Assembly (NCBI GenBank): GCA_017622175.1 | Contig: JAGARQ010000027.1 | Span: forward strand, 6,416-70,415 | DNA: 64,000 bases | From: Bacilli bacterium | GTDB lineage: Bacteria > Bacillota_I > Bacilli_A > RF39 > UBA660 | Reading direction: 5' to 3' | In this document: positions 1-64,000 of the stretch, piece by piece | How positions within the stretch are numbered: the stretch's first letter is position 1 | Layout: each line of letters begins with the position of its first letter | Position numbers and translations under genes: made by a program | Notes under the pieces: model-generated | Told to the model about the DNA's origin: nothing | What the model saw: only the letters and a program-made list of their open reading frames with translations | Databases searched by the model: none

Positions 1-612
1 AATTCTTTTAATTCTTTTCTTTACTTCTTCTATTTTTTCTTTTAATTCTTTATTTATTTCTCCTGTTGCGATTGTATCAGATGTAACTTTAATTTCGATA
101 TGTAACTTTTCTGATAATGTTTCTGTTTTCCCTTTATATTCTAAAAGTTTATTATCTGAAATATCTAATTCTTTTAGTTCATCTTCTCTTTCAAGAACGA
201 ATCTTTCCATGGTATTAACAAGTGTATGTAAGAATCTATTTTCATAAATATTAAATGTTTCTTCATTTCTAATATCTAAGATTTTACCAGGTTCTACCAT
301 ATCAGTTGCTGCATCATATTTATTGATATAGTTTGTATGGCGAGATAAGTCTTTTACACTTTCTACTGTAATTCTTTTGGCTTTTTCAATTAGTTCAACA
401 TTTGCTTCTTGTACTAGTGCTACTTTAGCAACTCTTACAATTTTATCAATTCTTGGACATGCTTCTTCTATCTCATCTAACCAATCAAAAGAAAGCAAGT
501 CTCCATTGTAGGTTGAGGCAAAAGCCATTTCTGATTCTAATTTTTTTAAAAACTTTTTAGTTGAAGTTCTTGCTTCTTCTGTATACTCTTTATCAAATAA
601 ATTATTATTCAT
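1..612 (-). CDS. N-terminal 204 aa of a McrC/DUF2357-like partner protein; the 3' end runs off the window
   Basis: Not in the ORF track. Manual minus-strand translation from the ATG at 610-612 (RBS GGTGG 6 nt upstream) gives MNNNLFDKEYTEEARTSTKKFLKKLESEMAFASTYNGDLLSFDW... and stays open to position 1. It contains ...NEETFNIYENRFLHTLV..., resembling the TxENR(F/L)(L/I) motif of McrC/DUF2357 N-terminal regions. It starts 15 nt after the stop of the McrB-like ATPase. Confidence 0.45.
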   Translation of the reverse strand, partial: MNNNLFDKEYTEEARTSTKKFLKKLESEMAFASTYNGDLLSFDWLDEIEEACPRIDKIVRVAKVALVQEANVELIEKAKRITVESVKDLSRHTNYINKYDAATDMVEPGKILDIRNEETFNIYENRFLHTLVNTMERFVLEREDELKELDISDNKLLEYKGKTETLSEKLHIEIKVTSDTIATGEINKELKEKIEEVKKRIKRI

Positions 613-627
613 TCTTTACCACCCTAT

Positions 628-2166
628 CTAAATAGACTTCTTAAGGTTTGTTAGGTAAGCGATACATTCTTTCATAACGCCTTTACCAAATTTCTTATTT
701 AACCATGCGATGAATGGATCTATTTCATCTCTTATAAGTGCTACACTTAATTGATCAAATTTTCTTAAGATTTTTTTAGCAATGAAGTAATCAATTGCTT
801 CTATTTCTTTTCCTCCACATGCTACATATACTGGAGAGAAAGTATTTAATTGTTTCATAATACGGTTACCGAAAGCAATTCGGAAATGTTCAATAACATA
901 GTCATCGATTTCAACTACAGATTGGTATCCTTTTTCTGTTAATGGGAACTTTTCAATAGCATCTTGGAATAAACTTTCTAAATAGCTTGCGTTAATATCC
1001 ATTGCTTCTTGTTCACGACATTTGAATGGTGCAACCTTAGAGTTAATATCTAATGGCATAGCACGGTCGTAAACTTTATCTGTTACCATGAATGTTGAAT
1101 CGTCGTTGTTGATTGTTCCGATATACCATAAGTTTCCAGGTAATCTTAATTTACCTTTAACTAATCTTTTTGGATCTGTTGGCCAAGCGCTTGATACGAT
1201 ATCAACTAACCATTCTTCACGACTTGGCATTTCTAGAATTGAAAGTAAATCTGCGAAGTAGTATTCTACACGAGCTAGGTTCATTTCATCTAGTATGATT
1301 GTATGTACATCATCATCAAATCCTGCTTCATAGATTTCTCCAAGAGCTCTTGTTTCATTGAACTTCTTAGTGAATTCGTTGAAGTATCCAAGGAAGTCTG
1401 ATTTATCTTTCCATGAAGGTTCAACTGATGATACACACGAATCTTGTTTTACGAATTTTCCCCATGCATATGCTAAGGAAGTTTTACCTGTACCAGAGAT
1501 ACCTTGTAAGATAATTAACTTACCACAAGCAAGTCCTGCAAAGAAAGGACGTAAAATTTCATAGTTATAATATAGTCTTAATTGTGATGCTGAGAAACAT
1601 CTGAAGTTATCAATTAACTCTGCTAATGTGAAATTGTTATCATAATTCTTAGGTTTTGTATCACCTAATTCAGCATCTATCATAGCAAGTTTAGGGAATC
1701 TGATAGTTGGATCTCCATTTTCTTCTTCTCCCTCTTCTCCTTCAGGGTTAACTTCATCCGGATTTTCTTCTTCACCTTCAGGGTTAACTCCTAATTGAGA
1801 AACTTTCATTGCCATAATTTCATCTCTTTCTTTCATTAATCTAGCAACTTCTTTATTTAAGTCTGCTATTTCTGAAAGTAGTGAATCTTTATTAATGTCT
1901 TTGTCATATCTTCTAATCAATTTTCTTATTAACATAATAAGAAGTAATATAATTACTAGAACTATTACTACTAGTAGTATTACTGATAATACTACTAGTA
2001 TTTTTTCAAATGTATTGAAATTACCTTGATAGCTAGATATTAATTTAGCATATTCAGGAATGTTAAACATTTGAATTAGTCCTCCAAATATTCCTTTAAA
2101 TATATCCATGAATCCATCAAAGAAGATTGAGATGAATTCATAAAAGAATCTTATAAATGTATTCAT
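628..2166 (-). CDS. Membrane-tethered McrB-lineage AAA+ (AAA_5) ATPase
   Basis: Walker A is GISGTGKTSLA. The Walker B/McrB-type block is IILDEMNLARVEYYFADLLSILE, and YIGTINNDDSTFMVTDKVYDRA matches the GT(V/M)N..(D/E)...(L)DRA block of COG1401-type McrB homologues. The N-terminus has two hydrophobic segments (one is ILVVLSVILLVVIVLVIILLLIMLI), a coiled coil and an acidic direct repeat VNPEGEE (36-nt period, 1739-1788). Confidence 0.7.
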   Translation of the reverse strand: MNTFIRFFYEFISIFFDGFMDIFKGIFGGLIQMFNIPEYAKLISSYQGNFNTFEKILVVLSVILLVVIVLVIILLLIMLIRKLIRRYDKDINKDSLLSEIADLNKEVARLMKERDEIMAMKVSQLGVNPEGEEENPDEVNPEGEEGEEENGDPTIRFPKLAMIDAELGDTKPKNYDNNFTLAELIDNFRCFSASQLRLYYNYEILRPFFAGLACGKLIILQGISGTGKTSLAYAWGKFVKQDSCVSSVEPSWKDKSDFLGYFNEFTKKFNETRALGEIYEAGFDDDVHTIILDEMNLARVEYYFADLLSILEMPSREEWLVDIVSSAWPTDPKRLVKGKLRLPGNLWYIGTINNDDSTFMVTDKVYDRAMPLDINSKVAPFKCREQEAMDINASYLESLFQDAIEKFPLTEKGYQSVVEIDDYVIEHFRIAFGNRIMKQLNTFSPVYVACGGKEIEAIDYFIAKKILRKFDQLSVALIRDEIDPFIAWLNKKFGKGVMKECIAYLTNLKKSI

Positions 2167-2179
2167 TTCCTACTCCCCT

Positions 2180-4174
2180 CTAGAAATTACCTATCTTACT
2201 AGATATTTCCTCGTACATTATTTTTGGTTTTAAATCTTCTGGTAAAACTTCAATGATGTTTGTTTTAGCAACTTTCTTTCTACTTATAAAGATATAATCT
2301 AAAACATATAGTTCCTTAATATCACTCTTCTTTAGTAGTTCTACATCGTTCATATCTACTGAGAAGTTGAATCCTTTTTTAATTAGTGTTTTAATAACTT
2401 TTTTGTTATCAGATAGACTGTTATATGAAAGTAAGATATTGATATTTTTCTTAGCAAGTTCATCATCTAACATTTCAAATACTTGGTCTAGTTTATTATC
2501 TTTTGTATAAAGTGTATCTGGTACATATACAACATATTTTTTATTAAATTCTCCATTAAACATATCCTTTACTAATTGTGATAGAAGTAAGTTACTAAGA
2601 ACTTTAATTTTATCTTCAGCAATTATTCCTTCAGAATATGTTTTATCTACTATGTATTCACTATATACTTTTGAAAATTGAATGTTATGAGCAAGTTCTA
2701 CTGCATACATGTCTTTTCTAGTTAATTTATTAAACTTCAATTCAAACATATTTGTTTCAATCTTCGATTGAATGAATTTAACCATTCCACTATATGTTTT
2801 TTGAGTTTTTAATAAATTAGTTATTATTTTCTTTAAATCTTGTTGTGATAAATCATTGAATTTAATATATTTTAAAATTCTTTTATTGTATGTATCTTTT
2901 TTCTTTTGTAGGTCTTCAATTTTAAAATCTTCTTCTAAATGATTTATTAGTTGTAAGAACTTAACGTTCTTTTCAACTTTTTCTTCATACTTTTTGTCTG
3001 ATTCTTTGTAAGATGCAATTAATTTATTTCCAACTTCTTCAATTAATTTATCAAGTTTTGATAACATGTTCTTACCGTTGTAATTAAGATTAATATCACC
3101 ACAGTTGTTATAGTATTTAGCATCAATGTATGAATCAATTAATTTATCTTTAATAGTCGGTTCATTGTTTTTTGGTTCTTCTTCTCTATTTAAGATTGTT
3201 ATTATTTCAAGAATTTCTTCTTTTTTAATTAACATTGCTTTTTCAATGATGTTTTTACATTTCTTTTTCTTTCTTTGAATAAGTTCAAGTTTACTTTTAA
3301 TTTTATCTTCGCCAACTTCAACTTCTTCTTTTTCAGCAACTTTAATATTTTCTTTAGCATTTTCGCTTTGTTCTTCTAGTTCTTTTGGTATTTCTTCATA
3401 AACATTTGATAATTCATCTTTATCTACTGAAACCATTCTGAAGAATAATGTTTTTTCCATATCAGATGTATTTTCAAGTTCTGCTTTCATCTTTTCTTTC
3501 ATTTCATCTGAAATTTCTGGTTTTTCTTCTTTTACTTCTCTTATTTCTTCTTTTGGTTCAATAACTTTTTCTTCTTTTACTTCTTCTTTGCTTTCAGATT
3601 TAGCTGTTTTCTTATGTGTTACAGCTCTTTTTACTTTTTCAAGAAGTTCTTTTTCTTTTTCTTTGTCTTCTTGGGTTGTTTTTTTGAATACTTGATTTAC
3701 AAAGAATAGTGTTACGATTATTGCGATTAGTACTATTGGATTAAAGATTGTTTTTCTTAATATTCCAAAGTTTGGTATTACTTTAACAACTTTACCAACT
3801 ATTTGGTCTTTACTAATTGGTGAATCTTTTGCGGTATTTGCATCACCTTTTGTAACATAAGTTCCGTTATATGCCTCAATTACACGGTGTGTAATATATT
3901 CACCTTTATGTTCAAATGTAACTATGTCATTTAGTTTAATATTTTTAGAATATTTAACTACTATCCAATCTCCTGGTTCTATGATTTCACCCATACTTCC
4001 AGTTTGAACTTCAAATACTGAATGTCCAAAGAAACTTGCATAGTCACGTCCTAGTATCTTTACTTGAATATTGTTGTAAACAGTTATAAGTAGAATTACA
4101 CCTAATATAACAATAAATATGTCTAGTAGGATGTTTATTATTTTTTTGATTATACTGTTTTTATTCTCTTTCAT
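2180..4174 (-). CDS. SipW-type (ER/archaeal-type S26) signal peptidase I fused to a ~480-aa K/E-rich C-terminal extension, predicted cytoplasmic
   Basis: The order is N-terminal TM, GSMGEIIEPGD (Ser), ITHRVIE (His), TKGDANTAKD (Asp), a second TM (IVLIAIIVTLFFVNQVF), then a long tail with no motif I recognise. The start is set at the ATG at 4172-4174 (GGGAGTG RBS 6 nt upstream); the track start at 4189 is an alternative. Confidence 0.7.
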   Translation of the reverse strand: MKENKNSIIKKIINILLDIFIVILGVILLITVYNNIQVKILGRDYASFFGHSVFEVQTGSMGEIIEPGDWIVVKYSKNIKLNDIVTFEHKGEYITHRVIEAYNGTYVTKGDANTAKDSPISKDQIVGKVVKVIPNFGILRKTIFNPIVLIAIIVTLFFVNQVFKKTTQEDKEKEKELLEKVKRAVTHKKTAKSESKEEVKEEKVIEPKEEIREVKEEKPEISDEMKEKMKAELENTSDMEKTLFFRMVSVDKDELSNVYEEIPKELEEQSENAKENIKVAEKEEVEVGEDKIKSKLELIQRKKKKCKNIIEKAMLIKKEEILEIITILNREEEPKNNEPTIKDKLIDSYIDAKYYNNCGDINLNYNGKNMLSKLDKLIEEVGNKLIASYKESDKKYEEKVEKNVKFLQLINHLEEDFKIEDLQKKKDTYNKRILKYIKFNDLSQQDLKKIITNLLKTQKTYSGMVKFIQSKIETNMFELKFNKLTRKDMYAVELAHNIQFSKVYSEYIVDKTYSEGIIAEDKIKVLSNLLLSQLVKDMFNGEFNKKYVVYVPDTLYTKDNKLDQVFEMLDDELAKKNINILLSYNSLSDNKKVIKTLIKKGFNFSVDMNDVELLKKSDIKELYVLDYIFISRKKVAKTNIIEVLPEDLKPKIMYEEISSKIGNF

Positions 4175-4213
4175 TAAAGTCACTCCCATTTTATTCGTAT
4201 TCTACCTTATTTT

Positions 4214-4242
4214 ATTATAGCACCCCATACTTTTTTTTACAA
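4214..4242 (-). promoter_or_regulatory. Sigma-A-type promoter with extended -10 for the peptidase/AAA+/McrC-like unit
   Basis: The minus strand reads TTGTAA, a 17-nt spacer, then TGCTATAAT. It lies between the terminator at 4262-4290 and the start codon. Confidence 0.6.
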
Positions 4243-4261
4243 CAAAATAAGACCATTTTTG

Positions 4262-4290
4262 ACAAAAAAAAAGACTAGATTTTAGTCTTC
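4262..4290 (-). terminator. Rho-independent terminator ending transcription unit 2
   Basis: The minus strand reads AGACTA-AAATC-TAGTCT followed by T9. The hairpin overlaps the stop codon of the 176-aa gene. Confidence 0.65.
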
Positions 4291-4812
4291 TTCTGCACCG
4301 TATTTAATCTCAACAATTAGAGAGTAAACTTCATAAATAAAGATTAAGAAACATGGTACTAATACTATAAATAAGAATCCCCATTGTGATTCAATAATAG
4401 ATAAAGCTGTTCCTATTTTATCATATGATTCTGTACCAATTCCTGCAACGTATTCCATAGAATATGTTTCTCCGTTTTCATATGCAATAGCATTATCTTC
4501 TACGTAAACATCTCCTATTTTACCATAACTTATTGAAGGAATACCTTTACTGTCAATACGATATGTAAATACTTCATCTCCTATTTTAAGTTGATCTACT
4601 TTTTTCTCTTCAACAATTACTAAGTCACCTTTTTGATATTTTTCAGTTGCGATTTCATCGCGAATAATAACTAAACTTTTTGTACCAAATTGAGTAACTC
4701 CATAGTCATTAAAGTTTAATAATAGAATTGTCATTATTAATGCAAATACAAAATATACTGTTCCGACAAGTCCAATTAAGAATTTTTTGATAGTTTCTAA
4801 TACTTTTTTCAT
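4282..4812 (-). CDS. S26/SipW-like membrane protein lacking the catalytic Ser/His/Asp (pseudo-peptidase)
   Basis: It has the same architecture as SipW: an N-terminal TM, a beta-rich core with KGDLVIVEE...IGDEVFTY, and a C-terminal TM. The GSM position reads RDEIA, HRV reads SYGKI and GDAN reads VEDNA. Strong RBS (GGAGG). Confidence 0.4.
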   Translation of the reverse strand: MKKVLETIKKFLIGLVGTVYFVFALIMTILLLNFNDYGVTQFGTKSLVIIRDEIATEKYQKGDLVIVEEKKVDQLKIGDEVFTYRIDSKGIPSISYGKIGDVYVEDNAIAYENGETYSMEYVAGIGTESYDKIGTALSIIESQWGFLFIVLVPCFLIFIYEVYSLIVEIKYGAEED

Positions 4813-4864
4813 CTTACTACCTCCTACTATTTAATCCTATCATAAATATATTAATACTTCAACA

Positions 4865-5764
4865 CTATTCACATTCTGTAGTTTCTACTAGAGTGAATTC
4901 TTCTTCTGAATATGTTTTAGTTGTATCAGTTTTATAGAATGTATAATTTAAACTATTTTTCTTTGAAAGTTTAAAAATAATTTCATTTATATAGTTTGAA
5001 TTATTTGTTTTATGAGAAATATAATCATTACTATCTTGATCAATAATTAAATTATCTGGATTCCATGTTAATTTTAAACATTTATCTTCATTATAAGAAT
5101 TTGTAATAACAATATTTTCATAGTTTGTTTTTGATTCATATTTTAAATTTAAGCTACCTATATCACTACTATCTTTTGTAAGAATATATTTAGCACTTAT
5201 TTCTTTTTCATATGGAGAAGTTGATTTTGCAGTTATTACTACTGTTGCTGTATCAATAGGATTTCCTTTAGTATCAACAATTTCAAAGAAATGTTCTGAT
5301 TTTGTAGGAACATTTGTCCAACTATATTTTGTACATTGTGATTCATTATAACTTGAGGTATCTACACCATCATTAGTTTCATTTAAACAACCAATTGATG
5401 CGGATAATTTAGCAGTTATTTTATTTTTTTCAGTTCCATTTAAATAACATACTTTAGTACTATTTTCTTCTTCTACTGTACAAGTTATTTCATAATCTAT
5501 ATCTGATTCTGATGCAATATATTTATTTTTACTGTTTTTTATTGAGAATGTAACTTTTTCTCCATCCCAAGAAGTATCTGTTACTTTGTTTTGATCTGAT
5601 GATAATTCATCACTTTCAAAGTAAAATCCTTTAGAACTTAAATAGTAATTAAATGCTGCATCTGAAACATACTTAGCATAAGTTATTCCCCTTGTTAAAA
5701 CAACAAGAATAATTATTCCAAACAATGCATAAAATAAATGTTTTGTAGTATTATCTTTTTTCAT
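4865..5764 (-). CDS. Exported protein with a SipW-cognate-like signal anchor, function unknown
   Basis: The N-terminus is MKKDNTTKHLFYALFGIIILVVLTRGITYAKYVSD. The mature part is Cys-containing and beta-rich. Confidence 0.5.
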   Translation of the reverse strand: MKKDNTTKHLFYALFGIIILVVLTRGITYAKYVSDAAFNYYLSSKGFYFESDELSSDQNKVTDTSWDGEKVTFSIKNSKNKYIASESDIDYEITCTVEEENSTKVCYLNGTEKNKITAKLSASIGCLNETNDGVDTSSYNESQCTKYSWTNVPTKSEHFFEIVDTKGNPIDTATVVITAKSTSPYEKEISAKYILTKDSSDIGSLNLKYESKTNYENIVITNSYNEDKCLKLTWNPDNLIIDQDSNDYISHKTNNSNYINEIIFKLSKKNSLNYTFYKTDTTKTYSEEEFTLVETTECE

Positions 5765-5771
5765 ACTTCAC

Positions 5772-6317
5772 CTACTTCCCTGTTGATTGCCAACTGTTAA
5801 TATCTATATCAATGTAGTCAACTAAGTTTGCATATACTTCACTATTATATTTTGCTGGAAATGTTAATTCTAATGTATATTTATCTGTTACTTTATCATT
5901 ATGAACCATTTTTTGAATTCCAGAATTACAAAGTAATTGATTAGTTGCTTCATCTCTTGAGAAGCCATCATCACAGATAAGCACTGGTTCTTCTACACCT
6001 TCTTTGTATAGTTTAATATCAAGTGGCATAAAATGATAAGTCTTAACAATTACTTGATAATTAATAGTAACATCACTTTTCTTTTGTTCTAGATTGTTAG
6101 CAACTTGAAAAGTATATTTAACAGGTTCATCTCCAGGATTTAAATCAGTAATTGGTAATTCAATTGAATCTGTTTTAGTTGCCTCAAAGATGAACTGGGC
6201 AATTTTTTGATTAGCTATTAAATTAGAATTAGATGTAAAAAGGGAATATGTTATTCCAGTACCTGCGACTAGGATAAAAGAACAAATAACTATAATCATT
6301 ATCTTTTTCTTTATCAT
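5772..6317 (-). CDS. Small TasA/camelysin-like exported protein
   Basis: The signal is IVICSFILVAGTGITYSLFTSNSN (compare TasA GGGTWAAFND), followed by a ~150-aa beta-sandwich-like body. Confidence 0.5.
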   Translation of the reverse strand: MIKKKIMIIVICSFILVAGTGITYSLFTSNSNLIANQKIAQFIFEATKTDSIELPITDLNPGDEPVKYTFQVANNLEQKKSDVTINYQVIVKTYHFMPLDIKLYKEGVEEPVLICDDGFSRDEATNQLLCNSGIQKMVHNDKVTDKYTLELTFPAKYNSEVYANLVDYIDIDINSWQSTGK

Positions 6318-6336
6318 GATATTCCCTTCTTTCTAA

Positions 6337-9300
6337 TTATTTTGTAATGAATTTCTTTTTAATTGTAGTGATTTTACGATCACCATCGAATAGTTCAAAT
6401 CTTAATTCGTAACCATTATTTGCGAACTTTTTATTATTTAATTCAATAATTGTTGATTCTTCTGTTAGACTATATAGCATCTCTCCAGCTGGATTTAGGT
6501 TACCATTTACATAGTCTTTTAAATCAATAAGTTCATATGTTTGATCTGTTGAGATTACTGTTGCACGCTTATATAGTGAAACTTTGATACTCTTATCTTT
6601 TAAGTTAGTTGTATCAAGCATTCTTATTTTTAATTTTGTAGTTGGAATTTCAGTTATTTCTTCACCATTTTCTTTAGTCTTAGAAATAACACTTGTAAAT
6701 TCATGTTCTACATTTTCTTCATCAATTACAGTAATTAATGTATTAAATCCATAGTTTGTTTCTTGTTTGTTTGTAACTTTTACTGGAATTAAAATATTAT
6801 TACTTGAGATACTTGATGTATATTTTCCGTCACTTGCAATAAATGGAGTTATTTGGAAATTATAATCACCTAAATCTAATTTTGTATTTGATAAGTATGT
6901 TGTAATCTTTAGAGCAATTGCTGTTTTATTGGTATTTTCAGCAATATTGATTCTTGTAATACCATCATTATCAGGAGAATATAGATTATCTCCTATTTTA
7001 AAGGCAATATTTTTTAAATGTTCTTTTGAAACAATATTTTGATCTTTATCAATTAATGAAATTGCTATACCTAACTTCTTATTAGTCTTAGTTGTATCAT
7101 AAATTTCTTTATTTTCCGCTAATTTATTTGAAATAAATGTTTCTAAAGAAATTTCTGTTTCTGAATCGCTGTTATAGTAAATAATTTTGTCACCAGATAG
7201 ATTATTTATTTTTATTTCCATATCTTGATTAGGATAAATATTTACTGTTTTGATAGAATCTTTTAATGTAGATACTACCGATTCATTTGCTGAATTTCTT
7301 AATTCTAAATAAGCTTTTAAACTTATTTTTTCAGTAATTTCTGTTTTTGAAAAGTCAACTTTGATACTTAAATCTTTGTCTTTTCTTGCAGTATATTCCG
7401 CATCATTAAATACTTTTGTTGTATCAGTTTGTCCAACTTTGACAAATTTATTTAATGGATATGTTGCATATTTTTCACAATTTTCTTCTGTACAACTTGA
7501 TTCATAATTATATAAATCTTCAGTTGAAGTTACTTTGTATTTAAATACTTCTTTAGTTGTATTATCAAATAAAGTAATTATTGTATTTACTGGCAGAAGC
7601 ATATTTGTTACAAAGTTGTTTGTATCTTTATCTTGATATGTTCTTTCTTCAGTATATTTAAAGTTATATGTAAGGCTTGATTTAGAAGTAATATTTGCTT
7701 CGTTAGAATCTACTTTTTGTTCTGAAAAAGATATTTCTTCTGTATAACCACCAAATACTAAGTTATCTGTACTTACATATTTTACTCTGTCGGCAGCATC
7801 TGTTACTCTTACATATACAATGTAATTACCACATTCAGTTATTTCTATTGGTGAAGTGTAATCTTGCCACTTAGTTCCATCTAAGTTTTTAAGATTTTCT
7901 TCAGTTAGCGTTTCATTTGAAATGTAGTACTTTGTAGATGTAACATCAGCATACCCACCTGTTGCTTCTACATTCAATGTTACTTTTTCTAAAATATTGA
8001 TGTTACTTGGTGTTTCTTTTAATGTTGACCAAGTTTCATCATTCATAGATATTTTAACTACTGGTTCGTTTAAATCTATTACTAAACGTTCACTGTTAAT
8101 GTAAGTAATTTGATCATTCTTATCAACTATTTTTACATATACTGTGTAGTTTCCTTCTTCTTCAATTTTTACCATATTTTCATATAGTGTCCAGTCAGTT
8201 ATTTGCCCTACTTCTTCTCTTGTTTTTAAACCTGTACCTTTGTGAATGTGATAGTAGGCAGTAAAGGTATTTAGTTCATCATTTGAAACTATTCTAAATC
8301 CTACTTGGTTTTTAATATATAAGTTTCTTAATTCATATCCAAGGTTATTCCATGAATATGTTCCAACATAAAGAGTTGCAATTGGATTATTTAAATCATC
8401 AAAATATAGAATTGGATTATAACCTTCTTCGTATACCCAAAGATTATCTTTGTTTTCTTTCAAATCTTCTGAATCAATATATTCTTTAAATCCAAATGTT
8501 TCTTTTAAATCATCATGATTAAAGTCTTCATTTTCTGCATTTACTGTTATTTCTCCTGTAGTTATTTCACCTTCTATAACAGCAATTGGACTGGCGTCTA
8601 AAATGTTATTTACTTCTACTTCTGTGTTTTTAATTTCATTTATTGAATACATTGCTTTTGTTGTACTAAATGAATTTGTGAAATTAACTTTACTATTATT
8701 AGAAATTTTATTAATAAATGAGTTTGTTACAACGGCCTCTAATGTTCCAGAATTATATGTTTTGTCAATGTTTGTTATTTCTGTTGTTCCAGCAATTGTA
8801 CCAATTAATCCTGATGCATATTTAACTGCTTCTATATGCCCTATGTTATATGAATTTGTTAAATCTGTATTTGTTGCATTTGCAACAATACCCGCAGATT
8901 CATTTGTACCATATACATTAGATTTATTAATAATATTTGTAAGTGTCGAAGATGATGCTTTAGCAACAACTCCAGCAGTAACTGCATATGTATCGTATTC
9001 TGTTGTTATATGATATTTTAAATTTTTTAATGTAATAGTTGATGATAATTCATCTGTTACTTTTACTGATAAACTTTCAGGTAATGTATTATTTAAATTA
9101 ATTGTAAATTCACCTGAAGTAATTTCTTGGTCATTAATAATTATTCTTTGATTTTCAGATGTTGTTTCGTATGTACCTGTTAATTTTACTGAAACTGGAG
9201 TTTTTGTTGATACTGGTAAAGTTAATGTTTCTTCTAACTCTGTTTCTGTTTTGTTATATGTTGTATCTTCTAAAGTAAGTATTTCTGTTTCTTTAACTTT

Positions 9301-10011
9301 ATCAGTGGTTCCAACAATATCTCCATCGATAAATACATCTTTAATAGTTGAGTTTGATATTGATGTAGCAAGTGATGCTGTTGTTGAACCACCATATATT
9401 AAAATATTTTCTAGATATAGGTTTTCTACTGTACCTTTTAAGTTGTTAAATAAAGCAAGTTCACTACTATTTTCATCTGTTATATAAAGTCCATAAATTG
9501 AATAATAGTTTCCATTGAAATGACCCTTGAAATTGTTTAGGGTATTAAATTTATTAATATTGGCTGTTTTTTCTCCAGATAAATCACTATTTTGATATAT
9601 CTCTGTTGTATACTCTTTTAAATAAAATTTTGTTTTTTCTACTGTATAAAGTAAATTGTCTTTTGTATATTCTAATGTACCATTATTAATAATAATGTCA
9701 TTTGCTAATTCGAAATAAGTATTTTCATAAGAAGTTTCATGTAACATTTTTTCAAAATATGCTAGTTCTTTAGCATTAGAAATAATATATGGATCTGATG
9801 ATGTTCCCGAACCATTACGATAAGATGAAGCTACTGTTCCATCCCAATTATTTTCATCACTTAATAAAGCATTAATATCAATTCTATTCTTATATCTAGA
9901 TAATGTTGGTATAGCTATTGCAACTGCTAAAACTATTACAGACAAAATAGCAATATATCTTGATTTAGGAATCATTTTAAGTTTTGATATTAGTTTTTTT
10001 AGTTTTGTCAT
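6337..10011 (-). CDS. 1224-aa N-terminally anchored surface protein, GLUG/beta-helix-like N-terminal region plus Ig-like repeats
   Basis: The TM anchor is YIAILSVIVLAVAIAIPTL. GSGTSSDPYIISNAKELAYFEKM...YFELANDIII is typical of beta-helix adhesin N-termini. GLUG-like motifs are present (ESAGIVANATN, YASGLIGTIAGT). Confidence 0.55.
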   Translation of the reverse strand: MTKLKKLISKLKMIPKSRYIAILSVIVLAVAIAIPTLSRYKNRIDINALLSDENNWDGTVASSYRNGSGTSSDPYIISNAKELAYFEKMLHETSYENTYFELANDIIINNGTLEYTKDNLLYTVEKTKFYLKEYTTEIYQNSDLSGEKTANINKFNTLNNFKGHFNGNYYSIYGLYITDENSSELALFNNLKGTVENLYLENILIYGGSTTASLATSISNSTIKDVFIDGDIVGTTDKVKETEILTLEDTTYNKTETELEETLTLPVSTKTPVSVKLTGTYETTSENQRIIINDQEITSGEFTINLNNTLPESLSVKVTDELSSTITLKNLKYHITTEYDTYAVTAGVVAKASSSTLTNIINKSNVYGTNESAGIVANATNTDLTNSYNIGHIEAVKYASGLIGTIAGTTEITNIDKTYNSGTLEAVVTNSFINKISNNSKVNFTNSFSTTKAMYSINEIKNTEVEVNNILDASPIAVIEGEITTGEITVNAENEDFNHDDLKETFGFKEYIDSEDLKENKDNLWVYEEGYNPILYFDDLNNPIATLYVGTYSWNNLGYELRNLYIKNQVGFRIVSNDELNTFTAYYHIHKGTGLKTREEVGQITDWTLYENMVKIEEEGNYTVYVKIVDKNDQITYINSERLVIDLNEPVVKISMNDETWSTLKETPSNINILEKVTLNVEATGGYADVTSTKYYISNETLTEENLKNLDGTKWQDYTSPIEITECGNYIVYVRVTDAADRVKYVSTDNLVFGGYTEEISFSEQKVDSNEANITSKSSLTYNFKYTEERTYQDKDTNNFVTNMLLPVNTIITLFDNTTKEVFKYKVTSTEDLYNYESSCTEENCEKYATYPLNKFVKVGQTDTTKVFNDAEYTARKDKDLSIKVDFSKTEITEKISLKAYLELRNSANESVVSTLKDSIKTVNIYPNQDMEIKINNLSGDKIIYYNSDSETEISLETFISNKLAENKEIYDTTKTNKKLGIAISLIDKDQNIVSKEHLKNIAFKIGDNLYSPDNDGITRINIAENTNKTAIALKITTYLSNTKLDLGDYNFQITPFIASDGKYTSSISSNNILIPVKVTNKQETNYGFNTLITVIDEENVEHEFTSVISKTKENGEEITEIPTTKLKIRMLDTTNLKDKSIKVSLYKRATVISTDQTYELIDLKDYVNGNLNPAGEMLYSLTEESTIIELNNKKFANNGYELRFELFDGDRKITTIKKKFITK

Positions 10012-10046
10012 AACATCTCATCCTTTACTTCTATCCTATATTCATA

Positions 10047-10080
10047 ATTGTAACATATATAGACATTTTTTGCACTAAAA
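10047..10080 (-). promoter_or_regulatory. Possible promoter (extended -10) for transcription unit 2
   Basis: The minus strand has TGTTACAAT about 35 nt upstream of the 1224-aa start. The -35 is poor (GTGCAA). Confidence 0.35.
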
Positions 10081-10090
10081 AACATACAAA

Positions 10091-10116
10091 AAACTAATGA
10101 TTTTACTCATTAGTTT
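10091..10116 (-). terminator. Terminator ending transcription unit 1
   Basis: A perfect 10-bp stem AAACTAATGA/TCATTAGTTT with a 6-nt loop, followed by a T-rich tract on the minus strand. The stop codon of the 544-aa gene lies in the loop. Confidence 0.55.
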
Positions 10117-11737
10117 TTTCATTTTCTAGTTTGTATTTGTTTACTTTTGTAATAAACCAAATCTTTTCAATAGATGTAGAACTATTATCTATTTTATGTG
10201 TTCTCAAGATAATATTTATTTTGTTTAGTAGAGGTTTTAAATTATCCTCAATTAAATCTTCTTCTTCAATGTGAATATTACTTAATCTATATTTATTAGC
10301 AATTATTCTTGGTAAATTTGAATCTTGGAATACTGCTACTCCATTGATAATCACATTCGTTGGATTCATTGCATATAGGTCAAAGTTTTCACTATATTTA
10401 ATTACATCCTCATATGTAGTTAATCTATATACCTTTTGAATTGCAATCTTTTTGAAATAATCAAAACTATAATATAAATTTAGTAAATCTGAAATAGACA
10501 TTGTACCAGATAGTACTTGCATTACTTCATCATTGAAATATTCTTCATCATATTTCTTATATAACTCATATAACTCTTTAGCTTTAATTACAGTTTCCAT
10601 TTTAAGATTTTTAAGTTCAACATCACTTTGAACTTTAAATAATCTTGGTTTATTTGAATATATTCTTTTATTAAGTTTTGAAAGCTCTTCTTCTTTTTTA
10701 TCAATTTGTACTTCGATATCTTTAAAACTCTTATGGTTTGTTTTTTTAGTTGATAAAGTACTTACTATTTTTTCATATTTAGATTTAAAATCTTTAAATA
10801 ATGCTGAAAATTCATAGTAATTTGTAAGTTCACTAATATTTAGTTTAAACTTTTCTAAAGCATCACAAATATTATTCATTTTATCTTTATCATCTAAGTT
10901 AAATGAATCTGCAATTAAAGATTGATATGCTTGAGTTCTAACTTTACTAGATTCTAAGTATTGTTCTATATCAATTGCTCCACTTTTTGATAATTCAATT
11001 ATGTCAGCAATTGTTTCTTTTTGACGCATGTTAAGTTCAATATATGCTTCTTGTAATTCTTCAATGCTTTCAGCATAACTTTTAACATTAGTTTTAGCCA
11101 TTTCTTCTCTTTGTAATGAAGAAATGTAGGCATTAAGTTTCTTTTGATTTTTTCTAATTAGTTTTCTGAAGTTTAATTCAATATGTTGAATTATTTCAGG
11201 ATTTAACCAATATATTTGTTCAAATATTTGAGAAACTTTTGTATAGTCTTTGTCTTTGTTATGACGTACATCTAAGAATGCAGACATATATTCATGAACA
11301 TAACATGTATAGTCAAAATCATCACAGTTTAAGTGAATTCCTGCTTGATCGAACTTATCTAAAAATCCATTAATAATAACATTTAAAGATTTAAAGTTTA
11401 ATGTATAGTAATTATTTATTTGATATATAAGGGTATCAAAACCCATTTTTTCTAGATATGTATTTGAGGGATTTAGAAGAAATTTTACACGTTCTAAGCT
11501 AACTACTTTTTCTTTTATTTTATTGATATCTTCACCTTTATCTACTTTAGATAAAGCTGCAGCTTTTACTGACATATATTTAAATAATTTATCTTTATAA
11601 TCTTGATATTTCTTTGTATATTCAGTAATTGTATCATTAAATTTTTTCTTGTTAGCTTTAGTTTTTGTAGGCATAGATTGAATATTTTCTTTTTTTCCTT
11701 CTATGTCTTTATTTATGAATTCTAAAAAATTATTCAT
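10103..11737 (-). CDS. 544-aa predicted cytoplasmic, largely helical protein of unknown function
   Basis: A long ORF with no signal peptide or TM, rich in K/E/N. Its start overlaps the preceding 50-aa ORF by 8 nt. Confidence 0.6.
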   Translation of the reverse strand: MNNFLEFINKDIEGKKENIQSMPTKTKANKKKFNDTITEYTKKYQDYKDKLFKYMSVKAAALSKVDKGEDINKIKEKVVSLERVKFLLNPSNTYLEKMGFDTLIYQINNYYTLNFKSLNVIINGFLDKFDQAGIHLNCDDFDYTCYVHEYMSAFLDVRHNKDKDYTKVSQIFEQIYWLNPEIIQHIELNFRKLIRKNQKKLNAYISSLQREEMAKTNVKSYAESIEELQEAYIELNMRQKETIADIIELSKSGAIDIEQYLESSKVRTQAYQSLIADSFNLDDKDKMNNICDALEKFKLNISELTNYYEFSALFKDFKSKYEKIVSTLSTKKTNHKSFKDIEVQIDKKEEELSKLNKRIYSNKPRLFKVQSDVELKNLKMETVIKAKELYELYKKYDEEYFNDEVMQVLSGTMSISDLLNLYYSFDYFKKIAIQKVYRLTTYEDVIKYSENFDLYAMNPTNVIINGVAVFQDSNLPRIIANKYRLSNIHIEEEDLIEDNLKPLLNKINIILRTHKIDNSSTSIEKIWFITKVNKYKLENEKTNE

Positions 11738-11882
11738 CGTCTTTACCCTTTTCTTCTGTTTCTAATTTACTCTCTTCTAAAAAATCTAAGAAAATTTCTA
11801 TATTTTCATATACTTCTACTAATTCTTCTAATGTTAATGTGGATAGATCAAAATTAATTTTATTTTCTTCTGTCACCTGCAT
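11730..11882 (-). CDS. 50-aa highly acidic peptide
   Basis: The start is reset to the ATG at 11880-11882 (GAGGGGA RBS 7 nt upstream). The product is MQVTEENKINFDLSTLTLEELVEVYENIEIFLDFLEESKLETEEKGKDDE. It is translationally coupled to the next gene. The track's longer version would overlap the upstream gene. Confidence 0.5.
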   Translation of the reverse strand: MQVTEENKINFDLSTLTLEELVEVYENIEIFLDFLEESKLETEEKGKDDE

Positions 11883-11901
11883 CACCATTCCCCTCGTTGT
11901 A

Positions 11902-13059
11902 TTATTCATTAAAAGCATCCCATCCAGCTGTATCTTTAGTAAAGTCAATTCCGATTTCTACTTCTGCTCCTTCTGAGTCAGTTTCTAAGCTATCGACATC
12001 TTGACCTTCTATCCAGACATAGATTCTTGCTTTTGTTATACCATTTGGTATTTCAAATATAGCCCTATCAAAGTCATTTTCATCTCTTGTTTCTTGTAAT
12101 TTATAGTATTCAGTATTAAGAGATGGACCTGGTATTGATTCTTTTACATATATTTTTGAACCAGCTTTTTTTGAAGCATAAGTTGGGAATTTTATTCCAT
12201 CAATAAGTTCAATATCATGTTTTGCAGCTCTTTCTATAGATAAGTCTGTATGATTCTTACTATTTGGTTCAAATATAATTTGTTGACAATTGTTATTACA
12301 ACTTACATTTTGTATTTCATTAACTGATGCATTTAGATTTACACTTCCAATTCTTACGATACCAATTCTAAATGAATTTACTAATCCAAGCATTTCTTCA
12401 CTAATATTTTCATCAATTGCTTGAATTATGGTTGTATCTTGTAAGTATAAATTATCACTTTCTGGTGATCCAGTATCATTTTTAATGAATAAGTCGAATG
12501 CAAGATATGAGTTATATTCTCTAGGAGCACTTTCTTTCGCAATTCTTGTTCTTAAAAAACCATTAAGTCTTTCTCGATCATGTCTTGTATACATTACTCC
12601 GCTTGTCTCATACATATTAAATTTTGGGGTATTACTATTAGGAATTCCACTACTTGAAACGGGAATAAATCCATTTGCAGCCCATTGATTTGTATGATTT
12701 GGATATAATTCATATAAATCATCAATTATAGTATTTTTTGTAATTTCAAGATTATGCTCGAAATTTACACCATCAAATGAAATTGATAAATCACTATTTT
12801 TTTCAATTACCATTCTAAATGTTTTAATTTTAACATTTAAGTTGGTTGAAAACCATGCATATGTTGAAAATATTAGTAATATACCAAGTAATAATATAAC
12901 TATTGTTGTTAGTTTTTTATTAATTTTTCTTGGTACAAATTCTTCTGAAACTTGCATTACTTTTTTATTTTTTATGCTTGTTTTCTTATTCTTTTTGGGG
13001 TGTTTTTGTGTGCTAGTTTTAGTTGTCTTGGTTGTCTTTTTAGTTGTTTTTTTTGTCAC
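11902..13059 (-). CDS. TasA-like paralogue C (385 aa) with a SipW-cognate-type signal anchor
   Basis: GTG start with an AAGGTGG RBS and a K/T-rich N-terminal tail. Shared family blocks are LLIFSTYAWFSTNLNV, SYLAFDLFIKNDTG and RIYVWIEGQDVDS. Confidence 0.6.
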   Translation of the reverse strand: MTKKTTKKTTKTTKTSTQKHPKKNKKTSIKNKKVMQVSEEFVPRKINKKLTTIVILLLGILLIFSTYAWFSTNLNVKIKTFRMVIEKNSDLSISFDGVNFEHNLEITKNTIIDDLYELYPNHTNQWAANGFIPVSSSGIPNSNTPKFNMYETSGVMYTRHDRERLNGFLRTRIAKESAPREYNSYLAFDLFIKNDTGSPESDNLYLQDTTIIQAIDENISEEMLGLVNSFRIGIVRIGSVNLNASVNEIQNVSCNNNCQQIIFEPNSKNHTDLSIERAAKHDIELIDGIKFPTYASKKAGSKIYVKESIPGPSLNTEYYKLQETRDENDFDRAIFEIPNGITKARIYVWIEGQDVDSLETDSEGAEVEIGIDFTKDTAGWDAFNE

Positions 13060-13087
13060 TTAGACACCACCTTTTTATACAAATAAG

Positions 13088-13126
13088 GGTAACACCCCAA
13101 CACTAGTTGGTGTGGGAAGTGTTACC
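13088..13126 (-). terminator. GC-rich intra-operon hairpin (attenuator or 3'-end stabiliser) after the 519-aa paralogue
   Basis: GGTAACAC (13088-13095) pairs with GTGTTACC (13119-13126), with further inner C/G pairs. T-rich tracts lie on both sides. This is the most GC-rich local structure in the locus. Confidence 0.5.
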
Positions 13127-13159
13127 TCTTTTATTTGTTATGTTAATTATTTATTCTGC

Positions 13160-14719
13160 TTATGCAGCAGCTTCAAATTTCCATTTACCGTCAGCAAAAG
13201 ATGCTTTCATATTACCATCTTTAGATGATGTGAATGTAAATTCTGTTACATTATCTTCTTTTACGAAGTAGAATGCTTTAGTTTCTGCATCCCATACGAT
13301 GTTTTTACTTGCTGGAGCTGTAGTAACTACATTAGTAATTTCAGCACCGTCAGTTGGAGCGTAAGCAACTTTTTGAGTTCCTTCAGCACCTGGGATTAGA
13401 GATACTGGTTCATCAGTATAATCTTCATTTGTATATCTTTCTTTAGTGAATCCGAAGTTAACTTGAATTGCTTTTCCTAATTGAGCAAAGTCATAGTTAT
13501 CAACATCTTGTCCTTCGATATATACATAAACTCTTACTTTAGTAATACTATTTGGAGCTAATGTCATGAATACGTTACGAGCAGCACCTTTTACATCTCT
13601 TTCAGTTTCAGTGAATGTATCAACTGCTACTAATTTATATGTATCGTCATCATCTTCTCCTAATGGACCATTTGCTTTAGCTGCTAAATATTTATCATAT
13701 GTCATATTTTCAGCTGCACCAGTAGTTCCTGTTGGTTCTACAGTGTTTGCTTTATATTTGTTATATGATAATCCATCATATACATCTACATAATCATCGA
13801 TATTAATTTCTCTTGAAATTGCATATGTTGGTAAATAACTACCATTTGTAACTGTGTTACAACGTGCAGATTCTGATTTTTCTGTATAAGTGAACTTAGT
13901 TCCTGTTGTTCTTAAAGCACATGATTCATCATACCATTTAATTGCATTAGAGATATGATCTTTATCATTTGGTTCCCAGATAGTTGCAGTTCTTGTACAA
14001 ATACCTGTTACTGCTCCAGCTGTTGAACAAGTAATTCCTGTTACTGTTGATACTGGATTTGTATCATCACCTGTTTTGTATTCTTTGTTTTCAACACGTC
14101 CGATTTGCGCAAATGCTACACGAACTGAGTTTTCAATACCTGTATTTTGTGTTCCAGATGTTCCTACTGTTACATCTGAATCATAAGTTAAGTAAATTGC
14201 TTCTTCATTTTCTGGATTATAATTTGTATAATATTTTTCTCCGGACATATTTCTAATGAATAAGTCGAAAGCTAAATATCCATCAGCTTCTGCAGTTGCA
14301 CTATTATTAACTTTACTAGCTAATAATCTGTATCCACCAGCAGTTGCTGTTAAACTTCCTTTTTCGAATAAAGTTAATTTATTCTTTGTTGAATCAATAT
14401 CACCAACAGTTGACATTGGAATTAATCCTTTACCACCTGCTGCTAAATATGCTTCTGAATCCCTTGTTGTTAACCATTGGTTTTGGTTGTTTGCATATTG
14501 TGGTGCTGTTACTGTATCTAATTCTGTTGTCCATGTTTCACCATCTAGTGATAACATTAGACCTTCAGTAGTAGCAATTTTAACTTCGAATGAGTTAACT
14601 CTAACTGTTTGCATACCAATGAACCATGCATAAGTTGAAACAGTTAATAAGATTGCTGTTAGAACACAAACAAACACTAAATTTCTAATTTTTTTAGTAC
14701 GTTTATTATTTCTTTTCAT
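13160..14719 (-). CDS. TasA-like paralogue B (519 aa), candidate major subunit
   Basis: Family blocks are LLTVSTYAWFIGMQTVRVNSFEVKIA, GYLAFDLFIRNMSGE, TGIENSVRVAFAQ, IWEPNDK and VRVYVYIEGQDVDNYDF. The C-terminal ~90 aa are divergent. Confidence 0.6.
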   Translation of the reverse strand: MKRNNKRTKKIRNLVFVCVLTAILLTVSTYAWFIGMQTVRVNSFEVKIATTEGLMLSLDGETWTTELDTVTAPQYANNQNQWLTTRDSEAYLAAGGKGLIPMSTVGDIDSTKNKLTLFEKGSLTATAGGYRLLASKVNNSATAEADGYLAFDLFIRNMSGEKYYTNYNPENEEAIYLTYDSDVTVGTSGTQNTGIENSVRVAFAQIGRVENKEYKTGDDTNPVSTVTGITCSTAGAVTGICTRTATIWEPNDKDHISNAIKWYDESCALRTTGTKFTYTEKSESARCNTVTNGSYLPTYAISREINIDDYVDVYDGLSYNKYKANTVEPTGTTGAAENMTYDKYLAAKANGPLGEDDDDTYKLVAVDTFTETERDVKGAARNVFMTLAPNSITKVRVYVYIEGQDVDNYDFAQLGKAIQVNFGFTKERYTNEDYTDEPVSLIPGAEGTQKVAYAPTDGAEITNVVTTAPASKNIVWDAETKAFYFVKEDNVTEFTFTSSKDGNMKASFADGKWKFEAAA

Positions 14720-14754
14720 ACTTTTCCTCCGTTTATTTTTTTAAGTATGTCATA

Positions 14755-16197
14755 CTAAGCTGTTTTTTTAGCCCAATCAATTGTTCCATCTTGAGAAATT
14801 GTTGGTTCAAATGTTACATCTACATTATTATCTTTAAATGTGAATGCTGTTCTGATTGTTCTTGGAATTTGTAAATATTTAGCTGTACCAGCATCAATAT
14901 ATTTTACTCCTGTTGGTAAAGTATCTTCATCAATATCTGTTGCTTCATAAGCTACACGATAATTTCTGTATAGATCTTCAACTAATTCTGGATTATCATC
15001 ATAACCAAAGTCTTCAGCATAGAATCTTTCTTTAGTGAATCCAAAGTTAACTGTGATTTGTTTTCCAAGTGAAGCGAAATCATAGTTATCAACGTCTTGT
15101 CCTTCAATATATACATATACTCTTACTTTAGTAATACTATTTGGAGCTAATGTCATAAATTCTGGACGAGATGAACCAGTATAATTCTTTTCTGTATCTG
15201 TGATTGTATCTACATTATATAGATAATTATCTACACCAACGTTTCCACTGTATCCGTTGTAATCTGTACCATCATATACATCTACATCTTGTGCTTTTCC
15301 AGTTTCTGGAATAACCTTATTTACTGCATATGTTTCATAAGCAGTTCCATCTTCAACGTCTTCACAAGAACCTTTTGCACTCCATGTAGTTCCGTCTGTT
15401 CTAGCTCCACATGATTTGTCATACCAACTAATTGCATTTGCAACGTGTTTAGTATCATTTGGTTCCCAAATTGTTGCATCTCTACAAATACCAGTTACAA
15501 TTTTATCTGTTGAACCTTCTTTTGTAGTATCAGAACATGTGATTCCTTGGATTGTTCCAGTTTCTGAATCTGATTTAACACGTCCTACTTGTGCGAATGC
15601 TACACGAACTGAGTTTTCAATTCCTGTATCTGCAACTCCTGAAGTTGATACAGAAACGTTTGAATCAACTGTTAAGTAGATTGCTTCTTCATTTTCTTGG
15701 TTATTTGTTGGATAGTAAGCTTCTCCTGATAAGTTTTTAACGAATAAGTCAAATACTACGTATCCGTCAGCTTCTTTTCCATCTGTTCTTGTTGTATTAT
15801 TTAATACTTCTGATAATAATCTGTACCCACCTGCTGATGCAGTAAGACTACTTTTTTCATAAATAATCATTCTACTGTGAGTTGTATTCATTTTTCCAAC
15901 AGTAGAGATTGGTTGTAGGTCTGTCCACTTATTAGTGTGATTTGTATATTTTTCTGCAATGTCATCTAATACATCTGCATTGATTGTTACGTTATCTGAG
16001 AATGAATCTTTTTCACCTGTTACAGATAAAGCTAATCCATCAGCAGCAGCAATCTTAACTTCGAATGCATTAACACTAACTGTTTGCATACCAATAAACC
16101 ATGCGTAAGTTGATACTGTTAAAATGATTGCACTAAGCATACATATAACAATTAACTTTTTAACGCGTTTTTCATGTTTTTGATTTCTTTTTGCCAT
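14755..16197 (-). CDS. TasA-like paralogue A (480 aa)
   Basis: It carries the same motif set as paralogue B (ILTVSTYAWFIGMQTVSVNAFEVKIA, GYVVFDLFVKNLSGE, VRVYVYIEGQDVDNYDF), with a different C-terminal tail. Confidence 0.6.
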   Translation of the reverse strand: MAKRNQKHEKRVKKLIVICMLSAIILTVSTYAWFIGMQTVSVNAFEVKIAAADGLALSVTGEKDSFSDNVTINADVLDDIAEKYTNHTNKWTDLQPISTVGKMNTTHSRMIIYEKSSLTASAGGYRLLSEVLNNTTRTDGKEADGYVVFDLFVKNLSGEAYYPTNNQENEEAIYLTVDSNVSVSTSGVADTGIENSVRVAFAQVGRVKSDSETGTIQGITCSDTTKEGSTDKIVTGICRDATIWEPNDTKHVANAISWYDKSCGARTDGTTWSAKGSCEDVEDGTAYETYAVNKVIPETGKAQDVDVYDGTDYNGYSGNVGVDNYLYNVDTITDTEKNYTGSSRPEFMTLAPNSITKVRVYVYIEGQDVDNYDFASLGKQITVNFGFTKERFYAEDFGYDDNPELVEDLYRNYRVAYEATDIDEDTLPTGVKYIDAGTAKYLQIPRTIRTAFTFKDNNVDVTFEPTISQDGTIDWAKKTA

Positions 16198-16213
16198 AAT
16201 GTCTTTTCTCCTT

Positions 16214-16906
16214 CTATTTTTCTTCTACGTGTTCTGAGTAGAATTGCATTTCGACTTTGAATTCTCCGCCAAGGATATTATCAGTACACTCAGGATCTGC
16301 ACCTTCTATCCAAAGTACAAGAGTGTACTCGTGGATTTCTCCTGGCTTAAAATTCTCGGTATGTTCAAGTACTATAGTTTGTTCATCTTGGAAAGGAACT
16401 GTATTTTTTTCAGCCTGTCCATTAGCACCTAACTTAGCATATGTAACATACTCTCCGTCTTTGTAAATTCTAACTCTCACAGCATCATCGACGTTTTTGA
16501 TTGCATCGGTGATGATTACTTCGTTCCAATAATCAGATACATCAGTTCCGGTGTTCTCTACATAAAATGTATAGGCTAAGTAGTTGTCCCCATTATGAGA
16601 ACCACCACCTTGTTTGTCGATGTTTTCTGGCAACCACTTGTGTGATACGTTATCGAAAGTTGCCGGAGCCTCCGCAAACAATTCATTCCTGTACACCTTA
16701 TACGTTGGATCATCGTAAATGATTAATCCGTCATCGAAGTACAAATTCTTATCTAGCGTGATGCTAAAATTTCCTCTACTATAAATAATACCGATTGTGT
16801 AATAAAGAATTAAAAGGATTAGGAAAATAAATAATAGAATTAAGAATAAAATCTTTTTTATTCTCTTTTCGAGCATAAATCTTTTTACGTCTTTTTTATT
16901 CTGCAT
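16214..16906 (-). CDS. Short membrane-anchored paralogue D (230 aa) of the same family
   Basis: An N-terminal TM without the YAWF junction. It retains NYLAYTFYVENTGTD and YTLVLWIEGADPECTDN, equivalents of the two family blocks. Confidence 0.5.
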   Translation of the reverse strand: MQNKKDVKRFMLEKRIKKILFLILLFIFLILLILYYTIGIIYSRGNFSITLDKNLYFDDGLIIYDDPTYKVYRNELFAEAPATFDNVSHKWLPENIDKQGGGSHNGDNYLAYTFYVENTGTDVSDYWNEVIITDAIKNVDDAVRVRIYKDGEYVTYAKLGANGQAEKNTVPFQDEQTIVLEHTENFKPGEIHEYTLVLWIEGADPECTDNILGGEFKVEMQFYSEHVEEK

Positions 16907-16974
16907 ATTCCATCAACCTTACCTTTATCCTCTCATACTATACTACACTACCATATTCTTTATAATACAATATA

Positions 16975-17002
16975 ATTATAACATTTCGACATTTTTTGTC
17001 AA
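16975..17002 (-). promoter_or_regulatory. Near-consensus sigma-A promoter for transcription unit 1
   Basis: The minus strand reads TTGACA, a 16-nt spacer, then TGTTATAAT (extended -10), about 70 nt upstream of the first paralogue. Confidence 0.65.
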
Positions 17003-17073
17003 TATTCTCAGGTCATTAAAAGTGACATTTTTTGTTTTTATTTTTTCTTTACATTCTTTTACACATTGATATA

Positions 17074-17104
17074 CAAACAAAAAAATCCATTAGACAATGG
17101 ATTT
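17074..17104 (-). terminator. Terminator of the APH-kinase/ABC unit
   Basis: AAATCCATT-GTCT-AATGGATTT followed by T7 on the minus strand. It overlaps the stop codon. Confidence 0.65.
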
Positions 17105-18046
17105 GTAAATTTCGTAAAATTTCTCGATGTTGTCATAGTAATGAATTAATTCTTTGGTCATACCTAATATATGATTAAAATTGTTTTTAGATATTATATA
17201 ACTAAACCATTGAAGTTTACCATTAATGCAAGCATATAATACATCCCTATAGTGTTCTAATAGTGGTCCATAGTGTTTTATGTAGCTTTCTATAAATACT
17301 TTATATTTGTCAAAATTATATTCATTATTTGTAAGAGCAAAGTTTAAAGCTGCTTCTGCCATACAACAACTAGGATTAGATAATCCACTTGCATCAAAGT
17401 CAATTAATGTTGGAGTTAATCCATTCCATAATATATTTAAAGCTTTATAATCATTATGACTTATACATAGATTTTTCTTCATAGTTTTTATATCTTTATT
17501 GCTTCTATCTATTAGTTCATCTAATTTTTCTTTATTTTCTTTTAAGTAATTATAGAATTCTTGATGTTTTTTTCCCACTCTTAAGAGTTCTTTTGTATTA
17601 ATAGTTACTTTCTTATAAAAGCATGGAATATCTACTTTCATATCAAGTTTATGAATACTACTTAGCGTTTCTGCCAAAACTTTTAAATGGTCATTTGTAA
17701 AGTCTTCTTGATTTATTACTTTAGACTCTGAGTAATTATAAACTAAATAATAGTTTTTATTAATAAAGAAAAAACTTCTTTTATGTAACTTTTTTGGAAT
17801 TAAACAATTAATTTTATTTCTGTTTAGTTTTTCTGCTATTTGTATTTGTTTTTTTCTTTTATTTAAATAGTAATAATTACTAATTGCATCTTTAGTAAAT
17901 TCTTTTATAATAAATGTACCTTTAGTTGTTACGACTTTATAAACATTATTTTGATGTGATAGTTCTTTTTCAAAAGATTCTAGTTCCCCTAAGTTAAATA
18001 AGTTACATACTTTTATTAAGTTCTTTTGTATTTTAGTTAGTTTCAT
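17090..18046 (-). CDS. Aminoglycoside/choline-kinase-type phosphotransferase (APH family)
   Basis: The catalytic loop is ISHNDYKALNILW (HxDxxxxN), followed by LIDFDASG (DFD/DxD metal site). Confidence 0.65.
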   Translation of the reverse strand: MKLTKIQKNLIKVCNLFNLGELESFEKELSHQNNVYKVVTTKGTFIIKEFTKDAISNYYYLNKRKKQIQIAEKLNRNKINCLIPKKLHKRSFFFINKNYYLVYNYSESKVINQEDFTNDHLKVLAETLSSIHKLDMKVDIPCFYKKVTINTKELLRVGKKHQEFYNYLKENKEKLDELIDRSNKDIKTMKKNLCISHNDYKALNILWNGLTPTLIDFDASGLSNPSCCMAEAALNFALTNNEYNFDKYKVFIESYIKHYGPLLEHYRDVLYACINGKLQWFSYIISKNNFNHILGMTKELIHYYDNIEKFYEIYKSIV

Positions 18047-18123
18047 ATTATCACCACATTAATTATAACAATAAATTATTAAAATAAAAAGACAATATAC
18101 TTTTTCGTATATTGTCTTTTGTT

Positions 18124-18900
18124 TTAGGAACCTGCACTAGCATAACGCTTAGTACCCTTATAGAATATTAAAAAGCATGGTATTAAGTATACAAATACAA
18201 GTAATGGAGATAAAGCATATAATGGATTATTTGTTTTTCCTAAGAAATATAAAAGTGGATAGTAATTAACAAATGCATATGGAATTATAAAGGTGAAGAA
18301 ATAAACAAATCCCTTTTTAAATACTCCTATTGGATATTGTGCCATATGTTTTCCTCCAGCTGTGAATACATTTCTTACTTCTAATCCTTGAACTGTTATA
18401 AAGCAGTATGAGGCTGCTAGTAAGAATATTGAGAAGAAAACCGCTATAGCTGATAGAAGCATTAAAAGAAGTGTTATTACTTTCATAATTGACCACTCTA
18501 TTTTTAAATTAATTAAAGCTATTACTAAAACAATAAGTGCTTGTATTAATCTTGAAACTTTTGTGTAGTCTGCTTCGTATCCACATACTTGTAATAGTAT
18601 GTTTTTTGGTCTTAGGAGAATTCTATCAAATTCTCCCTTAATGATTAGTTCATCAAAATGATCTAATCCTCTGGCAAAGCTTTCATTGAAAGCAAAGCCA
18701 AATTGAATTACAGCAAAACATAATAGTACTTCATAAAGAGTAAATCCTTTAATATTATCAAATTTTGTAAATAAGGCTAATATTATGAAGTAGTATGAAA
18801 AGAAGACTATTATTTGAGATAAGAATGAAGTTATAAAAGATGCTTTATATTCTAATAAGGATTTTAAGTGAAGGCCTAAATGTTTCAAATAGACTTTCAT
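18124..18900 (-). CDS. ABC-2 family transporter permease
   Basis: A polytopic membrane protein of about six TM helices, adjacent to a paralogous permease and an ABC ATPase. Confidence 0.6.
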   Translation of the reverse strand: MKVYLKHLGLHLKSLLEYKASFITSFLSQIIVFFSYYFIILALFTKFDNIKGFTLYEVLLCFAVIQFGFAFNESFARGLDHFDELIIKGEFDRILLRPKNILLQVCGYEADYTKVSRLIQALIVLVIALINLKIEWSIMKVITLLLMLLSAIAVFFSIFLLAASYCFITVQGLEVRNVFTAGGKHMAQYPIGVFKKGFVYFFTFIIPYAFVNYYPLLYFLGKTNNPLYALSPLLVFVYLIPCFLIFYKGTKRYASAGS

Positions 18901-18903
18901 TTT

Positions 18904-19707
18904 TTATCCTCCTTGAACGACTACCTTCTTTAATGATTTTTGCATTAAGATGTATCCTAAAGTTATTAGGATAATTATCCAGATTATTTGAATAATTAAT
19001 CCAATTAATCCTTCTTGTAAACCTATATTTCCAACGTAGATTCTAAATGGTAAATCACTTACGTATTGGAATGGCATACATTTTGAAATTGTTTGTAGGA
19101 ACTTTGGAAAGAATGGAATTGGTACTACTAATCCTGAAAAGATATCAGAGATTGAAATTATAATTCCAACTACTCCTTTTTCATTTAATGTATGCATAGT
19201 GATAATTGGATATAAGGCAATTATCGATGTCATTAGTAGTGTTCCTGCTGTCATAGTTGATAAGAACAATAAGAAGTGTTCAAATGATGCTGGAAGAGAT
19301 ATTCTGTATGGTTCTGGTAAGAACATTAGGAAGATTATAAAAGGTATTGCTCTTAGAACAACTTTTGATAATCTTTCACCTATTATTTTGAAGTACCACA
19401 TGAAGTACATATTTTTTGGTCTTGCAAGTTCATAGGCAATGTTTCCTGTTTTTACTAGACTGAATAACTCTTGGTCTTTGTAAAAGAGATTTACTAAAGA
19501 TAGAAGTGCTTGATTTAACCAGATGTAAGTTATTAGTTGTGGTAGTTGCATTGGTAAAGACGCACTTCCTGATTCATAGAAAGCAATGTAAACCATAATG
19601 TAGACAAATCCAAAAAAGACTTGAGTAGCAATACCTGCCCAGGCTGCTGCTCGATATTGAAGATGTGTTATGAAGCGTAGTTTGAAATATGAAAGATAGG
19701 CTCTCAT
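18904..19707 (-). CDS. ABC-2 family transporter permease
   Basis: Polytopic membrane protein with a 4-nt overlap with the ATPase gene. Confidence 0.6.
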   Translation of the reverse strand: MRAYLSYFKLRFITHLQYRAAAWAGIATQVFFGFVYIMVYIAFYESGSASLPMQLPQLITYIWLNQALLSLVNLFYKDQELFSLVKTGNIAYELARPKNMYFMWYFKIIGERLSKVVLRAIPFIIFLMFLPEPYRISLPASFEHFLLFLSTMTAGTLLMTSIIALYPIITMHTLNEKGVVGIIISISDIFSGLVVPIPFFPKFLQTISKCMPFQYVSDLPFRIYVGNIGLQEGLIGLIIQIIWIIILITLGYILMQKSLKKVVVQGG

Positions 19708-20684
19708 ATTTTTAAGTCCTCATATAGATTAACAATCATGTTATCTAAATTTTCATTATCAATTTCTACATCTTCAATTTGGACTTTTTTAGAGATGACA
19801 TTTAAGAAATCTGAGATATTTAATTCTTTAGAATCAATTGTGAATAAATATCCATCTTTTGTCTTCTCTTTCTTTAAGACACCCTTTGTTCTTATGTTTA
19901 TGGCATCTTTTGTATTGACCGTGATGTATTTTTTGTTTGCGTAGTTGTTTTTTAGTTTTTGTAGAGAACCATCGTATAAGACTTGTCCTTTACCGATTAG
20001 AATGATTCTTTTTGCAAGTGCATCAATATCACTCATATCGTGGGTTGTAAGGATTATTGTTGTTTTTTTCTCTTTGTTGATTCGTTTTATGAAGTCTCTT
20101 ACAAGTTGTTTGGAGATTGCATCTAAACCAATTGTTGGTTCATCTAAGAACAGAATTTCTGGTTCATGTAGAAGTGATGCAGCAATTTCGCAGCGCATTC
20201 GTTGCCCTAGACTTAGTTGTCTAACAGGTACGTTAATGATGTCTTTAAGATTTAGTTTTTCAACTAATTCTTCTTTGGTTTTTTGATACCTTTCTTCAGG
20301 AATATCATAGATATCCTTTAGTAAATCAAAAGTATCTTCTGCAGGGATGTCCCACCATAACTGACTCCTTTGACCAAAGACTACGCCTATTTTTTTAACG
20401 TATTCTTTTCGATCAATCCAAGGTGTTTGCTTACCCACCTTACATTTACCAGAATCTGGAGTTAGAATACCACTTAGGATTTTAATCGTTGTAGATTTTC
20501 CTGCTCCATTTGGTCCAATGTAACCGACTATCTCTCCTTTTTCGATTGAAAACGAGATATCCTTGACGGCTTCGACTATTTTATAGTCTCTTTTGAAGAA
20601 GGATTTGAATGATTCTTTCAAACCACTTTTCTTCTTGGCTACCTTGAAGGATTTAGTTATGTGATTAACCTCGATGTACGACAT
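19704..20684 (-). CDS. ABC transporter ATP-binding protein
   Basis: Motifs are GPNGAGKSTT, LSLGQRMR and LFLDEPT. The start is reset to MSYIEVNHI (ATG 20682-20684, AAGGAGAG RBS). Confidence 0.85.
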   Translation of the reverse strand: MSYIEVNHITKSFKVAKKKSGLKESFKSFFKRDYKIVEAVKDISFSIEKGEIVGYIGPNGAGKSTTIKILSGILTPDSGKCKVGKQTPWIDRKEYVKKIGVVFGQRSQLWWDIPAEDTFDLLKDIYDIPEERYQKTKEELVEKLNLKDIINVPVRQLSLGQRMRCEIAASLLHEPEILFLDEPTIGLDAISKQLVRDFIKRINKEKKTTIILTTHDMSDIDALAKRIILIGKGQVLYDGSLQKLKNNYANKKYITVNTKDAINIRTKGVLKKEKTKDGYLFTIDSKELNISDFLNVISKKVQIEDVEIDNENLDNMIVNLYEDLKI

Positions 20685-20833
20685 TTTTCTCACTCTCCTT
20701 TCAACGCAAAAAAGCCACATATTCCTATGTAGTAGGGGTCATATGTAACTAAATTTGCAAAAACGTCAAAATCAACATATCATAAGTTATCATTTTTGGC
20801 AAGGGGTAATTTTAATTTTTTATAACAGGATGA

Positions 20834-20862
20834 TTGATATTCATATACTTCTATGATATAAT
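20834..20862 (+). promoter_or_regulatory. Promoter of a plus-strand small RNA
   Basis: TTGATA, a 17-nt spacer, then TGATATAAT (extended -10). Confidence 0.5.
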
Positions 20863-20869
20863 GTATTCG

Positions 20870-20975
20870 TCAAGGAAACTTGAATATAATAAAAAGGAAG
20901 ACTCAATTTTTGCGAGTTGAGTACTTACCTATTCGGTTGTGCACTTAATCTACGACAGATTGAGTGCTTTTCTTA
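20870..20975 (+). ncRNA. Candidate ~105-nt antisense sRNA (putative type I antitoxin)
   Basis: It is bounded by the promoter above and an 11-bp terminator hairpin (GCACTTAATCT/AGATTGAGTGC, 20941-20967) followed by TTTTCTT. There is no credible ORF. It is fully complementary to the predicted 3' UTR of the convergent small ORF. Confidence 0.35.
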
Positions 20976-20981
20976 TGCTTA

Positions 20982-21059
20982 TTATTGTATAAATAGCAAG
21001 GCAATAAGTGAGAATATAATAAGAATAAGAGATGTTATTAACAAATCTTTCTTTTTCAT
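20982..21059 (-). CDS. 25-aa hydrophobic peptide, candidate type I toxin
   Basis: Not in the track. GGAGG RBS, then ATG; the product is MKKKDLLITSLILIIFSLIALLFIQ. It has its own promoter, and a CTTTC-GTTA-GAAAG hairpin overlaps the RBS. Confidence 0.4.
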   Translation of the reverse strand: MKKKDLLITSLILIIFSLIALLFIQ

Positions 21060-21120
21060 ATTATCGCCTCCTTTCTAACGAAAGTTGGCAAGCACTCAAC
21101 AATTAAATCTTCCTAATATC

Positions 21121-21149
21121 AATGTATATCAGTATTTTACTTTTGTCAA
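21121..21149 (-). promoter_or_regulatory. Promoter for the small hydrophobic-peptide gene
   Basis: The minus strand reads TTGACA, a 17-nt spacer, then TACATT, directly after the upstream terminator. Confidence 0.45.
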
Positions 21150-21154
21150 TCGAA

Positions 21155-21180
21155 CAAAAAAAGGAAAGAATCTCTTTCCT
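21155..21180 (-). terminator. Terminator of the flavin reductase-rubredoxin gene
   Basis: GGAAAGA-GAT-TCTTTCC followed by T7 on the minus strand. Confidence 0.65.
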
Positions 21181-21182
21181 TT

Positions 21183-21827
21183 TTATATTTTTTCAAATAG
21201 TTCTTTTCCTACTCCGCATCTTGGACATACCCAATCATCAGGAAGTTCTTCGAATGGAATTTCTTCCTTTTCATTGTCATATATATAACCACAGATTGTA
21301 CAACGATATGCATCTTTTTTCTTTTCTTCTATGAATGTTGGAGCATTCTTTGGAGAAGTCCCTTTTCTATTTTCGTGGTAGTATTTATATGTCATTGGGA
21401 TCTTGTCTGAAACTTTATTAGTTACTTCTACTCGGCCAATGAAAAGGTCATGTGTTTCACAGTCTATTATATTTACTACGTTACATATTAGATATGAAGA
21501 TATATCCTCTAATACTACTGGAAGATTGTTTTTTTCTTCATATTTAACTTTTTCAAATTTATTAATTTCTTTTGATGAGAAATATCCAAATGTTTTAATT
21601 ACTTCTTGATTTGTTTCTTCACTTAAAACGGATACAGCAAATCTTTTGGATTTAACTATTTCATCATGAGTGGCATTGTTTTTATTTAAACTTATTGCGA
21701 TTAGTGGATTTTGTGATGTTATTTGGATAAGTGTGTTTATTATACAGCCACTTGAAAAATCTTCGTTTTTTGTTGTTACTAAGTACATACCATAAGATAT
21801 ATCTCTAAATACATTGTTATCTATCAT
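21183..21827 (-). CDS. Flavin reductase-like domain fused to a rubredoxin
   Basis: The N-terminus has a split-barrel flavin reductase pattern. The C-terminus reads [11 protein letters not shown]...[15 protein letters not shown] (two CxxC pairs, rubredoxin). Confidence 0.75.
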
Positions 21828-21875
21828 AATTATTTTCCTTTCTAATTTAATTTTATAATAAATTTTTGTTTTAGT

Positions 21876-21903
21876 AAATTAAAAAGAGTATCTTGTGATA
21901 CTC
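21876..21903 (-). terminator. Terminator of the 1364-aa gene
   Basis: GAGTATC-ACAA-GATACTC followed by TTTTTAATTT on the minus strand. Confidence 0.6.
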
Positions 21904-21909
21904 CTTTTA

Positions 21910-24900
21910 TTATCTATTCGATGTATTTCCTTTTGATCCTGCTTCTGCAGTTCTTTGTCCTTGGTATTCATCAACCATATCAGTTACTGAGTTTCCATAT
22001 GTATGTTTTCTTGCACCCATTGAGTTATTAATATTTGATGCAAGCGCTGCAGTAGCTGCTCCATTAATGATTACTGTTCTAATATTAGCAGGTAATGTTG
22101 TTAATGGAATTAGTTGTTGTAAATTCATTGATGCAAGTACATCTCCAGCATTTGTTACATCTACCATAGCTTGATTCATTGCTTGTACTGCTGATGGGTT
22201 AGCTTGTAAGTATTCCATAGCTCCTTGTACTCCAGTTAAATTGAATTGTGGATGTGTTGCAGCATAAGGTCTCAAGATATTTAAACACTCTGTATTAATT
22301 GCACCAAATGTTTGATGAGTTCTAGCACCTAAGTCAGCCATTTGTTGCATTGCTTGAGCTTGTGAAATTTGTCCTGATGCATATTGTTGAGCAATATTTT
22401 CATATGCTTGTTTTGTACTGTCATAGAATGTTGTGTAATATGAATGTCCTGCATTATCTGCTGTTCTATATGCTCTTGTACCTAGACCCCAATCAGTCTT
22501 ATCAAGTACAGCACGTTCAATTTCATTTGCAGAAGTTAATGTATCTTGCATTCCTTGAGATTCCATTCCTTCCATCATTGTTCCACGTTTACCAGCAATA
22601 TCTGCACCCATTTGGTTAACTTGTTGCATTGTTTGATTATTTTGAGCCATTCTTCTATTATTTTCTGCAATGATTGCAGCTTGATCTCTTGCTGCTTTAA
22701 TCGATTGAATTGTTGAGATTGTTGCTGATGTAACAGCAATTGTTGTAAATAAATCTCTGATGAATGGATCATCACGATAATCTAATTGTTCAACTAATGG
22801 TGAATAGTATTTTTCTCCTGTTGAACGTCTACCAAAGATACTTCCTTGGATTTTTGTATTTTTACTTAATAGTAATTCATTTTCAACGAATACTCTTAAT
22901 GCCATTTCATCATCGCCATCTGCGATTGCTTGCATTTCAGCTCTTTCAAGTGCAGCTTGACGTTCTAATAATTCTGGATTTAAATCATGATCTTTAGCAA
23001 ATCTCTTACCAACTAATGATAATTTTGTTGCTGCTGCTTTCATGTCTTCACTGAATCCATGTAATCCACCAGACATCCAATTGTTTGCTTCAATATATCT
23101 TGATCTTATTGTAGCAATATTTGCTGCTTGTCCGCTTAATACATCTCTTTTTGCTGCTTGAAGTTCTCTTCTTCTTGCATCAGATAATCCTTCTTGAGCA
23201 AGTTCTGCATTGATTGCATCTAATTGATGCATTGCTGAGAATGCTGATTGATATCTTACTTCTAGTTCTCCATTAATTTCTGTAACTTTGCCTAGAGCAA
23301 ATTTTTGCATTCTTTCTTCTAGTAATGTATTTAGAATTGTTGGGAAACGTTCTTGTAGAACTTTATTTCCACGATATTCTTTATAAATTGTCATTAAGTC
23401 TTCTTCACTTAACTTGTCTAGTCTCTTCTTTAGTTCAGCTATATTACGTTTTGATTCTGCACGTAGCATAATCTTTCCTGCTGCTTTTCTAATTAAATTA
23501 AATGGTAATTTAACAATTGCAGGAACTAAGTGAACTATATTGTATAGGAAGTTTCCAGAACATAATTCATCCTTGAATCCTTTAAACACTTTAATATTTG
23601 AAGCTTTATATCTCTTACCATCTTTTGCTTTTAATCCAAGATCTTTTGTTAACTCTTCCATGATTGTCATCAGTCCTCTTTGTTGCTCTTTTGATGGACT
23701 TGGAGTTACTTTTGTTGGACTTGGTGTAACTTTAGTTGGACTTGGTGTAACTTTAGTTGGTGATGGTGTTACTTTTGTTGGTTCTGGAGTTTCTTGTGTT
23801 GGTGTTGGTTCTACTCTTGTTGGTGTAATTACTGGTGGACCATATAAAACTTGAATTGTCGTTGCTGTTGCAGTTTGTGTTACTTCTGTCTTTGTAGCCG
23901 TTGGAGATGGAGTTGGGTCTGTTTTACTTGGTGATGGTGTTACTCCAGTTGGATCAGGTTTTGTTCTTGTTGGTGTTGGAACTATTCCTTGTTCTCTATC
24001 TCTTTCTCTAAGAAGTCTTTCAAATGTTGCTTTATCAATTTGTCCTTCTTTTTTAGCAGATGCATCAGTAAAGGCTGGTCTACCATCATCTTTTCCACCC
24101 GCAACTCTTAATGTTGTTATATCTCCTGCTACAGATTGGTCATCAGCAATATATTCACCATTAATTAGTTTCATACGACGTTCTGTGCCTACTGCATCGT
24201 ATTTACCGTCTTCTGTTGCTTCTATATATTCTTTTTGTTTGTCTCTTAATTTATCCATTTGGGCATCGTATGCACCTTGAGCTGTTTCTACTGCTCTTTC
24301 TAAAGCAGCGATTTCTTCTGGACTTCTATTTGCTTCTTTAGCTTCTGCAAGATTTCTCTTTGCTGTTTCTAAAGCCTCTTGTCTTTCGCCAAGTGTTTTG
24401 GAAATTCTTTCCATTGCTGCATTTATTTGTCCTTTGGTTTTAACTTTTACTTTTCCTCTTTCTTCTTGATGTTCAACTCCTGTTGTTGTTTCTGCACCAA
24501 TCATGTCTTCTGGTGCTTTTCCTGGTGTTTTACCATCTTGTTCATTTCCGTTATGAGGAACAATTTTTATTTTTATTTTAATTCCTTGTGTTCTCTTAAC
24601 AGTATCAATGTCTTCTTGTGGCATTGAAATTGTTCTTGCTGGTCCTTGTTGCATTGGAACATTTGAACCAACAATTAGATTTACATTATCAATTATATTA
24701 ATATTAACTGCACCATTTTGATTAACATTAAGAATACCACTTTGAACTAAATCTTCTTGAGTAATATTACCTGTATTAATTCCAGCTTCTCTTAATTGTT
24801 GTAGAATTCCTTCAACTATTTCTGAAGTTACTCTATCAGCTTGTTCTCTACCTTGTTTTGTTCTACGAGATACCTCGCCTAATCCTTTTTGGGCATATAC

Positions 24901-26004
24901 TGCATCTAAAACTTCTTTCTTAGAAACAGCATCTTTTATTTGTTCTAGAACTTCAACATCTATTTCATATCCTCTTGCTTGTTCCTCAAGAGTTGCATGT
25001 TCTTCTAATCTTCTTTCAATTCTTGAAACTTGACGTTTAGCTCTTTCTACTCTTGCTCTTGCTGCTTCAAATCTTTCATTTTCTTCAATCTTTTGACGCA
25101 TATATTCGCTTAAGAAATCATCTAATTCTGCTTCAGTTCTAAATGGTCCTTCATTTTCCATTCTAGTTCTTTCTTCAGCAAAAATACTTTGGAATCTTCC
25201 AATTGATTCTTGTAAAGCACGTTCTGCTTCTGCAAGTTCGTCAGAGGCGCTATCTAAATCAGATTGTAATTTTATTCTTCTTTGGTCATATAATCCTGGA
25301 ACTTCGATTTCTACTTCGATTTCTGTTTCCGTATCTTCGCCCTCAGCAGTTGCTCCTGTTCCTTGTGGGTTTCCAACTACCGCTTCATTTTCCACTTTTA
25401 TATTTTCTTGATTTTCTGCAGGTTCACCAGTTCCTCCTTCTTCAGAGTCACCAGTTTCATTTCTTCTTTCGACACCTTCTGTTATTTCAGCATTTTCTTC
25501 TGCTACTACAACTTCAGGTTCTTCTATAGCATCTTTGTTTTCTGCTTCGTTTAATGCTAGGAATGATTGTCTTAATTCTTCTCTTAATTCATCTGTTAAG
25601 TTAGCCATATTAGTTCTAACAGTTTCTTCAATAGCTTCAATTCTTGTTTGATGTTCTAATTCTTTTGCTTCTAATTCTTCTAAGATTTCTCTTCTTATCA
25701 TAGGATCTCTTTCAGAAGCAAGTAATGCTCTTAGTTTATCTAAATCTTCGTTTTCTCTTGATGCTCTTAACTCACTGATTGCATCACGAGCAGTATGGAA
25801 ACTATCTAATAAAGCTCTATTTTCTTCTAATCTTTTTTGTTCTTGGTCTATGTGATATAGGATTTGAGCATGTTGTCTTTGAAAACTTTCACGAGGAGTA
25901 TCTTTTTCTACTGATCTTAACCCTCTTAATTCATCTTTTAAATGAGCTAATTCTTTTTCATTTGCTTTAATTGCAGCTTCTACTTGTTCATAATAACTTG
26001 CCAT
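21910..26004 (-). CDS. 1364-aa coiled-coil and Pro/Thr-repeat protein of unknown function, no signal peptide
   Basis: A long uninterrupted ORF. The N-terminal ~800 aa are E/R/A/Q-rich coiled coil. The PT linker contains TKVTPSP tandem repeats. The C-terminal ~500 aa are A/Q/N/M-rich with one or two weakly hydrophobic segments. Confidence 0.6.
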   Translation of the reverse strand: MASYYEQVEAAIKANEKELAHLKDELRGLRSVEKDTPRESFQRQHAQILYHIDQEQKRLEENRALLDSFHTARDAISELRASRENEDLDKLRALLASERDPMIRREILEELEAKELEHQTRIEAIEETVRTNMANLTDELREELRQSFLALNEAENKDAIEEPEVVVAEENAEITEGVERRNETGDSEEGGTGEPAENQENIKVENEAVVGNPQGTGATAEGEDTETEIEVEIEVPGLYDQRRIKLQSDLDSASDELAEAERALQESIGRFQSIFAEERTRMENEGPFRTEAELDDFLSEYMRQKIEENERFEAARARVERAKRQVSRIERRLEEHATLEEQARGYEIDVEVLEQIKDAVSKKEVLDAVYAQKGLGEVSRRTKQGREQADRVTSEIVEGILQQLREAGINTGNITQEDLVQSGILNVNQNGAVNINIIDNVNLIVGSNVPMQQGPARTISMPQEDIDTVKRTQGIKIKIKIVPHNGNEQDGKTPGKAPEDMIGAETTTGVEHQEERGKVKVKTKGQINAAMERISKTLGERQEALETAKRNLAEAKEANRSPEEIAALERAVETAQGAYDAQMDKLRDKQKEYIEATEDGKYDAVGTERRMKLINGEYIADDQSVAGDITTLRVAGGKDDGRPAFTDASAKKEGQIDKATFERLLRERDREQGIVPTPTRTKPDPTGVTPSPSKTDPTPSPTATKTEVTQTATATTIQVLYGPPVITPTRVEPTPTQETPEPTKVTPSPTKVTPSPTKVTPSPTKVTPSPSKEQQRGLMTIMEELTKDLGLKAKDGKRYKASNIKVFKGFKDELCSGNFLYNIVHLVPAIVKLPFNLIRKAAGKIMLRAESKRNIAELKKRLDKLSEEDLMTIYKEYRGNKVLQERFPTILNTLLEERMQKFALGKVTEINGELEVRYQSAFSAMHQLDAINAELAQEGLSDARRRELQAAKRDVLSGQAANIATIRSRYIEANNWMSGGLHGFSEDMKAAATKLSLVGKRFAKDHDLNPELLERQAALERAEMQAIADGDDEMALRVFVENELLLSKNTKIQGSIFGRRSTGEKYYSPLVEQLDYRDDPFIRDLFTTIAVTSATISTIQSIKAARDQAAIIAENNRRMAQNNQTMQQVNQMGADIAGKRGTMMEGMESQGMQDTLTSANEIERAVLDKTDWGLGTRAYRTADNAGHSYYTTFYDSTKQAYENIAQQYASGQISQAQAMQQMADLGARTHQTFGAINTECLNILRPYAATHPQFNLTGVQGAMEYLQANPSAVQAMNQAMVDVTNAGDVLASMNLQQLIPLTTLPANIRTVIINGAATAALASNINNSMGARKHTYGNSVTDMVDEYQGQRTAEAGSKGNTSNR
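23696..23800 (-). repeat. About five tandem 21-nt coding repeats (TKVTPSP heptads)
   Basis: ggacttggtgtaactttagtt occurs twice exactly (23717-23758), flanked by diverged copies. The repeats are in frame within the 1364-aa ORF. Confidence 0.85.
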
Positions 26005-26022
26005 ATACTCTCACCTCTACTT

Positions 26023-26289
26023 CTAACCTTCTCTACTTTGTCTATCTATTTCAGCTAATACATCTTTAACCATTGCTAGTTCATTTTCGTCTGTAATATC
26101 TTCTAATTGACCATATCCAAGAATTGGATCGAATGCTGAAACATATATATTTTTTCTACCGTTAGCAGCTATACTGTGATCAGTATATCCAATATAGGCT
26201 TTTCCAGTATCTTCTGAATCAAATGTAAATAAAACATCACATTCAATATCTTTACCATTTTTATTAATTACAATTTTTTCTTCTTCCAT
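26023..26289 (-). CDS. DUF1292-family small protein
   Basis: 88 aa with ...GKDIECDVLFTFDSEDTGKAYIGYTD..., matching the DUF1292 pattern as I remember it. Confidence 0.5.
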   Translation of the reverse strand: MEEEKIVINKNGKDIECDVLFTFDSEDTGKAYIGYTDHSIAANGRKNIYVSAFDPILGYGQLEDITDENELAMVKDVLAEIDRQSREG

Positions 26290-26366
26290 ATACTCTCACT
26301 CCTATTTTCTACCATATAGTTAAATATTATCATTTAAAGAAAAAAAAGTCAATTTATTTGACCTTT

Positions 26367-26867
26367 CTAACTATGGATTTTTATTGTTATTTTATCTGTC
26401 TCTTTAGTTTCTGATTTTGCTTTAATAACAATCTTATATGTATCTTCAGTTTTTTTCTTAGAACTTAACTTATTATTTTCAATTAATAAGTCGTTTTCTG
26501 TTATTAGATTATCTGAAGAATTATTTTTATATACTTTAATTTCTAAATTTTCTGTTGGTGTTATATCTAAATCATAAGTAATTGCTTTTTCTAGTATTTC
26601 TTTTTCTTTATAATTAGTAACTACAAGGATATATTCTTTTGATTCATCTTTAGCTAAATCTTTAGCTTCTACACTTAATTCACTTTCGGAATGTTCCTCT
26701 AAAATAGGAATTGTTAAGTCATTGGAATCATCTTTATAAATATTATCTAGATTTAGAGCAACAATTCCAAGTACTGCAACTAAAGCAATTAATCCTATAA
26801 AAGTTAATAATAGCATTTTATCTTGTTTTTCTAATTTTTTAGTTTTCTTTTTAGTGTTCTTTTTCAT
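26367..26867 (-). CDS. Small N-terminally anchored protein, unknown function
   Basis: A basic N-terminus plus TM (LLLTFIGLIALVAVLGIVAL), then a beta-rich ~110-aa body loosely resembling the 181-aa protein at 5772-6317. Confidence 0.5.
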   Translation of the reverse strand: MKKNTKKKTKKLEKQDKMLLLTFIGLIALVAVLGIVALNLDNIYKDDSNDLTIPILEEHSESELSVEAKDLAKDESKEYILVVTNYKEKEILEKAITYDLDITPTENLEIKVYKNNSSDNLITENDLLIENNKLSSKKKTEDTYKIVIKAKSETKETDKITIKIHS

Positions 26868-26907
26868 ATTTCTAACCTCTTACTTTATCTTTTATTTAAG
26901 TTTATCA

Positions 26908-27438
26908 TTAATCTTTGCTTGTTGCAAGAACTGTAAGTTGATATGGAATAATCATTGGTTTAATATTGTTTGTCATATTATAAGTTACTAATAGTTTTAC
27001 TTTTATTTGTTCATTGGGAAAAAGTGTTTTGTTATTAATTTCAGTATGAGTTATTCTTACTGGTTCAATTGAAGAACTTAGTTTTCCATCTTTTATATAG
27101 TCTGGTGATGATATTAATTTTATTACTTTAGCTGGAATATCGCCTGTATTTTTGATTGTTATTTCATAGGCAAGTTCATCTTTTGGATTATTTAATGTGA
27201 AGTTAAATTTAATTGTTCTTCCATCATCTATTAATTCTTTTGTTGCTGTTGGGTCTATTAGTCCACCTTTTATTGATGTTTGAGCTTCTACTTTAGTAAT
27301 AGAAACATCAAATGTATCGACTTTATTTTTTTCTTTATCTAGTTGTGATGCTAAAAAAGCAAAGCCTACCCCCATTAGAATTATTGTTATACATAGCATG
27401 ACAATTATTAGATTTCTAATATTAATATTTTTTTTCAT
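26908..27438 (-). CDS. Small exported protein with a SipW-cognate-like signal (TasA-like fold suspected)
   Basis: The signal is LIIVMLCITIILMGVGFAFLASQLD. LAYEITIKNTGDIPAKV is similar to the xNTG block of the 217-aa protein at 54979-55632. Confidence 0.5.
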   Translation of the reverse strand: MKKNINIRNLIIVMLCITIILMGVGFAFLASQLDKEKNKVDTFDVSITKVEAQTSIKGGLIDPTATKELIDDGRTIKFNFTLNNPKDELAYEITIKNTGDIPAKVIKLISSPDYIKDGKLSSSIEPVRITHTEINNKTLFPNEQIKVKLLVTYNMTNNIKPMIIPYQLTVLATSKD

Positions 27439-28314
27439 TTAACATTGTCCTTTCTTATATTCATCAATAGATGATTGATAACAATAGTTGTAATTATTAT
27501 TCTTTACTTTAATACTTATATAAGCATATACTTTTTTATTTTCTACGTAATACCAGCTTGTTTCATCTGGAAAAATTGTTCCACTTGTATTTGCTGGTAT
27601 TTTAGTAATTTCTAAAGTTTGTTCTGAAATACTTTGATTAGTAATATTGTTGTCTCTTACATATTTTTCTATTTTCTTATATACCGTATCTGTATAGTTT
27701 CTTGAATTATCTTCAGTTATATTTTCTTTGGAAATTCCCGGTGTTGTCGAAACATTATTTTTATAACGTCTGACAATATTTTTAGATATTAATTCTACTT
27801 CTTTTAAATTACTTTCTTCATCTTCTTTATTTATATCCAGACTTAGAGCTTTATCTTTTATTGTTGTTGTTTCTTCTTGAAGAATAACATTTACTTCTAA
27901 ATCTGATAATGCGTTTAATAAATTGTTTTTTACTTGTGAATAAGATATATTTTTATAATTTTTAATTATTAAAAAGTAATTTTGTTTTAAATAATCATTT
28001 TCTATTAATAGTTCTATTATTTTTTTTGTTCCTTCTTTAATAGTTAAGCCTTCAATATTTTGATTATATAAGCATATTGACTCTTGGTCGAAGAATAAAA
28101 TATTTGAAATTATTTTATCTTCGATTATAAGAGCAAAGTTTGGTTTACTATTAATCGTTATTTCAATAATATCTGTGTATTTGTCTGTTGCGATAAATTT
28201 ATCGCTGCTGCCTTGAGTTTCTTTATATTCTGGGATTACTTTGAATATTAAAGAACACATTATTAGAATAAAAACTAAAATTATTCTTATAGTTATTTGA
28301 TGTTTTTCTTTCAT
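27439..28314 (-). CDS. 291-aa membrane-anchored protein, unknown function
   Basis: An N-terminal TM. It abuts the PBP2B stop and the next gene, with 1-nt and 0-nt gaps. Confidence 0.5.
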   Translation of the reverse strand: MKEKHQITIRIILVFILIMCSLIFKVIPEYKETQGSSDKFIATDKYTDIIEITINSKPNFALIIEDKIISNILFFDQESICLYNQNIEGLTIKEGTKKIIELLIENDYLKQNYFLIIKNYKNISYSQVKNNLLNALSDLEVNVILQEETTTIKDKALSLDINKEDEESNLKEVELISKNIVRRYKNNVSTTPGISKENITEDNSRNYTDTVYKKIEKYVRDNNITNQSISEQTLEITKIPANTSGTIFPDETSWYYVENKKVYAYISIKVKNNNYNYCYQSSIDEYKKGQC

Positions 28315-28315
28315 A

Positions 28316-30466
28316 TTAAGCTGAGAATTTTGGTTGAAGTGTAAGAGTCATTTCTAATCCTTCAGTTATTTTAGTATCTGCTGGTATAGATTGTGCTGTT
28401 ACGTAACCTACTCCTTCTAATTTTACTTTTACTCCCATTTTTTCTAATAATTCTTTGGCAACCTTTGATGAAAGACCTATTGTATTTGGAATAGATAGAT
28501 TTTCATCATTAGTAATTAAATATATTACATCTTTATTTGTAATGTTTGTATCTTTTGATGGTGTTTGTTTTATTATTTTTGTACCATTTCCAATAATTTG
28601 ATATTGCATTTTTTCTGCTTCTAGGATTGTTTTTGCAGAGTCTACTTTTTTATTTACAAAGTTTGGTAACTTATAGTTTGTAATTTCTATTGATGAAGTG
28701 TTTGTATCATTGTTACCATAATATTTGGAAATATTTCTTACAACATCATGTAGGGTTGTTGTTAAAGGTTTTTGACTTCCGTTTTGTGGTCTTTTTACAG
28801 ATGCATAGATAATTACTTGAGGATTATCTTTTGGATATACACCTGAGAATGATGTAATTACATCTGATTTCCCGTTTAAATATCCTCCACCATTAGGATT
28901 GGCAATTTGAGCTGTACCTGTTTTTCCTATTAATTGTCCACCTTCCATTTTGAAGTTGGTTGCAGGTACTGTTGGATAATCAGTTGAGTTAATGGCAGCA
29001 TCCATTAGTTGTAACATTTTGTTTGCTGTTTCAGTTGATGCTACTCTTCTTTTTTCTGTACGTTCATTTTCTAAAACAATTTCGCCCGTTTCAGGGTCAA
29101 CAATTTTTTCTACAATGTATGGTTGTAATAACATCCCGCCATTTGTTAGGGCTGTCATTGCTTGAATATTTTGGATTGGTGTTGTTGTTATACCTTGACC
29201 AAATCCTGCATTCAGTACTTCGGTTTCATATTTAAAGTTAACGACTCCTGTTGACTCGTTAGGTAATTCTATTCCTGTTTTTTTACTAAAACCAAGTTGT
29301 CTAAAATATTGTCTTAACATTAGACTGTTCATATGTCTATTAATAATATTCATACAAGCAACGTTACTACTCATGGCATAACCTTTGTCGAATGTTAATT
29401 GTCCCCATCCAGAACGATTCCAGTCTCCAATTACAGTTCCATCTTTGGCTGTATATGTTCCTGATGTATATGTTTCAGTTCCATCATAGACATTATTTTC
29501 CATAGCTGCCATATATGTAAATGTTTTCATTGTTGACCCAGGTTCATATGGTGATGATACTAAGATATCCAAATAATTAGAAATGTTTCTTATATTTGGA
29601 TCAAACGATGGAGCATTTGCTGTTGCAAGTATTGCTCCAGTTTTTGCATCAGCTATTGTAAAAGTATACCAATCAAAGGTATAGTTAGCCACTGCATTGT
29701 TTAATGCTTGTTCTACAAAGAATTGAATATTACTATCAATTGTTAAATAAATATCTTTTCCTTGAGTTGCATCTTCTTTTACTGATGGTGTTCCTGCTAT
29801 TTTATATCCTTTTAAGTCTTTTTGATATTTTATATAACCGTCTGTACCTTTTAACATTGAATCAAATTGTTTTTCAATTCCCATTTCACCAACTATTTCT
29901 TCACTTTCAGCTGATGATTTGGCATATCCTAAGACATATGAAGCAAATTGTCCTTTTGGATAATATCTTTTATAGGTTTCAATAAAATCTAATCCTGGTA
30001 AGTTTAGGGCTTCTATTTGATTTTTTACAAGTTCTGTTAAACCTTTACCTTTTGTACCAAATTCTGTTTGATAAACATTTTCTTTACTTAAATATTTTAA
30101 TACTGTTGCTTCTTCTATTCCTAGAATTGGTGCTAAAGACTTAGCAGTTAATTCTTTATCAATTACATGTTGTGGTTTATTCTCATTAGTTGTTCTTTTT
30201 GGGTCTAGATAAGCAATAAGTTTATATGATGCAACATTTTCGGCTAGAATATCTCCATCTGTTGAATAGATGTTCCCACGTTTTGCTTGGATTATTTCTG
30301 TTCTTGTTGTTCTTTTACTTGCAAGTAATTGGAGATTTACTCCATCTATTTCATCCGATAACGCTAGTTGAGATACTCTAAAAATCATCACAATAAAAAG
30401 AAGAAGAGCTCCCACTACTATTATTACTGAATAATGTATGTTGTTTCTCTTCTTCTTTTTTTTCAA
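28316..30466 (-). CDS. Class B penicillin-binding protein (PBP2B/FtsI-type) with two C-terminal PASTA domains
   Basis: Motifs are SxxK (GSTMKTF), SxN (MSSNVA) and KTG (GKTGTAQ). Its position after ftsL is the expected one. Confidence 0.85.
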   Translation of the reverse strand: MKKKKKRNNIHYSVIIVVGALLLFIVMIFRVSQLALSDEIDGVNLQLLASKRTTRTEIIQAKRGNIYSTDGDILAENVASYKLIAYLDPKRTTNENKPQHVIDKELTAKSLAPILGIEEATVLKYLSKENVYQTEFGTKGKGLTELVKNQIEALNLPGLDFIETYKRYYPKGQFASYVLGYAKSSAESEEIVGEMGIEKQFDSMLKGTDGYIKYQKDLKGYKIAGTPSVKEDATQGKDIYLTIDSNIQFFVEQALNNAVANYTFDWYTFTIADAKTGAILATANAPSFDPNIRNISNYLDILVSSPYEPGSTMKTFTYMAAMENNVYDGTETYTSGTYTAKDGTVIGDWNRSGWGQLTFDKGYAMSSNVACMNIINRHMNSLMLRQYFRQLGFSKKTGIELPNESTGVVNFKYETEVLNAGFGQGITTTPIQNIQAMTALTNGGMLLQPYIVEKIVDPETGEIVLENERTEKRRVASTETANKMLQLMDAAINSTDYPTVPATNFKMEGGQLIGKTGTAQIANPNGGGYLNGKSDVITSFSGVYPKDNPQVIIYASVKRPQNGSQKPLTTTLHDVVRNISKYYGNNDTNTSSIEITNYKLPNFVNKKVDSAKTILEAEKMQYQIIGNGTKIIKQTPSKDTNITNKDVIYLITNDENLSIPNTIGLSSKVAKELLEKMGVKVKLEGVGYVTAQSIPADTKITEGLEMTLTLQPKFSA

Positions 30467-30479
30467 TTTAAATCACTTC

Positions 30480-30776
30480 CTAGTCTTCAGTTACAGTTTT
30501 TATATTATTATTATTATAACTCAATCCTTGTTCAGCTGCAACTTGTTGAATTTTGGTAAGTGAAGCTAACTCATCAATTGTCATAGCTATACTTTCATTT
30601 ACTTTCTCTTGTTCTTCAATTTCTTTCTTTTGTTTTTCTACTTCGAAATTAATTTTAGCAAGAGTTGCTTTTGAAGCAACAATTGAAACTGGGGAGATAA
30701 CTAGTAAGAAAAGTGCCAATGTATATAGTAATCGTTCAAATTTCGACATCTTTAGTCGTTTTTTTACTTTTCTCAT
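30480..30776 (-). CDS. ftsL: Cell division protein FtsL
   Basis: 98 aa with a single TM plus a coiled coil, lying between rsmH and the PBP gene. Confidence 0.65.
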   Translation of the reverse strand: MRKVKKRLKMSKFERLLYTLALFLLVISPVSIVASKATLAKINFEVEKQKKEIEEQEKVNESIAMTIDELASLTKIQQVAAEQGLSYNNNNIKTVTED

Positions 30777-30795
30777 AGTTTCACCCTCTTTCTTC

Positions 30796-31728
30796 TTATT
30801 TTATTCTTTCTATAACGCGAAGTTTGGCGCTTCGTGCTCTAGGATTATTTTCTAATTCTTCATCTGATGGACTTATAGCTTTATTTACTACTAAGCTAAA
30901 GTCTGGTAAATATTCTTCTGGGATGTTAGGCATTCCTCTTAGACGTTCGTCTATAGCACATTTTTCCTTAAAGAAATTTTTTACTAGTCTATCTTCTAAT
31001 GAGTGGAATGTTATAACTGCAACTCTTCCACCAACTTTTAAAATTGATAATGCTTGTTCTAAAGCTGGTTCAATAACATCTAGTTCTTTGTTTACTTCAA
31101 TACGAATTGCTTGAAATATTTGTCTTGCTGGATGTTTATCAATTCTAAATTTCATTGGAACTGCTGTTTTTATTATTTCTACTAATTCAAGTGTGGTTTC
31201 AATTGGTTTAGTAGCTCGATATTCCACTATTTTTTTAGCAATGTTATTTGAAAATTTATCTTCACCATATTTATAAAATATTTTAGATAATTCTTCTTTT
31301 GAATAATTATTTACTACTTCGTATGCTGATAACGGATTATCTCTATCCATACGCATATCAAGTCTTGCATCCTCGTGATAAGAAAAGCCTCTTTCTCCAT
31401 CATCCAATTGTGGTGATGATACACCAAGATCAAATAATACTCCATCGACTTTTTCTACACCAAGTTCTTGTAGTTTTTCTTTTAAATGCACAAAATTGCT
31501 TTTAATGATAGTGAAGTTAGTACCAACCGCATTTAAACGGTCAGTACTATGCCGAATTGCTTCACTATCTTGGTCAAAGGCGAATAAAAACCCCTTTTTT
31601 ATTCTAGCCAAGATGTTACTACTGTGTCCTCCATAGCCTAAAGTGCAATCTACAATTATACTATCATCTTTTAAATTAAGGGAAGAAATAGATTCTTCTA
31701 GCAATACACTTATATGTTTTTCTTTCAT
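30796..31728 (-). CDS. rsmH: 16S rRNA (cytosine1402-N4)-methyltransferase RsmH
   Basis: Motifs HISVLLEE and DCTLGYGGHS. It overlaps the mraZ stop by 4 nt. Confidence 0.9.
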   Translation of the reverse strand: MKEKHISVLLEESISSLNLKDDSIIVDCTLGYGGHSSNILARIKKGFLFAFDQDSEAIRHSTDRLNAVGTNFTIIKSNFVHLKEKLQELGVEKVDGVLFDLGVSSPQLDDGERGFSYHEDARLDMRMDRDNPLSAYEVVNNYSKEELSKIFYKYGEDKFSNNIAKKIVEYRATKPIETTLELVEIIKTAVPMKFRIDKHPARQIFQAIRIEVNKELDVIEPALEQALSILKVGGRVAVITFHSLEDRLVKNFFKEKCAIDERLRGMPNIPEEYLPDFSLVVNKAISPSDEELENNPRARSAKLRVIERIK

Positions 31729-32162
31729 ATGTTCACGCTCTCGTTAAATAAATTTTCGGCTATATCTGACATGTTGCTTGATGCAGAATCAAAGAAAGCA
31801 TCCCAATCTTCTTGTGACCATATCTCTAACCGGTCTCCTGTACCAATTACCACACAATCTTTTTGTAATTTGGCATAGGAAATTAATGGGGAGGTAATGT
31901 TGACACGGCCCTGCTTATCAAATTCTGCTGTAGTAGCTCCAGATAGGAAGAAGCGAACAAATTGTCTTGCATCTTTCTTAGTGAATGGTAAGGATTCTAG
32001 TTTGTTGGTGATTTTTTCCCAAGAAGACAAAGAATACACAAAAAGGCAGTTTTCTATCCCTCTTGTGATAATAAACTTTTCTCCTAAGTCTTCACGGAAC
32101 TTAGAAGGAATTATAATTCTTCCTTTTTCATCAATAGTATGATGATATTCACCCATAAACAT
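31725..32162 (-). CDS. mraZ: Transcriptional regulator MraZ
   Basis: The start is reset to MFMGEYHHTIDEKGRIIIP (ATG 32160-32162). The track's upstream extension is made of the operator repeats. Confidence 0.9.
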   Translation of the reverse strand: MFMGEYHHTIDEKGRIIIPSKFREDLGEKFIITRGIENCLFVYSLSSWEKITNKLESLPFTKKDARQFVRFFLSGATTAEFDKQGRVNITSPLISYAKLQKDCVVIGTGDRLEIWSQEDWDAFFDSASSNMSDIAENLFNESVNI

Positions 32163-32170
32163 AAATATCC

Positions 32171-32195
32171 CCCACTTTTCACCACTATCAACCAC
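32171..32195 (-). promoter_or_regulatory. MraZ operator: three direct GTGG(G/T) boxes with 10-nt periodicity
   Basis: The minus strand reads GTGGT-TGATA-GTGGT-GAAAA-GTGGG, between a TATAAT (32202-32207) and the mraZ start. This matches the known MraZ repeat architecture. Confidence 0.6.
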
Positions 32196-32276
32196 TACTT
32201 AATTATAATATTACATAAATGGCTATAAAAAGTAAAGGAAGAAAATTATTTTTGTTAACAATTTTACAGTCGTTTA

Positions 32277-32308
32277 CAAAAAAAATAAGTCAAAAGCATT
32301 GACTTATT
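32277..32308 (-). terminator. Terminator after the 508-aa TPR gene
   Basis: A 10-bp stem AATAAGTCAA/TTGACTTATT followed by a T-run on the minus strand. Confidence 0.65.
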
Positions 32309-32338
32309 TAAGTTTTATATTTTTTTGGTTTACACTTT

Positions 32339-33865
32339 TTAATTTTGTGGGGATTTTTTCTTTGTTTTTGACTTTTCAGTTCTAAATTCACACTTTTTAG
32401 GAACTGTTGCTCTATGTCCTGGATACATAGTTAAAATATTTTTAGTGCTTGGAAATACTACAGCTCTAATATGGTGGACTAAATTATTTTCTAAGTCATA
32501 TCCTGCATTACGATATTCTATTTCGTATATATCCATTGCATCTTCATTAACTAGATTATCTTCTGTTAGCATACTTCTTACATCATAATATAACACTTCA
32601 ATATTTATATCTTTAGCAAAGTTACCTCTAGTTTTAGATGCTCCTTTATGATGTTGTTCAATATGAGCAATTGCATCTTTTTCTTTATATTTAATTATTT
32701 GTCTTTCTGTATAAGAACAAGAATCTCTTGGTGGCATCTTTTTGCCTAGTCTTTTATTAACTATCATTTCAACATATTCTACTGGTGAATCTTTCCAGTT
32801 TTGTGGAATATGTTTTTTTAATCTTGAAACATATTTTAAAACTTCTCCGTATTTTTCTTGTCTTAATAAGACTCCGATTAATTTTGTATATGTTATTTCT
32901 GACGTTTCTCTAGCGTTACTGATACTTCTTTTAAAATTAGTTTCTGCATATGATAATCTTCCTCTAGCAAAGTCTAAGCTTCCTGCATAATAGTATCCTT
33001 GAGCACGTATATCACGATCTGTTGCTCGTTCAGTTGATAGAAGATAGTTCTCATAAGCTTCTTGATATTTTTTTGTAGCTTGTTTTGCTATTCCCATTAA
33101 GAGATTTATTTCACCATTAAAGTGATTATCAATGGATAATAATTCTTCACAATATTTAATTGCTTCTTGGTATTTATCGTAGGCTATTAATAGTTTTATT
33201 TCTTCATAGATTGCTTTATAGTAAATAGAATCTTTTTCATCACCATCTTTGGCATCTTCATAATAAAACATTGCTTTGTCATATTCGTCATTAGCAGCTG
33301 CTATTCTTCCTTTATTTAAAGACATATCTCTTTCTTCTTTTCTTGTTTCTGGTGGAAACTCTTCAAGTAATGCAAAAGCCTCTTGTCTTCTACCAACGAT
33401 TGAAAGATTCTTCGCAAGTTCTTTTGCTAGTTCTGGATTAAGGGTACATTTATTTATTAGTTCTATTGCTTCTAATGATCTTTTTTCATATCTATAAAGA
33501 TGAGCAAGTACATTTACCGCATAAATATCTGTGTATTCACTATCTTCTATTACTTTTTTGTAATATTTAATTGCTTCTTCAGGGTCTCCTTCTTTACGAG
33601 CAATTGTTGCGAGATTCATTAATGCTTTTACTTCATTTTCATCTTGGAATTCTAAAACTAATTGAAACTGTTTACGAGCTTCTTGAAGTTCATTTTTTCT
33701 TAATAATAATTTTCCATATAAATAGTGGCCTAAAACATCGTCTGGATATGTTTTAACATAATTAACTATTTCATATAAAGCCCTTTTATAATTAGCTTCT
33801 TCTATTAAGTTTCTAATTTGATTTAATTTGTTTTGTCTTTTCTTTATACTATTACCCTTACCCAT
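32339..33865 (-). CDS. TPR-repeat protein with an unrecognised ~130-aa C-terminal domain
   Basis: Multiple 34-aa A/Y/L-patterned repeats. The C-terminal domain is shared with the 374-aa paralogue (AIAHIEQHH...YEIEYRNAGYD...IRAVVFPSTKNILTMYP). Confidence 0.6.
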   Translation of the reverse strand: MGKGNSIKKRQNKLNQIRNLIEEANYKRALYEIVNYVKTYPDDVLGHYLYGKLLLRKNELQEARKQFQLVLEFQDENEVKALMNLATIARKEGDPEEAIKYYKKVIEDSEYTDIYAVNVLAHLYRYEKRSLEAIELINKCTLNPELAKELAKNLSIVGRRQEAFALLEEFPPETRKEERDMSLNKGRIAAANDEYDKAMFYYEDAKDGDEKDSIYYKAIYEEIKLLIAYDKYQEAIKYCEELLSIDNHFNGEINLLMGIAKQATKKYQEAYENYLLSTERATDRDIRAQGYYYAGSLDFARGRLSYAETNFKRSISNARETSEITYTKLIGVLLRQEKYGEVLKYVSRLKKHIPQNWKDSPVEYVEMIVNKRLGKKMPPRDSCSYTERQIIKYKEKDAIAHIEQHHKGASKTRGNFAKDINIEVLYYDVRSMLTEDNLVNEDAMDIYEIEYRNAGYDLENNLVHHIRAVVFPSTKNILTMYPGHRATVPKKCEFRTEKSKTKKKSPQN

Positions 33866-33879
33866 GATAGTTCCTCCAA

Positions 33880-34512
33880 TTAGTTTGTTATTTTATTTTC
33901 TATAGCATAATCTAAAACTTCTAAAAAGTTTTGATCTTGTTCAAAATATGGTCTATCATGATTCATCCAGGCATATGACCAAGTAATTTCTCCTTTTTTC
34001 ATTCTTTCAATTGTATTTTTATTATGATTATCACTTTCTAATTGATCTTTTAAATCTACTAGATTTGCTTCATCATATAATTTACATTGTAGGTCACATT
34101 CTAATTTATCGCAGTGATACGCAAATAAAGCTTCTTTAGTTTCTTTAGCATCAAATTCAAAGACTAGTTTTTTTATTTCTTCACCTGATAATAAGTCTTT
34201 TAAAATGTTTTCTACTGCTTCATGACCAATCTTTTCTTTTTCTTCTTTACTAATATCTTTAAACGTTAAATCGCCAATAATAGTTTCTTCTAATTCGTGG
34301 ATTGCTAACATATAAAGAACTTTTTGGATATCTAGGTCATATTTATATTCTGAATACATTGCTAGAGCAAGCATTTGTGTAGCATATACATGTTCTGCTA
34401 CACTCTCTACTCTTTCTGCTTTAACGTGCCAATTTAGCCATCCTTTTCTAATTAGAGTCTTTAATGTATTTGTTGTGTTATAAAATTTAATTACGTTTTG
34501 TGCTTTATTCAT
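33880..34512 (-). CDS. HD-domain hydrolase, YfbR-like 5'-deoxynucleotidase family
   Basis: ESVAEHVYATQMLA (H) and LAIHELEETIIGDLT (HD...D). Confidence 0.65.
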   Translation of the reverse strand: MNKAQNVIKFYNTTNTLKTLIRKGWLNWHVKAERVESVAEHVYATQMLALAMYSEYKYDLDIQKVLYMLAIHELEETIIGDLTFKDISKEEKEKIGHEAVENILKDLLSGEEIKKLVFEFDAKETKEALFAYHCDKLECDLQCKLYDEANLVDLKDQLESDNHNKNTIERMKKGEITWSYAWMNHDRPYFEQDQNFLEVLDYAIENKITN

Positions 34513-34594
34513 AATGTCACTCCCTATATATTACTATATCTTTTTAATTATAGATTTGTAAAGAAAAAGACGTTTTAAATTACGGCTTTTATTT

Positions 34595-35719
34595 TTATAT
34601 ATTTTCTTTTTTAGCTAAGCGAGCATTGAATCGTTCAATACGTGTTAGTTTTTTTCCTTTATCTTGTAAATGCAACGCTTTGTTTTCTTTAAGTATTGAA
34701 AAACTTACAGGGTACATGGCAATAATATTTTTTGTTCCGGCTATCGTAACAACTCTAATTCTGTTTAAAATATTTCCATCTTCATCATAACCTGCATTTG
34801 GATATGCAACATCATATACATCTCGTAAATCAGTATAGCCTTTGTTTTCATCAGTTAATTGAATTTGTATATCTTTAAGAAGTGTTTCAATATCAATATC
34901 ACTTGAAAATTCTGTCTTTTTATCTCTTTCACTATGATGATTTTTCTTGATGTGAGCTATTGCTGCAGATTTTTGATATTGTTGAACTTGTCTTGTACTA
35001 TAACTTCTAGATTTAATATTAGGAAGTGGTTCATTTAAAGCTTTTGCTAAAAAAATGTCTAATTCAAGATCATAAGATAAATGTGCATCTTTGGCTTCTT
35101 TTAATATTTGTCTTAATTCAGTATATCTTCCTTGTCTAAAGTAGCAACATGCTAATACATTTATTATTTTATTATTTAGCCCAGACATTTTAACATATTC
35201 TTCTACATATTCAGTTGCCTTATCAAAATGGCCAACAAAGTACTCTAAAGTAGCTAAGCTAAATAAACTTGCTCTTTTCACACTATCACTTTTAGTTTTA
35301 TTAAGGGCCATTTGGTAATTTTGAGAACTTTTTTTATAGTCTCCTTGCTCTTCGTATGCATGTCCTATTACTAAATATGCAATTCCATCATTAGCATATT
35401 CTGTTTTAATAGCTTCTTTACAGCAAGAAAATGTTCTATCGTAATCTTGTGTTTCTAAAGCAAGCTTTGCTTCTTCGCAAAGAATTTGATAGTATTGTGG
35501 ATTTGTTTTATCAAGTCCTTCTTTTGCTAGTAATAAATAGAAGTCCGCTAGGAAATATTTTTTTAGATTTAGTGCTAGATGAGCTTTTTTCATATTAAGA
35601 AATCTCATAATACGTTCATCATTAACTTGTATTTCACTTAATCTATTAAGTGCTTCTTCTAAATGACCATTTTTTATTAAATCTTGAATTTCTTTATCTA
35701 TTCTATAATACATAGTCAT
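34595..35719 (-). CDS. TPR-repeat protein, paralogue of 32339-33865 with the same C-terminal domain
   Basis: TPR-like repeats followed by AIAHIKKNHH...YDVAYPNAGYD...IRVVTIAGTKNIIAMYP. Confidence 0.6.
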   Translation of the reverse strand: MTMYYRIDKEIQDLIKNGHLEEALNRLSEIQVNDERIMRFLNMKKAHLALNLKKYFLADFYLLLAKEGLDKTNPQYYQILCEEAKLALETQDYDRTFSCCKEAIKTEYANDGIAYLVIGHAYEEQGDYKKSSQNYQMALNKTKSDSVKRASLFSLATLEYFVGHFDKATEYVEEYVKMSGLNNKIINVLACCYFRQGRYTELRQILKEAKDAHLSYDLELDIFLAKALNEPLPNIKSRSYSTRQVQQYQKSAAIAHIKKNHHSERDKKTEFSSDIDIETLLKDIQIQLTDENKGYTDLRDVYDVAYPNAGYDEDGNILNRIRVVTIAGTKNIIAMYPVSFSILKENKALHLQDKGKKLTRIERFNARLAKKENI

Positions 35720-35767
35720 CCCCCTGTTTTAGATATTTATATATTTTAATACAAATGATATTTATTG

Positions 35768-35797
35768 TAAATAAAAAGAAAGTATTACTACTTTCTT
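35768..35797 (-). terminator. thrS terminator
   Basis: A 9-bp stem AAGAAAGTA/TACTTTCTT that includes the stop codon, followed by a T-rich tail. Confidence 0.55.
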
Positions 35798-37551
35798 AAT
35801 GATTTTGAATCAATTTCTTCTTTTAACATTTTTAAGAATTCTTCTTTTGGAAGTGTTGTTGTATCTTTTTCTCCATGTAGACGATATGAAATTGTATTAT
35901 TTTCTTTTTCAGCATCTCCTAAGATTAAAGTGTATGGTACCTTTTGAGTTTGTGCTTCACGTAAACGATATCCTAATTTTTCATTACGATCATCTAATTC
36001 AACACGAATACCATTTTCTGCTAAATAATCTTTAATTTCTTTTCCATAGTCTCCTTGGAATTCAGCATTAACTGGAATTACTTTAACTTGTACTGGAGAT
36101 AACCAAGTTGGGAAACGTCCTTTTGTTTCTTCAATAATGAAAGCTGTGAATCTATCGAATGTTCCGAAGATTGCTCTATGAAGAACTACTGGAGTTTCTT
36201 TTTCTCCCTTACTATTAATGTATGATAATTCAAATCTTCTTGGTAATAAGAAATCTAATTGACATGTTGATAATGTTACTTCTGGTCCTACTGCTGGTTT
36301 AACTTCTACATCTAGTTTTGGTCCATAGAAAGCAGCTTCTCCAATTGCTTCAAAGTATTCAACTCCTAAGTCGTTTAAAACTTCTCTTAGTTTAGCTTCT
36401 GCTGCATTCCACATTTCATCATCATCAAAATATTTTTCTTTATCCTCTGGGTCTCTTAAAGATAAACGGAATTTATAATTTTTAAGACCAAAGTCACGAT
36501 ATACATCTAAGATTAAGCTAACTACTTTTTTGAATTCTTCTCCAATTTGTTCTGGAGTTACAAATAGATGAGCATCATTTTGACACATGCATCTAACTCT
36601 TTCTAAACCTTTAACTGCACCACTTGCTTCGTAACGGAAGTCTGTTGCAAATTCACCAATTCTTACAGGTAAATCTCTATATGAATGCATTTTATTTTTA
36701 AAGATTAACATGTGGTGTGGACAGTTCATTGGACGAAGTACGAATTCTTCTTCATCAACTTTCATCATTGGGAACATATTTTCTTTATAGTGATCCCAGT
36801 GTCCTGATGTTTTATATAAATCTACTGTTCCTACACAAGGTGTATAAACATGGTCATATCCTAGTTTTTGTTCTTTTTCATAGATGTAGTTTTCTAATTG
36901 TTTTCTAATGATTGAACCATTTGGTAACCATAGTGGCATTCCAGCTCCAACTAATTCATGGTTCATATATAGTTCTTGTTCTTTACCAATCTTTCTATGG
37001 TCTCTTTCTTTTGCTTCTTCTAATTCTGCTAAGTGTGCATTTAAATCTTCTTCATTTTCGAAACAAACTCCGTAAATACGTTGAAGCATTTTATTCTTAG
37101 CATCACCCTTCCAGTAAGCACCACTGAATTTAATAAGTTTGAAGAATTTTAATTCTTTAACAGTTTCTAGGTGTGGTCCACGACAAAGGTCAGTGAAATC
37201 TCCTTGAGTGTAGCAACTAATAGTTGTTTCTTCTTCATCCATTCTACTAATTAAATCTATTTTGTATGGATCATTTGCAAATTTTGCTAAAGCTTCTTCT
37301 TTTGAAATTTCTTCACGTACAATTCTTTTGCCATCTTTAGCAATTTTTTTCATTTCTTTTTCTATTTTTTCAAGAGCTTCTTCTGTTAAAGTTTCATCTC
37401 CTAAATCAATATCGTAATAGAATCCTTCTTCAATTACTGGTCCTACCCAAAATAATGCATTTGGATAGATATGTTTTACTGCTTGGGCAAGTAAATGTGC
37501 ACAAGAGTGATTCATTATACTTAAATGTTCATTTTCTTTAATGTTTATCAT
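35788..37551 (-). CDS. thrS: Threonyl-tRNA synthetase lacking the N-terminal TGS domain
   Basis: HSCAHLLAQAVKHIYP...GPVIEEGFYYD (editing domain) and DHRKIGKEQELY. The start is reset to MINIKENE (ATG 37549-37551, GGGAGG RBS), because the track extension overlaps the T-box terminator. Confidence 0.9.
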   Translation of the reverse strand: MINIKENEHLSIMNHSCAHLLAQAVKHIYPNALFWVGPVIEEGFYYDIDLGDETLTEEALEKIEKEMKKIAKDGKRIVREEISKEEALAKFANDPYKIDLISRMDEEETTISCYTQGDFTDLCRGPHLETVKELKFFKLIKFSGAYWKGDAKNKMLQRIYGVCFENEEDLNAHLAELEEAKERDHRKIGKEQELYMNHELVGAGMPLWLPNGSIIRKQLENYIYEKEQKLGYDHVYTPCVGTVDLYKTSGHWDHYKENMFPMMKVDEEEFVLRPMNCPHHMLIFKNKMHSYRDLPVRIGEFATDFRYEASGAVKGLERVRCMCQNDAHLFVTPEQIGEEFKKVVSLILDVYRDFGLKNYKFRLSLRDPEDKEKYFDDDEMWNAAEAKLREVLNDLGVEYFEAIGEAAFYGPKLDVEVKPAVGPEVTLSTCQLDFLLPRRFELSYINSKGEKETPVVLHRAIFGTFDRFTAFIIEETKGRFPTWLSPVQVKVIPVNAEFQGDYGKEIKDYLAENGIRVELDDRNEKLGYRLREAQTQKVPYTLILGDAEKENNTISYRLHGEKDTTTLPKEEFLKMLKEEIDSKSLRK

Positions 37552-37576
37552 TTTATTTCCTCCCTTATATATAAAC

Positions 37577-37745
37577 AAAAAAAGGATAGTACAGGAGTGC
37601 ATATGCACGGTACCATCCTTTGTTTATCTTAATCTAATAACGACTTTATCAGCCGGAATTACTTTGCATAATTCTACTCGAAAGGTAGTAATAAATTAAA
37701 TGTTTATTCGTTTACACCTACCACGAACTCTCTTTAAAACTTAGA
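37577..37745 (-). promoter_or_regulatory. T-box riboswitch leader, Thr (ACU) specifier
   Basis: The minus strand has AGAGAG at the Stem I base and the specifier context UUAUU-ACU-A-CCUUUCGAG (ACU at 37687-37689). The T-box sequence is AAAGGATGGTACCGTG (37606-37621). The terminator is GGATGGTAC...GTACTATCC followed by T7. Confidence 0.8.
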
Positions 37746-37825
37746 TAATTTATCGTATCCTTTGTCAATGTATTTATTTCATGTATGGATTAACTATACC
37801 ACTAATTTATTTTTTTTGCAACTTT

Positions 37826-38644
37826 TTATCTTGAATACCAACTATATGGTACAGGCATTAGACTGTCTAAACCTTTAAATCCTTGAAGTACTCTTCTTCT
37901 ACCATAACTTAGATATCTACCAATATCAGCGCAATGGTCATCTCCGTATAAATTACAATCCATTACAGTTAGATGTAGATGTACGCCTGTAGATAGTCCA
38001 GTTGATCCCATTCCACCTATTACAGTGTCTGTTGTTACTGTTTGACCTACATATATACCTTGAGCAAACCAAGAAAGATGTGCATATTGTGACGTATAAT
38101 ATACTCCATCTATGTAATGATTGATTGTTATAATTTTAGCACCATAAGCATCATAATAGATTGATGAAATTACCCCCACTGCAACTGGATAAATTCTTTC
38201 ATTGGTCCCTCGTGGACTAGTAATATCTAAAGCAATATGATTGTAGTGCGCATATTGTGTAATATAACCTTGTTCTGTTGGTAGTCTCCAAGTTGGTTTT
38301 GTCGGTTTTGCTACTGGTGTTACCGCAGGTGATGTTTCTACAACAGGTTGTTTTATTTCTGTTGATGGTTCCTTTTCTTCAACTAAACTCACTTCTTTTA
38401 TTGAGCTATTTTTTTCTAAAGCAGAAACTATTGTACTAAAAATATTATCTTTACCTGCTTTTTTCAATGAAACTTTAGCAATTCCCATTGTTTTTATATC
38501 AATGGTTTCATATGTTAAAGTAAAATCTTTTGATGAAAGATTTGTATTTCTTACTATAAATAGGCCGATTGCTGTAATTAATAACAACATTGAAATTGAT
38601 AATATAATTTTACCCCTTCTGATGTATTTATCATCAGGATTCAT
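37826..38644 (-). CDS. M23 (LytM-type) peptidase with an N-terminal membrane anchor
   Basis: GSTGLSTGVHLHLTV (HxH). The start is reset to MNPDDKY (AAGGAG RBS 8 nt upstream). Confidence 0.75.
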   Translation of the reverse strand: MNPDDKYIRRGKIILSISMLLLITAIGLFIVRNTNLSSKDFTLTYETIDIKTMGIAKVSLKKAGKDNIFSTIVSALEKNSSIKEVSLVEEKEPSTEIKQPVVETSPAVTPVAKPTKPTWRLPTEQGYITQYAHYNHIALDITSPRGTNERIYPVAVGVISSIYYDAYGAKIITINHYIDGVYYTSQYAHLSWFAQGIYVGQTVTTDTVIGGMGSTGLSTGVHLHLTVMDCNLYGDDHCADIGRYLSYGRRRVLQGFKGLDSLMPVPYSWYSR

Positions 38645-38704
38645 TATAATCACTCCTTCAAGTGTTACTTATTATAGTCATTTTTATTAATTTGTCAAAT
38701 CTCA

Positions 38705-38734
38705 AAGAAAAAAGAAACTAATTATTTAGTTTCT
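38705..38734 (-). terminator. dnaI terminator
   Basis: A 9-bp stem AGAAACTAA/TTAGTTTCT followed by a T-run. It overlaps the stop codon. Confidence 0.6.
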
Positions 38735-39631
38735 TCTATTTTTACTTATTAATTCCAATGGTGTAGTTAATTGTTTAATTCGTTCGATAATTCTTCTGGC
38801 TTTTACTTTATCTACTCCACTTGATGTCATGGCTAGAGAATTTTCTAGTTCATCAAGAGTTAAGTTTGATGTAAAAAATGTTGGTAAATGATTTTCCATG
38901 CGATATTGAAGAATTGGTCCTAGTACTTCATCACGTGACCAATTGCTACAATTTTCTGCACCTATGTCATCAAATAAAAGTAATGGTACTTTTTTTATGT
39001 AGTTAAATTGTTCATCATAGTTTGTTTGAAATGATGCTTTTAAACTTCTTAAAAACTCTGGATAGTATATCAATACGCTGCGAACACCTTTTTTTGCTAA
39101 TTCATTAAATAAAGCTGCAACTAAATATGTTTTTCCAGAACCAAATGAACCATTTAAATATATACCTTTTGGTTTATCTTCTTTATCATAATTATCAATA
39201 AACTCTTTAAAGTATTTTACTATTGGAACTCTGGCTTTATCATCTTTATACATATCTTTAAATGAAGCATTCTTTATATCTTTTGGCATTTCTAATAATT
39301 CAAGATTTTTCTGATATGCTGTTTTAGCATCTTCTTCTTGTTGGTACTTACAAATAACATATGAAAATTCAATCATTTTTTCTTTAGCAGTTGGTGTATA
39401 TGCATAACCAGGCACTTTATTTTTACATGTATCTAGCCCTTTACATTTTATACAATTTTTACATTCAGAAAATGTTTCTTCTAAACGAGAAGTATATTTC
39501 ATTAATGTATCTTCGCTTGCATTTAAATTATATACATACGCTTTAAAGTCACTGTCACTACAAGCATCTTGAAATGAATGTTTTAAAGATACCTCATCAA
39601 CATTGTTTATAATGTCATTTACGTTTTGCAT
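38726..39631 (-). CDS. dnaI: Primosomal helicase loader DnaI
   Basis: An N-terminal Cys cluster (CKNCIKCKGLDTCKN), Walker A GSFGSGKTYL and Walker B LLLFDDIGAE. Synteny with thrS matches Bacillus. Confidence 0.75.
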   Translation of the reverse strand: MQNVNDIINNVDEVSLKHSFQDACSDSDFKAYVYNLNASEDTLMKYTSRLEETFSECKNCIKCKGLDTCKNKVPGYAYTPTAKEKMIEFSYVICKYQQEEDAKTAYQKNLELLEMPKDIKNASFKDMYKDDKARVPIVKYFKEFIDNYDKEDKPKGIYLNGSFGSGKTYLVAALFNELAKKGVRSVLIYYPEFLRSLKASFQTNYDEQFNYIKKVPLLLFDDIGAENCSNWSRDEVLGPILQYRMENHLPTFFTSNLTLDELENSLAMTSSGVDKVKARRIIERIKQLTTPLELISKNRRN

Positions 39632-39693
39632 ACTACCACCACCATCATCTTTATTTTATCGAATATACAATTAAAAGTCTAGTTTGTTTTTGA

Positions 39694-40206
39694 TTACTTT
39701 TTTGTAAATTGTTTAGGTCTAAACATTAGAGGTTGATAAATCATCGTAATAAATTCTGTTTGAAGTGTCATTCCAGTTTTATTATTTCTAGTATAAATAC
39801 CATTACCACAAGGAGAAAAGCAAACTCCATATGTTTTATTTGGTCTTGTAAATTTCTTATCTAATTCTTTAGTACACCATACATCAAAATTTTCGCCAAC
39901 TTTTTCAATGTGAAGACAACTTACTGAGTCAACTGACCATTCATCTTCTGGGTCGTAATAACAGTCACTGTACCAAATCAATGAAGAATCATTTTTCGAA
40001 CTTTGTAATAAACAATCTTGGAAGCTATATTCTTGACTCATAAAATCACTAAGTAAACTATGTAGTTCCATATCTTTAGTAATTGTTAACTTTTTATCTG
40101 ATTCAAAAAACCATATACAATCATCTGTTTTAAAATCTATATACATTATTTCATTATCTTCATCATCATAAAAACAAACTTTTTTATTTTTTATTTCTTT
40201 TCTCAT
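39694..40206 (-). CDS. 170-aa Cys/Trp-rich protein, unknown function
   Basis: An ORF 3 nt downstream of the YhcG pseudogene, with no recognisable motif. Confidence 0.45.
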   Translation of the reverse strand: MRKEIKNKKVCFYDDEDNEIMYIDFKTDDCIWFFESDKKLTITKDMELHSLLSDFMSQEYSFQDCLLQSSKNDSSLIWYSDCYYDPEDEWSVDSVSCLHIEKVGENFDVWCTKELDKKFTRPNKTYGVCFSPCGNGIYTRNNKTGMTLQTEFITMIYQPLMFRPKQFTKK

Positions 40207-40209
40207 AAG

Positions 40210-41109
40210 TCACCTCTTCAATTGATTGTTATTATAACATATAATTTTATATTCTTTTGCAAAAATTCGTTTATCACTACAATATTCAATAATATATCTA
40301 TTATTTTTTCGACATATAATTATACCTATGGTTTGATTTTCTTCTAATGTTTTAATATTTTTATCTATATAATTCATATAAGTTTCAATTTGTCCTATAT
40401 GTTCCTTCTTTAACTCTGTGATTTTTAATTCTATCACTATATAACATTTAAATTTGATATTGTATAGTAATAAATCAATATAGTTATATCTATCACCTAA
40501 CTTTATTTTATATTCGTTTTCAACAAACGAAAAACCATTACCTAATTCTTTTAAAAAAGATGTAATATCTTCTAGTATGAATTTTTGTAATATTTTTTCC
40601 GATATATTTAAGTTGTCACAATCGTTTTTAATTAAAATTGGGTTTTTAATATAATCATCAATTTTTAAATTGTTTTCTAAATCTTTCTTACTGTCTTCTG
40701 GTAATCTTTCATACTCTTTATTTTTTATAATCTTTCTTAGTTCTCTAACAGATAAATTTCTAGATTGTGCTGCATATATATAATAATTCATCTCTTCTTT
40801 TTTCATCCATATTACTTCGCAATAATGAGAATAAGTTAATTTGTCCGACATTGTCGGACATTTTGAAAATACTTCATAAAATCTTCTAAAGTATCTTAAT
40901 CTAGATGGCGTGTATCCTTTTCCAAATTCTTTAGTTAATTTTATTGAATATTCTTGTATAATTCCTTCTCCATAATGTTTACCAGCATCTACAAGAATTT
41001 TCCCTACATCATAATATGCATTTAGGTCACTTATGTTTTTACTGTAATCTTTTATTTTTTTGTTGTTTCGTTATCTATAATTGTTTGTTTAATCTTATTG
41101 TAATAATCT
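40210..41109 (-). pseudogene. Frameshifted YhcG/DUF1016-type PD-(D/E)xK nuclease gene
   Basis: The 213-aa ORF (40210-40851) aligns with residues ~98-302 of the intact paralogue at 52784-53692. The N-terminal ~85 codons are recognisable upstream (DYYNKIKQTIIDNETTKK / IKDYSKNISDLNAYYDVGKILVDAGKHYGEG...) but are broken at an A7 run (T7 at 41055-41061 on the plus strand) and again right after the ATG at 41107-41109. Confidence 0.7.
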
Positions 41110-41123
41110 ATTGAATCATCTCC

Positions 41124-43160
41124 TTAAGTTATTTTTAAAGTGTTTAAATTAATAGTAATAGTTCCCGACTCAGAGGTAAGATAATAATTAATATTATATT
41201 TTTCTAAGTTGTTTATAACAAACCGATGTGGATGACCAAATTTATTATCTTCTCCGCAAGAAATTAAAGCTAATTTTGGTTTTATATTTTGTAAAAATTT
41301 TTCTCCTGTTGATGTCTTAGAACCATGATGTCCTACTTTTAGAATATCTATTTTCGGCAAATTATATTTTTTTATAAGATTCAATTCACTTTCAATTGAA
41401 GCATCTCCTGTTAGTAAAATATTAACATTACCGTCTGTTGCATAATATATTTGACTTCCAGTATTTTCATCTTGATATTCTTTATTAAGTTGAATTAATT
41501 GGATTTTTCCACAAGATATTTGTAACCCTTCATATCCTTTTTTTGTATCCTTTCTTTTTTCTATTAATTCTTTTTCTAAATAATTTATTTCTCCTAAATT
41601 AATAATTATATTCTCTACTTTGAAATTATCTATTAAGTATTTTGCTTCTCCCATATGATCAGCATCTCCATGAGTTAAAATTAAGTATTTTAATTTTTTA
41701 ATACCTAAACTTTTTAATAAAGGTACAGTGGTGTTTAATACAATCTTTGACTTATCTTCTTCTCCATAATTTAAAACACCACCAGTATCAATTAAAATTG
41801 ATTCGTTATTTGAATGTATTAAAATAGAATCTCCTTGCCCTACATCTATCATTTTTATATATGTGGATCTTGTGAAGGTTGGATATATGTAATGAAGTAA
41901 TAATAATACTATTAATATTATTAATGGTTTTATATTTTTGTTTTTTAGTTTTATGAAAACTAAAATTATTATTAATAAATATATAATATAAATAATAGAT
42001 GTTGTTTTGAAGAATATTAGTTTTCCAATTGATATTTTTGCAGCAAACAGCGATAGTTTTTCTAGTATAAATATTAAAATATTATATATTGGAAGTAATT
42101 GTTTAATAAATAAAGTTATTAAAGATAATGGAAAAATTATAATACTTACGTATGGAACAAAGAATAAATTATAAATAATACTCATTAAATTAATTTGATA
42201 ATAATTAGATAAAGAAATGGGGATACTAATTAAAAATGAAATAGTTGATGTTTTTAATAGTTTTAGGAGGTAATTTCCTGTTATTAGATTTGTTGTTAAT
42301 ATTAGGGTAATACTAATTAAAAATGAATACTGAAAACCTATATCATAAATAAAGTATGGATTAATTAATAAAGTAATTGATAATACTAATATAAATATAT
42401 TTTGTGGTTTTATATAAAAATAATAAATTTTATTAATTGAAAATAAAATAAAGAATAGTACTCCTCTTAATGCTGATGGAGATAAACCAATTAATGATAA
42501 GTAAAGTATTAATAGTAATGAGGTTATTATGTATCTTTTGGTTTCTTTTATTTTGAATTTTTTTAATATTTTTAAGATTATTGATGATAATAAAGTTATA
42601 TGCATACCACTTATAGCAAGTAAATGACTTATTCCGTTTTCTTGGCATGACCTTATTACATCTTGTTTTATATCTGATTTATCTCCTAAAATGAATGCTT
42701 TTAAATATGGAGAATCTTTTGTTTTATCTAATACTAATTGTTTTAATTTATAATAAAGATTTTTATTTGATTTGAGTTTAGTAATATTTGATGCGGTTAA
42801 TTGATAAAATATATTTTTGTTATATAAGTATTTTTTATAGTTAAATAAATTTTTAGTAGTATTAGCTTTTGGTTTTTGTAGTTCTCCAATTACTTTTATT
42901 GTGTCACCTAAGTTTATATTTATATTATTTTGATTTTTTAAGTAATAGTAGACTATTACTTTTTCTTTTGTTGATAGTATAATTTTTAATGAGTTGTTTG
43001 AATATGTGTATGAAGTTACTTTTCCTGATATAGTTTTTGTATTTTCATTGTAAACACTATTTTTGGGAATTATTAATCTAGGTATAGATATTAATATAAC
43101 TAATATTAAAAATAAATAATATGGATAATTATAAAGTAATATAGTCCTTAATTTTAGCAA
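41124..43160 (-). CDS. comEC: DNA internalisation competence protein ComEC/Rec2
   Basis: A polytopic membrane domain plus a C-terminal metallo-beta-lactamase domain (VGQGDSILI, THGDADHMG, VGHHGS). Confidence 0.85.
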   Translation of the reverse strand: MLKLRTILLYNYPYYLFLILVILISIPRLIIPKNSVYNENTKTISGKVTSYTYSNNSLKIILSTKEKVIVYYYLKNQNNININLGDTIKVIGELQKPKANTTKNLFNYKKYLYNKNIFYQLTASNITKLKSNKNLYYKLKQLVLDKTKDSPYLKAFILGDKSDIKQDVIRSCQENGISHLLAISGMHITLLSSIILKILKKFKIKETKRYIITSLLLILYLSLIGLSPSALRGVLFFILFSINKIYYFYIKPQNIFILVLSITLLINPYFIYDIGFQYSFLISITLILTTNLITGNYLLKLLKTSTISFLISIPISLSNYYQINLMSIIYNLFFVPYVSIIIFPLSLITLFIKQLLPIYNILIFILEKLSLFAAKISIGKLIFFKTTSIIYIIYLLIIILVFIKLKNKNIKPLIILIVLLLLHYIYPTFTRSTYIKMIDVGQGDSILIHSNNESILIDTGGVLNYGEEDKSKIVLNTTVPLLKSLGIKKLKYLILTHGDADHMGEAKYLIDNFKVENIIINLGEINYLEKELIEKRKDTKKGYEGLQISCGKIQLIQLNKEYQDENTGSQIYYATDGNVNILLTGDASIESELNLIKKYNLPKIDILKVGHHGSKTSTGEKFLQNIKPKLALISCGEDNKFGHPHRFVINNLEKYNINYYLTSESGTITINLNTLKIT

Positions 43161-43743
43161 ATAATGATTCTCCTATTCCAGAGACATTTTTTATATCTTC
43201 AATAGATTGAAATGGTCCAGATGAATTACGATAATTTATGATATCTTGAGCTTTAGCTTCTCCTACTCCTGGTAAAGTTTGTAATTGCTCTAGAGTGGCA
43301 TTGTTTATAGATACTTTAGAAGAAGTTGTTGTTTCATCCGTGATACAAGCATCATTTTTTAAAGCATTATTGTCTGGTTTAATGCAATTTTGTTGTACCT
43401 GTTGTTCTATTTCTTTTGTTTTAGAAAAGTTAGCTACTTGTTCATTACTATAAATTATTATAACCATTTCATCGGTAATTTTCTTACTAAGATTAATGAC
43501 TGTTGTATTAGCATTTTGTGTGAGACCACCAGCTTTTTCTATTACGTCAATTACTCTTGATGTTGATGTTAATGAATATATGCCTGGATTTATAATTTCT
43601 CCTTTGATATCTACTTTTAATAATTCCATCGCTTGAGGTTCTTCCTTGTCTTCTTTTTTTGTTACTAATAATTCTTTTTTCTCCTCCTTTTTCTTTGGTT
43701 TATAGTTCAATATGAATATTGAACTTAAACCAGTTAGTAACAA
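43129..43743 (-). CDS. comEA: Competence protein ComEA (SLBB plus helix-hairpin-helix DNA-binding)
   Basis: INNATLEQLQTLPGVGEAKAQDIINYR...IEDIKNVSGIGESLFAKI. The 5' end is uncertain: the frame stays open to ~43797 and the membrane anchor needs that extension (see findings). Confidence 0.75.
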   Translation of the reverse strand: MLLTGLSSIFILNYKPKKKEEKKELLVTKKEDKEEPQAMELLKVDIKGEIINPGIYSLTSTSRVIDVIEKAGGLTQNANTTVINLSKKITDEMVIIIYSNEQVANFSKTKEIEQQVQQNCIKPDNNALKNDACITDETTTSSKVSINNATLEQLQTLPGVGEAKAQDIINYRNSSGPFQSIEDIKNVSGIGESLFAKIKDYITL

Positions 43744-43853
43744 AAGTGTTACTATCCCTAATATTATTTGTTTTCTATAACGATATTTGAATGTTATGAA
43801 ATCACCTCCTATAAGTATTATTCGAAAAAAAAAGAAAAGTTTTACTCTTTTCT

Positions 43854-44984
43854 TTAATTTTGATGATTTTTTTTATATTGTTTTGGAGCTGAGATGACGG
43901 TACTATCTTTAGGTGGTATAACTTCATCTCCAATATGTATTCCTTTTTCAATTGCAACTAAAAGTATATCTTCCAGGGTTGTTAGTGGTAGTCCTTGAAT
44001 TTGAGCAGCGGCACTTTGACTATTTCCACCACCGCCAATATATTCCATAACTTTTCCTACATCTAGTCTTCCTCTACTTCTTGCACTTACTTTAATTGTT
44101 TCACAATCAATATGTCCCATTGCAAATTCTGCTTCAATTCGATATTGCATCATTCGGTCTGCGGCTTTTGCAATTGCTTCTCTATTATATATAGTTAATG
44201 GTTTTTCTCTATTTAGGGTAAATCCAATAGTGTAGTTATTGAAAGCATCATAGGCATAAGCCTTTAAGACTGTTCCGTTAAAAACTAAATCACTTATTAC
44301 TTTATCTTCATCAAAGTCAGCAAGAAATAATTCTTTTACTGCAAAAGTGTCTGCTCCTTTAGCACATAATTTATGGGTAATATCGTGGGTTTTTTCACCT
44401 ACGTTTTTATCAAATCTATTAGTATCTAGATATATTCCACCATATAAGTATGTATAAATATCTTTATCACATTCTACTTTTGCTTGTAATAATAATTGAG
44501 CAACTATTTCTGATGCAGAAGATACTTTTACTTTTGGAGTTTGATCATTTTCTTCTTTACTTTGTGGAATATACATTGAGGCATTTTTGATAGTATTTTC
44601 GCCAGTTCCATGATGATCTATAATAATTATTTGACTAAAATCATCTAGGTAATCTTTTACAGCAACTCTATCTGATTTATTAGTATCTGTTACTATTAAA
44701 GTTGATTCATTATCATGTAATAATTCAAATCCACTCATATCAATTATATTATGTTTAGTAGCATTATCATCTCTTAACTTTTTTACAATTGGTTCCATTG
44801 TTGCTTCTGGTTCGTCTAAAATAATATAAGCTGTTTTTCCTAAACTTTCACATAATGCTTGTAGACCAATTGCGGATGCTAATGAATCAAGATCTGATTT
44901 ATCATGTCCTACAATAAACACTTTATCTGAAGACTCACTTATTACTCTAAGTAAATCTTTTATACTTTTTAATTCTTCGTTCAC
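43854..44984 (-). CDS. DHH/DHHA1 family phosphoesterase
   Basis: GHDKSDLDSLAS, VTDTN, IIIDHHGTG and a C-terminal GGGGNSQSAAA (the GGGH-like DHHA1 motif with Asn in place of His). Confidence 0.7.
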   Translation of the reverse strand: MNEELKSIKDLLRVISESSDKVFIVGHDKSDLDSLASAIGLQALCESLGKTAYIILDEPEATMEPIVKKLRDDNATKHNIIDMSGFELLHDNESTLIVTDTNKSDRVAVKDYLDDFSQIIIIDHHGTGENTIKNASMYIPQSKEENDQTPKVKVSSASEIVAQLLLQAKVECDKDIYTYLYGGIYLDTNRFDKNVGEKTHDITHKLCAKGADTFAVKELFLADFDEDKVISDLVFNGTVLKAYAYDAFNNYTIGFTLNREKPLTIYNREAIAKAADRMMQYRIEAEFAMGHIDCETIKVSARSRGRLDVGKVMEYIGGGGNSQSAAAQIQGLPLTTLEDILLVAIEKGIHIGDEVIPPKDSTVISAPKQYKKNHQN

Positions 44985-45032
44985 TACTTTCTCCTCTTTT
45001 CATGTAGAAGTAGATTTATCATAGCATATATA

Positions 45033-45058
45033 TAAAAAAAAGACAAATTCATGTCTTT
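45033..45058 (-). terminator. Terminator after the SEDS gene (bidirectional-looking)
   Basis: AAGACA-6 nt-TGTCTT, flanked by A- and T-runs. Confidence 0.5.
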
Positions 45059-45059
45059 T

Positions 45060-46208
45060 TTATTTTTTTTGTAATTCTTTTTCTTTAGTTAATCCATTTT
45101 CTATACTTATTCTTTGAACTAGGGCTAAAGCTATAATTAAGCATACTGTAAAGCTTCCTCCATAACTCATAAATGGTAATGGTACTCCTGTCATTGGTAT
45201 TAAACCAAATAGACCTAATAGATTTACTGCTATATGGATAAAGATATAGACTGCTACTCCAAAGCATATCATAGCACCTTTATCAGTATAACTTTCTCTT
45301 CCTACTTTTAGAATTCTATATAAAATTAAGATATAAGCTAATATTATTCCAATACCTACAATAAGCCCTAATTCTTCAACAATAATTGCAAAAATAAAGT
45401 CTGTATATGGTTCTGGTAAATATAAATACTTTTGAGTTGAATTTCCTAATCCTTCTCCTGTTAGTCCTCCGTTATTTATGGCTATATAACTATTACAAAC
45501 TTGGTTTCCTGATGATAATAATTTATCACATGGATTTTTATATTCGGTTAAACGTTCTAATTGTCTATCTCTAAGTAATGTTCCTCCAGTACCAAATAGA
45601 ATTATGGCACCTAGTAAAACAATACCAATAGCAATAAAACCACTTTTATATTTTAATATTTTTTTAACTGGAGATATCCAGTAGATACTACACATTATAA
45701 CTGCATAGATGATGGTTGTTCCTAAATCCGGTTGTTCAAACATAAAATAGGCAGCTATTCCACCAAGAACTATCGGAAATAAGCTTGGAACATATTTATC
45801 TAATTTTTTTTGTTTCTTATCATAATAACAAGCCATCCAAAGAATTGTTATTACTTTCATAAATTCACTTGGTTGAAGATTAAATATTTTTAAATCATAC
45901 CAGCTTTTTGCATCATTTATTTCTACACCAAATACTGGTAATAATGCTAAAGCAATTAATCCTACTAACATAGCGAGATTTGAATATCTGTCATAAACTT
46001 TTAGAGGAATACAAATCATAATAAATGCTACTATGAGACCTCCAATTAAGAATACAGATTGTTTTAGAAAGTAGTTATATGGACTTACTGCATGTGACAT
46101 ATAAGCAGTTACATTTGATGCAGAAAAGACCATTATTAGTCCTAAGGCAAATAATAATACAGATATTATAAGTAATGGTTTATCTAGATGTTTCATTATT
46201 TTCTTCAT
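45060..46208 (-). CDS. SEDS-family peptidoglycan polymerase (FtsW/RodA/SpoVE)
   Basis: QPDLGTT, PEPYTDFIFA and GVPLPFMSYGGS. Confidence 0.85.
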   Translation of the reverse strand: MKKIMKHLDKPLLIISVLLFALGLIMVFSASNVTAYMSHAVSPYNYFLKQSVFLIGGLIVAFIMICIPLKVYDRYSNLAMLVGLIALALLPVFGVEINDAKSWYDLKIFNLQPSEFMKVITILWMACYYDKKQKKLDKYVPSLFPIVLGGIAAYFMFEQPDLGTTIIYAVIMCSIYWISPVKKILKYKSGFIAIGIVLLGAIILFGTGGTLLRDRQLERLTEYKNPCDKLLSSGNQVCNSYIAINNGGLTGEGLGNSTQKYLYLPEPYTDFIFAIIVEELGLIVGIGIILAYILILYRILKVGRESYTDKGAMICFGVAVYIFIHIAVNLLGLFGLIPMTGVPLPFMSYGGSFTVCLIIALALVQRISIENGLTKEKELQKK

Positions 46209-46291
46209 AACTACTCTCCCTTCTAATATCTAATATATCATATTTTTAGTATTTTGTTTTGGCAATTTTTCTTGGGAGAAGACATTTATGA

Positions 46292-46318
46292 ACAAATTTT
46301 GTAAATTTACATAGTTTA
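46292..46318 (+). promoter_or_regulatory. Possible sigma-K-type sporulation promoter
   Basis: AC, a 16-nt spacer, then CATAGTTTA (the CATAnnnTA pattern), 29 nt upstream of the small ORF start. Confidence 0.3.
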
Positions 46319-46346
46319 TAGTAGATTATGTAAAGGAGGCAATGTT

Positions 46347-46502
46347 ATGTATTACTATGGTGGAGGAAATGGTTGCTGCGGTCAATCATATCAAATGCCT
46401 TACCAATATTGTTGTGGCGATAATAACTCTTCTTATGCTATTGTTTTAGTATTATTTATTTTATTAGTAATTGTTCTTGGTACTAGATGGAATAATAATT
46501 AA
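46347..46502 (+). CDS. 51-aa YjcZ-like tiny membrane (sporulation-type) peptide
   Basis: Not in the track. GGAGG RBS 7 nt upstream; the product is MYYYGGGNGCCGQSYQMPYQYCCGDNNSSYAIVLVLFILLVIVLGTRWNNN. The G/Y-rich head plus the (A)IVLVLFILLVIV tail resemble the YjcZ family. Confidence 0.55.
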   Translation: MYYYGGGNGCCGQSYQMPYQYCCGDNNSSYAIVLVLFILLVIVLGTRWNNN

Positions 46503-46508
46503 TTTAAT

Positions 46509-46535
46509 ACACACGTATAATACGTGTGTTTTTTG
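46509..46535 (+). terminator. Terminator of the small peptide gene
   Basis: ACACACGTA-TAA-TACGTGTGT followed by T6. Confidence 0.75.
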
Positions 46536-46588
46536 ACTTTTAGAGAGAGTTATGTTATAATATGTGGCGTTTTAAGGGGCAAATATTT

Positions 46589-47557
46589 ATGAAGGAATTA
46601 TTAAAACAAGCAGAAAGTATTATTGATAAAAGATTTGATAAAAATGATCCTAATTATGGATTGTTAGTTATGGGATGTTTTGCTTTATTAAGTAAGTTTG
46701 GGGAAGACTACTCTCCTATAGTTGAGAGAGTTATGTTAGAAACTGAATTTTATATTGGAAAGAAACCATTATCAGAACTTTTAAAAGAAGGCGGAATTGA
46801 TGCAGAAGATGCATTTCGTGGCGAAGAGTTTTATGATACTGAAATGACTGTTACAGCAATTTCTTCTCCAGGTGTTTATTTATCAATTGGGGAAAATGGA
46901 AAAATAGTATTTGAAAGAGAAACACCTGCAATATTTTGTACAACTATTGGTGAAGATGCTAATGCAATATTAAATGCATTTGTACATGAAGTAGCTCATT
47001 TAATTAAATCAGCAATTAATATTGTTTATTCTGATGCTCCTAAACATTTTTTAATTAGAAATGGACTTAATATATTTGGTTATTCTTTTGAAAAGAATAG
47101 TCCATTTGAACCAAATGATAACTCTATGTTTGATGAAGTTATTAATGTATTACAAACTTCTGATATGATGAGGTCTGTTAAAGAATTGGATAAAGATTTA
47201 TTAAGTGAAGAAGTTTATAGTTTTTATAAAGAATTAGATTTAGATAGGATTGATTTATTGTATGGATATAATGAACTTACTAGTTTTGTATTACCATTAT
47301 GGAGTAATGATCACTTTAGAAGTTCTATCGAAGATAACATCGTAATTGGAAAAATCGATAGAATTAGAAATGATTTCGATAGTATTATGGGACCTAATAG
47401 TTTCCATTACTATTCTACTTATTTAGATTATGTGGATGGTAATTATGATGATGAGAAATTAATGAATAATATGAGGGACTGGTTTGATAGAATGAATAGA
47501 ACTTATATTATGAGAACAAGAGTACTTGATATGGCAAAAAGAAATAAAAAGCAATAA
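46589..47557 (+). CDS. Hypothetical protein with an HExxH motif
   Basis: FVHEVAHLIKS. The start is set at MKELLKQ. Confidence 0.45.
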   Translation: MKELLKQAESIIDKRFDKNDPNYGLLVMGCFALLSKFGEDYSPIVERVMLETEFYIGKKPLSELLKEGGIDAEDAFRGEEFYDTEMTVTAISSPGVYLSIGENGKIVFERETPAIFCTTIGEDANAILNAFVHEVAHLIKSAINIVYSDAPKHFLIRNGLNIFGYSFEKNSPFEPNDNSMFDEVINVLQTSDMMRSVKELDKDLLSEEVYSFYKELDLDRIDLLYGYNELTSFVLPLWSNDHFRSSIEDNIVIGKIDRIRNDFDSIMGPNSFHYYSTYLDYVDGNYDDEKLMNNMRDWFDRMNRTYIMRTRVLDMAKRNKKQ

Positions 47558-47614
47558 TTACTTTTAATTTCTCTTTTTTTCTGATAAAATATATGCAGTA
47601 ACGAGGTGGTTATA

Positions 47615-48163
47615 GTGATAAGAATGAAAGATATTTTAGATGAAAAGGATAAACGTTTAAGACAAGTTAGTAAAGATGTTGTTTTTCCTTTAACTAAAGA
47701 AGATAAAGAAACAATTGAAAAAATGATTGAATACTTAACAAATAGTCAAATTGAAGAAATGGCTAAGAAATATAATTTAAGACCTGGTATGGGACTTGCT
47801 GCTATTCAACTTGGTATTCCTAAAAGATATTTTGTTGTAGTTAACGAATATGATGAAGGACAATTTGAAACTTATGTAATGATTAATCCAAGAATGATTA
47901 GTAATTCTGTTGAAAAAATTTATGTTGATCAAGGTGAAGGTTGTTTAAGTGTTAATCGTGAAGTTCAAGGTATTATTCCAAGATATGCAAGAGTTACTTT
48001 TGAAGCATATGATATTGATGGTAAAAAGATTAATGTTAGAGCTCGTGAAGAATTAGCAATTGCATTCCAACATGAATTAGATCATTTAAATGGTATGATG
48101 TTTACAGACCATATTGATCCAAAAAATCCTTTTAAAGACCAAGAAAAAATGAGAGCTATTTAG
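47615..48163 (+). CDS. def: Peptide deformylase
   Basis: GMGLAAIQLG, EGCLSV and QHELDHLNG. A GTG start at 47615 is favoured (GAGGTGG 5 nt upstream); ATG 47624 is the alternative. Confidence 0.9.
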   Translation: MIRMKDILDEKDKRLRQVSKDVVFPLTKEDKETIEKMIEYLTNSQIEEMAKKYNLRPGMGLAAIQLGIPKRYFVVVNEYDEGQFETYVMINPRMISNSVEKIYVDQGEGCLSVNREVQGIIPRYARVTFEAYDIDGKKINVRAREELAIAFQHELDHLNGMMFTDHIDPKNPFKDQEKMRAI

Positions 48164-49689
48164 TTCTCATTTTTATTTTGTTTTCTTTTAGTTTTTCTTT
48201 TCTTGGTAGATGGTTCGTCTCTAAATCCTAGTTTACTTTGAACACTTTTGAATGTTTCTTTTGTTAAAGATTCAGTTATAGATAACATTGTATAGATTAT
48301 CATAGGATCATCTCCTACTTTATTTAGCGTATGGTCTGCTAGATGGCTACCTAAAACATATGGATATTCTTCAAAGATACAATGTGGGTGTTCTATTAAA
48401 AAGGCATTTTCTGCATCAATTTTAATATGAACATTATCTTCATTTTGAGTAGCCATTAAAGTATTTAATAAAGTTTTCATTTCTTCTGGTAAATCTTCTG
48501 GGATGGATTCTCTAATTCTATCCATTTTTTCTTTTTCTTGCGTAAAGGTAATTTTTCCTTTAGTTAAATAATCTATTAAGTATCTAAGAGATGGTGATAT
48601 ATCAGTTCTATTACTTATTGTTGCTTTTATTCTTTGTTCTTCTAAGGCAGTAACTTCTTCATCACTATACCCCTTTTCTCTTAAAAAAGCAGTTGCGATA
48701 CGTTCAAAAAATATTGATGGAAATTCTTGTAATGAGGATGGAATACAATCTCCTTTTTCTTTATGCATTATTGTTATACAGTGAACAAATTCATGAATAA
48801 AATACATAAAGTCACTTATGTCATATTCAAGTGGTGCATAAATATATACATTATCTGTTGTTTCAACACATCCCCATTTACTACATGGGTCTGGGAATTC
48901 TTCTCCATATAAAATATTATTATTCTCTTTTAGTTTATTGTATATTTTTAACCATTTTAATGATGGATCAATTTGAATAAAGAATTCTATACATAATTCA
49001 TCTAATTCTTTTTTAGTTAATTTTGGTAATGTTATATTTTGGTTTTTTGAATATTTAAAACGTTCTTGCATGTCTAGTTCTGATAAACGTAATAGTTCTT
49101 CTAGGTGTGTTCTTAAATAGTCATCATGCTCTATACTTTCAAGTTCTAACATATTTTGATATTCTTCTTCAAGTAACATATTTAGTAAATTATAACGTTC
49201 TTTTTTATTTAACCAATTAAAGATTGCTTCTTTTTCTTGGCCTGTTGGATTAAAAATAAAATTTATTAAATCTTTGGGATTATCATAATAATTTGATGCG
49301 ACTACTGTATAAATTGTATTAATGTTTTCGCTTAATTGTTCATCTTTTTCTATTTCACTATCTTCACGTGATGCGATTATGTCGTGTAACATCATTTTTA
49401 GAAAAACCGTTTCAACATCAGTTCCACCTTCTCTATAGACTTGTTGTTTTAACATGTCCATATATGCTGGAATGACATTACTTAATAATTCTTTTAAATC
49501 AGAAATAGAATCAATATAAATTGTTTCTTCGTCATCAGAATCTAAAAATGATATTTCTTTATTTCCTGTTAGAAACATTTGAAATAGCATTTGATTTCTT
49601 TCTAAGATTTCTTTAAGTTGTTCTGCTTCCTGTTTATGTTTTTCATCATATCTGATTGGAAGTACTGTTGTTTGTAACATATAGTTCAT
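48160..49689 (-). CDS. 509-aa hypothetical protein with an HExxH motif (possible M3-like metallopeptidase)
   Basis: FIHEFVHCITI in the C-terminal half. No signal peptide. Confidence 0.4.
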   Translation of the reverse strand: MNYMLQTTVLPIRYDEKHKQEAEQLKEILERNQMLFQMFLTGNKEISFLDSDDEETIYIDSISDLKELLSNVIPAYMDMLKQQVYREGGTDVETVFLKMMLHDIIASREDSEIEKDEQLSENINTIYTVVASNYYDNPKDLINFIFNPTGQEKEAIFNWLNKKERYNLLNMLLEEEYQNMLELESIEHDDYLRTHLEELLRLSELDMQERFKYSKNQNITLPKLTKKELDELCIEFFIQIDPSLKWLKIYNKLKENNNILYGEEFPDPCSKWGCVETTDNVYIYAPLEYDISDFMYFIHEFVHCITIMHKEKGDCIPSSLQEFPSIFFERIATAFLREKGYSDEEVTALEEQRIKATISNRTDISPSLRYLIDYLTKGKITFTQEKEKMDRIRESIPEDLPEEMKTLLNTLMATQNEDNVHIKIDAENAFLIEHPHCIFEEYPYVLGSHLADHTLNKVGDDPMIIYTMLSITESLTKETFKSVQSKLGFRDEPSTKKRKTKRKQNKNEN

Positions 49690-49736
49690 CCTCTTTTTCT
49701 ATTTAATTATTATAGTTTTTTGTTTTATATTAGTCA

Positions 49737-49767
49737 ATTAAAAAGAATTCCCTTTATAGGAATTCTT
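49737..49767 (-). terminator. smc terminator
   Basis: A 9-bp stem AAGAATTCC/GGAATTCTT with the stop codon in the loop. Confidence 0.5.
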
Positions 49768-52708
49768 CATGGTCTGTTAGTTTAACACTTACTAATTTTG
49801 ATACACCTGACTCTTGCATTGTAATACCATATAAAGTATTAGCATATTCCATTGTTTTCTTTTTATGAGTAATTATTAGGAATTGTGTTTTATCTTTATA
49901 ATGGTCTAGATATTTACCAAATCTTCCTACATTTGCTTCATCAAGGGCAGCTTCTACTTCATCGAATAAACAGAATGGTACTGTTCTTACGTTTAGTATT
50001 GCGAATAATAGTGATATTGCTGTTAACGTTTTTTCTCCACCTGACAGAAGCGAAATTGTGGTTAGCTTCTTTCCTGGAGGCGATGCTACTATTTCAATAC
50101 CTGTTGTTAGTAAGTTGTCTGGGTCAGTTAATTTTAAATCAGCTGAACCACCAGAGAATAATTCTTTAAATACAGAAGTAAATTCTTTACGAATAAGTTC
50201 AAATGTTTTAGCAAATTCTTCTTTCATTACTTCATCCATTTCATTCATGATTTCTAGTAATGTATCTTCTGCTTTTAATAAATCTTCTCTTTGGTTTGTT
50301 AGGAATACATATCTTGTATTTACTCTTTCATATTCTTCAATAGCTGCTAGATTTACCATACCAATTCTTTTGATATTAGCTCTATAGTTATTTACTTTAA
50401 CTCTTGCTTCTTCTGGTTCTACATCTAGCTTATATTCATCTCTTGCTCTTTCAAAAGTAAGTTCATATTCTTCATTTAAGATGTTTAACATATTATCAAG
50501 TTTAACATCTATTCTATTCATACTAATTTCTAAATCACGTGATTCTTTTTCTAAATTTCTTAAAGTAGAATTTTGTAATTTATCTTTAGCTTGTTCTTCT
50601 TCTAAATAATTTTTCAAATCATCAATTTCTTTAGATAATGAAGATAACTTAATTTGAATTTGTTCTTTTTCTCCATTCTTTTCATGGAATAATTTAATTA
50701 ATTCTTGTTCTTTTTGATCAATTGAATTGTTACTTATAGAATCAAGAGATTCCCATTCTTTAGTAGTTGTTTCTAAATCTTGTTCTATTGAACGTAATTC
50801 TAAATTCTTATTATCATATTTTTCTTTTAAGGCAACTTTGTCTTTAGAAATATTAAATGCTAATTCTTCTAATTCAGATATTTCTTTGTTTAGTTCTGTT
50901 AGTTCATTTTGTATTTCTAAAAGTTCTTGTTTTAGAAGAGTTTCTTTTTCTTCAGTATGGCGAAGTTCTTGTTTTGTTGTGATAATTGATTTTGCTTGGT
51001 AGATTGATCCTCCTGTCATAGATCCACCTACATTTAAAACATCGCCATCTAGTGTTACTATTCTATATTTATTTTTTATTAAATGAGAAAGTCTTGTTGC
51101 TGCATCAATATCTGTTGCTAGTATTGTTTGTCCTAATTGATTTTCAATTATATTTTTATATTTTTTATTATAAGTTACTAAATCACTTAATACTCCAATA
51201 AAATCATTACTTGATTTTAGAATATTTAAACTATCGTAATCAACATATCTTTCTTTTATTACTGTTAATGGGAAGAACGTTGCTCTTCCTAAACGGTTAT
51301 CTTTTAAATAGTTAATTGCTTTTTTAGCAGAATCTTCATCTGATACAATAATAAAGTTTTTGTTTGATGCAATTGCTACATTTAATGCTTTTGTATATTT
51401 ATCTTCAATAGTTAGAATATTTCCAATTGTATTATGGATACCAGTTAGTGTAGTTGATTTTAAAATGTTTTTTACACTAGCAGGCATATCTCCACCTTGT
51501 TCTATTTCTAATTTTAAATTATCTATTTTATGTTTTATTGAAATAATATCTTGATCATGTTTTGAATAATCATTAGTAAGCATATTCTTTTTTGCTTTAG
51601 CAGTATTTATTTTTTTATCAAGTTCAGTTTGTTCTTCTTCTTTTTTAGATGAATCTAAAATTATTACACGTAGTTCTTCTTGGACAGTTAGAATTAATGA
51701 TTCTAATTTAGATTTCTTTTCTAAAACTAGTCTAATTTCTTCTTTAAGTTCATTTTCTTCTTTTGTTGTTTTACTACGTTCTTTTAATAGATTTTTTTCT
51801 CCATTTAATTTTTCTACTTCTTCTGTAATACGAAGTAAATCTCTATTTAATGATGATTTTTCAAATTCAAGTTTTTCTAGTTTATTTGATAATTCAATAT
51901 ATGAGGCATCATGTTTACTAGATTCAGCTGAAATAGTTAAAATTTCTTTATCTATTTTTTCTTTACGTGTTTTTTCTTGTTCTAGCTTTTGATTAAAATT
52001 TTCAATATCATATGCAAGTAATGCTACTTCATATGTATCTAGTCCTTTTTTATTTTCTAAATATTCTTTGGCTTTTTCTGCTTGGTCTTTTAATGGACCA
52101 ACTTGCATTTCTAATTCGCCAATAATGTCATTTACACGATCAACATTATTATGAGTTCTATCTAATTTACGAAGTGCTTCTTCTTTTCTTTTTTTGTATT
52201 TTAAAATACCTGCAGCTTCTTCAAATATTACACGTCTATCTGTTGCGGAATTACTTAATATTCTTTCTACTTCACCTTGAGAAATAATATTAAATGATTC
52301 TTTTCCCATACCAGAATCTATTAGTAAATTATTAATATCTTTTAAACGACATTTTTCATTATTTAGATAATATTCATTTTCTCCACTACGATATACTCTT
52401 CTTTTAATTGATATTTCTGTATATGGAATATTTAAATAATGGTCTGAATTATCAAATATTAATTCTACACTTGCGACATTTAAAGGGTTACGACTTTTAC
52501 TACCAGAGAAGATTACATCAGCCATAGAACCATCTCCACGAAGTGATTTAACTGATTGTTCTCCTAATACCCATCTTACTGCATCTACTACATTACTTTT
52601 ACCTGAACCATTAGGTCCAACAATACAAGTAATCTTTCCGTCTAATTTAATATCTAACTTGTCGGCAAATGATTTGAATCCACTTGTTACTATTTCTTTT
52701 AAGTACAT
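49754..52708 (-). CDS. smc: Chromosome segregation protein SMC (984 aa, short form)
   Basis: MYLKEIVTSGFKSFADK...GPNGSGKSN, long coiled coils, a hinge, then LSGGEK and LFDEVEAALD. The start is reset to ATG 52706-52708. Confidence 0.9.
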   Translation of the reverse strand: MYLKEIVTSGFKSFADKLDIKLDGKITCIVGPNGSGKSNVVDAVRWVLGEQSVKSLRGDGSMADVIFSGSKSRNPLNVASVELIFDNSDHYLNIPYTEISIKRRVYRSGENEYYLNNEKCRLKDINNLLIDSGMGKESFNIISQGEVERILSNSATDRRVIFEEAAGILKYKKRKEEALRKLDRTHNNVDRVNDIIGELEMQVGPLKDQAEKAKEYLENKKGLDTYEVALLAYDIENFNQKLEQEKTRKEKIDKEILTISAESSKHDASYIELSNKLEKLEFEKSSLNRDLLRITEEVEKLNGEKNLLKERSKTTKEENELKEEIRLVLEKKSKLESLILTVQEELRVIILDSSKKEEEQTELDKKINTAKAKKNMLTNDYSKHDQDIISIKHKIDNLKLEIEQGGDMPASVKNILKSTTLTGIHNTIGNILTIEDKYTKALNVAIASNKNFIIVSDEDSAKKAINYLKDNRLGRATFFPLTVIKERYVDYDSLNILKSSNDFIGVLSDLVTYNKKYKNIIENQLGQTILATDIDAATRLSHLIKNKYRIVTLDGDVLNVGGSMTGGSIYQAKSIITTKQELRHTEEKETLLKQELLEIQNELTELNKEISELEELAFNISKDKVALKEKYDNKNLELRSIEQDLETTTKEWESLDSISNNSIDQKEQELIKLFHEKNGEKEQIQIKLSSLSKEIDDLKNYLEEEQAKDKLQNSTLRNLEKESRDLEISMNRIDVKLDNMLNILNEEYELTFERARDEYKLDVEPEEARVKVNNYRANIKRIGMVNLAAIEEYERVNTRYVFLTNQREDLLKAEDTLLEIMNEMDEVMKEEFAKTFELIRKEFTSVFKELFSGGSADLKLTDPDNLLTTGIEIVASPPGKKLTTISLLSGGEKTLTAISLLFAILNVRTVPFCLFDEVEAALDEANVGRFGKYLDHYKDKTQFLIITHKKKTMEYANTLYGITMQESGVSKLVSVKLTDHEEFL

Positions 52709-52783
52709 ACTGCTCACCCTAATAATTAGTATACAATAAAAGTGATAATTAGACAAATGATTTCTTTATTTTTCAAGGGATTA

Positions 52784-53692
52784 TCAAATATTTTTAACTT
52801 TATATGTTGTTTCAAATATTCTTGGGTTACTACAATATTCAAGAATAAATTTATTTTCTTTTTTGCATATTATTATTCCAATAGTGTCTTCTTCTGTTGC
52901 TTTTTTTATATGCTTATCAATGTAATTTATGTACTTTTGTATTTGTCCAATATGCTCTGCTTTTAGTTCTGTTATTTTTAATTCAACAACTACATAACAT
53001 CTAAATTCAATATTATATAATAGTATATCTATATAATAATATCTATCTCCTATTTTGATTTTATATTCGTTTCCGGCATATAAAAAACCATTCCCTAATT
53101 CTTTTAAGAAATTATCTAAATCTTCTAATATTAATTGTTTCAATATTTTTTCGGATAGATCTTTCGAATTATCTGTTGCGTGAATAATTATTGGATGCTT
53201 TATAAAATCACTTATTTCGGATATGTTATCTTTTTTTAAAATTTTTTCTTTTGTATCTTCACTTATACGTTCATACTCTTTTGATTTTATTATATTTCTT
53301 AATTCTCTTATTGATAAACTTTCTTTTTCTACTTTATTTTTATAATATAGAATTGATTGCATATCTTTAATAGTTAACAATTCACAATAGTGGCTCCATG
53401 TTAATTTGGTCGACACTGTCGACCAATTTTTAAAAGTTATATAAAATTGTCTTATTCGTCTTAAGGTTCTTTCATTATATTCTTTACCTACATCTATTTT
53501 TAACTTTTCTGCATATATTTTAATTAAGTCATTTCCATATTTAGCTCTTGTCTCTCCACCTTGAGCTTCTATAATTAACTTTCCAACTTTATAGTATGTT
53601 TCTATACTATTTTTATTTTTACTATAGTCTTTTATTTTATTATAGATTTTATTATTAATTAGTTCTTGTTTTATTTCATTATAATAGTTCAT
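52784..53692 (-). CDS. YhcG/DUF1016-type PD-(D/E)xK nuclease family protein (intact copy)
   Basis: KLTWSHYCELL, then DILLYN...VVVELKITELKAEHIGQIQKY (a D...ExK-like core). Confidence 0.6.
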   Translation of the reverse strand: MNYYNEIKQELINNKIYNKIKDYSKNKNSIETYYKVGKLIIEAQGGETRAKYGNDLIKIYAEKLKIDVGKEYNERTLRRIRQFYITFKNWSTVSTKLTWSHYCELLTIKDMQSILYYKNKVEKESLSIRELRNIIKSKEYERISEDTKEKILKKDNISEISDFIKHPIIIHATDNSKDLSEKILKQLILEDLDNFLKELGNGFLYAGNEYKIKIGDRYYYIDILLYNIEFRCYVVVELKITELKAEHIGQIQKYINYIDKHIKKATEEDTIGIIICKKENKFILEYCSNPRIFETTYKVKNI

Positions 53693-53834
53693 AAATCACC
53701 TCTTGTGGTAGTCTAACAAAAATATTTTCTATTAACAAATGACACTTTATTAATATTTATTGTTGATTTATGACTATTTTAATTTTTTATATAAGTAAAA
53801 ATATTATATTAATATCACTTCTTTTTTACTTTCT

Positions 53835-54686
53835 TTATTTTTCATAATTTTCACTAAGTAAGTCTTCTAAAGTTTTTAACGAATAGCCCCTACTTTTTAT
53901 ATATTTTATAGTTGTATCTAATTCTTTTTTTGTATTTTCTGAAATTGGTATTGAGATAATTGCAGAGTTAGTTAGTTTTTCTTTTGTTTCTTTAAATAAG
54001 GATTTATTAATAGTTATTGTTGGAATAATTGTATGAAGTTTTAGTTTTTGACATAGATTAATTACTTCTTCTTTTTCATATTCACTATAGCAATATTTTA
54101 AATTTTTATTTGTTAATGATTCTAAATAATCTTTACTTGCTGAAAAAAATATTTCATCATAATCTTTATCATAACTTAGTAATTCTAATTCATGATTATT
54201 CATTGATACTATTTCTTCTGTATTATTTTCTAGATAAATTCCATCTATAAAGAATGTTGCGGGTACATTATTATTTTTTAGTATTGATAATATTTCTTTT
54301 GGAGAAGATGTTTCTACTTTAAAAACCAGTGATATACTTCTTTTTATTGGATTACCACTAATAATATATTTATCATAATAATCATCAACTGAAATAGTTG
54401 GTTCAATATCTTTTAGTGTTGTGAGTATTTCATTATAAGTACCATATTGTTTCATTTTATTATATGTTTCTAAATAGTTTATTTCTTTTCCAGTAAGACC
54501 TGGAATAATTGTATTATCTTTTATTTCCGCATTAACTGCTTGAACATTATATTTTTCATTGGTACTTTTTATTGTTTTCATAATTGGATCTTTTTCTCTA
54601 ACTAATTCAACTGATTTATTTGTATAATAAAAACTAAAAACTGATAGTAATAAAATAAGTGTTACTCTTATAAGTTTTTTTATCAT
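53835..54686 (-). CDS. Polysaccharide deacetylase-like (NodB-fold, YlxY-like) protein, possibly catalytically degenerate
   Basis: An N-terminal anchor and NVPATFFIDGIYL. No clear TFDDG motif. It lies downstream of pnp, like ylxY in Bacillus. Confidence 0.4.
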   Translation of the reverse strand: MIKKLIRVTLILLLSVFSFYYTNKSVELVREKDPIMKTIKSTNEKYNVQAVNAEIKDNTIIPGLTGKEINYLETYNKMKQYGTYNEILTTLKDIEPTISVDDYYDKYIISGNPIKRSISLVFKVETSSPKEILSILKNNNVPATFFIDGIYLENNTEEIVSMNNHELELLSYDKDYDEIFFSASKDYLESLTNKNLKYCYSEYEKEEVINLCQKLKLHTIIPTITINKSLFKETKEKLTNSAIISIPISENTKKELDTTIKYIKSRGYSLKTLEDLLSENYEK

Positions 54687-54734
54687 TTAATCACCTATAA
54701 AAGTATATGAAAAAAAGATTCAAAATTGAATCTT

Positions 54735-54989
54735 TTATTTTCCGTCAGACTCATAATAGGTATGGTTTGCAATTATTATATCTTCTGGATATAAATATTC
54801 TCCTCCAGCTTGTGAATGTAAAGAATTTTTATATAATAGATATCCTTGTGTTGTATATACTTTTATTCCGGCTGTATTATAGTCACTTTCTATCCATTCT
54901 CCCCATGTCATTCCTGATTTTGCGTAAAATGTTTGAGTTGTTTTTAGTGTCGATCTATAAATATTAAAAGTAACTGTATTAGGGGTTGT
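54735..54989 (-). pseudogene. Out-of-frame C-terminal segment of the 217-aa gene
   Basis: Not in the track. The minus-strand frame is open from 54989 to the TAA at 54735-54737 and encodes ...NTVTFNIYRSTLKTTQTFYAKSGMTWGEWIESDYNTAGIKVYTTQGYLLYKNSLHSQAGGEYLYPEDIIIANHTYYESDGK. It has no start of its own near its 5' end and overlaps the upstream stop at a CCCC run (54982-54985). Confidence 0.5.
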
Positions 54990-55632
54990 CTATGGTGCTA
55001 TATTCTAACGAAACATCTCCAAATTCTATATCAAAGTCTCCATCTGCACGTGATGCATCTGGTGCATAAGATACAACTACAACTATTGGTTGTGATGTTC
55101 CTTTTTCAATTTTATGTCCTGATATACTTTCTCCAAAACTATAATTTTGTCCATTTATTGTTGTGACTATATTAATTCCTTCGCAGGCACTTTGTACTAG
55201 TGAATCTGTTGTATCACTTGCTGCAGTACATTTCTTATAAGAGGTCCCATTAATATTAGAAATATTTACTCCTGTTAGGTAGGCATCATATTCTCCAGTA
55301 TTATGTATATAAAAGGTTGTTGAAAGTGCTTGACCTGGTTCTGTAAATTGTGCAATTAATCCTGTTGCTGAGTTTTGGTACAAATTAGTTATTCCACCTT
55401 GGGCGCCATTTGTTCCTACTCCACTTACTACTGTTCCACTATTATTATTTGTAGTTACTGCATATTGACTAGATGAAAACACTACACTAAAGTTCTCACT
55501 ATTTGGAGTTATCGTTGCACTCGATGAAATATTTAATGTAGCAGAAAATGCTGCAAAGCCAACTGATATAGTAGATATTACTGCTACTAAAATTAATATT
55601 ATTGTCAGTTGTTTTTTTCTTATATTTTTCAT
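54979..55632 (-). CDS. Exported protein with a SipW-cognate-like signal; apparently truncated by a frameshift
   Basis: The signal is LTIILILVAVISTISVGFAAFSATLNISS, and TFYIHNTGEYDAYL is the xNTG block. Confidence 0.55.
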   Translation of the reverse strand: MKNIRKKQLTIILILVAVISTISVGFAAFSATLNISSSATITPNSENFSVVFSSSQYAVTTNNNSGTVVSGVGTNGAQGGITNLYQNSATGLIAQFTEPGQALSTTFYIHNTGEYDAYLTGVNISNINGTSYKKCTAASDTTDSLVQSACEGINIVTTINGQNYSFGESISGHKIEKGTSQPIVVVVSYAPDASRADGDFDIEFGDVSLEYSTIDNP

Positions 55633-55712
55633 ACTATTACTCCTATTTTATTTAAGTATACTTTGTTAATGATTTATAAACAATATTTTCATTGCAATTT
55701 TTACTTTTGTTT

Positions 55713-55742
55713 ACAAAAAAAGAAAGCAATTTATGCTTTCTT
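55713..55742 (-). terminator. pnp terminator
   Basis: A 9-bp stem AAGAAAGCA/TGCTTTCTT followed by T6. Confidence 0.7.
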
Positions 55743-55755
55743 TTGGTCTACTTTT

Positions 55756-57957
55756 TTAGTCTTCTGTTACTTCAATTACTTCTTCAGGTATGTTTAGTGG
55801 TTCTTCTTTTTCTTTTTTCTTTGGTTTTGGAAGAGCATCTTTTCTTGAGAAGTTTTGTCTTCCTTTTTTATCTGTACCTAAAGCTTTTACGATGATTTCG
55901 TCTCCTAGTTTAACTACGTCTTCTACTTTTTCAACTCTTTCGTGAGCTAATTGTGATACGTGTACTAGTCCTTCGCATCCTGGCCATAATTGTACGAAGC
56001 ATCCGAAATCTTCTACTTTTACTACTTTTGCATCATAGATTTTTCCTACTTCTACTTCACGGACGATTTCTTCAATCATAGCACGAGTCTTATCAATGAT
56101 TTCTTTATCTGTATGATAGATGATTACTCTTCCGTCATCTTCTAAGTCAACTTTAACAGCATTTACATTTGTAACTTCTGTAACGTTTGATGCTTCACAA
56201 ATAATCTTAGTAATCATTTCTCCACCACGTCCGATTACATCTTTAATCTTAGCTGGGTTAATCATAAATGTTACCATCTTTGGAGCATATTTAGATACTT
56301 CTGGTCTTGGTTCAGCGATTTGAGTAGTTATTGTATCTAAGATTTCCATTCTAGCTTTTTTAGCTTGAGCTAAAGCTTCTCTTAAGATATCTTCAGTAAT
56401 TCCTGAAATTTTGATATCCATTTGTAATGCAGTGATACCATCTTTAGTACCTGCTACTTTAAAGTCCATATCTCCTAAGTGATCTTCCATACCTTGGATA
56501 TCAGTTAAGATAATATAGTCATCACCATGAGTAATTAATCCCATTGCGATACCTGCAACTGGAGCTTTGATTGGAACTCCTGCTGCCATTAATGACATAC
56601 ATCCAGCACAGATTGATGCTTGAGATGATGAACCATTAGATTCTAGAATTTCTGATACAACACGAATTGTATATGGGAATTCTTCTTCTGATGGAATAAC
56701 TTGAGCTAAAGCTTTTTCTCCTAATGCTCCATGTCCAATTTCACGACGACCTGGTGCTCCATATCTTCCTGTTTCTCCTACTGAGAATTGTGGGAAGTTA
56801 TAATGTAACATAAATCTCTTTTGATCTTCTACTGATAGACCATCGATAATTTGATGTTCATTTAAAGCTCCTAATGTTGTTACTGAAAGAGCTTGAGTTT
56901 CTCCACGAGTAAATAATGCTGAACCATGAGTTCTTGGAAGTAAATCAATATCTGTTGATAATGGTCTGATTTCATCCATTGCTCTTCCGTCAGCTCTTTG
57001 TTTTTCTTTAACTACGATACTTCTGAATAATTCATATTCAACATCTGAAACTACCATGTTAACTTTAACTAGTAATTCTTTTAATTCTTGTTCTTTTAAA
57101 GTATCTTCATTTTCTTTTGTATAAAGTTCTACGATTTCTTCTCTTACTGCATCAATTGCTGCATACTTTTCAAGTTTATCTTTAATACGTAAAGCTTTAT
57201 CCATTTTATCTGTAGCTAATTCTTTAATTCTGTCGATTAATTCTTGTTCTGGAACTAGTGTTTCATACTCCATTTTTTCTTCACCAATTTCATTGATGAT
57301 TTCTTCTTGGAATGCGATTAATTCTTTAATAGCTTTGTGTCCGAACATTAATGCTTCTAACATTACATCTTCAGGTACTTGTTTAGCACTTGATTCAACC
57401 ATGTTAATTGCTTCTTTTGTACCAGCTACTGTTAATTCTAATTCTGATTTTTCTAATTGTTCTGGAGTTGGGTTAATAATTAATTCTCCATCAACTCTAC
57501 CAACTTTTACTCCAGCAATTGGTCCATTAAATGGAATCTTTGAAATTGATACTGCTAGAGATGAAGCAAACATTGCAGTTAATTCTGGTGAACATTCTTG
57601 TTCAACTGATAAAACGGTTGAAATGATTTGTACTTCATTTTTGAATCCTTCAGGGAATAATGGTCTCATTGGACGGTCAATCATACGTGCTGCTAAAGTA
57701 GCTGCTTCTGTTGGGCGTCCTTCTCTTTTAATAAATCCTCCTGGGATTTTTCCTACTGAGTAAAGTTTTTCTTGATAATTTACTGTTAGTGGGAAAAAGT
57801 CAGATAATAAGTTAACAGATTTTGAAACTACTGCTGCAGTTAAAATTACTGTATCATTATATCTTACTAATACTGAACCATCAGCTTGTTTTGCTAGTTC
57901 TCCATGTTCAACAACAAGTTTTCTTCCATGAAAATCTAATTCAAATACTTTTTTCAT
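55756..57957 (-). CDS. pnp: Polynucleotide phosphorylase
   Basis: 733 aa with two RNase PH domains, KH and S1 ([18 protein letters not shown]). Confidence 0.95.
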
Positions 57958-57988
57958 TTTACTTCTCCATTCTTAATAATTTGTCTAC

Positions 57989-58315
57989 TTATTTCTTGCG
58001 ATTACGATAAATTAAAATTGCGTCTTTTCTTGAGATGTTATGTCTAATAGAAAGATCGCTAAATGGCTTTTCGAACATTACTACTTTTTTACCCTTTAAT
58101 TTATTTGGATATGTTTCTTGATATTTTACAATTTTATAACAACCAAATCCAATTAAATCAAATGCATGATTTCCAATTTTGTAGAATAGACTTTCACCTT
58201 CATGCATAGGAACGTTTCCTACTGTATCAAAAGATGATGGATAATAATCTTCTCCTGGAATTCTTGCATATTCTATTTTAGCAATGTCTCCAAATATTAA
58301 GTTTTTTACTCTCAT
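57989..58315 (-). CDS. 108-aa hypothetical protein inserted between rpsO and pnp
   Basis: The start is reset to MRVKNLIFGD (G-rich RBS). No motif recognised. Confidence 0.45.
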   Translation of the reverse strand: MRVKNLIFGDIAKIEYARIPGEDYYPSSFDTVGNVPMHEGESLFYKIGNHAFDLIGFGCYKIVKYQETYPNKLKGKKVVMFEKPFSDLSIRHNISRKDAILIYRNRKK

Positions 58316-58332
58316 GTTTTTCCCCCCCTGGA

Positions 58333-58364
58333 ATAAAAAAATAGACACAAAAAATTCGTGTCTA
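58333..58364 (-). terminator. rpsO terminator
   Basis: TAGACAC-9 nt-GTGTCTA followed by T7. Confidence 0.7.
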
Positions 58365-58370
58365 CTTTTA

Positions 58371-58640
58371 TTATTTTCTTAAACCTAATTTTTTGATTAC
58401 TTCGCGATAACTTTGGATATCTTTCTTAGCTAAGTATTGTAACATATTTCTACGTTGTCCAACTTTCTTTAAAAGACCTCTGTTAGAATGATAATCATGA
58501 GTATGAACTTTTAAGTGAGCAGTTAAATCGTTGATTTCTTTTGTAAGAATAGCAATTTGTACTTCTGCTGAACCTGTGTCCTTTTCATTCTTAGCGAATT
58601 CTTTAATAATTAGTGCTTTTTCTTCTTTTGTTAAAGCCAT
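58371..58640 (-). CDS. rpsO: 30S ribosomal protein S15
   Basis: [15 protein letters not shown]...[11 protein letters not shown]...[17 protein letters not shown]. Confidence 0.95.
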
Positions 58641-58753
58641 TATTAACACTTCCTTTCTTTATAATTCACCACTACTTAGTAAGAAGTCGGAAATTCTTCA
58701 AACCGAGTACCGGTAAGCAATAGTATTATAACCTATTTTTTTCTATTATGCAA
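58641..58753 (-). promoter_or_regulatory. rpsO promoter and ~75-nt leader (possible S15 autoregulatory element)
   Basis: The minus strand reads TTGCAT, a 17-nt spacer, then TATAAT (58725-58753). The leader has short hairpins (ACCG-GTACT-CGGT). The S15-leader assignment is not verified. Confidence 0.4.
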
Positions 58754-58758
58754 GTAAT

Positions 58759-59937
58759 TTATTCTACTAATGTTTTTACATATTGATATGGTTGTTTAGA
58801 TGCATATTCACGTACTTCATCTTCTCTTGACTTGGGTGTAGACCTAGAATTTCTTACAACTGATGTATCTTCGCCTTCATAGTTTACATTTGCTAAATAT
58901 CTTTGATGAAATTTTTTGGCAAAGGAATTAAATCTTGTTAAAACTTCGCTTGTACTTCCTTTGGCGATTTCTTCTCTACTTATTCCAGCAATAATCATTG
59001 CTTCAAGATAAGATTTGAAATTTTCATATTCTGCTGTTGGTGTTGTACTATATCCACCTTTTTCTTGTAGTATTGTCATCAAACCTTGATAGTCAGTTTG
59101 TTCAAGGATTGTTAAATCAAATAATATTTTTGCTTGATTTATTGGCTGTTCAAAATACCAGTCTCCAAAAAAAACAGCATCACTTGTGGCATTTAAATCA
59201 ATTGCTTTAATGTTTCCATCTTTTGCAGCTTCAGAAATAAATTTAATATCATCTTGAAACCCAAAATATGATATACAAAATTCTAATTCTTCACGTGTAG
59301 TAGGATTCCATAATATATCTAATAATGCACTATGTGATTGTCCTAGTTTTTTTATTCTTTCATATACACCTTGACGATTTTCTAGTCTTGTTAAATAGTT
59401 TTGAATGCTTTCTTCAAAAGCAGCTTGTTCTTGTCTTTTTCTTTCTGCTTGATTTTCCTTTTCAGCAAGACATTCTAAATATTTTTGGCATAATTCAAGT
59501 TCAGGTTCTGTCTTTGGACTATGTATTATTCTTTTTAATTCTGTTTTTACCCAACTTTTTAATTCATCTTGTATGCCAAGTTCAGGGTGATATTCATATA
59601 ACTTACTTAAATAATGTTTAATGATATTTTCAGTGCCCCATCCTAAAGAAACATCCATCAATCTGTATGAAAGTTTTTTTCTTATTTGTATATGAATATC
59701 TTTTTCTTGAAGTTTTTTATCTAGTTCTTTTAAAAAGTCAGTTCCATCAGTTAGAAATTTAAAACAATAAGCAGCAAAAACTGCTTCTGCATAATCTTTT
59801 GGTTCAATAAGTATTAAATCAAAATCTTGCTCTTCATGTGGAAGAGTCATCTTCTTTTTCTGATATTCAGTTAACTTATTCTTATAGTTACTTATCATTT
59901 GATCACCATATTCATCAAAATACCATGAATTTGCCAT
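58759..59937 (-). CDS. 392-aa hypothetical cytoplasmic protein
   Basis: The start is reset to MANSWYFDEYG (GAGGGGGA RBS 8 nt upstream). No motif recognised. Confidence 0.5.
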   Translation of the reverse strand: MANSWYFDEYGDQMISNYKNKLTEYQKKKMTLPHEEQDFDLILIEPKDYAEAVFAAYCFKFLTDGTDFLKELDKKLQEKDIHIQIRKKLSYRLMDVSLGWGTENIIKHYLSKLYEYHPELGIQDELKSWVKTELKRIIHSPKTEPELELCQKYLECLAEKENQAERKRQEQAAFEESIQNYLTRLENRQGVYERIKKLGQSHSALLDILWNPTTREELEFCISYFGFQDDIKFISEAAKDGNIKAIDLNATSDAVFFGDWYFEQPINQAKILFDLTILEQTDYQGLMTILQEKGGYSTTPTAEYENFKSYLEAMIIAGISREEIAKGSTSEVLTRFNSFAKKFHQRYLANVNYEGEDTSVVRNSRSTPKSREDEVREYASKQPYQYVKTLVE

Positions 59938-60088
59938 AATCAAATCCCCCTCTTTCATATGTGGGCATATTATACTATATTTAGTCTTTTTTGTCAATTT
60001 TGACTAGATTTGATGTAAAGATGTTTTCTTTTATTTTGAGATATTTTCTTTTGGTATTTTTTTTGATATATTGATTATGGTGATTATT

Positions 60089-60772
60089 ATGGATATAAAG
60101 AAATTATTAAAAAACGTTGGCCATGCCATATTAATATTTTTATTATTTAATTATAGTTGGATGTTTCAATTAATACCTGTGATGTTATTTAATTTAGATG
60201 TTGAAAAGTTAAGTGATAAGACTGGTGTTATGCTTACGACATTTTCTTCTTTAGCACTTGCTATAACATTGTTTATTATTTATAGAAAAAGTATTATTGA
60301 AGAGTTTAAAAAATTTAAAAATAAATTTTGGGATAATTTTGATATAGGTGTTAAGTGTTGGTTCTTTGGATTACTTGCAATGATAATATTTAATACTTTA
60401 ATTGTAAAAGTATTTTCTGGTGGAGGTGCAGCTAATGAAGAAGCTGTACAAGAAATGATTAATGTTCTACCATGGTTAATGCTTATTAATGCCGGTTTTC
60501 TTGCTCCATTTAATGAAGAACTTGTATTTAGAAAATCAATTAAAAATATATTTAATAATAAATGGTTTTATGCAGGTCTTTCAGGTTTATTATTTGGACT
60601 TGCTCATGTATTAGGGCAAACTAGTGTATGGACAGATTGGTTATATATATTACCTTATGGCAGTTTAGGATTTGCTTTTGCAATTAGTTATCATAAAACT
60701 GATTCAGTATTTACACCAATACTATTTCATACATTACATAATGTAGTTTTAATAATTATTTCAATAATATAA
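60089..60772 (+). CDS. CPBP-family intramembrane glutamic endopeptidase
   Basis: NEELVFRK (EExxxR), LFGLAHV (FxxxH) and FHTLHN. Confidence 0.75.
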   Translation: MDIKKLLKNVGHAILIFLLFNYSWMFQLIPVMLFNLDVEKLSDKTGVMLTTFSSLALAITLFIIYRKSIIEEFKKFKNKFWDNFDIGVKCWFFGLLAMIIFNTLIVKVFSGGGAANEEAVQEMINVLPWLMLINAGFLAPFNEELVFRKSIKNIFNNKWFYAGLSGLLFGLAHVLGQTSVWTDWLYILPYGSLGFAFAISYHKTDSVFTPILFHTLHNVVLIIISII

Positions 60773-60786
60773 AAAAGCATATTTAA

Positions 60787-61239
60787 CTATGCTTTTTTTG
60801 TTGTACTTTTCTTTGTATTAGTTGTCTTTTTTGTTGTTGATTTTTTTGTTGAAGTTGTTGCTTTTGTTGTTGTTTTCTTTTTTGTTTGTGGTTTCTTTTT
60901 TGAAACTTCTTTTTTTTCTACTTTTTCTTCTTTTGGTTCTCTTGGTGCTACTTCAATTTTTCTAGCAACTACTGTATTTTCTGTTTTATAGTTTCTATAA
61001 TCTTTATTGAATTTCTTTTCACTTATATATTCAGCAGCTACTCCTGCTACTAAGATAAGTAAGTTAATTATAATTAATGCCATAAATACTGGAAGTTTAA
61101 TTGTTGAGAAAATCCCAAGTAAAATTAATACTACTGAAAATGCCATTGATATAATTAATGAAACTGAACTTATTGTCATTAATAAATAGTTTTTCTTATT
61201 TTCTTTTTTGTGAATTTTTTTGTATTCTTTTTTTTCCAT
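60787..61239 (-). CDS. Small membrane protein with a K/T-rich low-complexity tail
   Basis: Two TM helices, then KKPQTKKKTTTKATTSTKKSTTKKTTNTKKSTTKKA. The start is uncertain, because the track start overlaps the patatin gene by 44 nt. Confidence 0.45.
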   Translation of the reverse strand: MEKKEYKKIHKKENKKNYLLMTISSVSLIISMAFSVVLILLGIFSTIKLPVFMALIIINLLILVAGVAAEYISEKKFNKDYRNYKTENTVVARKIEVAPREPKEEKVEKKEVSKKKPQTKKKTTTKATTSTKKSTTKKTTNTKKSTTKKA

Positions 61240-62098
61240 ATACCTCTACCTCTCCTGATAAAAAACTCTTTATATTTGGAAGCAATTCTTTACAATCGCT
61301 TACGCCTAAATCATACATTTCTTGAAGTTTATTTGTGTTGCGTTCTATTCTTTTTATTTTTAAATCTTTTGTTGGTCTTACAACTATTATTTCTTTTTTA
61401 TTTTCTAAGTCAATTATTTTTTCAATAGTATCATTATACTTTTGATATCTTGTATTAATTGCCTCTATAAGATTAGGATACTCTTTATATTTAATTTTTG
61501 CAAGTATTTGCAATGGTTTTTTCTTTTTATAGTTTAATGGTCTTGTTAAAACTACTATTAATTTGTCATATCCTAAGTCTTTTGCTTTTTCAATTGGAAT
61601 ACTATCTCCAAGTGCTCCATCTAAATATAATTCATTATCTATTTCTACCATTTGTGACACAAATGGCATAGCTCCTGTTGCTCTAAAAACTTCCATTTGT
61701 TTTTCTGTATTTTTTATTTTTACGTATTCAGCTTTTCCTGTTTTAACGTTAGTTATTGTTGCGTAAAAATCAGTTTTTGATTTTCTAAATGTTTTTTCAT
61801 CGAAGACATCTAATTTAAATGGCAATTCATTAAAAGCAAAATCTTTATTAATTAGATTTCCGGTTTTTATTAAGTTTTTAAAACTCATGTAATCTACTGA
61901 TTTATCATTAATATATTTTTTATTATATCTAAGTGCTCTACCTATTTGTTTTGAACAATAATTTATTCCAAATAAGGCTCCTGCAGATACACCAATAATT
62001 CCATCTACATGAAGATTGTTTTCTAGTAATACATCTAGTACTCCAGATGTATACATACCACGCATTGCACCGCCTTCTAAGATTAAACATGTTTTCAT
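61196..62098 (-). CDS. Patatin-like phospholipase
   Basis: GGAMRG (oxyanion), GVSAGA (GxSxG) and DGALGD (catalytic Asp). Confidence 0.8.
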   Translation of the reverse strand: MKTCLILEGGAMRGMYTSGVLDVLLENNLHVDGIIGVSAGALFGINYCSKQIGRALRYNKKYINDKSVDYMSFKNLIKTGNLINKDFAFNELPFKLDVFDEKTFRKSKTDFYATITNVKTGKAEYVKIKNTEKQMEVFRATGAMPFVSQMVEIDNELYLDGALGDSIPIEKAKDLGYDKLIVVLTRPLNYKKKKPLQILAKIKYKEYPNLIEAINTRYQKYNDTIEKIIDLENKKEIIVVRPTKDLKIKRIERNTNKLQEMYDLGVSDCKELLPNIKSFLSGEVEVYGKKRIQKNSQKRK

Positions 62099-62140
62099 AA
62101 CATCTCTTCCTTTTTACTGCTTTATATTATAACATAAAAA

Positions 62141-62689
62141 TTACTTTTTGTAAAAAGCACAAGTTGTTTCATGATCGTTTATTACTCCAATTGCTTGAAG
62201 ATATGAATAGATAATTGTTGAACCTACAAACTTCATTCCACGTCTAATTAAATCTTTTGATACTTTATCTGATAAGTCTGATGTTGTTTTAAAATCATCA
62301 TTTATATTTTTAATTATTTTATTATTTGTAAATGACCAAATATAGTTTGAAAAACTATTAAATTCTTTTTGTATTTCCATAAATATTTTAGCATTATTTA
62401 TAGCAGCTTTTATTTTTAATTTATTTCTAATTATTCCTGAATTAGTCATTAATTCGTTTATTTTATTTTCATCATAGTTTGCAATTTTTTTGTAATCAAA
62501 ATTATCAAATGCTTTTTTGAAATTTTCTCTTTTATTTAAAATTGTTTCCCATGATAGTCCTGCTTGAAATGATTCTAAAATTAAAAATTCAAACATGTAG
62601 TTATCATCATAGTTTGGAACTCCCCATTCATGATCATGATAGTAGACATATAATTCATTATTTTCATTTAACCATTTACATCTTTTCAT
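62141..62689 (-). CDS. tag: DNA-3-methyladenine glycosylase I
   Basis: MKRCKWLNENNELYVYYHDHEWGVP. The start is reset (AGGAG RBS 5 nt upstream). Confidence 0.85.
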   Translation of the reverse strand: MKRCKWLNENNELYVYYHDHEWGVPNYDDNYMFEFLILESFQAGLSWETILNKRENFKKAFDNFDYKKIANYDENKINELMTNSGIIRNKLKIKAAINNAKIFMEIQKEFNSFSNYIWSFTNNKIIKNINDDFKTTSDLSDKVSKDLIRRGMKFVGSTIIYSYLQAIGVINDHETTCAFYKK

Positions 62690-62696
62690 AATTCTC

Positions 62697-63257
62697 CTAT
62701 AAAACATTTAAATGTTCTAGTAATATTTTTAAACCTATTATTACGAGGGTTATTCCTCCAAATGTTTCTGCTTTCTTTTCTAATTTATTACCAACTTTAT
62801 TACCTATTATAACACCAATTATGGAAATTAAAAATGTTGTGATAGTGATAATTAGTGATGCTTTTAGTACGTTAACTTTTAAAAATGCAAAAGTTATACC
62901 TATTGCTAAAGCATCAATACTTGTTGCTAAGGCAAGTGGAAACATTGTTTTAAAATTAATATTTTGATCTAGCGTTTCTGTTTCATTTGATAGTGAATCT
63001 TTAATCATATTTATACCTATTATACTTAGTAAAACAAATGCTACCCAATGATCTATTTTAATAATTATTTCTTGAAATGATACACCTAAAATAAAACCAA
63101 TTATTGGCATTATTCCTTGAAATATTCCAAAGTATGTTCCAACTGTTATAGTATGTTTTATTGTTACTTTTTTTAATGCTAGTCCTTTACATATTGCAAC
63201 TGCAAAGGCATCCATAGCAAGAGATACTCCTATTAAAAATATTTCTAGATTTGTCAT
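62697..63257 (-). CDS. mntP: Manganese efflux pump MntP
   Basis: 186 aa, six TM helices, GVSLAMDAFAVA and a second DA motif (TSIDALAIG). Confidence 0.8.
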   Translation of the reverse strand: MTNLEIFLIGVSLAMDAFAVAICKGLALKKVTIKHTITVGTYFGIFQGIMPIIGFILGVSFQEIIIKIDHWVAFVLLSIIGINMIKDSLSNETETLDQNINFKTMFPLALATSIDALAIGITFAFLKVNVLKASLIITITTFLISIIGVIIGNKVGNKLEKKAETFGGITLVIIGLKILLEHLNVL

Positions 63258-63293
63258 GTTTTCTCCTTTAAGAAAATATAAAAAGAGTAATCA

Positions 63294-64000
63294 CTACTCT
63301 TTTATATTAAAATATTTATAAATATCTTCTACTGTTTTTTCAATATCTAAATTTAGTTCTTTTTTCAATTCATTAATTTTTCCATGATTTATATATTTAT
63401 TATCTATACCAGTTAATTTTATTTTATTTTTAGCTTCTTTATGATTAAAATATTCTAAAATATTTGTTCCTAAAGAATTTGTTTTTATATTTGTTTCATA
63501 AATATATATTTTTTGTTTGGTGCGAATTAATTCTTTTAAGATATTTTTATCTATTGGTTTTATATATCTTGCATTTATTATATTAATATTTTTATCTTTT
63601 AATTTTTCATATAATTTAGATACATCTGTTCCATAACTTATTACTGTATTTTTACAACCTTTTACTTTTTGAAGATATTTCCATGTTCCTACAGGTAATT
63701 CTTTAAACTCTGTTTTATTAAATTCTATTGAATCTCTTTCATAACGAATACAGAATGGCTTATCTTGTTTATAAAAACCAGTATATAAAAGATTTCTAAT
63801 TTCTTCTGAATCTTTTCCCATACAGATAACCATGTTTGGAATTGAATTTAAGAAACTAATATCAAATACTCCATGATGAGTTTCTCCATCTTCTCCTACT
63901 AAACCTGCTCTATCTATACCAATTACTACATGAGCATTCATTCTGGCAATATCATGATTTATATTGTCATAAGCTCTTTGTAGAAATGATGAGTATATTG
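63294..64000 (-). CDS. dxs: 1-deoxy-D-xylulose-5-phosphate synthase, C-terminal part; the 5' end lies outside the window
   Basis: The frame is open to the window edge (..SSFLQRAYDNINHDIARMNAHVVIGIDRAGLVGEDGETHHGVFDISFL). Confidence 0.85.
   Translation of the reverse strand, partial: IYSSFLQRAYDNINHDIARMNAHVVIGIDRAGLVGEDGETHHGVFDISFLNSIPNMVICMGKDSEEIRNLLYTGFYKQDKPFCIRYERDSIEFNKTEFKELPVGTWKYLQKVKGCKNTVISYGTDVSKLYEKLKDKNINIINARYIKPIDKNILKELIRTKQKIYIYETNIKTNSLGTNILEYFNHKEAKNKIKLTGIDNKYINHGKINELKKELNLDIEKTVEDIYKYFNIKE

Follow-up and report, generated by a model that had tools for sequence, protein, structure and literature searches.

Gene content and transcription of the locus

The window, a 64000 nt stretch of DNA, comes from an uncultured low-GC gut bacterium of class Bacilli, and all genes of the locus lie on its minus strand. 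Gene 1 (coordinates 2180–4189) encodes a protein of 669 aa from the first ATG and gene 2 (coordinates 628–2166) a protein of 512 aa. Gene 3 (coordinates 1–612), which encodes a DUF2357 protein, is cut by the window edge after the first 204 of its 378 residues. The gaps of 13 nt between genes 1 and 2 and 15 nt between genes 2 and 3 agree with those in the original prediction, which was made from the sequence alone, and every motif quoted there was found (GSMGE, THRV, KGDAN, GISGTGKTSLA, sequences beginning IILDEMN and GTINNDDSTF, two copies of VNPEGEE, and YENRFL).

Extension of the contig had been proposed as the way to complete gene 3, and an identical metagenome contig (L001) supplied the full-length gene (L001 coordinates 11555–12691). 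The three genes had also been predicted to form a transcription unit of their own. However, two further genes on the same strand were found after gene 3 in L001, at distances of 7 and 30 nt, encoding a second SipW-type signal peptidase with intact Ser and His residues and then a secreted protein. The first convincing terminator (-13.1 kcal/mol; z = -4.1) was located only past these two genes. The unit is embedded in a ~20-kb cluster of genes for TasA-like proteins, the gene order of which is kept in 81 species-level genomes. At least eight proteins with SipW-type signals surround the unit, and a catalytically dead peptidase paralogue adjoins it.

An extended -10 promoter sequence (TTGTAA-17-TGCTATAAT; coordinates 4214–4242, minus strand) with 10 of 12 matches plus TG precedes gene 1, and was the top promoter-like site in the 9 kb scanned. 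As 51 promoter-like sites were observed in this region and 60 are expected by chance, the match alone means little. The corresponding pattern, TTGTAA-N17-TGnTAAAAT, was present within 260 nt upstream of the gene 1 orthologue in 22 of 34 related genomes (background rate 0.027 per 300 nt). The promoter predicted above gene 1 is thus both present and conserved. The spacer of the promoter often carries TGTCGA in the orthologous upstream regions.

A hairpin with two G-C pairs, followed by a tract of nine U residues, lies further upstream (coordinates 4262–4290, minus strand). The fold of the 51-nt stretch at this position has an energy of -10.7 kcal/mol (z = -1.8), and the terminator scan did not pick up the hairpin. 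Of 34 orthologous spacers, 32 contain six or more consecutive T residues. The hairpin is a probable leaky terminator for the upstream pilin-like and pseudo-peptidase genes. A terminator at this site, as originally predicted, is plausible but weak, and the description of it as strong is an overstatement.

Proteins encoded at the locus

An alternative start for gene 1, an ATG at position 4174 that is preceded by GGAG 8 nt upstream, was used in the gene calls of the identical contig and is likely to be the true start, giving a product of 664 aa. Residues 1–175 (coordinates 3665–4189, minus strand; numbering from the first ATG) make up a SipW/archaeal signal peptidase I domain of the active type, with a transmembrane helix on either side. 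The domain scored 64.4 bits with TIGR02228 (cut-off 51.85) and 28 bits with Pfam Peptidase_S24, and the Ser (GSM), His (THR) and Asp (GDAN) residues are kept across the gene 1 orthologues. With the profile cut-off passed and the Ser/His dyad present, the predicted assignment to the SipW/archaeal-ER type is supported. The domain is followed by a cytoplasmic linker seen in the translation (residues ~176–304; coordinates 3278–3664, minus strand), which is of low complexity, rich in K and E and variable in length. This linker region accounts for the length range of the fused-protein orthologues (666–811 aa).

The remainder of gene 1 (residues ~305–669; coordinates 2183–3277, minus strand) encodes a discrete domain, here called X. 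In the clade that includes the window X is fused to the peptidase, whereas in a sister clade it is a separate, free-standing cytoplasmic protein of 315–336 aa (325 aa), encoded directly upstream of the GTPase gene, and the gene 1 tail aligns with this stand-alone protein over its full length. X has a helical N-terminal half of its own (~150 residues) and an alpha/beta C-terminal half. An AF2 model of X had an overall pLDDT of 74, with values of 85–94 in the C-terminal half, and the top 50 matches in a Foldseek search of the PDB were all EAL domains (E from 6e-5), including those of FimX, LapD and YdiV, at TM-scores, normalised to the target, of up to 0.53.

X was not matched by Pfam EAL at E up to 0.1, and a PDB search with a profile of X gave no EAL match with E of 10 or lower. 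The probability given by hhalign for X against three E. coli EAL proteins (PdeH, PdeL and RflP) was 0.07, and the canonical EAL, DDFGTG and KID motifs were not recognisable by eye in the X alignment. The EAL-like assignment of X is therefore one of predicted fold only. X is not expected to be catalytic, and membership of the EAL c-di-GMP phosphodiesterase family is not supported, as there was no sequence-profile match and the catalytic motifs could not be recognised. The tail of gene 1 had been described as a region with no recognised motif, and this is correct at the sequence level but overlooks a domain with a recognisable fold. That the tail is a domain found as a separate protein in a sister clade, with an EAL-like model, is new here.

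Residues 1–127 of the gene 2 product (coordinates 1786–2166, minus strand) comprise an amphipathic N-terminus, one strong transmembrane helix (residues ~55–82) and a coiled coil that ends in AMKVSQLGxxPxE. Within this module, M1, T3, F4, F7, Y9, E10, F11 and A119–G126 are at least 90% conserved, and a transmembrane segment with a heptad-rich helix was also found in homologues from Ruminococcus and Oscillospiraceae. Sub-threshold Pfam matches to DivIC/FtsL were obtained for gene 2 homologues (DivIC E = 0.0027–0.14 in three of five), though not for the protein in the window. The coiled coil of FtsB is periplasmic while that of gene 2 must be cytoplasmic, which limits the likeness between the two. 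An acidic, variable linker containing the VNPEGEE repeat follows (residues 128–153; coordinates 1708–1785, minus strand), and is not conserved in the gene 2 alignment, A3.

The rest of the gene 2 product (residues 154–512; coordinates 628–1707, minus strand) is an AAA+ GTPase domain of the McrB type, belonging to the branch with an NxD signature. It includes Walker A (GISGTGKT), Walker B (ILDEMN) and the signature N353-x-D355-D356, in which N354 occupies position x. When the A3 profile was searched against the whole PDB, only E. coli McrB structures were found (6hz4, 6ut6 and 7vsr; E = 1.6e-5 to 3.5e-5), and no MoxR protein, member of another AAA_5 clade or other AAA+ protein appeared at E up to 1. 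AAA_5 was not reached in a Pfam search of gene 2. Placement in MoxR or another AAA_5 clade, which had been named as grounds for abandoning the McrB assignment, is thus not seen and the McrB lineage is upheld, as is the replacement of the DNA-reading domain of McrB, here by a membrane anchor and coiled coil. Across 150 cluster representatives the signature recurs as GT[AI]N-x-D-[DE]-ST[FY], where residue x varies (N, K, T, Q, R, H, I and V among others). Gene 2 identity among the Bacilli loci is 55–90%. Across 80 species, 202 of the 512 residues reach a conservation of 90% or more, and these include the Walker A and Walker B motifs, the NxD signature and R368. Judged from the sequences, gene 2 appears to encode an active enzyme under strong purifying selection.

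The gene 3 product matched DUF2357 at 30.9 and 29 bits (Pfam cut-off 23.3), in line with the predicted likeness to McrC. The PD-(D/E)xK nuclease expected in such a partner was not detected, as neither full-length gene 3 nor eight relatives matched a PDDEXK family in Pfam and no D...(D/E)xK motif is conserved, with only F285, Y289 and F363 conserved past residue 251. The structural model of gene 3 was poor (pLDDT 53), with long helices at residues 117–147 and 184–212 and an all-helical C-terminal part, and a structural search with this low-confidence model returned no matches. Relatives of gene 3 carry long coiled-coil inserts.

Three SipW-type peptidase paralogues are encoded in the cluster, one active, one partly degenerate and one dead. 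The 222-aa peptidase encoded downstream scored 79.4 bits with TIGR02228 (cut-off 51.85), and its Ser and His are conserved in the family. The 176-aa pseudo-peptidase upstream of gene 1 (coordinates 4282–4812, minus strand), the position of which in the cluster is conserved, gave weak TIGR02228/SipW matches (17.9 bits with TIGR02228, under the same cut-off). In a three-family alignment it has lost the catalytic Ser, the His and the GDxN box but kept both transmembrane helices, and the finding that one of the three paralogues is without catalytic Ser and His is also new. Inactive signal-peptidase chaperones of the SipA/LepA type serve streptococcal pili, and the conserved dead paralogue recalls SipA.

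Beyond the pseudo-peptidase gene, three secreted proteins of 299, 181 and 1224 aa are encoded (coordinates 4865–10011, minus strand), each with a SipW-type N-terminal anchor. A TY(A/S)x(F/Y) motif is common to the anchors of the secreted proteins. Five of 24 members of the 181-aa family matched Pfam Peptidase_M73 (best E = 1e-5), and the family is classed on this sequence similarity as TasA/camelysin-like, though the copy in the window gave no match. The other secreted families did not match Peptidase_M73. Two of 21 members of a 260-aa family weakly matched TapA (E = 0.058), and most of the putative substrates had no family match and no detectable similarity to TasA or TapA.

Distribution and relationship to known systems

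The GTPase was found in at least 468 species-level genomes of Bacilli, and a relative matched at least 528 further stretches, mostly from Clostridia. The peptidase and the McrBC-like pair are adjacent in 76–79 of 81 Bacilli loci, so the trio recurs among relatives, the absence of which would have spoken against the original prediction. The order gene 1 or X, gene 2, gene 3, peptidase and secreted protein is kept in 75–79 of the 81 species-level loci. The DUF2357 gene lies downstream of the GTPase gene at a median distance of 15 nt (79 loci). In the sister clade, the gene for X begins 0–32 nt past a pilin-like gene, which places the McrBC-like genes inside a pilin/peptidase operon. The locus had been called a stand-alone module, but it lies inside the TasA-like/SipW cluster and is predicted to be co-transcribed with it in one clade, and the neighbourhood survey that had been recommended revealed this context to be fixed in the 81 Bacilli genomes. 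In Clostridia, the peptidase gene is directly upstream of the GTPase gene in 38 of 78 loci, with signal-motif proteins flanking. An association with signal peptidases is seen in all 81 Bacilli loci and in 43 of 78 Clostridia loci. X was detectable in only three of the 78 Clostridia loci and is therefore not a universal part of the machine.

This distribution bears on whether the McrBC-like genes could be a remnant trapped by chance in a surface-protein cluster, with an unrelated or decaying function. No observation speaks specifically for such incidental adjacency, which is strongly disfavoured and appears very improbable, as peptidase, GTPase and McrC neighbours recur in two classes of Bacillota and a peptidase-X gene fusion exists. 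Furthermore, the intergenic gaps of the locus are tight (medians 3–17 nt), gene 2 is under very strong purifying selection, and no frameshifts or stop codons were seen in the genes of the locus. The conserved adjacency and the occurrence of X in fused and split forms both favour the original proposal that the peptidase works at the membrane in concert with the McrBC-like pair.

The original prediction knew of no described system with this architecture. However, the architecture was named CoCoPALM, in one paragraph of main text and without a mechanism, by Bell et al. (eLife 2024; PMC11090510). As defined in that paragraph, CoCoPALM systems have McrB GTPases with an NxD motif, usually then D/E, and a transmembrane and coiled-coil N-terminus that is FtsB-like. 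These are linked to signal-peptidase-family proteins and to a McrC homologue usually with coiled coils (PMC11090510). A promised follow-up on CoCoPALM was looked for in the literature and not found. The locus in the window is a member of CoCoPALM. On the main-text definition, it shares the NxD motif (N353-N354-D355-D356), the N-terminal transmembrane helix and coiled coil (the counterpart of the FtsB-like module, with similarity to DivIC/FtsL only below threshold), the adjacent DUF2357 McrC homologue with helical or coiled-coil content, and the association with the signal peptidase family, here in the form of the three paralogues. Several features of the locus go unmentioned in the main text of that study, namely X and the form in which it is joined to an active SipW-type peptidase, the presence of one active, one partly degenerate and one dead peptidase paralogue, the TasA/camelysin affinity of one substrate family, and conservation across the Bacilli lineage of the window, though the supplement may include some of them.

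The locus also resembles the canonical McrBC system of E. coli, with which it shares an AAA+ GTPase core with Walker A, Walker B and a McrB-specific signature loop. The partner likewise bears the N-terminal domain of McrC. In McrBC this domain enters the ring and promotes hydrolysis, according to the main text of the same study (PMC11090510). However, the signature is NxD(D/E) here and NxxD in McrBC, a membrane anchor and coiled coil are found in place of the DNA-binding N-terminal domain, no PD-(D/E)xK nuclease could be detected in the partner, and the setting is chromosomal and syntenic rather than an island. Canonical McrBC type IV restriction was therefore rejected, given that a PD-(D/E)xK nuclease was not detected and that the N-terminal DNA-recognition domain and NxxD are missing. 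CoCoNuT systems (CnuB/CnuC) are similar in that their GTPases belong to the NxD branch and are preceded by a coiled coil, and in that their McrC homologues often have no active nuclease. In contrast, CoCoNuT GTPases are 700–900 aa long without a transmembrane segment (representative set). In the main text their partners are described as nucleases, of the HEPN or another type, and as RNA-binding domains (PMC11090510), whereas no HEPN, nuclease or RNA-binding partner was detected in the window locus.

These relationships raise the question of whether the locus is an anti-phage or anti-plasmid defence system derived from type IV restriction, in which an envelope or pilus signal such as phage adsorption would be passed through the membrane GTPase to an effector or an abortive response. 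Among PADLOC models, the GTPase core best matches the candidate-defence model PDC-M26A (1.6e-39; residues 197–314 on model positions 314–432 of 724), CoCoNuT systems in the same NxD branch are predicted in the main text to be defensive (PMC11090510), and relatives of the GTPase domain do occur on plasmids. CoCoNuT systems are probably the source of the PDC-M26A model. However, no PADLOC model matched gene 3, X or the peptidase, and assignment to the candidate system PDC-M26 is not supported, as the GTPase core alone matched. Neither gene 3 nor X nor the examined relatives showed a nuclease or another recognisable effector. No copy was detected among the 2.9 million viral contigs of IMG/VR and no full-length copy on plasmids. 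The flanking genes on the contig, for a cation-efflux protein and a LepB-type peptidase, are not defence genes, and the order and context are fixed in 81 species-level Bacilli genomes, with gene 2 strongly conserved, unlike those of patchy, fast-evolving defence islands. The defence role put forward in the original prediction is thus improbable.

A candidate machine for surface-fibre assembly

ER/archaeal-type signal peptidases encoded together with TasA/camelysin-like secreted proteins are also found in tapA-sipW-tasA of Bacillus. However, the NTPase, McrC-like and EAL-like proteins are particular to the cluster in the window, compared with both tapA-sipW-tasA and the SipA/LepA pili. From the genes, we consider it moderately probable that the locus encodes a platform on which TasA-like fibres are assembled, driven or gated by GTP, rather than a defence system. 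It would be a cell-surface assembly or regulatory machine that descends from a restriction enzyme but does not target nucleic acids. The GTPase may form a hexameric ring like that of McrB, kept beneath the membrane by the transmembrane helices and coiled-coil stalks, with the McrC-like protein plugging the ring and stimulating GTP hydrolysis as McrC does in McrBC. X would dock on the ring complex and so tether the peptidase, covalently in the clade of the window. A GTP-driven conformational change could then be passed across the membrane, where it would gate or power the cleavage of TasA-like subunits anchored in the membrane and their transfer to a fibre growing on the surface, and the pseudo-peptidase may serve as an assembly chaperone. 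One suggestion in the original prediction, an ATP-driven maturation or quality-control machine for the neighbouring SipW-type substrates, comes close to this reading. We know of no McrB-family ring that drives secretion or polymerisation and, to our knowledge, TasA fibres in Bacillus assemble without any NTPase.

That TasA-type fibres elsewhere appear to need no NTPase is consistent with an alternative in which the McrBC-like pair is a regulator or quality-control device and not a motor for fibre growth. As a regulator, it would be a GTP-dependent switch on the tethered peptidases, with a cytoplasmic signal sensed by the EAL-like domain, and in quality control it would free the membrane of signal anchors left after cleavage or of subunits that have stalled. 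The anatomy of the locus fits regulation as well as it fits an assembly platform, and the conserved TGTCGA in the promoter spacer hints at regulation. In its modelled C-terminal fold X resembles the degenerate EAL receptors and adaptors FimX, LapD and YdiV/RflP, which regulate rather than catalyse, though it differs from them in having no sequence-level relationship and a helical N-terminal half of its own. However, the near-invariant GTPase is at least as compatible with a mechanical core as with a switch. In addition, X is missing from most Clostridia loci that keep the peptidase, GTPase and McrC core, and sensing that depends on X thus cannot be the general function. A regulatory or quality-control role is considered unlikely, though less so than defence.

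If the assembly platform is the correct reading, a restriction-enzyme motor that is widespread has become a machine for assembly at the cell surface. More tentatively, CoCoPALM as a whole might be an NTP-powered route for surface-fibre (pilus) biogenesis in single-membrane bacteria, in which a McrB ring and a nuclease-less McrC plug have been reused as an assembly engine tethered to the membrane. In the Bacilli lineage of the window, this engine would be linked to the peptidase by a degenerate EAL-like adaptor, which may sense a cyclic dinucleotide. A parallel is proposed with type IV pili, where the PilB ATPase and prepilin peptidase would correspond to the McrB-like motor and the SipW-type peptidases. 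The occurrence of X both joined to the peptidase and apart from it predicts which proteins touch. The published main-text record on CoCoPALM amounts to one paragraph, and the carriers are abundant, largely uncultured gut lineages, for which the conserved ~20-kb putative fibre locus offers a handle on attachment or aggregation. An associated GTPase would change the energy-free picture of TasA-type fibre polymerisation for much of the gut Bacillota.

Gene arrangement and extent of the transcription unit

Gene 1, which encodes a SipW-type peptidase with a long C-terminal tail, occupies positions 2180–4189 on the minus strand if its 669 aa are counted from the first ATG. An ATG at 4174, giving a product of 664 aa, has GGAG 8 nt upstream, a better Shine-Dalgarno sequence than that of the ATG at 4189; it is used by the gene calls on an identical metagenome contig and agrees with the starts of the orthologues. 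The first ATG is probably not the true start. Gene 2, for a membrane-anchored McrB-type GTPase of 512 aa, is located at 628–2166 on the same strand, and gene 3, for a McrC/DUF2357-like protein, begins at 612 and continues beyond the window. All relevant genes are on the minus strand, with gaps of 13 and 15 nt between these three, and every motif quoted in the original prediction was found in the translated genes.

An extended -10 promoter (TTGTAA-17-TGCTATAAT; 4214–4242, minus strand) had been proposed above gene 1, and this was the top promoter-like site of the first 9 kb. As the scanned region contained 51 promoter-like sites where 60 were expected, and hence no excess, the match by itself proves little. 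The decisive support for this predicted promoter is its comparative conservation. Of 34 related genomes, 22 carry TTGTAA-N17-TGnTAAAAT no more than 260 nt ahead of the orthologous gene, compared with a background rate of 0.027 per 300 nt, which bears the proposal out. The spacer itself (TTGTAAAAAAATGTCGAATATGnTAAAAT) was also conserved in the window and in the orthologous spacers of the retrieved loci L004–L051, with TGTCGA recurring, which suggests a putative regulator site overlapping the promoter.

The sequence at 4262–4290 (minus strand) had been described as a strong terminator. A hairpin is present, but its strength was not upheld, as it includes two G-C pairs, the 51-nt stretch has a folding energy of -10.7 kcal/mol (z = -1.8), and it was absent from the output of the terminator scan. 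Six or more consecutive T were found in 32 of the 34 orthologous upstream regions, ahead of the promoter element in 21. The description of the region upstream of gene 1 as a putative weak terminator and a putative promoter, both conserved, is supported. Within gene 2, a 14-bp inverted repeat with a T-run behind it (1969–2000, plus strand) resembles a terminator on the antisense strand, and is probably a by-product of the repetitive Leu/Val/Ile-rich codons of a transmembrane helix.

Two 77-kb metagenome contigs, L001 and L002, encode a protein identical to that of gene 2, contain the window sequence and run past position 1. On the extended contig, gene 3 encodes 378 aa in full. Next, at a distance of 7 nt, comes a gene for a 222-aa SipW/archaeal-type signal peptidase and, 30 nt beyond that, one for an N-terminally anchored protein of 407 aa. 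The first convincing terminator (-13.1 kcal/mol, z = -4.1) was found only after the 407-aa gene, and faces a convergent gene for a 260-aa secreted protein. As the 222-aa and 407-aa genes precede this terminator, the transcription unit most likely consists of five genes, and not of three as first proposed.

The NxD GTPase and its McrC-like partner

Gene 2 had no significant Pfam match. A profile built from 20 orthologues was searched against the whole PDB and matched E. coli McrB only (6hz4, 6ut6 and 7vsr; E = 1.6e-5), with an alignment that spans Walker A, Walker B and the McrB signature loop. As McrB alone was matched, with no MoxR, RavA or dynein-type AAA+ protein in that search, placement in MoxR or another AAA_5 clade was rejected and the assignment of gene 2 to the McrB lineage stands. 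Gene 2 encodes the best-conserved protein of the cluster: its identity between species is 55–90%, and 202 of its 512 residues are at least 90% conserved. Conserved residues lie at the very N-terminus, in AMKVSQLG where the coiled coil ends, and in both Walker motifs, and N353, D355 and R368 also belong to them.

When the GTPase domain was searched against the full set of 1.84 billion cluster representatives, 8143 matched at E <= 1e-3 and 697 at E <= 1e-30, and the signature in the best 150 was GT[AI]N-x-D-[DE]-ST[FY]. An NxxD signature, suggested by an ungapped alignment to E. coli McrB, was rejected; as x is variable in these representatives and D355 is fixed, the motif is NxD with a D or E after it. 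Three N-terminal groups were found among the best 150, namely gene 2-like proteins of 450–560 aa with one or two transmembrane helices, proteins of 550–700 aa with four or five predicted transmembrane helices (including the representatives P0305, P0308–P0311, P0317–P0321 and P0324), and CoCoNuT-like proteins of 700–900 aa with no transmembrane helix. Ruminococcus and Oscillospiraceae proteins have an N-terminal module that is clearly homologous to that of gene 2. When the first 100 residues of gene 2 and of four homologues were compared with Pfam, DivIC/FtsL matched only below threshold, amid many generic transmembrane matches.

The NxD branch of McrB GTPases was treated by Bell, Makarova, Wolf and Koonin (eLife 2024, PMC11090510), where the text on this branch reports that E or a second D usually comes after the NxD motif, and names the CoCoPALM class, deferring it to a forthcoming publication. 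As this class was already named, the earlier statement that no such system had been described is incorrect, though the description in that text is minimal and purely computational. In the literature collection searched, no later paper mentions CoCoPALM, and none was found on PDC-M26, SipW in RF39, or membrane-linked McrB with DUF2357. The window locus carries the NxD motif, a signal peptidase and a DUF2357 protein, each a CoCoPALM criterion, and from these sequence features it is assigned to that class. For the FtsB-like module of CoCoPALM, gene 2 has the transmembrane and coiled-coil architecture, with similarity to FtsB/DivIC that is sub-threshold. The coiled coil of FtsB is periplasmic, whereas that of gene 2 must be cytoplasmic because it is contiguous with the GTPase.

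Gene 3 matched DUF2357, the McrC N-terminal domain, both truncated (30.9 bits) and complete (29 bits; Pfam cut-off 23.3), confirming its McrC/DUF2357-like character. Its conserved boxes in 76 orthologues are YENR and P-x2-KTN-x2-LKN-x-NF-x2-A-x2-LW. Beyond residue 251, no D...(D/E)xK motif was present in these orthologues, the only conserved positions being F285, Y289 and F363. The full-length protein matched no nuclease family, and no PD-(D/E)xK match was found in eight more distant homologues (364–1269 aa), several of which have long coiled coils and one a DegV domain. An AlphaFold2 (AF2) model of gene 3 had a pLDDT of 53.5, Foldseek returned nothing below E = 0.97, and a profile search of the PDB gave no meaningful match. 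As the model is poor and no structural match was obtained, it is from sequence alone that gene 3 is judged to have no detectable nuclease, and the PD-(D/E)xK partner originally envisaged did not emerge when the contig was extended. The DegV fatty-acid-binding domain (75.7 bits) is in the 1269-aa McrC-like ORF of locus L157 (11121–14927, plus strand); a genuine fusion would hint at a connection with lipids or the membrane, the alternative being a merged ORF.

Signal peptidases and the tail of gene 1

Residues 1–175 of gene 1 matched TIGR02228 (64 bits, cut-off 51.85) and Pfam S24 (28 bits). The peptidase domain lies between transmembrane helices and its Ser, His and Asp are conserved among orthologues, in agreement with the original prediction; it is a SipW/archaeal-type signal peptidase I. 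The 222-aa peptidase matched TIGR02228 with 79 bits, and its family retains the Ser and His but not the Asp. A third, 176-aa SipW-like protein (4282–4812, minus strand), whose gene is conserved in position across the clade, has lost the Ser, the His and the GDxN box and kept both transmembrane helices. This predicted pseudo-peptidase may be an assembly chaperone, by analogy with streptococcal SipA/LepA.

In the closer clade, the gene directly upstream of the GTPase encodes a peptidase fusion of 666–811 aa like gene 1. In the sister clade (L049–L083), a peptidase of ~175 aa is encoded by a separate gene elsewhere in the cluster, and the protein encoded directly upstream of the GTPase has 315–336 aa and no transmembrane segment. 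The latter aligns end to end with residues ~305–669 of gene 1, here called X, which a K/E-rich linker of variable length separates from the C-terminal transmembrane helix of the peptidase.

The AF2 model of X (pLDDT 74 overall, 85–94 in the C-terminal half) has a helical N-terminal and an alpha/beta C-terminal half. In a structure search of the PDB, all of the 50 best matches were EAL domains (Bd1971, FimX, MucR, MorA, LapD, YahA, YdiV), with E from 6e-5, probability 1.00 and a target-normalised TM-score of up to 0.53. At the sequence level, Pfam gave no EAL signal, a profile search of the PDB found no meaningful match and no EAL protein, and the EAL, DDFGTG and KID motifs were unrecognisable in the alignment of X. 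An hhalign comparison with the E. coli EAL proteins PdeH, PdeL and RflP gave a probability of 0.07, which is weak negative evidence since a three-sequence template is thin. The earlier view of the tail as having no recognisable motif thus holds for the sequence and fails for the model, in which X is a discrete domain. As the predicted fold is EAL-like and its sequence carries no EAL signal or motifs, X is read as an EAL-like domain that is almost certainly non-catalytic.

Cluster context, distribution and proposed function

At least 468 species-representative genomes contain a homologue of gene 2, of which the best 80 were retrieved. These come from bins of uncultured gut 'Bacilli', 'Tenericutes' or 'Mollicutes', from Clostridium sp. 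CAG:628 and CAG:567, and from Candidatus Coprovivens (Bacilli incertae sedis in the NCBI taxonomy), all of which probably belong to the GTDB order RF39. The gene order was near-invariant in 81 loci, running from genes for the 1224-, 181-, 299- and 176-aa proteins through gene 1 (or X), gene 2 and gene 3 to those for the 222-aa peptidase and the 407-aa protein, with the 260-aa gene convergent; adjacent pairs were kept in 75–79 of the 81, with median gaps of 3–17 nt. X in the sister clade begins 0–32 nt after the 299-aa homologue, indicating that the McrBC-like genes there are inside a pilin/peptidase operon. The proposed stand-alone module is not consistent with this arrangement.

The secreted neighbours share an N-terminal anchor and a TY(A/S)x(F/Y) motif. 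Pfam Peptidase_M73 (camelysin/TasA) matched 5 of 24 members of the 181-aa family (best E = 1e-5) and TapA weakly matched 2 of 21 members of the 260-aa family (E = 0.058); PDB profile searches with both families gave no meaningful match. ORFs of 385, 519 and 480 aa at 11902–16197 (minus strand), the last two paralogous, encode an N-terminal anchor followed by STYAWF and have no Pfam or NCBIfam assignment. Counting these, there are at least eight SipW-type secreted proteins.

With a 40%-identical representative as query, at least 528 matching stretches were found and 78 loci retrieved, mostly from Lachnospiraceae, Ruminococcus, Oscillospiraceae and Christensenellales. A peptidase gene lies directly upstream of the GTPase and a McrC-like gene downstream in 38 of the 78, usually with signal-motif proteins and another peptidase on the flanks, with variants of this arrangement in 5; X was detectable in only 3. 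A further 24 (L084–L108 and L114–L119, from Lachnospiraceae and other Clostridia) have a related architecture that is nevertheless different, in which one DUF2357 gene lies between those of two paralogous membrane-anchored NxD GTPases and no signal peptidase could be detected within 10 kb. The MAG isolate SUG986 has two paralogous loci, one (L058) with X, GTPase and McrC-like genes, the other (L143) with GTPase and McrC-like genes, signal-motif proteins and a 385-aa peptidase-like protein.

A defence system, as also originally suggested, appears unlikely. The GTPase core does match a PADLOC candidate model, PDC-M26A (1.6e-39), but gene 3, X and the peptidase match none, and no nuclease or other effector was recognisable in gene 3 or its eight relatives. 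The locus is syntenic and tightly conserved, with ordinary flanking genes. A mobile or defence-island origin was likewise rejected, with no relatives among 2.9 million IMG/VR contigs and plasmids carrying relatives of the GTPase domain only (at most 41% identity and 61% query coverage).

A role in surface assembly is favoured by the setting of the locus, which in two classes of Bacillota is surrounded by peptidases and TasA-like proteins, by the fusion of peptidase and X in one clade, and by the conserved pseudo-peptidase. The original observations were largely right, and of their interpretation the membrane complex and the maturation of neighbouring SipW substrates are retained, while the stand-alone module, nuclease partner, defence role and novelty are not. 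A purely regulatory or quality-control role for the GTPase complex, with which the same data are compatible, is considered less likely. In the assembly role, a McrB-like hexamer would hang beneath the membrane from its transmembrane helices and coiled coils, with the McrC-like protein as plug and activator of the GTPase ring and X as the link between ring and peptidase. GTP turnover would then gate or power the cleavage of anchored TasA-like subunits and their hand-over into a fibre. Relative to the short account of CoCoPALM in PMC11090510, the EAL-like adaptor and its peptidase fusion, the series of peptidase paralogues and the conserved promoter may be new.
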